DNA of 64,000 nucleotides from Zootoca vivipara (Eukaryota). The notes beneath the pieces were generated by a model. The model did not search any database and was not told the DNA's origin. It saw only the letters and a program-made list of their open reading frames with translations. Location of the stretch: assembly GCF_963506605.1 (NCBI RefSeq), contig NC_083281.1, positions 56,792,001 through 56,856,000 of the forward strand, given 5' to 3'. Positions 1-64,000 of the stretch are shown here, one piece after another (the first letter of the stretch is position 1; the number at the start of each line of letters is the position of its first letter). The position numbers and the translations under genes are program-made.

Positions 1-2606
1 TCTCAAACTCTGGAAAGTGTTCCATCTGAATGCCCACCTGCAGGAAGGAAGAGGAGGAAACACAGAGTTAGGGATGATCTGCCTGGCATTTGCCCATCTC
101 AGGGTGACAATGCGCTCAAAGCTCTGCGAGTGACAGGAAGCCACTCACCATGAGGTACATGGCTCCCGACGGCCGGACAGGCTGCAAGCCGCAGACAGTG
201 GAAAGGGCAGCATAGCAGAGGTCAGCATTGGACTGCAAAGGAAGGAAGGAGGAGGAGTCAGGTCAGATTGCAGGCACAAGCATCCCAGGGTCCCCACTGG
301 GACCACCCAACACTACGGTGTTCATCATGAATAAAGGCTTAAAAGGGTACATTGTTGATTAATTAAAACCTGCCCACCCTGGGAACTGATAGGACCACAA
401 AAAGTGACCTCCTGCTTGCCAGCTGTATCCACACTTGCACTGTGTTTTTTTCCCCCAGTGCTCCTGGTGTGTGCATGTCACTGAGTGCCCCCCCCCACAT
501 CCTGCAGCTGTCTTTTTTTCCATGCTCACTGCCATGAATATTGGGTCTTCCCAGTGCTGAAAAGAGCAAAGCTTTTTACACAGTGTTTGGCTCTGATGTG
601 CTATGTGGTGTGGAATAGTTCAGAGTATATATTTCTACACTGAATGAAAATAAAATAGGGACACTTAACATTCACAAGAGCATAGGAAACTGCCTTATAC
701 CATTGGCCCATTCAGCTCAGTATTGCCTGCACGGACAGGCAGCAGTCCTGCAGGGTTTTAAACAGAGAGTCTCACCAAGCTCTGCCTGGAGATGTAGAAC
801 CTCAGACTTTCTGCATGCAAAGCAGATTGCTCTACCATTGAGCTGAGGTCCATCCTTCCAAACTAGCATATCAATGGAATCTCAAAAAGGAATCTATGCA
901 GAGATTTCATTAATATGCACATTCATTTAACTGTAACAGTTACACTGACTGATTCATGCCAAGCTAGGTTATTAAATGAACCAATAAGTTCCAAAGGGCA
1001 AAACAGGGAGGGGCTGAGGGTGCTGTGCTGAGCACCTCCTTGCCCCCTCCTTGCCAGTGCAGCTCCTCAGGGTGAGAGGAGTCACATTGTCCACTCCCAC
1101 CACCCAAGCAGTGTTTATGGGCTGGGGAGCATCCCTGTTGCCCTCCAAGGAGTTGGAAGAGATAACCAAAAGGGGCTTTGTGAGGCATGAGCACTCCCTG
1201 GTGCTCTCCACCATAGCTGCCAAGTTATCCCCTTTTTTAAGGGAAATTCCCTTATGCTGAATAGGCTTCCTCGCGAGAAAAGGGAAAACTTGGCAGCTAT
1301 GCTCTCCACCCACCCTGTTTTTAATCGTTCTTTTGGTCTAGTCCTGCTTTTCCTTGTGTTTGTTGCTCCTATTTCTTTCCTCCTTTTCCTTTCAAAGGGA
1401 AAGGATGTACCTTGAGAAAGCTGAGGGTGTTGTGGTAGAATTCCGGGGACGTCTGGCGAAGGATGCGGCTGAGAGCTCCCTGGACAACTGTGCAGGGGCC
1501 CAGGATCCTCTGGCTCAGCCGCAGGAGGCCGTCTCTGATCTGAAAGATGCACAGAGGAGAGAGAGCTCAGTAGGGAGGGGCAGCACCTGATCCACAAGTT
1601 GATCTAAGAGAGTGAAATCGCTCAACCTGTTCCACAGCCACAGCAAGAGCCCTCTCGTGGCTCAGTGTGCCCCCAAACCAAAGGCAGAGCTGGGAAGGTG
1701 GGAAAGAGAGTCTGCATCCTGATATGGGTGCAATGGAGGGAACCTGTGCAGAAATCGCACCGGTGTAAAGGGCACAGGAAGTCGGGGAGGGATCTCCTGG
1801 CCCTCTGAAGAAGCATCTGCTACTCAAACCAACTTGTTCCTGTTCAGAGCCCATTTGGAGTAGGGGGCATCTTGGGAAGCCTTTCATTGACCAGACCTAG
1901 GAGGCAGCACAGACAGTGGGCACTGGGGCACAAAGGCTACATGAATCAGGCCTTAGAGGGTGGCTGTGAAGCGGTGAGGGGCACAAACTCTTTCCCTCCA
2001 TCACACCAGCTCCTGGACCGGATGCAGAAAGTCAGGACAGCACCGAGGTCTGCTAACTTACCTCCTTCCCAAAGATCTCCCTGCGATCATGTATGAGAAT
2101 CCAGCCCATTCTCCAGCCAGGCACCAGCCACCGCTTGGCGAGGCCTCCACATGAGAGGATAGGCACGTTGGTGCTGAGCTTTGCAAGGGACTCGTATTTG
2201 CAGTCTTCAAACACCTAGTGGGGGGCGGGGAGTGCAGGAGGAGGAATACCAGAGTAAGTAGTGATGGAGACACCTAAGGGGTGTGTGAAGCAGCTAAGGG
2301 GGGTGCTAGTGCTGTGATTGGGGAGAAGACCAAGCCACCTCAGGCACACCCACCCCCCTCCCTGCTTTCCCAGCCATGTGTCAGAAGGTGGGAGGGGGCT
2401 TCTCCTGGGAAGAAGGTTTTGAGCTGCTGTCCTCGGACTTCCGAGGGGCCAGGGGTGCTTCTGTCTCACTCACCATGTCAGCGTAGATCTCGTCGGCCAA
2501 GATAGGGATACACTGCCTGGAAGCAACTGAGCAGGAAAAGAAAGAAATCTAGTCAGCCCCCTGACACTGTTTCCTTCTTTCTTCCCCAGAGCAAGGCCTG
2601 GGATAG

Positions 2607-2651
<45 letters not shown>

Positions 2652-4420
2652 TGGGGGATCCTCACCTGCCAGGATCTTCTGGAGGTGGCTTTTGCTGAAA
2701 ACGGAGCCACAGGGGTTAGATGGGTTGTTCACAATCAGGCAAGCCGTCTTGTCATCCACCAGCGACTCCATTTGCTTCAGGTCAATTTCCCACGACTTCT
2801 CTGGCTGCAGGGAGTAGAAAAGGGAGGAAGAGGTGAGGAATGCTCCCACTTCAGGACCTCAGCTGGTACCACATCTCGGTGCCCATGGACCAGGCTTCCT
2901 GCTGGGCAGGTGAAAAGGGATGGCGGTTGGAGCGACTGTCCACTGGTCAGGATACTGACCTCCCTTTTCTCTTCCAAGAGCCCTGCAACACCTCCCAGCC
3001 TGGGTTTGGGCCCAGTCCAAAGAAGGGGAGATGGAGAACAGGTCCCCCAGGCCTTGAACCAGGGTCGACAGGCAGCCCTTCTTTATAGCTGAGCTCTGTG
3101 GAGAAGCAGGCAGAGCCCTGCGAGGGAGTGCCTGCTTGCCTTCCTGCTTGTGCCATGCCTCTCTGCAGGCAGTAGGGGGGGGTATGCTGCACCGCCTCCG
3201 GCCCCGGCTTACCAAGAGGTTATAGAATTTGACCTCGATGCCCAGGGACTGAGCCAGGGTTTTGTAGAGGGAGAAGCCAGGCCGTGGCACCAGGATGTTC
3301 TGCCCGGGGTTGGCCAACACAGCCAGGGCCAGCTCAATGGCCTGACTGCAGCCGCTTGTCAGGATCACGTCCTGCAAAGGAAGAGGGAGCAGAGCAGGAA
3401 GCCATGAGCCTGGCGGGTAGCAAACACCAGGAATGACTAGCCCAGAAGAAGCACAGAAGGGGAGGGAGGTGGGAGGGAAAGGTTTATTCACTCACTCTTT
3501 CTGGAAATTCCTGGCAAGGAGCCTGGAATGAAAGGGGGCGGAGGTCCCTGCTAGCATACAGAAGGTCCCAGTTTGAATCCCCAATGGCATCAGCTTAGGC
3601 TGGGAGACAATACCAAGCTAGGTGGACCAGTTGTCTGACTCAGTATAAGGCAGCTTCCTGGGTTCTTAATAAAGATTCCAGGCCCAGGATCCTTTCTGGG
3701 CAAGCTCCAGTTCCAATACAGTGAGTTGCAGAGATGTTGGCCAGGGTTTGCAAAAGCTAATGTTCTCAACATCCCCATCAAGCATCAAGGTCAGATGGCA
3801 ACGCATGCAGCACTCAGGGTCAGTTACCTGGGCTTCCAAGGGGGCTTCTGGGCAGTTGTAGTAGCCTGCGACCACCTCCCGGCAAGACAAGTAACCTGTG
3901 TAGGGGATTCCCAGAAGAGTTAGTCTTTTGCTGCAAAAGCAAAATAGGGGCTGCACACATTGAAAGCATCTCCCAGGACTTACCTACTGAGGGGGCATAG
4001 CCATTATACTGCCCAGAATCCAGGGCCTCCTTCATGGCTTGGATGACTCCATCATCTGTTGGGAGGTTCCCAAACACGGTTGGGTCCCCTGTGGGGAAAC
4101 ATGAGGGGAATCCATGTCAGTTGAGGGTGGGGCATTGGCAGGAGCCCCCACCTTGTGGTCCCTCCATAGCCCACCTGCTTACCTATGGACAGAGAGATCA
4201 GGGGCTTCTGGTGGTTGGGCTCCACCTTCATGCTGTCCACAATGGCTCGGATGGGGTTGAAGGTCCTCTTGGACATTTCGGAGGCCCTGACGGCCCAGTG
4301 GGCCTTGCGTTTTTTCCCTTTGCCCAGAGAAGGGCCCTTCCCACCGTTGAGGCTGACGTGGACATCAAGGATGGAGGGCAGGGACGTCTTGCCATTCACA
4401 TGGATCAGGTAGGATTCCAT
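1..4420 (-). CDS. TAT: Tyrosine aminotransferase, 3'-partial (runs off the window start). Coding exons: 4183-4420, 3984-4088, 3828-3895, 3213-3371, 2666-2804, 2474-2526, 2062-2214, 1411-1539, 149-232, <1-37
   Basis: Spliced translation gives [10 protein letters not shown]...[11 protein letters not shown]...[10 protein letters not shown]...[14 protein letters not shown]...NNPSNPCG...ADEIYADM...[13 protein letters not shown] (PLP lysine)...SQRILGPCT...GAMYLMVGI. All introns are GT-AG with consistent phases. Confidence 0.97.
680..845 (-). mobile_element. Decayed tRNA-derived squamate SINE (Squam3-like)
   Basis: Reverse strand carries a tRNA-like head (agctcaatggtagagcaatctgctttgcatgcagaaag) and the tail ...gtataaggcagtttcctatg shared with other copies in the window; boundaries approximate. 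Confidence 0.6.
1212..1301. mobile_element. 90-bp hAT-type MITE
   Basis: TIR catagctgccaagtt...aacttggcagctatg; 8-bp TSD ctctccac at 1204-1211 and 1302-1309. Confidence 0.9.
2608..2649. repeat. (CA)n microsatellite in a TAT intron
   Basis: About 21 CA units. Confidence 0.95.
3545..3668 (+). mobile_element. Decayed tRNA-derived SINE (Squam3-like)
   Basis: gaaggtcccagtttgaatcccc (B-box-like) and tail gtctgactcagtataaggcagcttcct. Confidence 0.55.
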
Positions 4421-4908
4421 CTCTGGAAGGGAAGCGCAAAGAGCAGGTGGGCCAACATCCCTGAGTAAACAATCCTCTCTTCAAGGCTGCCATCTGTTCA
4501 AGGTCACTGTCATGGCAGAATTGGGTGGAGATATGGGTGGAGATAGCCAAGGGGCGGCGGGGGAGCTGCCCCCCCAGATCAAGTAAAACAATAGAAGTAC
4601 TTAACTGACAAATCATGTCGATTCTGCCCCCTCCCCAACAAAAATCCTGGCTACGCCCATGGGTGGAAGCACCAGTCCTGAGCAGGCAGGAGCCAAGTGA
4701 GCTGCCACATCCCTCTAGCAGGACCCTAATCAAGCCTCACAGCAGGGAAGCCGGTAAAAGGGGGTGGAGATGTGCGGGGAGTGGGGCAAGAACTGCTGTT
4801 GGGCTGGAGGCCAACTTGGATGAGGGAAATGTGTTTTCCCTCTATGCCCTCCTTCCCACAGTGGTAGGGGCAGTATGTACTTTGGCATTGGCAAGTGAAT
4901 GGCAAGAC

Positions 4909-4910
<2 letters not shown>

Positions 4911-4961
<51 letters not shown>
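4911..4961. repeat. Compound (CT)n(GT)n microsatellite
   Basis: Seen directly. Confidence 0.95.
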
Positions 4962-4962
<1 letters not shown>

Positions 4963-7667
4963 TGAGCAGGCTTTGACCGAGTTCTCTTTCAAAACATACT
5001 TGTCTACTTGTGCCTAAGTGCTGGAGGTGGGAGGACACCCCCATTCTTCACTTTGGAGTTCATCTCCAGTATAAAATCACTGGGTGACCTCAGGGAAGCC
5101 ATTCTCTCCCGACCTACCTTTCAGGGTTGCTGTTAGGATGAGTGAGAGAGGATTGTTGAAGCACTGTTAGAACTCAAAAAGGGGTGTATAAATGAATTTT
5201 GGTCTACTATGAAAAATCTTGTAAAGTGTTTTAGGCTGTTTGTCTTTAAGCCATGATTGATTGATTTTTTTAAAAGTCAAATTGATTAATTATAGAAACA
5301 GATTTAAGAACAAAAGGGAAGAATAATTTGTCAGGAGTTTCAAATGCCATTTGAGAAGCCCAAACAGTGTCGCCGGAACCTGAGAATCACCACTGAGGGA
5401 TCTTATGGGCAAGACTCAAGGGCTGAGTCAGCCACTGTCCTTGTAAAACACTGAGAAAAAACCCCAGCAAACATTGGACCAGGATCAGGGAAATGGCCCT
5501 GCACTTGCCTTGGGAGAAATTTGACTTGCGTTGCCCCCTTCCCTCCCTCTATCCCCCTGTCTCACTCCAAAGAATCTGGCACAGCTGGAGAGAGCTGAGC
5601 AAAGCTGGTGGTATGTGGCAAAGAAACCAGCAAGGTGAGTAAGAGGCAGCTGGTGGCCCCATGGGCAAGAAGGGCACACGAGAGCCAGGGGCACAACTAA
5701 GAAGTCTCCAGTGCCAGCTGCAAAAGGCCAAGGAACTTCTTCACATTGGCTGAAAAGTCATTTCCTCTCTGTACTCCCAGAATAAAGCAATAAGCATAAT
5801 ATGGCAGTAATTTTGATTGCAGGTATGGTGCCACCTGAGGCAATCTCTCTGCCTCCCAAGATAAAGCCAGCCTGCACCCTCCACCCCAAGCCACCTCAAG
5901 TCCTGGCTCCTCTTGGAACAAGCAACAGAGACGTCAACACCACTCTCCACAGACGCCAGAATTCTTCAGTTCCTTGTTCCAGAGCCTCCACTGCCCCAAG
6001 AGGCCAGGCCAGTCCCTTTGCAATTGTCCACCTCCAGGTTCTGTGTTGTGTCTGCTCAGGTCACTCCTGGTCTCCGGAGGGTGTACATGCTGGGACAGGG
6101 GTGTCCCAGGAAAAGCACCCGAGTTCTGCCTCAGCCACTTTGTTGCAGCCCTTCATGCGGTGCTTGTTCCCCGCAGAGGACTCCATCCCAGGGACTGTGG
6201 ACACCAGCTCAGACCCCGTCAGGCTTACAGGTGGCACCTCAAGGAGCCTCTTACCTATGTGGCAGCAGCTGCAGCTTTGTGTGGTGGCAAAGGTGGGCGA
6301 ATGAGGCACCTCTGATGCACCTGGCAGGCCGCTCTGCCTGCTCTGGAGCTGCTGAATGGGGAGATCGGAGCCTTCCCTGGGCCCTTTTATGTGGGATAGG
6401 CGGGCAGGAGCACAACAGGGCCCCATTGCAGATTCCCAGCCAAGAACTGGGTGTCAACTTGGAGACCTTTAGTGATTGGCTGATAGGGAGGGCTGCACTC
6501 CCCCCCTCCCTTCAGGACACACAGACACACCAACTCAGTAATAGTCTAGCTCCAAACATCTGGAGCAAACACTGCCTACATGTTAACCCTTCGACTGCCG
6601 TCTACACCCCCACAGCTCCCCAATCCCATTTGTGAAGTGTGAGCACAAAATTGGGGTAGGACTCCTCCCAGTCTGGCCTTGGCAGGTTAGATGAGTATGC
6701 CACCCCTCCACTACCAGGGGCAGCCAGATTGCAACCCTCATTGCTGGAGAATATTGGGCCTGCGGAGGCTGGGTGCCCACAGTGGAGAGGGGTGTGTTAA
6801 TTTCCTCAGTGCCTCAGTGGTCCAAGGCTTAGCCTGGCAGTCTTGGCCTGATTCAATCAGCTGCATTCATCCCATCATCTCCAGCTCCACGTTGCAGAGC
6901 ACTAATGAGTCCCAAATGTTCCCCCCCACCCACATCTACGCACGCAAGCAAGCAAAGAGGAGGTGTCCTGATAGCAACAACAGTCGTACCGCCCTCCTCC
7001 AACTACAGGTATTCAGCCCCGCCACACCCCCAGCAGCTGAAGGTCAAAGGGTACCTGCCTGACCGGGACCCCATTAATCTCCAGCAAAGAGGCAGATCTC
7101 ATTTCTGGAGGGGTGGTGGAGAGCTAGCCTAAGCAGCTAATGGATGTGTATCTACCTCAGGCCTAGAGGGAGAGAAAGAAGTTGGTAGCCTCTGAACAGC
7201 CTGGCTCAGAAAGGTATAGTTGCTGGCATTGCAAGGCACCCTTAATTACAGCCTTTGCCCACCCTGGCTAGCACCAAGAGTGTTTCTGTGCCAAGGAGCC
7301 CCCCTCCCAGGTTTGCAAGTGGCACAAGGTCTCTTCCGCACCCAGAACAACACAGAGGGCAGAGAACAGGATGACTGCCAGTGCCAGGTCAAGACCTGTC
7401 CCTCAAGGCCAATTCTTGGGCCCCATCAGGCTCACCCTCAAGCGTCAAGCTCTGTGACCCCTTTCCCCATTGCCCGCCCTGAAGTGTTGCTGGTGCCAAG
7501 GTGATCTGCCCAGTTCTGCAGGCTGTAGCTGCAGCAGAGCGAGGCTGGCCTTGAGACATTTCTCCCCCACCATAATGTGCCTGGCAAGGTGCCCTCTCTC
7601 CCCCCCCCCTACCAGTTGATGCAAGCAATGACTCTGGCTGTCACCTTGCAAGGCTCAGTCGACAGGA

Positions 7668-7713
7668 GCCCTTTGGTTCAACTTTGCATCAGCTGATAGC
7701 CTGAGTTACGTAA
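7668..7713. promoter_or_regulatory. Candidate liver regulatory module upstream of TAT (HNF4-like sites and PAR-bZIP D-box)
   Basis: gccctttggttcaactttgc (two CAAAG-core motifs on the minus strand) and palindromic TTACGTAA at 7706-7713. Motif match only. Confidence 0.3.
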
Positions 7714-8319
7714 GGCTGGCAGTCTGCAGGTGGGAGGGAGGACTGCTAAACATTTGGGACCTCACAGGTGCTGCCCAAGAAGCCTCCAGAAAGTGCTCCC
7801 CTCAGACAGGCTGGGGCGGCAGGCATACTATGGGGGGTAACACCACCTGAAACCTCATTTTGTGTTGCGGAATCCCTGGAAAGGGCACAGAGAATGATTT
7901 AGCACTGTGGGAGAAAGATTCCCCCGCAATGCACACGTAATGCACCAGCAGCTCTTCCAGTAACCCATCCCAGATGCTCCCTTTCCTTTGGCCCCAGAAG
8001 TGCAAAACCAGCAGCAGACTCTCTGACACCTTCCTACCCAGGCTCCTCAGGCTCCTCCATCCTCAAAGTTTTCTCTACGCACAGCATGGCTGGCAGCATC
8101 CACAAACTCTCCCCTTCCCCTTCTGCCTACCAGGAAGGCACCTACAGCCTGACAGAGGCACTGGTGACGCTGCTACAGGAAGCAGAAGATGGGCAAGTGG
8201 TTGTGGCTCGTGCTGCCTCTCTGCTCTTGGAGGGGCGAATGGACTGCAGCGTAAGGGACTCTTTGCAAGGCCTACCTTGGGGAATTCCCCCCTCCCCATC
8301 AGACTTTCAGCCACCACAG

Positions 8320-8455
8320 CAGGCACCCCCAAACTCGGCCTTCCAGATGTATTGGGACTACAGCTCCTATCATCCCTAGCTAACAGGACCAGTGGTCAGG
8401 GATGATGGGAATTGTAGTCCCAAAATAGCTGGAGAGCAGAGTTTGGGGGTGCCTG
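8320..8455. mobile_element. hAT-type MITE
   Basis: TIR caggcacccccaaact...agtttgggggtgcctg; 8-bp TSD caccacag at 8312-8319 and 8456-8463; same family as 58878-59013. Confidence 0.9.
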
Positions 8456-10532
8456 CACCACAGCATCCTCTAGCTGTTCCGTTCACTTTCTGGGGTCAGA
8501 GGCTTTGGGGTTCTTGGAGTACCCTGGAGGAAACACTTCTGGCCTTGCAAATGGGTATGTTCCTGGGATGAAAAGCTCTGGGTTTGCCTCCATCGCCCCC
8601 TTCCTCCCCAAATATGAGGACTGGTTCTAGGGAGCTTCCTGCTTGCAGGCCCAGCAGCCTTTGTTTATCAAGAGATGCCACTTCATAGACTAGGGCGGGG
8701 GGGATTTTGTGGTCCCCTGGGCGGGGGGTTGGGTGGTCCCCCATTCCTCCTCTCTCCCTTTTGCAGTGCTTAGGTTTCACTCTCTTTTAGCTGGATTAAA
8801 CTCCCTCCTCTATCTGCCGTCAAGCTGCACCAGTAAAAGACCTTATTTCTGTCCAGCACCAAAGATCTGCACAGGGCCTCCCATGGAGGACAATGAACTC
8901 AGTGCCTTGATGGGTGGGGAAGGTTACCATGACTTGTGTTTTGAGACTCTCCGCAGCAAGCCGTTGTGCAATGGGAAGGGAGGGGAAAGGAAGGGAGCAG
9001 GAACCACTTTCTCCCATTTGCGGAAAGCTTTAACCCCCCCGCCCCCCTCCTTTGAAGCCAAGTCAATATTGGCTAATTTCATCACCGATGTTTGGTTAGT
9101 GACTTCACATTCTCATCCTCTTGCATGGCCTGTTGTGTAGCGGCCTCTGCCCTCTTCACCTCCATGGCCTTGGAGCAGCCAGGTGCCAAGCAAACAACAG
9201 GAGGGCTCTCGGATGACTTCAAGGGGCGTCTATTCACATATGTCACCCACTTTTTCAGGTGTCATTCTTACGCAATTTCCAGGAACAGGGCAGGCACCAA
9301 CCACCTCACTTTCCCAGCCACTCCTCCGGCTCCAAACAGTATTGCAAGAACAATGGTATTCCACACAGTCAGGGATAAAACTGCACAGCCGGTTGCTTGG
9401 GTGCAGCTAAACACATTCCTTGAATTAGGCACACTGTTTGTATAATTTTGAAAACACAAATTTCCCATGTCACAGCAGAGATGTCAGATTGAGTGATGTG
9501 TACTTTCCTCAGAAACTCACAGGCTGTTGGGAGGGGCGAGGAGGACTGTGTTCCACTGAACTTCGTTCTGGACTCTTCCTTTCTGTTGTGGTCCCTGTGA
9601 CTCTTGCTTGGATTCCTTCTCCCCAGTTTACATAACTGCAATTCTGCTCTGCTCCATATAACAGTCCATAGTGAGTTTCCACTGGCTGGAATTTGTTTCT
9701 TTTTCTTTTGCAATTATTTTTATTAAGTTTTCCCATTTCCATATTCGTTACTTTGCTTCTAATGTGGATGGTGTATCTGGATCCTCATTAAAATCACCGG
9801 CATTTCATAGGCTTGTTCCCCACATAGCCAAAGTATTTCCCTAGCTAAGAACTTTATGCAAAAACCAGGACAACTACTGGGTGTCATTATCATGGTCAAA
9901 GGTCCGCTTCTGAAAGTGTTGCCCAACAATTCCTTGACTGACCTATCTCCCAAAACTTTGAAGGCAGAGAACCACCCCCACCCCCAAAACTGGAATACAC
10001 ATCCTCTGTCAGAATGGACCACCATCATATTAGATTGTCCATATTTCCTTTCTTCTTTGTTTAAGTTTAGGAATAGCTAGTTGGTGGCAATTTTTTCTCA
10101 TCACCATATGCAATTGCAGGATAAGGCTGTTGATTGCAGAACAGCCAAATGCCATTGCAGTTCTTCAAGGCTACTAATCAGAAACTTCCTTCTTGCAGGA
10201 TCGTGCCTCTCATGCTTCCCGTTTAGGACATTTGGATCATTAGTGATTAATTTTCTCTTACTTGCCATTTGGTATCACTTCAGCTCCATATAGGTACCAA
10301 AAGCTGATCCAGCTGCTGTTTTATTTATTTTAATACATTTGCACATTAACTTTACAAAAGCTAGCAAACAATAAAATATTTTAAAAGGAACATTTAGTTA
10401 AAACCAATCACCACTAAATACAATAAAGCAGGAGCAACTAAATTACTAACTCACATAGAAAGTCAATAGAAGGCCAAACAAAACAAGAAATGTTTTCAAG
10501 AGCCACTTAATGGCAATGACTGAAGAGGCCCC

Positions 10533-10940
10533 CTGTATGATGGCGTCCTATGTTGAACTGACAACATCATAGTAGGTAAACATCAGCAATAAAGTCTGAA
10601 GCCAATTCCAGACAGGTGTTGGGAGAGGAACCTGAAACAGAATGAAAAGTGCAGATTTGCCATGTCAGAAATTAAATGCTGAGGACATAGGTTAACCAAA
10701 GATGGGCTAATACCTGATGCAACTAAAATCAAAGCCAGAATTGGAATGCCTAGTCCAAAGAATAAGCTTGATGTACAAAGATTTCTAGGAATGGCCAGGA
10801 TCTAGCAAAGTTTATTCCAAACATGATAACAGCAATCACAACAGCATGGAAAGAGTTATTGGCTCATGATGCTGCATTTCACTGGATGCCAAACTACAAA
10901 GGAACATTCAGGCAGTTCAAGGGGCTGCTAGAAAAAGCAA
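10533..10940 (+). mobile_element. Decayed Gypsy/Ty3 pol fragment (RT C-terminus and connection region)
   Basis: Disrupted translation ...TDNIIV...KCRFAMSEIKC*GHRLTKDGLIPDATKIKARIGMPSPKNKLDVQRFLGMA/LAKFIPNM...KELLAHDAAFHW fits the Gypsy pattern (LGH...PDP.K..AI..MP.P....V.RFLG...Y..KFIP). Confidence 0.85.
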
Positions 10941-11246
10941 AGTGTCATGATTTGAAAGAACCAGCAGCAGGGATCCTTCTGTGTTGCTGCAGCCGAAAGC
11001 CTTGTCTTTTGTACCTGCTCCCCTCCCCAAACACCAGCAACCACCCTGCAGGACTGCACTCAAACATTTGGCTGTTACAATAAGCATCCACTTCTATTTC
11101 ATCACCAAAAATGTTAAGTCTGGGGGAGCAAACAATACCTAATGGCAGAGGAATATAAACACCAGCAAAAATCACAGCAAGGAGAACAAAATGAAGCAGG
11201 TGTTCTAAGCAAGTACCCAATGAAAGAGCAATATTTTCACTCATCA

Positions 11247-11548
11247 TTGGAACATGGGAAGCTGCCTGAGTCAGACCATTGGTCTATCTAGCTCAATACT
11301 GCCTGCGGTTACTGGCAGCAATGGCTCACCAAGTTTCAGGCAGGGAGGTTCTCTCCTACCCCTACCTGGTGATGCTGTAAGGCAGGCTTCCTCAACCTCA
11401 GCCCTCCAGATGTTTTTGGCCATGATCCCCTAGCTAGCAGGACCAGTGGTCAGGGATGATGGGAATTGTAATCTCAAAAACATCTGGAGGGCCAAGGTTG
11501 AGAAAGCCTGCTGTAAGGGATTGAACCTGGGATATTTGCAAAGCAGAT
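11247..11548 (-). mobile_element. tRNA-derived SINE (Squam3-like) interrupted by a MITE
   Basis: gaacatgggaagctgcctgagtcagaccattggtctatctagctca...gggattgaacctggg; boundaries approximate. Confidence 0.55.
11383..11510. mobile_element. hAT-type MITE nested in a SINE
   Basis: TIR caggcttcctcaacct...aggttgagaaagcctg; 8-bp TSD ctgtaagg at 11375-11382 and 11511-11518. Confidence 0.9.
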
Positions 11549-11754
11549 GAAAGAAGTTGGGGTGGTGCTGGTGGTAGCTGAATCCCCAGGAAGTGTGTTC
11601 CTGAACTTGATAGCCACTACCAAGCAGGTCTCCCTCACACGATCTTGAATGAATCTAAGTTAGTTCTGACCATTAGCTTCAGTGGGTCTGCTCAGAGTGG
11701 AACTAGCATCAAATACCAACCATTATTTTTGTGCCTTCCTAACTTGTCCTGCAA

Positions 11755-12094
11755 GGTGGCGCTGTGGTTAAACCACTGAGCCTAGGGCTTGCTGATCAGA
11801 AGGTCAGCGGTTCGAATCCCTGTGACGGGGTGAGCTCCCGTTGCTTGGTCCCAGCTCCTGCCAACCTAGCAGTTCGAAAGCACGTCAAAATGCAAGTAGA
11901 TAAATAGGAACCGCTACAGCGGGAAGGTAAACGGCGTTTCCATGTGCTGCTCTGGGTTGCCAGAAGCGGCTGTGTCATGCTGGCCACATGACCTGGAAGC
12001 TATACGCCGGCTCCCTCGGCCAATAATGCGAGATGAGCGCGCAACCCCAGAGTCGGTCACGACTGGACCTAATGGTCAGGGGTCCCTTTACCTT
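11755..12094 (+). mobile_element. Sauria SINE (Podarcis POM-like), near full length
   Basis: A box ggtggcgctgtggt, B box ggttcgaatcc, typical body and (accttt)n tail; 15-bp TSD taacttgtcctgcaa at 11740-11754 and 12095-12109. Confidence 0.93.
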
Positions 12095-12148
12095 TAACTT
12101 GTCCTGCAACCTTATAATACCAATACCAATAGATACATACCAGTACGG

Positions 12149-12330
12149 GTAGCACCTTAGAGACCAACTAAGTTTGCCATTTGTATGAGGTTTTGTGTAC
12201 ATGCACACTTCTTCAGATACACACAAAAGCTCATACCAATGGCAAACTTAGTTGGTCTCTAAGGTGCTACTGGAAGGAATTTTTTTTATTTTGTTTCGAC
12301 TACGGCAGACCAACACGGCTAGCTACCTGT
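12149..12330. mobile_element. Penelope-like element terminal fragment with inverted end (hairpin 12149-12270)
   Basis: Inverted arms of about 50 bp, the first 33 bp perfect (gtagcaccttagagaccaactaagtttgccatt); decayed minimal hammerhead motif on the minus strand at 12183-12220. Confidence 0.75.
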
Positions 12331-15300
12331 AAATAAATACATAAATACATAAAAACAGATGGAAAAATATGATGGAAGCTGATGGACTCAAAGGAAGCTG
12401 AAGTTGTTACAATAACATTGTGCAAATTGCCTATCTCAAAATTGAAACTTGTGGAATTTCAGAAAGTTCTGCAGATTCTGGGAAGTGATGTTATGTGCAA
12501 CCCAATCTCCGAGCAGTAAAGTTTCAGGGGTCCCAGGACATACCATGGGTTTGGTTTCTTTGGAATGAAGGCTACTGTGTGGAGGCTTATGGTGTCTTTG
12601 GGATACACAATTTATTTGTATGTATGTACAGGCAGAGCATAAGGCAGAAGGACTCTTAAGCATGAACATTCCAACAGATCTTGCTCTCCCATTAGGCTTA
12701 TAGTGTCTGTAGAGATAAATCAAGTCTCTCTCTTTCCACCCCAGTTCCATGGTAAGAATGCCAGGCTTACTGCCCCTTTCACGGACATGCACCTTACTGA
12801 CCCCCCCTCACACTAGAGCAGGTCATGGAAATCTAAGAAGATGCCCTTTAAACAGGCTGGCTGCTGCCCTCCCTTCACCTACTTGCTACTGAAAGAGTCA
12901 GCCAACTTCACATGAAAGGACACTAAAGTGAAAGAGACCATGACTAATTAGGAGAGCATTCTGCTATAAACATGTTTGCTGGTGTTTTAATGATTTTGCT
13001 CAGCCTATAGGAAGTAACGTTAAAGCGAAACATCCCATTCACAGTGGCTGAAAAGGCTGCTCGTTACAGCAAACGAGAACTAATGTATCTTAAGATCCCA
13101 CAGAATGAACAAAAGTATCTCCAGAGGTTGTGTAATCAAACACTGAAGTCAAGCAGCTTCAAATAAAATACTAGACACCCCCATCCTCATGCACAATGCA
13201 CTCATGACATTTTGTGACAACCTTGGCAGAGCTGGGAAGGGGCATATTTGAATGCAAGAGAATACAGTACAGTATTTTATTTCATAAAGAATTATGGAAG
13301 ATGTAATGATAGGAAATGGGAATGTGTTTGTTAAGTGGCAGCCTGGAGGAATGAGCATGGGGAGCACCAGCAGAGAATGGAGACCAAGGGCAGCCAATGC
13401 TTCCCAGAGAGTTCAGTCTGAGCAGGAGTTGCACAAGTCATGTTTGTTCTATGCTTCAGTATCATTTTATTCAAGTTTGGAACAGCAAATCTTGCAGGGA
13501 GCTTCCCCCAATGACATTGCTACAAATATGTCCTAACATCTTTTCCACATGGCACTGCTGCCCAGTCTCCTCCCACACTTCCTAAAATCAGGTGCAAGGA
13601 TGCCATCTATTTGGCACACAAGTATCTTCTAGCTTTGTCTTTTCAGGTCCAGACAGCCGCAAAACACCCCGTGCATTGGTTATACTGGTTTCCCCCTTCC
13701 CTCTTACAGTTTCATGGAAAATCCCAGCAGCAATCCCTAACAAGGTCCAGAGGGAGGGACGGCACAGCTTTGTTTGTCCAGAGCACGTGATTCATAAGGT
13801 GATTGCTTTGGCTCCAGGCTGCCCTGAGAGTCCAACTAAAGTATCTCTTTCTTGTTCAAAGCCATAGGCCACCACAATTAAATACAAAAATGGTAATACA
13901 GAATACATGTGAAAATGCAGGTTTCTTAACATACAGTATTACATTAAAAAAAACACCTCATGCTTAATTTAAGTACAACTTCTATCAGAAACAAAGGGGA
14001 CATGGACCATCCATATAAACTTGTGCCAATATACTACAAACATAACAGGGCAAAAGCACATCCCATTCACACACAGCCCCCTCCTTTTTGGTCAGGCTCT
14101 TAATTTTCTAGCAGTCAGAGCACATTTTGCAACCTAGATGGTAATAAAGACACCACTGCCAGCTAGCAATGTACACATCTGTAGGGGAGTGGGGTGGTGA
14201 TGGTGTTCCAACAGGATACCGGTAATTATTTTATTGCAGAATCTGTGCTCTTAAATAAAGGGGTTTTTTTGTGTTTTCTACACGTTGATAGGCTGGGGCC
14301 CCCAATCCAAAACATGACCATGGTGTTAGGGTAGAGTGGCTTTATCTGTCTGCTCCCTGCTATTGTTCCAATTTGGATTGGAGCCTCGGAACTCCCCCTG
14401 CCCAAACACACACATGCAGACTGCTGACTGGAGCATGTGTGTATCCAAATACACCATCTTAATCAAGACTATACAGGGGACAAAACTGTTAAAGCCCCAT
14501 ATTCCCCACCCACCAAGCCACCCACAAGTCCTGATCAAGATTAGACCCCTGTGTTGGCAATTTGTGTAAACCCCGTTAACCATGTATCATCTGGTTGAGG
14601 CCAAGAAAGAGGCCGTTGCTGCTTTTGCTTTCTTTGGAGGAGCCATTATGGTGCGAAATGGGTTCCTTAACAAAATGTACAACCCCCACTTCTATCCAAG
14701 TTGTAACAGGCTGATGTTCTTGTAAACTGAGGCTGCTTTACTTCACATGTACAGCTGGAGCCTTTTCCCTTCCAGGTACTAAGGGGCCCACTCAATAAAA
14801 AGGCAGTGAAAGACAAAGGTCTCTTGCTTTGGGTGGCGGAAAGGCAGTGGGCTCAGCCCAGCACAAAAGCCAATTAGGCTTGGGTCTAAGTTGAGGGACC
14901 AGATTTGAGCTGGTCTGCCATGTAAACACACTAATACCCTACAGCAGGACCGCTAAGACAATATGTCAGATGGAAAAAGGATGCCCATCTCACAGTACTG
15001 ATGTAACACTTTGACAAGACTTGTGGACAAAGAGGAGCCAACCTTACAATCTGACCCAAGAAGTCAAGAAGTGTTTCCTGGAAGTGAGCGTCACTTGAAA
15101 ATACCACCAAATATTGCCTTTTATAACCACATGAGAATGCAAAGAACAGCTGCCAGAGCCCAGATCTGAGAAATCTCATATGTCCCAGGGGTGGCTGGTG
15201 CCCATTGGGACTGGTAGGGCATAAGGCAGGGAGACCAACAGTAGGTGGTGTCAGAGCCAATGACAGGCAGAGCCACCCCTGTAAGTAAGAAGACAGGCAG

Positions 15301-17199
15301 GTGGGGCTGGCTGAGGGCAGAGTGAGGTTGGTAGGGTTGTACTCTATTCACCCTAATGGAACAACCTCCACCATTCCACTTGGAGCTTCTCATTGTGCAA
15401 AGCAGAAGTTATGCCTCTAGAAATGCTGGTTAAAGGACTTTAGTCCCACAAGTCTCCAAGGGATACCTAGATACACAAAATGCCCCTAAGCAGAAATACA
15501 AAGAGCATTTCTTAAGATACCAAATCAGTGACCACAAATTGCTATGGAGGAGGCCTCCATAGAATGTCAGTTCCCAAAATCTAGTACCCAAATGCAAAAG
15601 AACCCCTCTTCCTCCCTCTTCAAAATAATTCAATAGATTTGGAGCTAAGGGAGAAGTGTATCAGAGCCAAACCTTGCCAGGTTCACCTGAGTGACACCAT
15701 CTGGCTAGAAAAATGCAACCGGGGGGGCGGGGGGGGAGCACTGGCTGGCCACTAGGTTAGCATTTCCCCAAAGCCCTCAGAACCCAGATACCAATGGCCA
15801 ACTCACACACACACACACCTGAGCCCATGCTTGCCTCACCCTCACCATGAAGGCATCATGGAACTTCAGGCCATGGAGAGGAGGCAGGCCTTCGGCATGG
15901 CAACCACTTGAAATGGAAAGACAGTAAGGGAAAGGTTCCTCCCATCAAACCATAGTGGCACAATGCTCTCTGCTCTTGCCTACCCTTGAGAAATGAGGTG
16001 CCTTCAGCCAAGATAGTGGTACCTGGGGCTGAGAATCTCTCGGAAGAGCCTCTGGTTGAAATTCCAGCTGGAAAGCAGAGGAGGACGGTGGTGAAGGTGG
16101 CAGCCAGGTGGAGGAGAGAACGCAAAAAAGGTCTCCTTCTTGGATGGGCTTCAGTTGCTTTCTAGGGTTTGGCCCAGCTGCATTTGGTGAGAATCCCTGG
16201 GATACAGAGACTGCAACTTTTTCTGAACTCAGCTTCTGAAATCATGGGACACAGTTATATTGCCCAGATTAGCAAATTATGTTTGTGTAAGAGAAGACAG
16301 CAAGAAAGTAAATCCCCTCCCCTTGTTACTTTTGGGTAGGGCAAATGAGCAATTGTTCCATGTTCAAAATAATGAAGGTACCAAAAGTAATTGCATTATT
16401 TTTTTGCAGACAGACAGCCTAATCAGGGTCGTAAATGAAGTCATGGGGGAGAAGAAGTCTAGCAAGTGCAACTACCCATGAGCGCTGAATTAAGAAGCCT
16501 CCAAGTCCAGAGGCCAAATCTGAGCTGCTGTGGGTGGGCAACATCCTGGTCCTGCTTGTGGGATTCTCAGTGATGTGTGATTGGCCATTGTTGGGCTAGA
16601 GGGGCTCACCTTGGCCTGATCCACCTGCTGGGCTTCTCTGGTGTCAGGATGGACTCCAACTCCTATCAGTCTCCTCTGGCCAGCATGGCTGATGGTGTCA
16701 AGGATTTTGTGGTGGGCTGTAGGTTCCCCATCCCTGCCTCCTGCTTTTACCTGAACAGGTGAATGAAGCTGCTTTGAATACCATCAGCCCAGCGGATCAA
16801 CTAGCCTCTACTTTAGCTGGCAGCAGCCACTCCCTTCCCACAGGCTTAGGCTCTTTCTCTAGTCCTGCTCAACTGGACATGCAGAGGGTGAGCCATGGAT
16901 GGACAAGCATTGAGTGGCAGTGGTTCTATTCCTACCTCTACCTGCCCTGTGGTTTGTGTGCAGTCCCACAAGAATGAGGAAGGGCTGCACCGGGTCCATT
17001 TCTGCACCCCCTGATGCTCAGAATCAACACAAAGCCAGCAAGGGAGACCATCCAAGGCTGGGAAGGGCAGTGCCATCCTCAGGGTGCTGAGAATGACCTC
17101 CAATTCTCTCCTTTCCTTCTAATCCTGGATTGTTACCAGAGTCAGGTATGGCCAAGAGTGCCAAGAGACCGTTGCTTAGTGGGGCAGTGCTTGGTTGGG

Positions 17200-18140
17200 G
17201 CAATGGGCAAGCAGCGGAGTCAGGCGGGTGAGGGAGGGAGGGCCGCACCCATGGCGGAGAAGCCCTGGCGCCCTTGGACATCTTTTCCCACTACATCCTA
17301 AAAAAAGCCATCTTGTGGTGGGACCAGGAAGGCCAGCGGACGCCAAGACCACCGAACATCGGGCCTGGATAGCGGCTGCTCTCCCAGTTTGTCCAGGGCC
17401 TGCCTTGGGCCTTTCCAGACCCGCCCTGACTTCCTCGACGGCTGCTGGAAAGGCGCCCCTCGGCAAGGGCCGGCAGCGAGGAGCCCCCTCTGTCGGGCGG
17501 CGGCTCCCAAGCGAGATGGGCACCTGCCGCCCACCTCCACCAGCCCCGGCCAATCTCCGCCCAGGAGGCGGCGCCGCCGCGCTCACCTGGGACGCCCCAC
17601 CCAGACCTTCCTGCGCGCCTCCAGGCTACGAGCCATGGCGGACGCCGGGAGAAGACCCGGGCAGCCGCGAGACTGGCATCAGGACCGGCCGGCGGGGGTG
17701 GCGATAGGAGAGCAGCCGTGGCCGTGGCAGCAGCAGCAGCAGCACCGCCCTCCCTCCCAAGGCACCACACTGGCCTCTTTTGACGCCCCTGCCGAGGCCC
17801 GAGGCGGAGGCGGCCTTCTGGACAGGCCGCTATGTCGCGCCCTGTGCACGGCCAGAGGTGAGGGCCCCGGGCCTGGTTAGATGTCCCTACTGTCCCGCGA
17901 TGGGGTGGGTCAGGGCGGTACGATGTCGACGACACGCCCCCTTCCCTTCGTGGGCCCGGGCTGCGATGTGTGTGTGTGGGATTGCGTTTGTAGCTCCTCC
18001 CCCGCTGCCCGCAGGTGAGCTCGGTGTGGGCGAGGCCACTGGCAGCTTCCCCCGATGGGGCGGGCAAAAGGGCTGTTGCATCGCGGGGACGGTGTGTTTA
18101 CCCCCTCTTCGCAGGCTGCCCAAAAGTAGCGAGGGGCACG
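17200..18140. promoter_or_regulatory. CpG island / MARVELD3 promoter
   Basis: High GC and CpG density around the first coding exon. Confidence 0.8.
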
Positions 18141-19580
18141 CCTCTGGCCTCACAGCTTGCTGGCAAGTGGGGCAGTGAGTGATTGCTGCTCAGCCGTCAA
18201 GGCAGATGGGCAGGTCTCCCCCCCCTCCCACTTTGCTCTCTCACAATCCTCAGGCTTCTGTGGTCAGCACAAGCTCCCTCCAGGGACAGGGGTGGCACCC
18301 AAGCGGCTGCCAGGTCACCCATGTTTCCTCCCAGCCTAAAACAGGGGTGAATAAACTTTTTCAGCCCAAGGACCTTATTCCATTCTGGTCAACTTTACAG
18401 GGGCCATATGGCCAGCGTGGGTGGGGCAACAAATGCTAATTTATTCACACATTCCTCTCTCCCTGTATCCCCACCAGGGGAGCAAAATAAATTATCAGAA
18501 TTTATCTTGCTCCCCTGGTGGGGAGCATTCTTGCAGCAGGTAAAACATGGCAGGGCGTGAGGTGAGGCTTGTATGGGGCATGGGGACCCTGCCCCCTGGG
18601 GAAGTCCCAAAAGCCATGTAGAGGAACCCAGATAGCCGTATTAGATGCCTGGGGTTCCCTATCCCTGGCCTATAACTAAGGGTGAAACATGAGGGGAGCT
18701 CTGAGGTCACTAACCCCAGGAATGAAAAGTCTTTCAATGTGGCATTGGGGCAGAGGATCCCTGGTAGAAGAAGGGAAGGATGGATCGTCACTGCCTGTTC
18801 AGATATGCTCCCTTAACCCCAGTAAGACTTGGGATCCAATCCACCCACAAAGCTGACCTCTATGAGTGGGCCTGGAGGGGCCAAGTGCCTTCCCCATTTC
18901 TTCATCTTCCACACAGCACTAGAGAAACGGCACTAACAGCACCTCTCTGCCCTTGCTTCTTCTTAGCCTGCTGCCAACAGCTCCAGCTCCTCCTCTGCAT
19001 GCTGATTGTCATCTGCAGCTCAGTCTCCTACAATTCAGCAGGTGGCTACACTGGTCTTTTCAGCCTGGGGAGCATTTACTACTACCAATACGGCGGGGCC
19101 TACAGTGGCCTCAGTGGAGCTGACGGGGAGAAAGCACAGCAGTTGGATGCCCAGTTCCACCAACTCAAGGTGCCACCGGCCCAGGTGGCCATGGCGGTTG
19201 GAGGGGCGCTGATGGCCTTTGCCTGCTTCCAGATTGTGGCTAGTCTCTTTCGAGTGCCCTGGCATTGCCCAGCCTGGCTGATAGTGGAGGCCGTTCTGGA
19301 TGTGGCCATTGCAATTGGTCTTGTGCCAGCTTTGTACTTCTACTACCACCACCTTCACGAGATCTATGCATCCTCTCTGTGCAAAGAGCGAGAGAACCTC
19401 TACCAGAGCAAAGGCTACAGGGGCTTTGGCTGCAATTTGCATGGAGCAGAGATCGCTGTGGGCTTCTTTGCTGGGGTGGCCATTGTGGCCTTTGCTGTTG
19501 GCGTTGTGTTGGCTGTCCGTGGCTTCAAGATTGTCCGGACCCTCCAAGCAAAACCATCATCACACAGCTATGAGCACTAG
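17635..19580 (+). CDS. MARVELD3: MARVEL domain-containing protein 3 (tight junction); exons 17635-17857 and 18967-19580, 278 aa as modelled
   Basis: [15 protein letters not shown]|ACCQ...[13 protein letters not shown]...[11 protein letters not shown]...[14 protein letters not shown]...[13 protein letters not shown]...HGAEI matches the ACCQ-type terminal exon. Phase-1 GT-AG intron; Kozak gccATGG. An additional upstream exon cannot be excluded. Confidence 0.92.
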
Positions 19581-19736
19581 TTTGGCCTCTGCTCTGCCTG
19601 TGTCGAAGGGAGAGCAGGATGGAGCAGCATATTAAGCCAAGCTAAGCAGTGCCTTTGAACCATGGACAGTGGCGGCAGTGATCACTTTCTGTCTAAACCC
19701 TACCTTCACAGTACTGTAAACATTCTCCAATTCTCC

Positions 19737-19960
19737 AAGAAAGAAGATTCCACCTAAACATTAGGAAGAACTTCCTGACAGTATGTGCTGTTCGACAGTG
19801 GAATTTGCTGCCAAGGAGTGTAGTGGAGTCTCCTTATTTGGAGGTCTTTAAGCAGAGGCTGGACAGCCATATGTCAGGAATGCTTTGATGGTGTTTCCTG
19901 CTTGGCAGGGGGTTGGACTGGATGGCCCTTGTGGTCTCTTCCAAATCTATGATTCTGATT
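19737..19960 (+). mobile_element. CR1 LINE 3' end in the MARVELD3 3' UTR
   Basis: ORF2 end (RRFHLNIRKNFLT...W), CR1 3' hairpin region and attct tail. Confidence 0.88.
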
Positions 19961-20428
19961 CCTATTTCTTTCCCATCATACATACCGATGCAAAGTCTAA
20001 CAAGACTACTCCCTGCTGAACATCACCTGTAATGGCAAGACGACCAACTTGTTCCCATCACCAACCAGCACTTGGTTTCTTCCCTCCGCATTCCTTTTTC
20101 CTTTCAAATCGTGCCTTTAGAGTGAGACCGTTGACCAGAGACTTTCAATATATTCCTTGGGGCAAAGTGCCATCTTGTTGGTATCCCTCAGAAAAAACTC
20201 CAGTCCTCTTATAGATAGCAAAATCTATGTCTTTTCCCACCCACCCCTTCTTACAGGTCTAAAATGCCAGAGAAAACGTTTTTCATTCCTTCTTCCATTC
20301 ACCTCATTGAGCTGCTTCCTTGATGAGGAAGTTATGCATTTGCCTTGAAGGCAAATGGTTCTACTAGATGTTCTGTGCAGTCTTGTTTCAAATTGTTTTC
20401 ATTATGAAATATAGTACTTTTGTACAAC

Positions 20429-20434
20429 AATAAA
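20429..20434 (+). terminator. Candidate MARVELD3 polyadenylation signal
   Basis: AATAAA preceded by a TGTA element. Confidence 0.55.
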
Positions 20435-21789
20435 ATCCCTACCTTGGTAATTCACTTTAAATGTCTATGTCAAAAGACACTACTAGAGATCTTTGACCGC
20501 CTGTGTGTAGAGAAGCATCTCCACACACACACAACACCTGACAGTGATGTGCAGTGATGAGGCGGAAGAGGGAACTCATTTTCCAAGCAAGAGCCAGCTC
20601 ACTTCCAAGGGGTGCATTTAACTGCATTTCCAGCAATACACACAGAAGAAATGCAGCACCTTGGAACACCTACATTCCCTGAGGTCCTATTTAACTGAGC
20701 ATTTAGTACCCTCTTCCTTGAAACTCTATAGAGCTTTTTTGGCACATTACACCAACATTCTCTCAACAGCTCATAGAAGGCTGTCTCCCAAAGCCTGGCA
20801 GTTACTGTGGTCCCCAAAGGACAATTTTGCATTTCCAAGAACATTTGTCCAATAAAACTTTTTCTGTAGCCTAGTCCCACGCCCACCCCCCAGAAAGGAA
20901 GGCGAGATTTGAGAAACCTTTGAAGGAAGAGCTGCAAAACGGGGGCCCTCCACATGTAGTTCGCTCATCAGCCCCAGGCAACATGGCAAATGGTCAAGGA
21001 TGATGATTCTAGTACAGCAACATCTGGAAGGCCACTGCTTTAATGTGACAATTTTTTGAGCAACGCCCAACCCTCTAGGACTGCCATCCTCTGCTATGCC
21101 TACTTTAAGGGCCAGAAAGCACAATTATTGTAGGAATTGTGTTATTCAACACATTTGTACCCTGCCTCCTGCAGACATAGAGGTATCCTGTACTCAATGT
21201 GCAACTCCTCCGTTAGACTGGGGTTTAGGTACCAGCCTGTGTTAACAAAAGTGCAACATAGTTAAGTTTTCCCTTCACAAGGCTTTCCCTTCACAATAAG
21301 TCTGGACCTTCTTCCACTGTGGGAAATGGAGAGGAAGACGGGCCACTGTGTAAAAAGATCCTTCAGTTGAGGGCTGGGGATGCTCAACTCCCAGCTCCCA
21401 TCATCCTCAACACCTAGATGGCCACAGGTTCAATTTCCTTGCTTTACCAAGTTCTAAAACCTATGTCCACACCTGCACCAATGCAGGGGAACTGCCTGGT
21501 CCCCACTTCTGTCCTGTAAAGAACGTCTTCATGCCTTTAACGCTTTATTGCTCTCTTTCAAGGCTGCAGAACAAGCCCTTCTGAGTGGAAAACCCTTGCG
21601 CAAGGAAATGGTTTAAGTCAGGTGTAGGGGTGGGGAACCTGTGTTGGACTAGCTCCCATCAGCCTCAGACAGTGTAGCCCATGATAAAGGCAGCTGTAGA
21701 GTTCACAGGTGGGTCATATCTCATTTCCAGCAGTCACCAGAACTCCTGGCTGCCTCTTACAAGTGAAGGAGATGGTGGAGTGGTTAAAG

Positions 21790-22298
21790 CAGTGATTTTC
21801 AACCAGTATGCCGTGGCACCCTGGGGTGCCTTGAATGATGGGAAGGGGTGCTGTGGGCAACACTGGCCTCTGTCCCTCTTTCCTCCCCTTCCTCCTCTGA
21901 TGCCCTCTTGCGTCTCTGCCTCCCAAAGGCTTGCACAGCTGTTTGTTGCAGCATCCCTGCCTACAAGCTCCCCAGGCAAATGCTGCCTCTGGGGCTGGCC
22001 AGGGGGTGTGTCCCAGGCCCTTGTGGGGCAGTGTGAGGTGGCACCTCTCTTTGGGGCGGGGGGGGGGGGAGCAGCTCAGAGACCAGAGGTGGCAGCTGCA
22101 GCTGCCCAAAGGACTCCCAAGGAGAAGAGAGGAGGCTGAGGCAGCACTCCACAAGGGAGGGTGTTCAAAAAAAGGGTGAGGCTGCCAGCTCTGCAGGCAA
22201 GGGGTGACATAATCGGGCTTCTGAGCCCCACAGGGGTGCAACAGAAAGAATGTAGTTGGTCAAAGGAGCCGTGGACCCAAAAAGGTTGAAAACTTATG
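21790..22298. mobile_element. hAT-type non-autonomous element A
   Basis: Imperfect TIR cagtgattttcaacc...ggttgaaaacttatg; 8-bp TSD ggttaaag at 21782-21789 and 22299-22306. Confidence 0.8.
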
Positions 22299-22306
22299 GG
22301 TTAAAG

Positions 22307-22555
22307 CAGGGGTCAGCAACCTTTTTCAGCCATGGGCCGGTTCACTGTCCCTCAGACCATGTGGTGGGCCGGACTATATTTTGGGGGGGAAATGAACAAA
22401 TTCCTATGCCCCACAAATAACCCAGAGATGCATTTTAAATAAAAGCACACATTCTACTCATGTAAAACCATGCTGACTCCCGGACCGTCTGCGGGCCGGA
22501 TTTAGAAGGTGATTGGGCTGCATCCGGCCCATGGGCCTTAGGTTGCCTACCCCTG
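22307..22555. mobile_element. hAT-type non-autonomous element B
   Basis: TIR caggggtcagcaacct...aggttgcctacccctg; TSD ggttaaag at 22299-22306 and 22556-22563. Confidence 0.9.
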
Positions 22556-23119
22556 GGTTAAAGGGTTGGACTACAATCTGGGCTGAAATCTCCACTACAA
22601 CCATGACTCAACTTTGGACAGTCAATCCAAAGTCTTAACCTTTCCTTCAGAGTTGCTCTGAGAACATTGAGGGGGATGACACCCTCCAGTACTACTTTGA
22701 GCTCCTTGCAGAAAAGGTGACCTTACTTCAACTCTGTGTCCCCTGAAGGGATACTTGTTTGTGCAAGGACTTGCCAACCTCCAACTCCCAGCTGTCTGAC
22801 CTACCATCATTAGTTGCCGGGGGCGGGGGGTAGGGAGGGGACCGAAGCCATCATCTTGCAGGTTCAGATTGCAACAGGAAAAGAGGCCTCGGTGCTGCCA
22901 TCTGTGTCTTGCCATACTCCCAACCCTGCTCATCCTATGAGGAAGAGGAATCTCAAAGCAAACACATTTCTTAGTCTTCGGGGATCCCCAAGGCTCTTTT
23001 TGCTGTGGTAGTGAAGAACAGACTTCTTCTGAATCTTGTTTGGACTCCAAAATCTCCACCTCCAGCAATCCAGCTAGTGAGCTTTGCATAATAATGGTTG
23101 CCTGGAAAATCACAAGAAT

Positions 23120-23214
23120 CCCATTCCCCACTGCCCTGATTTCATCCTATCCTTTGTGAGAGCACAAAGCCCCATTCCCCACTGCCTCAATTTCATCCTG
23201 TCCTTCATGAAAGC
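23120..23214. repeat. Imperfect 51-bp tandem duplication
   Basis: cccattccccactgcc...atttcatcct.tcctt starts at 23120 and 23171. Confidence 0.85.
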
Positions 23215-23705
23215 AGCATTGCCAGCTGGACGCACATCAAGTCTCACTGGGGGGTGGATGAGAAAGGCAGCTGACCGCAGCTCCAGTCAACAGGACCTCA
23301 GCAACGAATCATTTGCTAGGACAGTATATGTCTAGAGAACTTCCTGTGGCTCTCGAAAGTGCTTCTGCCTGGCTCCCCAACCCCCCCCCCCGTCACGGAA
23401 CCCAACAGCGGGTGGAGACCCAGCTTCTGTTTCTGTAAGGCAAACAGGCTGGCAATGAGCTTTAGGAACTTTAGCCAATCATAGATGGGAACTCTAAAGT
23501 GTTTTCCCCTTCTTTGCTGCTCCTGGAATCCTACACATGCCCCCCTAATCCACTGACTTCTGCCCTAAAAACTTATCTCTTAGGGAGTTGTCATACTTTG
23601 GAATCTTGGCCTTCAAAAACAGAAATGTCCTCTGCTCAACGTCTATGCAAGGAGCTGCAAAACCAGCTACTAAAAGCAGGAAAGGTCTCATTAAACCGCA
23701 TGGTC

Positions 23706-23711
23706 TTTATT
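23706..23711 (-). terminator. AP1G1 proximal polyadenylation signal
   Basis: AATAAA in the context tgtgttgtatctgtaatattggcactgaaaataaagacc, resembling the mammalian AP1G1 3' UTR as recalled. Confidence 0.7.
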
Positions 23712-24682
23712 TTCAGTGCCAATATTACAGATACAACACAAACGTCCCAGGAGGAGAACGAATTCAAATGGAATCCAGGACTCTGACAGGCTCAGGAAAT
23801 GAAAAGGGCTGAGGGGGGAAAGCAGCTTTGCAGTGGAGTCTTGAGATGAGTCTTTCTGCAGGCAAATGGTGCCCCCCCTTTCCATCTTTAAGCAACACAC
23901 ATTTCCTTTCTACCCACCTACCACAGCTGACAGCCAAGGATCAGACAAGAGGAGTTCCAAGATTTGGGGTGGGGGGCACGCTGAAGAGCAACTTGCTGGA
24001 GGGAGCAGCCAGTCTCGTCCATCATGATGCTTTCTGAGAGGGAGGCACTGGCCAAAGAGGACTTGACGTTGCTGCCTCCGCCACTGAATCCTCCAAAGCA
24101 GAGCTTCTGTCCAGAACAGCAGGTCCACCTATCAATCCCCTTCTCAGACTCAAGCCACTGCCCTTGGGGTGTGCAGTCAAGCGTAGAAAAGGCCCCCCAT
24201 GTCGGGGAACTCCAAGGAGAAAGGGTCTCCAGCATCCTTGGAATACATTTCCAACATGAACTCTGGATGAAAAGTGCCTGAAGGTGGTAACCCGGCTAGC
24301 AAGGAGCCGAAACAAAACTCGCTTCACTCACTCACTCACTCGCCCACGCCCACCGGAGGAGAGAAGGTGGCAGGCGGGGAGAAACAGTCGCACATGCCAC
24401 AGTGCACCTCCCCTCCCCCCTATTCCAAAACAAGGGGAACGTGGCTTCTGTGGCAAGTGTGGCTCAGCAGCCAGGAGAGGAGAGAAGAGAGAGCGAGCCA
24501 GCAAGTGTCTTAAGAGATATGCTTCATCAAGGTGAGCAAGGCCAGTCCTCCTGCTCTGCAGCAGCCGCTGCTCTCGTCAGCTCCCCTGGCCATGGTGCAA
24601 GTGGGGGGATTTCTGGAGTCACAGCGCTCTGCCCAGCGTTCCTTCGGCCAACCAGGTGGGGTGAGGAGGGTGGGGCCAGAGC

Positions 24683-42028
<17,346 letters not shown>

Positions 42029-42714
42029 TTAAGTCTTTAAAACAGTACCCCACGAGAAACTGTAGAGAGAGGCTGGTAGGGTCTCCTAGCTGGCCTTGGT
42101 TATCCTGACAGAACTCTCTATGGTTCAATCCACGGTGTTTAGGTATTTATCCCAAGTCAGCCATCTCTGCCACAGCTGGGACTCCAGAATATTTCAGCCT
42201 CAAAAAGTCTGTCTTCCCTGCAAGTGGCTTAAGATATCTGTAGTAAGGAAAGAGACATGGTATGTAATGATGTATTCGCTGCAGCTCTGTCTCCACTACT
42301 GCATGTGCTCTTTACAACACATACAGCTCACCTCTCCTGGCAAACCCAAGAAGCTGATACTTTTTCCCCTGTGGCTGGTCCCTAATCACCAGGAATTTCT
42401 GCCTAAATTTGCATACCAGCACAGATAGGAGCCTCCTCCCTCCTTCTGCCATCCCCAAATAAGGCAAAAGTCCTAGATTAATCAGCGACTCGCCCTACAC
42501 GACCTTCCTGAGCCTTGGATTAAGCCCTGCTTGTGAAAACAAACCCAAGGTTGAAGCAAACCAAATTATGCAGTCATAGAAGCATCTGAATCTGCCCGCC
42601 CCAAGGTGAAGGTGTATTTACAGGATCTAGCAAACCACAGGAACACCTCTGGCTCAAACCCAAATATTCTACTTCACTCTGGATTTGCTTTTCAACTAAA
42701 GGAAACTCCCATTA

Positions 42715-43577
42715 CCGTGTTTCTCATATTTTAAGGCATCCCTAAAAAATAAGGCATGGCAGGATTTTCAAGACCTTGCGAAATATAAGGCATACCCCAA
42801 AAATAAGACATGAGCAGGACCCGGCAAAGGCAGCAGTGCGCGCTTTGCCGAGCTCCAAGCCGGCGGCGGGCTGCTGCTTTCCCGCTCAATTTCCCTGCCC
42901 CCTCTCGCGAGACTCGCCGCCGGGTCCGCTCTCGCGCACATGGCCCGGTGAGAGGGAGCCTCCCCTGCGCGCGCGTCTGCGCTCACCCTCCCCCCTCCCT
43001 CCCCCTTTTCGGCCCAGCGCGCCGCCTTGCCTGTTCGTGTGCCGCGCATGTGAGGCGAGCGGGAAGGCAGGAGACCCAGGAGAGCCTGGCGGCCGCCGAG
43101 AACCCCACCACCGCTCTTCCCGCCCAGGACGAGGGGCCCGGAGGAGGAGAGCCCGGCGGCGGCGGAGGAGAAGGAGAAAGAGGCGGCAGCAGCAGCGGCG
43201 ACTCAGAGGCCGAGCTGCTGGACGGGCCTTCCGCGGAGGAGCCTGTGGGGAAGAAGGAGCTGGAGCCCGAAAAAGGCGGCAGTGAGGAGAAGGAGGAGGA
43301 GGAGAAGCCGCGAAGCAGCAGCCCGCCGCCGGCTTGGAGCTCGAGCCGGCAAAGGTACCGTAGCAGCGGCGCTTTGCCGAGCTCCAACAGAGCGGGAGCT
43401 GGCAAAGGCAGCAGCGCGCACGTTGCCGAGCTCCAAGCCGGCGGCGGGCTGCTGCCTTTGCTGGTTCCCACTCAGTCGTGGCTCGGCAAAAAATTAGACA
43501 CCCCCGAAAATAAGCCATAGGCTTATTTTCTTCGGGAAAAAAAATATAAGACATGTCTTAAAATATGAGAAACACGG
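42715..43577. mobile_element. Tc1/mariner (pogo/Tigger-like) non-autonomous element with GC-rich internal cargo
   Basis: TA flanks (42713-42714, 43578-43579); TIR ccgtgtttctcatattttaag...cttaaaatatgagaaacacgg; subterminal AAAATAAG(A/G/C)CAT repeats. Confidence 0.9.
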
Positions 43578-43776
43578 TATATTTCAAAGCAGCCTTTGGC
43601 CCCAATGCATGGGTCACTCTCTGCTACCCTGGTCTGTTTATCTTCCAAACAAAAAGAAATAAATTATCCACAAGGCAGGAGGAAAAAGTATTATTTTCAA
43701 GGCCCGGCATACATTACTGCATAATACGAATATGTACATTACTTCTAGGAATGAGAATGGTCATTCTGATATTGTA

Positions 43777-44000
43777 CAGTTGTACCTTGGTTCTCAAATG
43801 CCTTGTGACTCAAACGTTTTGGCTCCCAAACGCCACAAATACATAAGTGTTCCGATTTACGAACTTTTTTGGAAGCCAAACATCGATTGAGTACAGGAAG
43901 CTCCTGCAGCCAATCAGAAGCCGTGCCTCGGTTTTTGAACATTTTCGGAAGTCAAGCGGACTTCCGGAACAGATTCCGTTCGAGAACCAAGGTATGACTG
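43777..44000. mobile_element. Tc1/mariner-type MITE
   Basis: TA|cagttgtaccttggttctc...gagaaccaaggtatgactg|TA. Confidence 0.88.
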
Positions 44001-44579
44001 TATAGTTCTTTGGAATTTAAAATGCATGAGTCTGTATATACATCTCATACACAGTAAATTATAGCCAAGTTTACTGTTACCATGATGTAATAATACTTAC
44101 AGAATGGACATATTTTTAGACCAGTCAAACACACAAACCTAAGTTTCAGTTAGCACAGCTGAACATGAGCAAGGAAGTGTCATTAACATTGTGAAGACAA
44201 TTTCCATGCCGACATGACATCTTTCTCCTGAGGACCTGATGGAGACAATCAGGGTTTCATTCAAGTCCTTTCCGTCCAGACAGCTCTGCCCCTTTCAGGC
44301 TGTTCAGTATGGCTGTTTCTCAAGCCTTTTCAAAGCAAGGATAGCAGAGCCTGAGTGGGACAGTTCCAGAAGGGTGGGACATCCCCTTCCCCACTTTCCC
44401 AGTACAGCCTTAAGCAGACTACTTCCAGTATACTCCCAACCCAGTGGTTAACTAAAAACTGAGCCCAGCACTCAATGGACACCAGCACTGCTGCTGCTTC
44501 TCACATGCGACTGAACCCAGAGCTGATTCCAAATGCACTGAGTCCAAACAATGAAACCCAAGAAAAGTCTATGCTATTA

Positions 44580-44876
44580 CAGTGGTGCCTTGACTTACAA
44601 ACGACTCAACAACCGAATTTTTTGACTTACGAATGGGGCAAATGGTGGCACGCTTACGAATTTCTCGACATCCGAACGGAAACCGCGGCGGTTTTAGATA
44701 GGGTTTTTTTCAACTTACGAATTTTTAGATGGGGTTGCTTCGACTTACGAATTTTTCCATTTCCAATGCATTCCTATGGGAAATCACGTTTCCAATGGCG
44801 CTTTTCGACTTACAAATTTTTTGACCTACGAAGGTGCCTTCGGAACGGATTAAATTCGTAAGTCGGGGCACCACCG
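44580..44876. mobile_element. Tc1/mariner-type MITE
   Basis: TA|cagtggtgccttgacttac...gtaagtcggggcaccaccg|TA with internal gacttacgaa repeats. Confidence 0.88.
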
Positions 44877-45236
44877 TATTTAAAACCATGGGAAGAAGCT
44901 AGGTAGGCCAACTCTAGGCCTCTTCTAAAGGTGCTTCATCAGTACAAGTCACATTACAGTGGGTGTGGCTCTTGTTTAGTTAGTTAGATCATTCAAACTG
45001 TGACTACACCAGTCCATTCAGAGATCACACTTGTTAAGGGTTGTGCAATAAATAACGGACAGAAATCCTAAACTATGCAGCTCTTGACTGAGCACTCAGC
45101 ATCTGTAGCTGCCTACATTTTGGACTGATGCATTTCATAAAAACTACAAAATGTGGTTAAGATGTTCAACAAGCTACAGAAACCACTGCAAGTTCTCTCT
45201 TATTGCTTGTGAAATCCACTTGTGCCAGCCCATTAG

Positions 45237-45862
45237 TGTGGGGAGCTCGCAATAAAGAACACAGCGGGAGACAGAATGTGGATCCGGAAGGTCGCCCAGA
45301 ACGAAAGCAGGTGCCCCCTTTTATTGAAAATTTTAAGAACTGTCAATGTTTAACCAGAGGTGCATCCTTCATCCAATGACAATTGGTCAAGCCCCAAAGA
45401 GATGGTGTTCTTGCATAGGTCACATCCTGCCAACACCCCAAAAACCCATCATAAGGGAAGTCCCTGTTTCTCAAGTTCACCACGACCATGCCTCTGTCAC
45501 CTGCCCACTCCTCAAACATCCCCCTCCTCTCTAACTCGTGATCCTTGGGGTTTTTCCACCACTCTGACATTTTCCCATTGTCTTCCTCCTAACCTGGGTC
45601 TGACCCTTCAGGCTTGGACCAGCCTCCCCTGTTCTAACCTGCTCTAACCAGTTCCATCAGGATCCTCCCAACTCTGGCCAGTCCAGTAGTGACCTGCTGC
45701 CCTCTAATGTCCCCCTGACCCAACTTGTGAATGCGTGTTTATGCATACTGACGTACAGGAAGGTTTGCCAGCACTGTACGTTGCGTTTGACAGCTGAGGG
45801 TTTTGACAGCTAGCTTTCTATCTGATGCGGTTTGCCGACATCAATCTAAAATCACTGCTACA
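45237..45862 (-). mobile_element. Solo LTR, 626 bp (ERV-like)
   Basis: TG...CA termini; 6-bp TSD cattag at 45231-45236 and 45863-45868; minus-strand AATAAA about 85 bp from the 3' end. Confidence 0.75.
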
Positions 45863-48547
45863 CATTAGTTTCCCAAGCTGATTTTATAAGGGCCTCCTCA
45901 CATCCAACTTCCACTACCGTATAATTACAGAGCCATCACTTTCAAAAGAAGGTGGCTGTCAAGTAGGAGAAACAAAGCAAGGACACAGGCCTTTCAGGTC
46001 ATTCTGCTAGTGCTAGCTACAGAGCTGGAAGGGGACCTCACAAATCATCCTAGTACAACCTCTTGCAGATGGATGGAGGAGACATATTACTACACACACC
46101 AGCCCCAGAAGGTTTTAAAGCAGTAGCTGGATGGCCACCATCTTCCAAGGTATTCTGAACTGCCACTCTTTGGTAGGCTGAACAGTCCTACCTGTCAAGC
46201 AGAGTGTAGTCAGCAGGTGGGTGAAAGACATGGTCTCTGATGAACCTTTCACTTATGAAGGCAGCCCTGTATCAGGAAGTTTTTAATGCTTGACATCTTA
46301 TGTTTTTCTATGCGCTGGAAACCCAGCCAGATGGGTGGAGCATTATTATTATTTGAAAACTTCAGCATTAGTTTTTTTCTTTAACATTGATTCCCTACTT
46401 TTCCATCCCAAAACAGAATGTTCAAACCACTGAACCACCATCATAAATCCTAATACTAATAAAACAGCACAACTCACTCTAATGCAGCAGCAATATAAAT
46501 CCAAGGCGCACACAGAGGAAAAACATCTGAAAAATGCATGGCTCAAGCCATACTGTTCTGACCTGTTGCCTGAAGAGAAAAAGGACGCCATCGGCTGAGT
46601 CCATGGAGAAGAGTCTCATAACCAAGGAGCCTCCACCATCACCAAGAAAGCCTAACCACATATGTCCACATGCCATAGGTGGGCCCCAGAGCAGGGCTTC
46701 CCTTCAGCAGCATCTGCAGCAAGCAGGCAGTTACCTACAGAGGAGCTGATTCCATGGAGTTCCAAACCATCCAGGCAGAGACTGACTCTAGGTCAAGTTT
46801 TCTTGAACTCTAATAATGTGCTCTCAAGCCCATTCTTGGGATCAAATGGCTGTTTTCATTCCTGTTATCAGAAATAGTTCCCCTATTCCGGTCCTGTTTA
46901 CTGGGTGATTTTGCATTTATCCAACCAACCTCATTCTGTTAACTATATTTCTGGACTTTGCTTCCAAATCAACATGCAAAAACGATTCCCCTTCTCCAAA
47001 AGCCTCCCTTTCTGTTAGCGAGAACAAACATGCTTCCCAAGACACTCCTCTAGCACTGCCCCCTGCAACACAACATGAAGTCGACAAGAAGTCTGCAGCC
47101 TTCCTTCACAGATAGTCCATGTGCTGGCTGCAAGCAGAGGACTCTGTTCAGGCAGAGAAATCCCATCAGAGCTCTCTATAGCCACCAGTCTCCAAACTGG
47201 AGGCTTCTCATTAAGGAAATATTTACAGTTACTGTATGCATTCTTTCATTCCACAATTTACATTTGCCACCAACATAGGGACATAGTAAGCTGCCTTCTG
47301 TTTGTGTCAGACCACTGGTCCATCAAGCTCAGAACGGTGACCCTGGCACCTTCTACTTGCAAAGCTGGTGCTCCACTACTGAGCCAAAGTCCTTCCCCAT
47401 GCCATTATTGATTCATGCATGTTATTAGATGATTTATGTCCCCAGAGTATCCAAGGTGGTTTATGGAAAATAAACCACAGCACAAACTGCAGGTATTTGC
47501 AGGATACTGGAGACTGACCAGACTTCCAGGTCTGATCATCTGGTGACAGAGAAGCAGAATTATTTCCCTTTCCCCAAGTGCTGACCAGGGTAGACCCATG
47601 CCTGCTAGAGAGTCTTGTGCCATCTCATGCCTTCCAACCCACTTATTGCCAGTTCTGTGTGGATTCCTTAGGAAAGGAAGCTGTTGCCATAATTACACAG
47701 GAGGATCCTGGTGGATCAGAGCAAGCATACGACCCACAGTGAACCAGCTCCTTCCATGTTTCACGAACCAGCTTCAGTTTCCATCCAAAGCTCTGCTTAA
47801 TGAACAAACCCACTCCCAGTTAAGGAGAAGGCTCTCAGGCTGCCTCTAGGATCCAGAAGTACTCATGATCTAACTTCTACTAAGACACTTTGGAAGAGCT
47901 TCATAGCAAGTCACCAGCTTCCAGAGTAGCCAACATACCACAAGTGCCTTTATTAAGTATGACATTTTAAAAATAATCTCTGGTAAACAGATGTTTAGTA
48001 AGAAATGCTCTGATAGCTATCTGTCTAATGTGGCATTCACTCACCAGGATGGAATTTCTGGTTGCCTATGACTACCAGGTGAGTTGTTAGGTACATGCAA
48101 GGCTGTCCTAAAGCTCATCTTGCAATACTAAAGTTGACCCCACCTCTCTTCAGGTACTCCAAGGAATGAGTCACAAGATAAACCAAATATAAGAACTCTT
48201 TCAAAGTAGCAACACTCTTAACGGAACTTTCACAATGAGGGTGGGTCCTGATACATACCAGGTACAGGGTTAGCTCTACAGAACAGAAATTTGGGATCTA
48301 CCTCAGGCAGCAAGAGGTCTCAAGACAGCACTGTTCAGATTGCAAACAGTTTCTGATTGCAGGCCCAAAAAAACTCTCAGAAGATGCCCAAGCTGAAGAA
48401 ACAATAAAAACAGGTCTTTGGTTCAAAAACACCTGCAACTACTCCTAAAATCCAACTCTGCCATAAGATGGTCAACATGCAAGCCAACATACAAAGTAAA
48501 GTTTATTAACTATGTTTGGGAGGAGAGAGACAGAATGCAATTCACTA

Positions 48548-48783
48548 CCGTGTTTCTCCAAAAATAAGACACCGTCTTATATTTATTTTTCCTCAAAACA
48601 CACACACTATGGCCTATTTTCAGGGGATGTCTTATTTTTTTCCTCCTCCTCCTGCCGCGGCTGGCATTGCTGCTGCGCCTATCATTACGTCTTATTTTCG
48701 GGGTATGGCTTATATTCCTTGAATGCTTAAAAATCCTGCTACGTCTTATTTTATGGCTACGTCTTATTTTCGGAGAAACAGGG
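48548..48783. mobile_element. Short Tc1/mariner MITE related to 42715-43577 but lacking the large cargo
   Basis: TA|ccgtgtttctcc...ggagaaacaggg|TA; repeated gtcttatttt motif. Confidence 0.85.
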
Positions 48784-50599
48784 TACCTCAATGCAGGTAC
48801 GCCCGGAATTAACAGCCAGACTTTGTTAACAAAAAAAGTGACAGTGCAACCATACTACTGGGGGGGAAAGTGTTCTACAAATACAAAAACATCCAGAATA
48901 AGCTCACAGCAGTGTTAGAAACTATGATATGTAAGTTAGGTGCCAAAAGTCTCCTTAAACCAAGGTCACAGTTATCACAGTCACCACAACAGAATATCTA
49001 GTTGCCATTTGAGGGTAAGACAGCCCTAAAGTCTTATTTTTCAAATGATAGACTAATTGTGATTGATTATCAGTGAAACACCTGGCTAGTTCAGATGACT
49101 ACCTTGAACTAGAGAATTAAAGAAGAAAAGTCACTTGATGCAGGGACAGTCCACATATATATTAGCCTATTCCTACGTCTTTTTCTTAATGGTGACACTG
49201 ACCATTCATAACATAGGAATGTTCTTCACAACTGTGAGAAGGTCAGTGGGGTGGGGTGGGGTAAGTGAAGACAAACTACAATAATTAACTAACGTTGCTC
49301 CTGTTCAGGCTGCACACAAAAAAAGCATTTTGGTTCCTGAAATTCATTCTGATTGTGCAGATAAAATATAACTGATAGAATTCTACAGTGTGTGAAAACA
49401 GTCAAGAACCAATGATCCCCAGCCATACACCTGCAGATGGTTGCTATGACAGGCGCTCTCCTAGCATTAGGGCATCTTCACTTGGTTGCAAGTGGTCAAT
49501 AGTCAGGTGCAAAATGCACCTGGCTAATTTTGGACATTGGCCCATAGCCAACAGAAATTCAACAAAGGTTAAGACCACAGCATTCAGACAAAAGACAAAC
49601 ATACTCCAGCTGCAATACTATCTAAAAGCAGGTCTTCCATTTCATGATAGATCTTTGAACTACACCAAACTTAGTCAATGTAACAATTCTGCCCAATCGT
49701 CACAATTTCTTTCAAGAGACACAGAGGATTTTCAGCATACACTAGTTAGACATTTTATAAAAGAGAGGCCCTCTGTCAGACAGGTTCTGTTAATCATTAG
49801 TGATAAGGTAGCACCATCATTCCACATGATGCTTTGCAGAGAATCACATCAATATGAGCTTACAGTTTCTAAATTTTAAATGGCAGATGAAGGAGAAATG
49901 TGAGCAAATACTCCATGTTGCAACAATAAAGGTGAAACCAAAGGCATTAAACAACAGGCTTCAAAGTGAACATGTGTTTTGAGGAAGTGTTTGAAGAGAA
50001 GAGAAAGAGATATAGGGTGTCACAAAGGGTTTCTTGCAAGGAGTTCGAGTCTAGGGGACAGAAAACTGGGCAATCAAGCTGAAGCAACTAAGGATATGGG
50101 CAGGAATATCCATATTAAAATAAAGTTAAGTTTCAGAAGGTCTGCAGATGTTGAGTAACCCTCCTCCAACTGTTACTCATCTACAAGAGTACTGTAGTGC
50201 TAGATAACTCCTTCACAATCATTAACCTCAGTAGGAAAGCAACTTATCTCATTTGTAAGACCCTTAGGAATTCTTACCATCAAGTGGAATAAAACTTTTG
50301 TTAAATAAAAATAAACAAATATTTCCCTCTTGACAGAAGGGCAAGAAAAGGAACTGCACTGGCTTCTTCAAGTCAAGTTGACAGGTGAGCCAGCTGGCTG
50401 GACTGCCCTCTCACTTCCCTGCACCCACCCCTGGGTCTTGGCCTTTCCTTTCCCCAGCGCTCACTGAACAGCCATTCTTTGCAAAGCGTCGGAATCCACA
50501 TCCAACAGCCTTGAGCCTTTTCCTAGTGTCGACCCTGCCATAAACGGGAGTGACTCAGTCTCTTTCCCCGACGAGGTGTTCCTAAGCCCCTTGCTCACA

Positions 50600-51800
50600 G
50601 GGTCTGTCAAGGAGCGAGCCGAGTCTCTTTCTTCAGGCCTCGGGTAGGAGCCGATCCGATCGCCGGAAGCCCGGGCGAGCTGTACGGGGGTGAACTCCGG
50701 CACGGCGCGCGGAGAAGACTCTCCTCGTCTATAACAGAAGAGGCCACAGGTACTTCCGAAGACGCCGACAGCAGAGACAGAACTGGCCGGGCGAGGAGAA
50801 AAACGCCTCGAACAGCGGGAGGGAAGTCATGAGCTAAGGCTGGCCTTTGCTCAGGACGCGGCGGCGCGGAAAAGGGAAGCGGACGGAGGAACAGCCACCT
50901 CTTGCCCGGGAGGGCGAAGGGCCGCTCCGGCAGGGGCAGCAGCACCGCCAGGCCTCACTAGCCAGCTGGCGAGTCAGACGGCAGCAACCCTCGCGGAACA
51001 CGGCAGCGCGCTCCCTTCTTGCGCTAGGAACCGGCGTTTCTCCCCTTAGCCAGCCGACCCGCCCGCCGACCGGAAAGCGGCCGAGCCCTCGGCGGCCAAG
51101 GCTCAATCAGTCCCGGGAGGCGGGGCGGGAGGTGGCAGCGGCTGGCTGGGCCTTGCCCCGGGCAGCGGCGGCGGGCCCAGGATCCTACCGCCGAAGTAGA
51201 AGCATCAGCAACCCCTACGCTGCCTGGCAGCGCCCCTCCTCTCTCCCCGCGCGGGACTCACCGGGCCGGATCCCTACGGCGAAGGCGGCGGCGGCAGTAA
51301 CTAGAGCCTGGCATCCAAAATGGCGGCGGCGCGGCCTCAGCACCGATACCGCAGGCGGAGGAATCTGGAGACCGGGACTTACTGACTGCTCTCTCTCAGA
51401 GCACAGCGCGGCGATAGCCTGCTGCATCCATTAACTTTGCTGCGTCCTCCGTCGCCGCCGGCCGGTGCGTTTCCTGGCCAGGCAGAATGCTCGGCGCTTG
51501 GAACCGCGGTAACTGGCCCCAGAACTCGTTTCCTCCGCGGAAGTATCTGTAGCGGTGTCACACGATTAGCGGTGAGACTGCGCCGTGGCAGGTAGTGATG
51601 ACGTCAGACGCCTGCCTAGTCACCGCTGCGGCTGTGCTCACGACCTGCGTCCGGCCGGGTCGTATTAGCGAACATTAAAGTTCCGTTCTGGATACGGAAC
51701 TTGCCCACAGCCCGAGAGGCGAAGCGCCTGCCGTCCTTCGAGGAAAAAAACAGCTGACAGGGCGACTGAAGCGTCTTCGCCAATTGCGAAGTGCCGGGGG
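50600..51800 (-). promoter_or_regulatory. AP1G1: AP1G1 CpG-island promoter and non-coding first exon(s)
   Basis: Minus-strand donors ccg|gtgagt (exon end 51262) and tca|gtaagt (51383); YY1 motif ccgccatttt near 51320; full CRE TGACGTCA at 51599-51606. Confidence 0.75.
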
Positions 51801-53189
51801 CTAGCCTGACAGTAGCGGGGCCAAGTCCTACAGACCACTTGCTTTCCTTGCAAGATCAATCTTAAGCAAGTTTACTCGAAAATATATCCCAATGCATTGG
51901 ACATACACAGGACTGCAGGCTTTGCACGGAGCTCCAGTGTCCCGTTTCTGAGGCCGCAGAGACACGAAGACGCTTGCTGGCAAGCGCCTTGTTTGAACGT
52001 GGAGAGCCTCTCGGCTCAACCTCCTCTGATTTGCGTGAAGCAGTTTTCACTAATGTGGCCGATACATCCATTTCAGCTCTGGCCTCTCTTAGGGCTCTAC
52101 AGTTCCGCGGCTAGTATTAAGGTTTGGGGGCTAGAAAGCTTCGCCACGGGATATATATTGGTCACTTCAATCGTTATCTCTGATAGTCGGCGGCGGCGGC
52201 TTCTTGCACTGCTTCCGCCTCCCATTAGGGCATCTGGCTAATCGCTGGGAAACAGATGGGGAAACTGTAGGAAGCTGTCTTAAATTGAGTCAGTCTCTTG
52301 GTCCACCTAGCTCAGTATTGCTTACACTGGCGGTCAACAGCTTTTCACGGTATAGGACAGGATTCCTCACTCTGACCTACCTGAAAGTGCCTGCCCAAGT
52401 CTGGTCCTGTCTGCACGCAAAAGCACATGCAGCCCTTCCCTTCCCTCCTCCACTTTCCTTAGTTTGATCTAACGGACAAGCAGAGTTCTTCCTAGGATCG
52501 CGCCAGAAAAGCGGCTTTTTTTTAGTTGCAAATCGATGGGCGACAGGAGCCCCACGGAGAGCATTCTTCTCTTTCTCACACAAACAAAGGAGAAATAATT
52601 AATCAACTCAACATCGAGTGACAGCTCTATCCCATCTACATAGCACCAGCAAGCTATTCCTGTCCTGGCCAGTATAAGGCCAAGCCACTTTTATGCTTGA
52701 AGGTTGGAAAGTGCTTCGAGAATTGTTGCCCTTGTAAAAGGAACCCGTGCCGTGCAGAGTCTGTGACTGAAGCGGCCTGGCTCTTTGCGGGTTTGGACAC
52801 ACTGGCTGCCTACCCACACAGAGACCGGTTCCTTGCCAGGATAGCGTGAGGCTCCTATTAAAGGTCTCGCTCTCTGATTTCCCTTCCTTGATTTGCTTAG
52901 CGTGAATTTCACTGTGGCCATAATTTACGCATCTTCTCGGTTTAAGGCCAGGAATAGCCAGCCGAGAAGCAGCGCCAGCTTATTCGCTCCTTTCAGCAAG
53001 GCCCCGTGGGGGCGCTTCGTTTTTCCTGCCGCAAAGGCACGAGGCTGGCGGCTTCATCATCTTAATAAAGAGGCACACCACACAGTGGAGAGACCGCTTC
53101 AAGTGCACAAGCATGGCTTATTATTTCTCAAGCCAGACCTCAGCAGTCCTTACAACAACCCTACAGGTAGGCCACGGAGTAGAGCTCGG

Positions 53190-53600
53190 GGGGGATGCCG
53201 GGGCGCGACGTCACGTGCAGAGGGGAAGGGCAGGTGCGTTTGTCGCTATAGCGATGCCGCCGCCGCTTCCTCGACTGTCGTTATGGCAACCGCAGGCGGC
53301 GTCACGTCATCGCTGTGCGCTGTGCGCGCGCCGTCCTAACGTCATGAGTCTCGGCAGTTCCGGCGCGCCGTGCAAGGCGGCGGCAGCGGCGGCGGAGAAG
53401 AAAGAGGGCGGGGTCAGGCCCGGGGCGGCTGCGGAGTCGGCGGGCAGAGGGATGGCACTCAGCCGTGGAGGCGGCGGCGGTGGCGGCGGGTGAGCGACAG
53501 GAGTGTTCGGGGCTCTCTTCCCGCCGCCGGGGGGAAGCCGCCCGCATGCCCCCCCCGCTGACCCCTGTGCTCTTCTCTATGTCTTTGCAGGTGATCTCGC
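53190..53600 (+). promoter_or_regulatory. ATXN1L: ATXN1L CpG-island promoter and 5' UTR exon
   Basis: CRE/E-box gacgtcacgtg, RFX X-box gtcgttatggcaac (53277-53290), donor cgg|gtgagc near 53489, acceptor tttgcag| at 53590. Confidence 0.7.
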
Positions 53601-53675
53601 CCGGAGACCCCCTTGAGGAGGAGAAGGAGGAGGCGACAGCAGCAGCCCACCTTGCAGCTTCCCGAAGCGAGCGCC

Positions 53676-55658
53676 ATGAGAGCGGCCCAGGAGCGGGGCC
53701 AGGAATTCCTCCCCCCCAAGAAGCGCGATCTGCCGGTGGCTGCCAGCAACGAAGAGCCGGGGCGGGCGGCTGAGTCGGGTCTGGTGGGGTGTGGCGGCGG
53801 CGAGAGCTCTGTGGAATGGTCCCGGGGCTCGGCAACAAGCAGGCAGAGCCAGGCACCTTCACGTTACACGGAGGCTGGTGGCAGCTCCGACACAGTGACC
53901 AGTCTTACCGTGGACCAGTACGGCTTATTGTACAAAGTGGCGATGCCCCCGGCCACCTTCTCACCCGTGGTGAATGTCAGCCCGCTGTCTCCGGCCTTCA
54001 GTATGACCTCACAGCTGATCCCGCACCCTGGTATCCCCTACTCGCCTATCCATTACACTCAACTTCCTCCTGCTCCCTTGCAGTTTGTGGGATCACACTA
54101 CTCTGTACCCTATGCTGCCGCTGTGCCTCCTGGCTTCCTGCCCAGCCACCTTCTGTCCTCTTCAGCCAGCCTTGCTGCCTCTCATATCCCACACTTTGTG
54201 CCCTATGCACCTCTCCTGGCTGAAGACTCTGCTCCTCCACAGGCAGCCCACAGCTTTGGCAAGACCAGTGCCTCAGTTTTGCCTTCGGGCCCTCTGCAAC
54301 CCCATGTTGGAGGTCAGCCACTGGATGTTACACAGGGCCGAATTCCAGTCTATTATCAGATGTCCCGTCTGCCAGCAAGCTATTCATCATTTGAAGCTTC
54401 TGTTGCTGGCCCAAACACTGAGCAGCCTCTGCAGGAGAGTCAGCTAGATCCTAAAGTCACAGCAAATGGGGTGCAAAGGTCTGCCGTGGGGGCGAAGGAA
54501 AGTGAGGCTGAAGGGCAGTGGCCAAGCACAACGGTAGAGTGCAGCACTGAAGGTACCTTCTTGACAAGCAGTCAGATTTTGAGAACAGAGATCTCTGTGC
54601 CATCTCAGCGGAGCACCCCAGATACAGACCTGGAAGTGCAGAGGGTAGTTGGAGTGCTTGCTTCCCAGGACTACCCTGTTTGTTCTGCTCAGCAGACGGA
54701 TGGCTTGAGCCCTCTAAACCTTTCCCATCGTAATCCCCCTGAGCAGAAGGCAGAGTCAACGAGGAACCCAGTGGAACTTGTGGTGGCTGCTACTGCTGAG
54801 AAAAGCCACTTTCGGAGACTGTCGGCAAAGTCCCCTGAGGAGCAGCTCCGCCATCGGCAAATACTGAAAGGCATTACAATGGCCAATGGTCGGCCAGTCT
54901 CAGGGTCCCTCCATCCTGGGGCTCAGGATGGCCTGGGAGGTGCAAGTCCTGAGGGAACAGCCCATGAGGGACTACCTGACACGGAATGTGCCCATTCCCA
55001 GAGCCACTTACCCTCCCACTTCATGAAAGGAGCCATCATCCAGCTGGCCACAGGAGAGCTAAAGAGGGTGGAGGACCTGCAGACCCAGGACTTTGTGCGC
55101 AGTGCAGAGGTGAGTGGTGGCCTCAAGATTGACTCCAGCACTGTGGTGGACATCCAAGAGAGTCCCTGGCAGGGTTTCGTGACGCTGCATTTCGTGGTGG
55201 GGGAGCAGCAGAGCAAAGTGAGCATTGATGTGCCCCCTGAACACCCTTTCTTTGTGTATGGACAGGGCTGGTCCTCGTGCAGTCCAGAGAGGACGAATCG
55301 GCTCTTCTCGCTCTCCTGCCACAGGCTGCAGGTGGGAGATGTTTGCATCTCCATCAGTTTACAGAGTCTGAATGGGAGGCTTGTGCCCCAGGCAAGCCCC
55401 CAGAGTGCTACCCGAGAGAGACCTGGGCGGGGTGGGGAGAGTCTCCAGGAGCTGCAGAAAAACCCATTGGAGAAGGATGGAGTGGCAGTGGGCTCCCCCC
55501 AGGAATCCACCCACCATGATCCTGTTTCTCTGCATGGTTGGGCAGGCCCCAGCTTCCAAAGGTCTGGGGAGGAGCCCCGGCCACCACTCCTCCGCCCTTC
55601 ATTCATTCCCCAAGAGGTCAAGTTGTCCATCGAGGGCCGTTCAAATGCAGGGAAGTGA
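53676..55658 (+). CDS. ATXN1L: Ataxin-1-like, single coding exon, 660 aa, AXH domain
   Basis: MRAAQERGQEFLPPKKRDLP; STPDTDLEVQ; AXH domain HFMKGAIIQLATGELKRVEDLQTQDF...EHPFFVYGQGWSSC; C-terminus RPSFIPQEVKLSIEGRSNAGK. True ATG is at 53676; the ORF track starts at an upstream TTG. Confidence 0.97.
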   Translation: MRAAQERGQEFLPPKKRDLPVAASNEEPGRAAESGLVGCGGGESSVEWSRGSATSRQSQAPSRYTEAGGSSDTVTSLTVDQYGLLYKVAMPPATFSPVVNVSPLSPAFSMTSQLIPHPGIPYSPIHYTQLPPAPLQFVGSHYSVPYAAAVPPGFLPSHLLSSSASLAASHIPHFVPYAPLLAEDSAPPQAAHSFGKTSASVLPSGPLQPHVGGQPLDVTQGRIPVYYQMSRLPASYSSFEASVAGPNTEQPLQESQLDPKVTANGVQRSAVGAKESEAEGQWPSTTVECSTEGTFLTSSQILRTEISVPSQRSTPDTDLEVQRVVGVLASQDYPVCSAQQTDGLSPLNLSHRNPPEQKAESTRNPVELVVAATAEKSHFRRLSAKSPEEQLRHRQILKGITMANGRPVSGSLHPGAQDGLGGASPEGTAHEGLPDTECAHSQSHLPSHFMKGAIIQLATGELKRVEDLQTQDFVRSAEVSGGLKIDSSTVVDIQESPWQGFVTLHFVVGEQQSKVSIDVPPEHPFFVYGQGWSSCSPERTNRLFSLSCHRLQVGDVCISISLQSLNGRLVPQASPQSATRERPGRGGESLQELQKNPLEKDGVAVGSPQESTHHDPVSLHGWAGPSFQRSGEEPRPPLLRPSFIPQEVKLSIEGRSNAGK

Positions 55659-58311
55659 AGCCCCAGTGGTGGGCGAACTTGTGTGCCACGCTTAACTGGG
55701 TTCCTTCCAGTTTGGCCACTGCTCAGATGCTCGGCCCTTCCCCCAGTTGTGTGCCTAGAATCATTCCACTGACAGAGGCTCCTTCTCTCCACCCCCTGTA
55801 GGGGAGGTCTGAGCCCTGGGTAGGGTAGATTGGGGTCAGCCAAGGGGAGACTCTGAAGGAAGCAGTGACTGCGCTGCTTCTGTGAGGAGAGGAGCAAGGG
55901 CTCAACATCCCCCACCACCTCACTCAAGCACTTTATTGGACACTTGCTCACACATAGCAGGAGGGTGCTTTTACCAGGGCAAGGGAGCAGTGAGGGAGTT
56001 TCCCAGGTTTCCTCTGCTCGGGTCCCAATAATTTTTGTCTGGGCCTCCCAGCAGCCCCTCTCCAGGCATTGAGTCAAGGGAGCCTGGACTTCTCCTCAGG
56101 GAGGTAGTATTTGTATGCAATTTCCTCACATGTGTTAGATTGAAAGGAAATGGTTAATAGTCTGTTAAATTGCAAACCTGCCAATGTGTTGCCTCACAGA
56201 TCTGCAGCCAGGTAGAACTTGAATCCCATAGGTGGGAATGGTGCAGGTGTACGTGTGTGAGGATGTTCTAGCTCTGGCTTCTTCAGCTATCTCCATCCTG
56301 CTCTTAAGTCCCCACCTCCTCCTTCTAGAAAGACTGCATCCACTTCTGTTGCAGATGCCTCTGATGTTCACAGCTAAGCCAGGTCTGAATGGCCTGGGCT
56401 GACTAAGGCTTGTCACAGTTGTGGGTGCCTCGTTACAGCCAGCTCCCTTGAAAAGTGCAAGGCAGTTTGTATATAAGAGCATGCTAGTGCACATACTGAC
56501 ACTCCTGCTTTTCCTTGGGGTGATTAAAGCATTTCCTATTGAGAGTTTGGGGAGGGGACATTCTGGCCACTGTAACCAGCTTGAATGGCCCCCACTACAT
56601 GTGTAAGATTTCTTTGGATATTAGAAAAATGTATTCAGGTTCTTCTGATAAAGATGAAAATTGCTCTTCTGTGTGCACTGGTGACTCAAAACAGAATGAA
56701 AGATGATAAAATGTGCAAGTGGTTAACAGTTTTTGAGCCGAGAAAGCTGTAGAACTGCTTGGGTTCAAGACGCTGGCCTCTTCTACCCTCTCCTGCACTG
56801 GTACCCTCAACTCGGCAGAGGTGAGCTCTAGGGCTCTCAATCATAGCTGTGACTCTGCATCAGTGCCATCCAAGTCCCACTCCAGAATAGCAGCCAGGAA
56901 GCTCCTCCCACCGCTCCAAATAGGCAGTCTTGGCTTGTTTCCCTTGGATGTTTTGTCTACAGTTGTTGCTTTTAGGCCATTGCCTACAGGCATTCCTGGC
57001 TCACAATCGTAACTGCTTTCCTGTCTGACCAGCCGCCTCATCCACTCCAAGCCCTCTCTATATGAAAGGTGGAAGACTTTGCTGTTCTCTTCTGGAAGGT
57101 CCAGCACTTTGCACTATTCCGAGCCAGCTTTCCCCGCAAACCACCCTCTGCCTTCCTTACTTGCTCTTGGGCTCCCCTGGATTGTGTGCTTACTAGACCA
57201 GTGCTCATTTCCATGTAAATGCTGGCCTAGGTTTCTCCTTTGTCCTTCAGCTCCCCTGCCACCAGGGATGAGATGTCTGCTTCATGCAATCAGGGCAGAG
57301 TGCCCTTCTACTCCCAGGGCTTCATGGGAGCTGGATCACTTGCACAGCATCACAGCAGAAGAGCCTGATTGGCCACCTCTTTCATTGGCACCAACTCTGG
57401 CCCTCCGTGGCTGTTGAGGATCAGTTCCCCTCAGTTCATCTGGACCACCCAACACTACTGCCACCGCTGCCACCCTGGGCCACTGCTGTTTCTGGATAGC
57501 TTGCTGCACAGTCCTTAGGGCCCAGGACCGAGTTAGGAATAGAGCTGCAAAATATGGAAGTGTCTTTGGGCACTACTCCATCTGGGGCCGCTGGAGAGTT
57601 GGGAGAACCAGCTTCCTAGAGCAATAAGCTATTTCCCTCTTGAGACACTACAGCACGACCCCTTTCCAAGCCCTAGTAAATATTTGGGAAGGGCTCCCTA
57701 ATATGCAATACTGTGGGACTGGCAGCTGCACAGCTGTGTCCATTTGGCCATTCCATGGGGTAGGATGGGGGCTGCTAAAAGAGACACATTTCAGTGTAGG
57801 GTGCCAAACTAGGGGGTGATGAACTGGGGTCCTGCTTTTCAGCAGGGCACCAACCAGATATCCTTTCCAGCTAAAAGGTTTCCTGTCCCTTCTTGCCAGC
57901 TGTTTCTGTAGCCCTTGCTGCAAGAGTGAACATGCGCTTATGTTAAGTCCCACCTCTGCCCAGAAACACTGAGCGATGGCCTGACCCAGTGGCTTGTTGC
58001 AGAGAAAGTTCCTCTGCTATATCTCAAGATGTACCGAGGAAAGCAAACGGAGTCAGCCTGCTACCCTTCAATCCCTTGCATAGCACCTTAGTTGGGGTGG
58101 GTCACCTTGCATGCAGCTGGTAAGGGGCGAGTGTGTAGCAGCCCTACTACTAACACCAGCCATCTTCACTCCGAAACCCACTGCATCGTATCTCTAAAGC
58201 CTTAGGACTAGCTGAGTGCCCAGCCCCTTTTCTCCTACCTGATCTTTAATGAAGCATTACCAGTATAAGGAGGATAATCTATTTTGTTGTGCTTTTTTTG
58301 TACCTGTTTTA

Positions 58312-58317
58312 AATAAA
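58312..58317 (+). terminator. Candidate ATXN1L polyadenylation signal
   Basis: AATAAA in a U-rich, TGTA-rich 3' UTR end. Confidence 0.5.
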
Positions 58318-58877
58318 TCAATTTGTACTGTATATTTGTATTTTGGGTGAGATCCTTTTTCCTGTTTTACCATTTAAAGTCTCTGTACACACAGATTGTA
58401 TTTTTATTGTTAATGCTCTTATGAATACTGCATTTAACTTGTTGACTTATGTAAACAGTATATATACATATATCTATATCTATATATCTATATCTATATA
58501 ATTATAAGCCAATAGCTTTTCCTTTGATGTGTCTGTGTCTTACTTGTCTCCTGGAGAAAACTTTGGCAGAAACACCAAAGCTCATAAAGGAAACTTCCTT
58601 AAATTCATACAATGGTCACTAAAGCCCCAATTAGCAATCTTCACACTGGCACAATTAGCTCTGTTCTGTTGTGTAAAAAATTTAACAGGCTGCACATAGG
58701 TTTTATTATTTAAGATTAATGGGACAGAACAGACTTGGCTAACAAGACAGAGATAATTTCTCCTCGCTTGTGTAGCCAAGTCTCTCCCTTTCACCTAGTT
58801 TGCAAGTTGGGCAAGAGACGACACAGGCTGCTGACCAAGAAAAGAAATATACCCCTCAGTAGGGTCTTCCTCTAGCC

Positions 58878-59013
58878 CGGGCACCCCCAAACTGCGGCCC
58901 TCCAGATGTTTTGGCCTACAATTCCCATGATCCCTAGCTAACAGGACCAGTGGTCAGGGATGATGGGAATTGTAGTCCAAAACATCTGGAGGGCCAAAGT
59001 TTGGGGGTGCCTG
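58878..59013. mobile_element. hAT-type MITE
   Basis: Same family as 8320-8455; 8-bp TSD ctctagcc at 58870-58877 and 59014-59021. Confidence 0.9.
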
Positions 59014-59621
59014 CTCTAGCCTTTGTTTATAAGTCTGCCATTCACTGGTGCTCCCTGGAAGAAACTGCCTCCTTCCACCATCATCTCTCTAAGCACAAAG
59101 GCAAGAAGAGCAGCAGCACTCCCCCAACCTGTATCCCCCCAAAATGTCAAATTCTTCCACAAACCTCCCATTTGATGCCACTGTACCTAAGTCTAGCAGC
59201 CACTATGATTAGGCCTAATACACCCCTGTGCGTAACTTGTGAGGCTCCAAGCCGTATTATATACCTCCCTCTTCAGGACTCCACCTTCTTTGCTAGTCCC
59301 CACTTAAGAGCTCCAGCGTGATGTAGTAAGGGGCAGGCTACAGCACTGCAAAGTTCCAGCTGGATCTTGCCCAACAAGGAAGCAAGCTAGGCAAGGCAGA
59401 AGCAGAAGCTGCCTCTCAAGCTGCTGCAGTGAATCGGCCAAGCCCACGAGGCACAGACTGGGGACATGTACAATTAATTTATTTCTGATCACAGCCAGTG
59501 CGCCCACCCCTTTCTCCCTCCTTGCCCCCCCCCAGACCGTTGTCACACTCCAGTTCCATGCTTCACTGGTGGAGCAAGTGGGGCCTCAGCAGACAAGAGC
59601 AGGTTCTCCTTTTTACCCTCC

Positions 59622-62600
59622 TCAGTGCAGCGCACTGGGACTTGGCTCCTCAAAGGCCATTTTACCAAGCAGCTGCCCCTCAAGCTCTAGCCCACCCACT
59701 GGCAGTGGGAAGAAGTTCATCTCGGCTGCCAGTGCAGCCATGGCCGAGGGGTCCTGGCCAAACTGAGCCCGCAGCATCATGTCCATTTTCTCCAGCCGCC
59801 GCTTTAGCCTCTTGGCTTCGCGCTCCCGAATGAGCCGAGCCTGCCGCTTCTCAGGGGTCTCGTTGGCCCGCTTGAGGCGCATCGCTTCACGGTCCCTCTG
59901 CAGGCGGCGCGCACGCTGCTCGTCTGTCTCCTGCATCCGCTGCATCCGCTTGGCCTCTCGATCCCTCATGCGCCTCACCTCACGCTCCTCCGGTGTCTCG
60001 TTGTCTCGACGGCTCTTCTTAGCTGTGCGCTCTCGCTCCAGGCGCTGCAGCCGCACCTCCAAGGGCTCGTTCTGCCTTCGCAAGGCCCATTTGCGAACCC
60101 CTGGAGCTTGAGCTTCCAGAAGCTTGCGGTAGGCCACACAGCTGTTGCACACCAGGAGGATGCCAGCAGGATACACTGTGGGGCTGACAGTAGCAGCAGC
60201 AGCAGCACCACCACCACCACCACCTGCCTTTTCCTCGGCACCAGAAGAAGCCTCAGGGAGGGGAATGGGCAGGGCATCTCCACACAGCACCTCTGACACC
60301 TTCTCACTGTGAACATCAAAGAGTAGAAATGACGGGTGGTCGGCACAGATCTTAAGAAGCCATTGTGTAGGCTTGCAAGCTACTGCCTTAGCTGTAACCC
60401 TCCCCCTCCCTTTGGCCATGCTTACAAGCCACCCCACCCACATGAATGCTGGCCTGGAGAATGCTTCTAGCTGGGGTCACCTATTCCAGCTGCCTCCAGA
60501 AATTGCCAGGTATAACCTCTATTGCTTCCATTGAACCTCTAAATAGGGCCCCTCTAGGACTTCCAAAATGCAGCCTGGGCCAAGTTGTCCCAGTCCCACC
60601 GAGTCAGAGATGCCCACTTCTCACCTGTTGAAAGTAGCATGGCTGGTGAAGCGAGCCCCACACACCGCACAGTTGGACAGCTGGTCCTCGGAGTGGATGA
60701 GGAGGTGCCTGCCCAAGGAGCCCGGGGAGCTGAGTGCTCGGCCACAGACGGGACACAGGTAGCTCTTGGCACTGACCACAGCTGCCGTGTGCTGCAAACG
60801 AGGCCGGGCTGTGAGGCAAGGGCTCCGCCGCCCTGTCCCCCTCTCAGCTGTCCCTATGAGGGCTGGCAGCCAAGGCCATGCCACGGAAGAGCTCCCTCTT
60901 CTGTTAGGGAAAGAAGGAGAGAGACCCGCAAGGCCTTCCCTGGGATGTGGTGCAAACCCACCAGGGGGGATGATTCAAATTGCATCCAATGCCAATAGCC
61001 CCTGCCCCCTTCCCCCCTTTCCCAGTCCAGTCCAGGATTACTAATTTCAGCCTGGAGGGAAAGGGGGAGCCAGGGCAGGGATGGTTTAGCCTTGCGTGAT
61101 GGTCTCATCAAAGCCCCCTCTAAGTACCTGATAGACGTGAGTGACAAGCTGCTCCCTGCTTCCACACTCTAGTTGGCAGAGGGGACAACGGGAGAGTCCC
61201 ATCAGGGTATCTGGGCTGGCATTTAAACCCATCTGCAAGCAAGGAAAGGCAGGCTAAGGAAAGAGCAGAGGACAAGACCCATGCCTGGTATTCTGCCACA
61301 CGCATACACATACCCCCCCCCCAATTGATGCTGCACCAGACCCTTTAAGATCATGTTGAGGGATTATCTGTAATGTAAGATTAGCCCTGCGCAATCAAAT
61401 TGAGGGTCTACCTAGTTGTGCATTGTCTTTCTAACACACAGCGGCCAACCAAATGCCTCTTCTGGGAAGCCCAGAATGAGATGACAACAGCTCTATCACT
61501 CCCCTTGCCCCCATTACAATTAGGGAACTCCAGTGCCAAAAAGCCCAGACCTAATCACTTGAGCCTGCTGTAGTTATCACTTGGACACATCAATGGACCA
61601 GGCCCAAGAATCCCAGGGTGGGCTATACAGTCCCCTTTCTCCATGCTAGGGCCATCCAAGAGTCTGATATTGCTATTCTCCCTTCCACCAAGTAACCACA
61701 GCAGCGTTGCACTTTTGCTTTAGTATGTGTTGACCACGGCCAATGTGATGCACTTGCCTCATGGCCTCGAGCAACCTGCTTGCTGCAGCCCAGCTGCTCA
61801 GTAAGTTCCAGTTCCTTTTTCACTGTCGCTGATGCTCCATCCTCCTCAGAAGCATGGGAGGAGACCTCATCTTGTGTTGTCTCATCCCCCTCGCTATCAC
61901 CTGGAATACAGAACAGCTTTAGGCCTCTGCCACAGACCAGCTGACAGGATTACAAAGCAGCATACAGGTGTTTGGTCTCTGCCAGGTGTCCCAGAGCTGC
62001 CCTCCTGTACCAAATAGGGAAACTCACTGTTGCTGCTGCTGCTACTGCTGCTGCTGGAGTCCTTTTCTTGTGGCGGGGGTGCCAGCTGCTGCATGAGTGG
62101 TGACTGGGCTCCAAGCAGCCCAGGGAAGTCTCTTCTCATCATGGCCTGACGTGTGTGCTCTTCTAACCCAGCAAAGACTTGCTCCCCTGGAAGTACAATG
62201 GGGGAGGAAGAAGCCGCATTAGCCCATTGCCCTTCCCAAGCCCAATCATTCCTTGCCCCCACCTCAGATGCCCAGTGATGGTCTCCCCTACCTGAAGATG
62301 GCCCAGAATGGGACTAATGCCTGGGCTCCATTCCCCAAAACAGCTTTCCCCAAACCCTTCCTGCAAAGCAACTGTGGCCTGACCAATCCGTCCCTTCGCA
62401 TCCTTTCCAACATGACCTGGAAATACAAATGTCTTCAGCAGCATTAAGCACACAGGGAGGGCTCTTGCCTACCCTGGCTCTGCCCTAGCATTTGCATGTG
62501 CTCCCCCACCCCCGGGGCCCAGATTTTGGAAGAGCTTGTCCTGCCATACAGGTTCTCCTCCTTCAGGGGTAAAACTGTTACATGTGTGTAAAAGATTTTA

Positions 62601-63248
62601 GTGTAGGCGATAGCAAACCCACTTATCTACTTTTGCTAGGCAAATTTGAGGTGGGAGACTTATTCTGTGGATGTTGTGGTCCAGGTTTAGTTATCTGCTT
62701 TAGTTCCTCCTTGATACATTTTCTCTTAAGTTGTGCAAAGTGGGCAGTGCTTGCCTGAAATTGCCAGACTCTTTCCTGGGCCTTTGCTATTTCAATTCTG
62801 ATCCTAAAGCTATCATGGTGCCTGGAAGTCCCCTGTTCCTCCTTGTGCAAGGGAGACTAGCCAGCCATTCCCAACTAGTACCGAGAAGCTGTTTTTTGCA
62901 GAAGAAACATCAGTGGGTAAGGTGGCCCAATGAGAGACAGAATGCCACTAGAATGGCGGAGAGGGGTTCTGAGCCCCCATAGTGCCCAAGGAGCCCTTAT
63001 GCTCCAAGAGGTACATGGACATGTCTCAGCTCAGCTAACAAATCCTCGATGCTGGGCAGGGAGTCCTCACCAGGGCTATGGGAGAAGAATGCAGCAAATA
63101 GCGGGAGGGGGGCTGCCCCCATCATTTTGCGGGTGAGGATGCCTCGCTTGGGCGGGGAAAGGGGGTGAAGGTGGAAGTGACAACAGCCCCCCTCCCCTTA
63201 TTACTCACAGTGGACTTTATTGGGGGTGGTCTGTTTCCGACGGGACAT
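59622..63248 (-). CDS. ZNF821: Zinc finger protein 821. Exons: 63209-63248, 62028-62186, 61758-61900, 61128-61232, 60625-60791, 59622-60306; 432 aa
   Basis: MSRRKQTTPNKVHWEQVFAGLEE...; C2H2 fingers CPLCQLECGSREQLVTHVYQH and CPVCGRALSSPGSLGRHLLIH; STPR repeats ETPEEREVRRMRDREAKR. Phases are consistent using one GC donor. Confidence 0.96.
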
Positions 63249-64000
63249 GGTTCCCCCCCCCAGGGGGGGCGCACCTGCGGAGAGAAGAGCCCTGTCACCA
63301 TGCGGGGGATGACCAGGGTAGGCGAGCGGGGGGCGTTTAGAGATAAGCCCCCACCCCGCGCTCGAAAGGAGGCTGCCGCCGCCTCGGCCCTTACCTGAAA
63401 CCGTCGCCCGGCCTGGGCTCGCCCAGCAGCGCTGCAGGAGGACAAAGGGCCGCCCGGGCTGGCAGACAGACAGACAGAGGAAGATGGCGGCACGGCGGGA
63501 GCGCCCGGCTCGTGCACGACGGGACCGACGGACAGACAGGCGGACGGGGGCGCGCTGCGCTGGAGCCCTTCCCTCCCCTCCGAGCGGAGCGCGCCTCCTG
63601 CCTAGCAGCAGGGGCGCCGATCCCGAGGCCGTCGCAGGCGCTCAGCCGGGAGGGGGTCCCGCAGCCATCAGGCCGACGCCTCCGGGGGCTTCAAGCACTA
63701 AGACCAGCCAGCGGGGCCAGAGCTGCTTCCTTCGGCGCTCTCCACGGGCCCGGCTACAGAGGAGGAGGAGCAGGAGCAGCTGCTACAGCTGCTGCAACCC
63801 GCCTCCCTTGCCCCGAGTTGCCTCCTTCCACGGGGCCGCTTCTCCTCTTTTCGGAGCGGGGCCACCGCGGTGCTAGTGGTGGGGCTGCCGCCGTCCCCGC
63901 CTCTTTTCAAGCCACGAGCAGGGGGGCCCGATTGACGCCCCCGCCATGCCCTGCAAGGCGCCCGGCCATTCACGCGAGCGCCCCTACAGCGGGAGGGCTC
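63230..64000 (-). promoter_or_regulatory. ZNF821: ZNF821 CpG island and 5' UTR exon
   Basis: CpG-dense; donor cag|gtaagg (exon end 63395); acceptor cgcag| at 63274. Confidence 0.7.

What the first reader, a model, noticed from the sequence alone, without database searches (positions are those of the whole stretch)
42715..43577. Pack-type Tc1/mariner element carrying an apparent captured CpG-island promoter/exon fragment in AP1G1 intron 1
Seen: perfect TIRs and TA flanks enclose a CpG-rich cargo of about 430 bp (42880-43312). The cargo contains the palindrome TCTCGCGAGA (42903-42912), GC-rich promoter-like tracts and an open acidic Gly-rich frame (ESLAAAENPTTALPAQDEGPGGGEPGG...DSEAELLDGPSAEEPVGKKELEPEK). 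A related element at 48548-48783 has no such cargo. CpGs are intact, so the insertion is young or unmethylated. Known: TCTCGCGAGA is the BANP/ZBTB33-associated motif of CpG-island promoters, and gene-fragment capture is best documented for plant Pack-MULEs and Helitrons. Inference: a vertebrate mariner family may be dispersing host promoter/first-exon pieces.
Basis: partly seen in the sequence, partly recalled or inferred. Interest (0 to 1): 0.8.

Follow-up and report, generated by a model that had tools for sequence, protein, structure and literature searches.

The report
Lizard transposon carrying a host promoter fragment
A small cut-and-paste transposon in an intron of a lizard's AP1G1 gene carries about 390 bases copied from the promoter and untranslated start of another, unidentified host gene and has multiplied to tens of copies; this kind of capture is already described in animals, and the carried promoter looks silent.

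Summary
An 863-bp element (42715-43577) has 25-nt inverted ends with one mismatch, the outer 21 nt perfect. It is flanked by TA on both sides and carries a CpG-rich middle containing TCTCGCGAGA.

Contigs from a related species (organism B) join 42712 directly to 43578 with a single TA, which is a clean empty site. That species lacks this transposon family at 85% likeness or more. It does hold 42892-43278 at single-copy depth, in contigs that run on for 676-880 nt without transposon arms. The cargo is therefore host DNA, not the family's standard interior.

In the source species the arms have word depths of 10^4-10^5. The cargo has about 220-300, against 3-21 for the flanks, which suggests tens of cargo-bearing copies.

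Stranded RNA reads cover only 43041-~43281, on one strand, and mostly carry the letters of organism B's copy. The parent is therefore expressed. This copy is not seen in RNA (0 of 44 reads at 43110).

The "acidic Gly-rich frame" is probably not coding. It has no real ATG and no homologue, and four overlapping frames are open across it. The parent gene remains unidentified.

Verdict: a real Pack-TIR, and a new member of a known kind. The scan has already noted about a dozen similar captures on other DNA of this genome.

The parts
42713..42714 (.). Left TA target-site duplication
   Evidence: Read directly. An organism B contig joins 42712 to 43578, leaving one TA at the empty site (record 17).
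42715..42739 (+). Left terminal inverted repeat (25 nt, the outer 21 perfect)
   Evidence: Inverted pair I4, 96% over 27 nt including the TA.
42715..42811 (+). Transposon arm A (AT-rich, with ATAAGRC repeats)
   Evidence: 74% identical to 48785-48689 of the cargo-less relative. Summed word depth is about 26,000-90,000 in X11 against about 9-28 for the flanks.
42812..42889 (+). GC-rich core repeat S1 of the transposon
   Evidence: 42812-42880 is 90% identical to 43390-43458. Word depth is about 10,000 in X11, absent from organism B. 42881-42889 is assigned to S1 only by eye, from a 10-of-12 match to the sequence after S2 in the sequences (inference).
42892..43278 (+). Host-derived cargo: CpG-island promoter plus the start of a transcribed first exon of an unidentified gene
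   Evidence: Organism B holds it at single-copy depth (13.2 and 7.6) in contigs of 1193 and 794 nt. These run on for 880 and 676 nt unlike the element (records 18 and 19). The cargo is not found elsewhere in the window.
42903..42912 (.). TCTCGCGAGA palindrome (BANP / ZBTB33 motif) in the untranscribed part of the cargo
   Evidence: Only exact copy in the 64 kb. The motif's identity is from the papers listed.
43041..43281 (+). Part of the cargo that is transcribed at the parental locus (probably 5' untranslated leader)
   Evidence: Stranded RNA reads lie here only, all with the first mate on the minus strand, at depth up to 104. They carry parent-like letters and a 9-nt insertion after 43168. 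The only ATG is at 43048, a letter private to this copy.
43279..43312 (+). Unassigned filler at the right junction (GAG repeat; a GTGAG at 43282)
   Evidence: Likeness to both organism B DNA and the RNA ends at about 43278-43282. A GAG array lies at 43284-43304.
43313..43343 (-). Inverted copy of part of the core repeat S, abutting the cargo
   Evidence: 31 nt, 100% identical to the reverse complement of 42849-42879.
43337..43458 (+). Partial S copy (43337-43387) followed by the full core repeat S2 (43390-43458)
   Evidence: 79% and 90% identical to S1. 43300-43500 folds as a DNA hairpin of -78.9 kcal/mol, z = -9.4.
43485..43577 (+). Transposon arm B, including the right inverted repeat (43553-43577)
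   Evidence: 78% identical to 48643-48546. Word depth is about 115,000-238,000 in X11.
43578..43579 (.). Right TA target-site duplication
48546..48785 (-). Cargo-less relative of the same family (TA + 236 bp + TA), in the opposite orientation
41765..41968 (-). Context: first coding exon of AP1G1 (residues 1-67), preceded by a pyrimidine tract and an AG acceptor
   Evidence: phmmer to AP-1 gamma-1 chains, E = 4e-40, residues 1-67.

Best explanation
This is a Pack-TIR: a non-autonomous, TA-targeting (Tc1/mariner-superfamily) miniature transposon. Its GC-rich, hairpin-forming core acquired about 390 bp of host DNA, consisting of a CpG-island promoter (with a BANP-type TCTCGCGAGA motif) and the first ~240 nt of the transcribed leader of an unidentified gene. 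The chimaera was then moved in trans by a transposase and multiplied to tens of copies. This copy landed at a TA 747 bp upstream of the first coding exon of AP1G1, antisense to it, after the split from a related species. Shown: the ends and the TA duplication; the empty site; the single-copy arm-free homologue of the cargo; the excess word depth of the cargo; the one-strand expression of a parent-like copy. Inferred: capture by template switching during repair or replication at the palindromic core. The evidence for this is that the cargo sits between duplicated direct copies and an inverted copy of the same core segment. Also inferred: the cargo-bearing copies are methylated and nearly silent.
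For: Ends and TA. Empty site: an organism B contig runs 42386-42712 and then straight on at 43578-43802 (record 17). Host origin: organism B has no arms (depth 0-3.4 over 42699-42869 and 0 over 43326-43553). It holds 42892-43278 at depth 13.2 and 7.6, like its flanks (13.7), in contigs that continue 880 and 676 nt unlike the element. Not the standard interior: in X11 the arms have depth 26,000-238,000, the S core about 10,000, the cargo about 300-1,400, and the flanks 9-28. One capture, then amplified: a single X11 contig of depth 294.6 spans 43067-43341, across the cargo/inverted-S junction, with 2 differences (record 11). Parent expressed: RNA depth reaches 104 over 43041-43325, with the first mate on the minus strand only. 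Most reads carry the letters that organism B has at 43087, 43102 and 43107, plus a 9-nt insertion. Silence of this copy: 0 of 44 reads have its letter at 43110. Depth is 0 over 42813-42926 and at most 3.3 over 43326-43439. Methylation signature: 5 of the 6 letters that differ from the RNA or other copies are CpG to TpG/CpA. Template-switch footprints: direct S1/S2 repeats at 90%; an inverted 31-nt piece at 100%; a hairpin of -78.9 kcal/mol, z = -9.4. The kind and its proposed mechanisms are described in PMC8277862.
Against: The parent gene was not identified and its locus in the source species' own genome was not seen directly; only RNA from it and the homologue in another species were. Copy number rests on summed contig word depths, which the tool warns are not copy numbers, and two runs give different ratios (about 14-23 and about 70). 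That the other cargo-bearing copies also have arms and sit at different TA sites is inferred, not seen. RNA sense depends on the usual library convention and was not calibrated. About 15% of RNA reads carry the element-type letters at 43087, 43102 and 43107, so some Pack copy or a second parental allele may be transcribed. Only one RNA run was laid, with 6% of it read and the tissue unknown. No autonomous partner is known, so the superfamily assignment rests on the TA duplication and the inverted ends alone.
Confidence: 0.8

Rival explanations
1. The GC-rich middle is the ordinary internal sequence of this transposon family, so no capture occurred.
For: The cargo is multicopy in the source species. 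Its edges are made of family-internal repeats.
Against: Arms are 100- to 1000-fold deeper than the cargo. The relative at 48546-48785 lacks it. Organism B has the cargo at single-copy depth without any arms, and lacks the family at 85% likeness or more.
Confidence: 0.02
2. The capture is real, but the source is not a protein-coding gene's first exon. It could be an orphan CpG island, a divergent or antisense promoter transcript, or a long non-coding RNA start.
For: There is no ATG and no protein homologue. Only a ~240-nt transcribed stretch was seen, and what it joins to is unknown.
Against: A 5' leader without an ATG is equally expected for the start of a coding gene whose first exon was cut by the capture. 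Small shares of the cargo's words occur in runs guessed to be RNA from two other species, which suggests a conserved expressed exon. About a dozen other cargoes noted in this genome are said to be starts of named coding genes (not checked here).
Confidence: 0.2
3. Gap filling happened in place. A plain transposon sat here first and the host DNA was copied into it at this locus without later transposition. This is the commonest origin of animal Pack-TIRs in PMC8277862.
For: This is the majority mechanism in the published survey. The internal duplications look like repair products.
Against: The organism B site lacks the whole element, not only the cargo. The cargo and its junction with transposon sequence have word depth about 295 against flanks of 9-21, so the chimaera exists in many copies. 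In-place filling may still describe the founding event at some other locus.
Confidence: 0.04
4. The open frame is a true coding first exon of an acidic, Gly/Glu-rich protein, and the Pack copies could encode or donate a peptide.
For: The frame is open for 236 codons. The length differences seen in RNA are multiples of three (a 9-nt insertion).
Against: There is no start codon in the cargo. The ATG at 43048 is private to this copy and is followed at once by a stop. ORFs of 162-236 codons are open across the same DNA in two plus-strand and two minus-strand frames, as expected at 71% G+C. There were no hits among 5.8 billion clustered proteins of 42-135 residues, nor among 1.84 billion representatives of any length. 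GGA/GAG repeats slip in threes anyway.
Confidence: 0.05

Closest known systems
Multicopy Pack-TIRs of animals (Tan et al. 2021, PMC8277862), e.g. Pack-hAT-N8_XT of Xenopus tropicalis carrying 291 bp of the CAPSL 5' UTR
   Same: A transposon with inverted terminal repeats carries a few hundred bp of a host gene's 5' end between intact ends. The chimaera has transposed, and the outgroup's matching locus lacks the whole element. TcMariner is one of the two superfamilies that make up most animal cases.
   Different: That survey found only 4 multicopy cases among 370, and its example has three transposed copies. Word depth here suggests tens of copies. 'Lizard' and 'anole' do not occur in that paper's main text. 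Here the cargo includes the untranscribed promoter with a BANP-type motif.
Pack-MULEs of rice and other grasses
   Same: Capture of GC-rich gene fragments followed by amplification. Pack-MULEs are reported to duplicate GC-rich sequences preferentially (PMC5861414).
   Different: A different superfamily (Mutator-like, 8-11 bp duplications, long inverted ends) in plants. Here the duplication is 2-bp TA and the ends are 25 nt.
Ssk-FB4 of Drosophila melanogaster (FoSTeST model, PMC8277862)
   Same: A multicopy chimaera thought to arise by fork stalling and template switching at a repetitive, rearrangement-prone part of the transposon, followed by transposition. Here the cargo sits in a palindromic core flanked by duplicated and inverted core pieces.
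   Different: Ssk-FB4 carries a nearly complete gene and makes a protein. This cargo is a promoter plus leader fragment with no coding capacity and no sign of expression.
Other Pack-type elements noted by this scan in the same genome (ATXN7L2, TRIM24, IQSEC2, AGFG1-like, BMP8-like, MCAT, OSBPL10, EPB41L4B, ALOX5 cargoes)
   Same: Same genome, same kind of event: a 5' end or first exon of a host gene inside a mariner-type or hAT transposon. Several are said to be present in 10-40 copies.
   Different: Whether any uses the same CCGTGTTTCTC family is unknown. This case adds a direct empty site, a single-copy homologue in a species that lacks the family, and RNA alleles that separate parent from copy.

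Membership tests
Tc1/mariner superfamily, non-autonomous (MITE-like) element | 2-bp TA target-site duplication | tested here: met
   TA lies on both sides. An organism B contig joins 42712 to 43578, leaving a single TA. A 3-bp duplication does not fit (TTA versus TAT).
Tc1/mariner superfamily, non-autonomous (MITE-like) element | Short terminal inverted repeats | tested here: met
   25 nt with one mismatch, the outer 21 perfect. The ends are shared with the relative at 48546-48785.
Tc1/mariner superfamily, non-autonomous (MITE-like) element | An autonomous partner with matching ends that encodes a DD(E/D) transposase of this superfamily | not testable with these tools
   No vertebrate genome collection or repeat library was available, and the window holds no such element.
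Tc1/mariner superfamily, non-autonomous (MITE-like) element | Short, non-coding, high copy number | tested here: met
   The cargo-less relative is 236 bp. Arm word depths are 10^4-10^5 against flanks of 3-28 in two runs of the source species. Depth is a proxy, not a count.
Pack-TIR (PMC8277862) | Transposon sequence with inverted ends on both sides of internal non-transposon DNA | tested here: met
   Arms A and B match the cargo-less relative. 42892-43278 does not, and is absent from the bulk of the family by depth.
Pack-TIR (PMC8277862) | A parental copy of the internal DNA outside any transposon | tested here: met
   A single-copy, arm-free homologue in organism B sits in contigs that extend 676-880 nt beyond it. 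RNA of the source species carries the same letters as that homologue rather than the element's. The parental locus in the source assembly itself was not seen.
Pack-TIR (PMC8277862) | For a multicopy case: several copies of the same chimaera with different target-site flanks | tested here: inconclusive
   A junction-spanning contig of depth 294.6, against flanks of 9-21, indicates many copies of one chimaera. Their flanks could not be read.
Active CpG-island promoter with a BANP motif | CpG-island composition and the TCTCGCGAGA motif upstream of a transcription start | tested here: met
   G+C is 71.5% and CpG observed/expected 0.81 over 425 bp. The motif lies at 42903-42912, about 140-190 bp left of where RNA coverage begins.
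Active CpG-island promoter with a BANP motif | Transcription starting from this copy, with an unmethylated state | tested here: not met
   0 of 44 RNA reads carry this copy's letter at 43110, and there is almost no read-through into the transposon core. The substitutions are mostly CpG decay. This rests on one RNA run only; methylation was not measured.
Protein-coding first exon | Start codon and homology to a known protein N-terminus | tested here: not met
   The only ATGs are at 42940 (a stop follows after two codons) and 43048 (private to this copy, a stop follows at once). Protein searches were blank.

The most novel reading that the evidence does not exclude
In this lizard lineage, active miniature transposons of at least two superfamilies take CpG-island promoters and first exons as filler far more often than other DNA. 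A possible reason is that such regions are open, origin-proximal or R-loop-prone templates for strand switching at the transposons' GC-rich hairpin cores. Families like this one have scattered tens of copies of a BANP-motif promoter. A few of these may escape methylation and act as new start sites or binding sites. The set would be a natural experiment on whether a CpG island keeps its state when moved.
Probability: 0.15. Interest if true: 0.7.

Novelty: new member of a known kind. Interest (0 to 1): 0.45.

Why it matters
Gene-fragment capture by cut-and-paste transposons is well known in plants. In animals it was surveyed only in 2021, and almost all animal cases were single-copy products of local repair.

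This case is a clean, recent and amplified vertebrate example in which the whole chain is visible from public reads:
- an empty site in a sister species;
- a single-copy source;
- an expressed parent;
- tens of dispersed copies.

Taken alone it is a tidy member of a known class. Taken with about a dozen similar notes from the same genome, it points to a lizard lineage where capture followed by transposition is unusually common and favours gene starts. That could be used to study how capture happens. It could also test whether a transplanted CpG-island promoter stays unmethylated; here the substitution pattern and the RNA suggest it does not.

Tried and rejected
1. Naming the parent gene from the open frame failed.
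- The word-indexed protein search with 43080-43310 found 6 word-sharing candidates, none scoring. It sees only proteins of 42-135 residues.
- The full HMMER search of 1.84 billion representatives gave 0 hits at E <= 0.001. The query is low-complexity, so a blank is only moderate evidence.

2. The scan's own notes searched by sequence, for arm A and for the cargo, were blank.

3. BLASTN of the cargo against the window gave only 30-33-nt GGA-repeat matches at 53378-53646, so the parent is not within these 64 kb.

4. Rfam on 42600-43700 gave only sub-threshold microRNA-precursor look-alikes on the hairpin, 23-26 bits against gathering scores of 60-168. I rejected these.

5. A full-text search for the end sequence returned only primer coincidences.

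6. I considered a splice donor at 43282 (GTGAG) as the end of the captured exon. It is not adopted as shown, because organism B's DNA likeness ends at the same place (43278). That is explained more simply by the capture breakpoint.

7. Microhomology at the junctions could not be assessed without the parental sequence.

8. Copy number from run X1 (ratio about 70) and run X11 (about 14-23) disagree. I report 'tens' only.

Full report
**What is in the sequence**

The element runs from 42715 to 43577 and has TA on both sides (42713-14 and 43578-79). Its ends are inverted repeats: 27 nt at 96% counting the TA. Without the TA that is 25 nt with one mismatch, and the outer 21 nt are perfect. The terminal 12-mer occurs four times in the window against 0.12 expected by shuffling. 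Those four are the ends of this element and of a 240-bp relative at 48546-48785.

The relative lies in the opposite orientation. Its two arms are 74% and 78% identical to 42713-42809 and 43485-43579, and it has a short, different middle. The middle of the element under study is 71.5% G+C with CpG observed/expected 0.81. The flanks give 0.19 and 0.54. TCTCGCGAGA lies at 42903-42912 and is the only exact copy in the 64 kb.

**Anatomy**

From left to right the element consists of:
- arm A (42715-42811);
- a 69-nt GC-rich core segment, S1 (42812-42880). By eye it appears to continue to about 42889, where 10 of 12 letters match the sequence that follows S2 (my reading of the sequences, not a computed result);
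- the cargo;
- a 31-nt piece (43313-43343) that is a 100% inverted copy of the end of S1;
- a partial direct copy of S (43337-43387, 79%);
- a full direct copy, S2 (43390-43458, 90% to S1);
- arm B (43485-43577).

As single-stranded DNA, 43300-43500 folds into a hairpin of -78.9 kcal/mol (z = -9.4). The foreign DNA therefore sits inside a palindromic, repeat-rich core and is bracketed by duplicated and inverted pieces of that core.

**Evidence from public reads (runs chosen; 1,701 letters laid at 85% likeness)**

(a) Empty site. In organism B, a different species, one contig (record 17, depth 13.7) lies on 42386-42712 and continues without a break on 43578-43802. The whole element is absent and a single TA remains. 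This confirms a 2-bp TA duplication and an insertion that postdates the split of the two species. The flanks differ by about 3.5-4% in letters, not counting gaps.

(b) Source of the cargo. Organism B has essentially no reads on the arms or the S core: depth is 0-3.4 over 42699-42869 and 0 over 43326-43553. It does hold 42892-43176 and 43173-43278 at single-copy depth (13.2 and 7.6). These sit in contigs of 1193 and 794 nt that run on for 880 and 676 nt unlike the element. That is an arm-free homologue in a genome lacking this transposon subfamily at 85% likeness or more, which is what a host source should look like. An older neighbouring miniature transposon (43777-44000) has the same huge depth in both species, so organism B is close enough for this comparison.

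(c) Abundance in the source species. In run X11 (single-copy contig depth about 9-21), summed depth is as follows:

| Part | Summed word depth in X11 |
|---|---|
| Arms | 26,000-238,000 |
| S core | about 10,000 |
| Cargo | about 300-1,400 |

One 275-nt contig of depth 294.6 spans 43067-43341, across the junction between the cargo and the inverted S piece, with two differences. In run X1 the cargo contigs have depth 219-230 against a flank contig of 3.1. The tool warns that these depths are not copy numbers, so I take them to mean three things:
- the family has thousands of members;
- a few hundred members carry the S core;
- tens carry this same cargo and junction.

The cargo is thus not the standard interior of the family. 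The chimaera arose once and then multiplied.

(d) RNA. In a stranded RNA run of the source species (X21, raw reads, about 6% of the run read), reads lie on the cargo only between about 43041 and 43281. All have the first mate on the minus strand, and depth reaches 104. By the usual library convention the RNA is plus-sense. I could not calibrate this.
- Depth is zero over 42813-42926 and at most 3.3 over 43326-43439.
- Most reads carry C, C and G at 43087, 43102 and 43107, as organism B's single-copy homologue does. Two thirds carry a 9-nt insertion after 43168 that this copy lacks.
- At 43110 all 44 reads differ from this copy.

The expressed sequence is therefore a parent-like copy, not this element. 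The untranscribed left part of the cargo (42892-43040, containing the TCTCGCGAGA motif) behaves as its promoter. Small shares of the cargo's words also occur in runs guessed to be RNA from two further species, which is weak support for a conserved expressed exon.

**The open reading frame**

Four ORFs of 162-236 codons overlap on both strands across this 71% G+C DNA, so openness is not evidence of coding. The plus strand of the cargo has only two ATGs:
- at 42940, followed after two codons by a stop;
- at 43048, followed at once by a stop. This A is private to this copy, since every other copy, organism B and the RNA have G.

The word-indexed protein search was blank (it sees only proteins of 42-135 residues). 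The HMMER search of 1.84 billion representatives of any length was also blank. I read the transcribed part as 5' untranslated leader. Because of that, the parent gene could not be named with the tools at hand.

Likeness to both organism B DNA and the RNA stops at 43278-43282. A GTGAG at 43282 could be the parent's first splice donor. The coincidence with the DNA boundary is explained more simply as the capture breakpoint, with the parent's exon running on. The origin of 43279-43312 (a GAG repeat) is unassigned.

**State of the CpGs**

Young is right. This copy differs by 2 letters in 275 from the dominant cargo contig, and by a handful from the parent-like RNA.

At six places (43040, 43048, 43087, 43102, 43107, 43110) this copy differs from the RNA or from other copies. 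At five of them the other form has a CpG and this copy has TpG or CpA. At 43110 organism B agrees with the element, so that change may belong to the parent's lineage. That leaves four of five. Such a pattern is what deamination of methylated CpGs produces. Together with the RNA result it argues that the dispersed promoters are methylated and silent, not protected islands. This is an inference; methylation was not measured.

**Context**

The translation of 41765-41965 on the minus strand matches residues 1-67 of AP-1 gamma-1 chains at E = 4e-40. I found the exon using short motifs recalled from memory. The exon begins at 41968, just after a long pyrimidine tract and an AG, so an untranslated exon must lie upstream.

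CpG islands at 50501-51800 and 53001-54050 are candidates for that exon and its promoter. The element lies 747 bp upstream of the coding exon, inside that intron, with its cargo antisense to AP1G1. 'Intron 1' is plausible, but the number of upstream exons was not shown.

**Most likely mechanism**

A plain member of the S-core subfamily suffered a break or a stalled fork at its hairpin-forming core. The nascent strand switched to an ectopic host template, a CpG-island promoter and the start of its first exon. It copied about 390 nt and switched back, once onto the opposite strand. That would account for the inverted 31-nt piece and the duplicated S.

This is the template-switching logic proposed for animal Pack-TIRs, followed by transposition for the rare multicopy ones (PMC8277862). 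The intact ends then let a transposase supplied in trans spread the chimaera. The capture steps are inferred from the footprints. The transposition of this copy is shown by the empty site.

**Comparison with what is known, and novelty**

This is a Pack-TIR in the sense of Tan et al. 2021. They found 370 in 100 animal genomes, 115 of them TcMariner, but only four multicopy cases. Their example is a 291-bp 5' UTR fragment in three transposed copies. 'Lizard' and 'anole' do not occur in that paper's main text. Rice Pack-MULEs likewise favour GC-rich gene fragments (PMC5861414). The motif is the known BANP / ZBTB33 site of CpG-island promoters (papers listed).

I therefore class it as a new member of a known kind. 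It is notable for its copy number and for how completely the history can be read from public data.

The scan has already noted about a dozen captures of gene starts by mariner-type and hAT transposons on other DNA of this same genome, several called multicopy. Those notes are unchecked and I did not test them. If they hold, the interesting fact is the genome-wide habit rather than this single case.

**Limits and housekeeping**

- The window has no N.
- Read laying was given 1,701 letters.
- No step needed referral.
- The single read-laying run printed only the best-supported loose ends. The letters that follow the cargo in the parent's RNA, which would name the gene, were not available to me.

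Noticed in passing
window 43777-44000 (TA at 43775-76 and 44001-02): A 224-bp TA-flanked miniature transposon with CAGTTGTACCTTGGTTCTC-type ends lies 200 bp from the Pack element. Its word depth is 10^4-10^5 in both the source species and organism B. It is therefore an older, shared family, unlike the CCGTGTTTCTC family, which organism B lacks at 85% likeness or more.
   Followed up: partly
window 42699-42869 and 43326-43577 (arms and S core): This transposon subfamily is extremely abundant in the source species but gives depth 0-3.4 in the related species B, whose flanks differ by only about 3.5-4% in letters. That suggests a lineage-specific burst, or a horizontal arrival, after the split.
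   Followed up: no
window 41765-41968 (-), 50501-51800, 53001-54050: The first coding exon of AP1G1 (residues 1-67) has a strong acceptor 4 nt before the ATG. Two CpG islands 8.5-12 kb upstream on the gene's strand are candidate promoters or untranslated first exons. It was not determined which one serves AP1G1.
   Followed up: partly
window 8352-8424, 11406-11478, 36866-36938, 58910-58982: Four copies of a palindromic repeat of about 73 nt (GGGACTACA...TGTAGTCCC type) are present, probably another miniature transposon or SINE-related family.
   Followed up: no
window 43168 and 43087-43110: RNA reads of the parent-like copy show two different 9-nt insertions after 43168 (50 and 25 of 112 reads). 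About 15% of reads carry the element-type letters at 43087, 43102 and 43107 but not at 43110. These could be two parental alleles or a transcribed Pack copy.
   Followed up: no
window 17301-18200, 59651-60200, 63201-63950: Three further CpG-island-like stretches lie in the window. The GC-rich CAG/CCG-type matches fall at 17720, 50920, 60180 and 63769.
   Followed up: no
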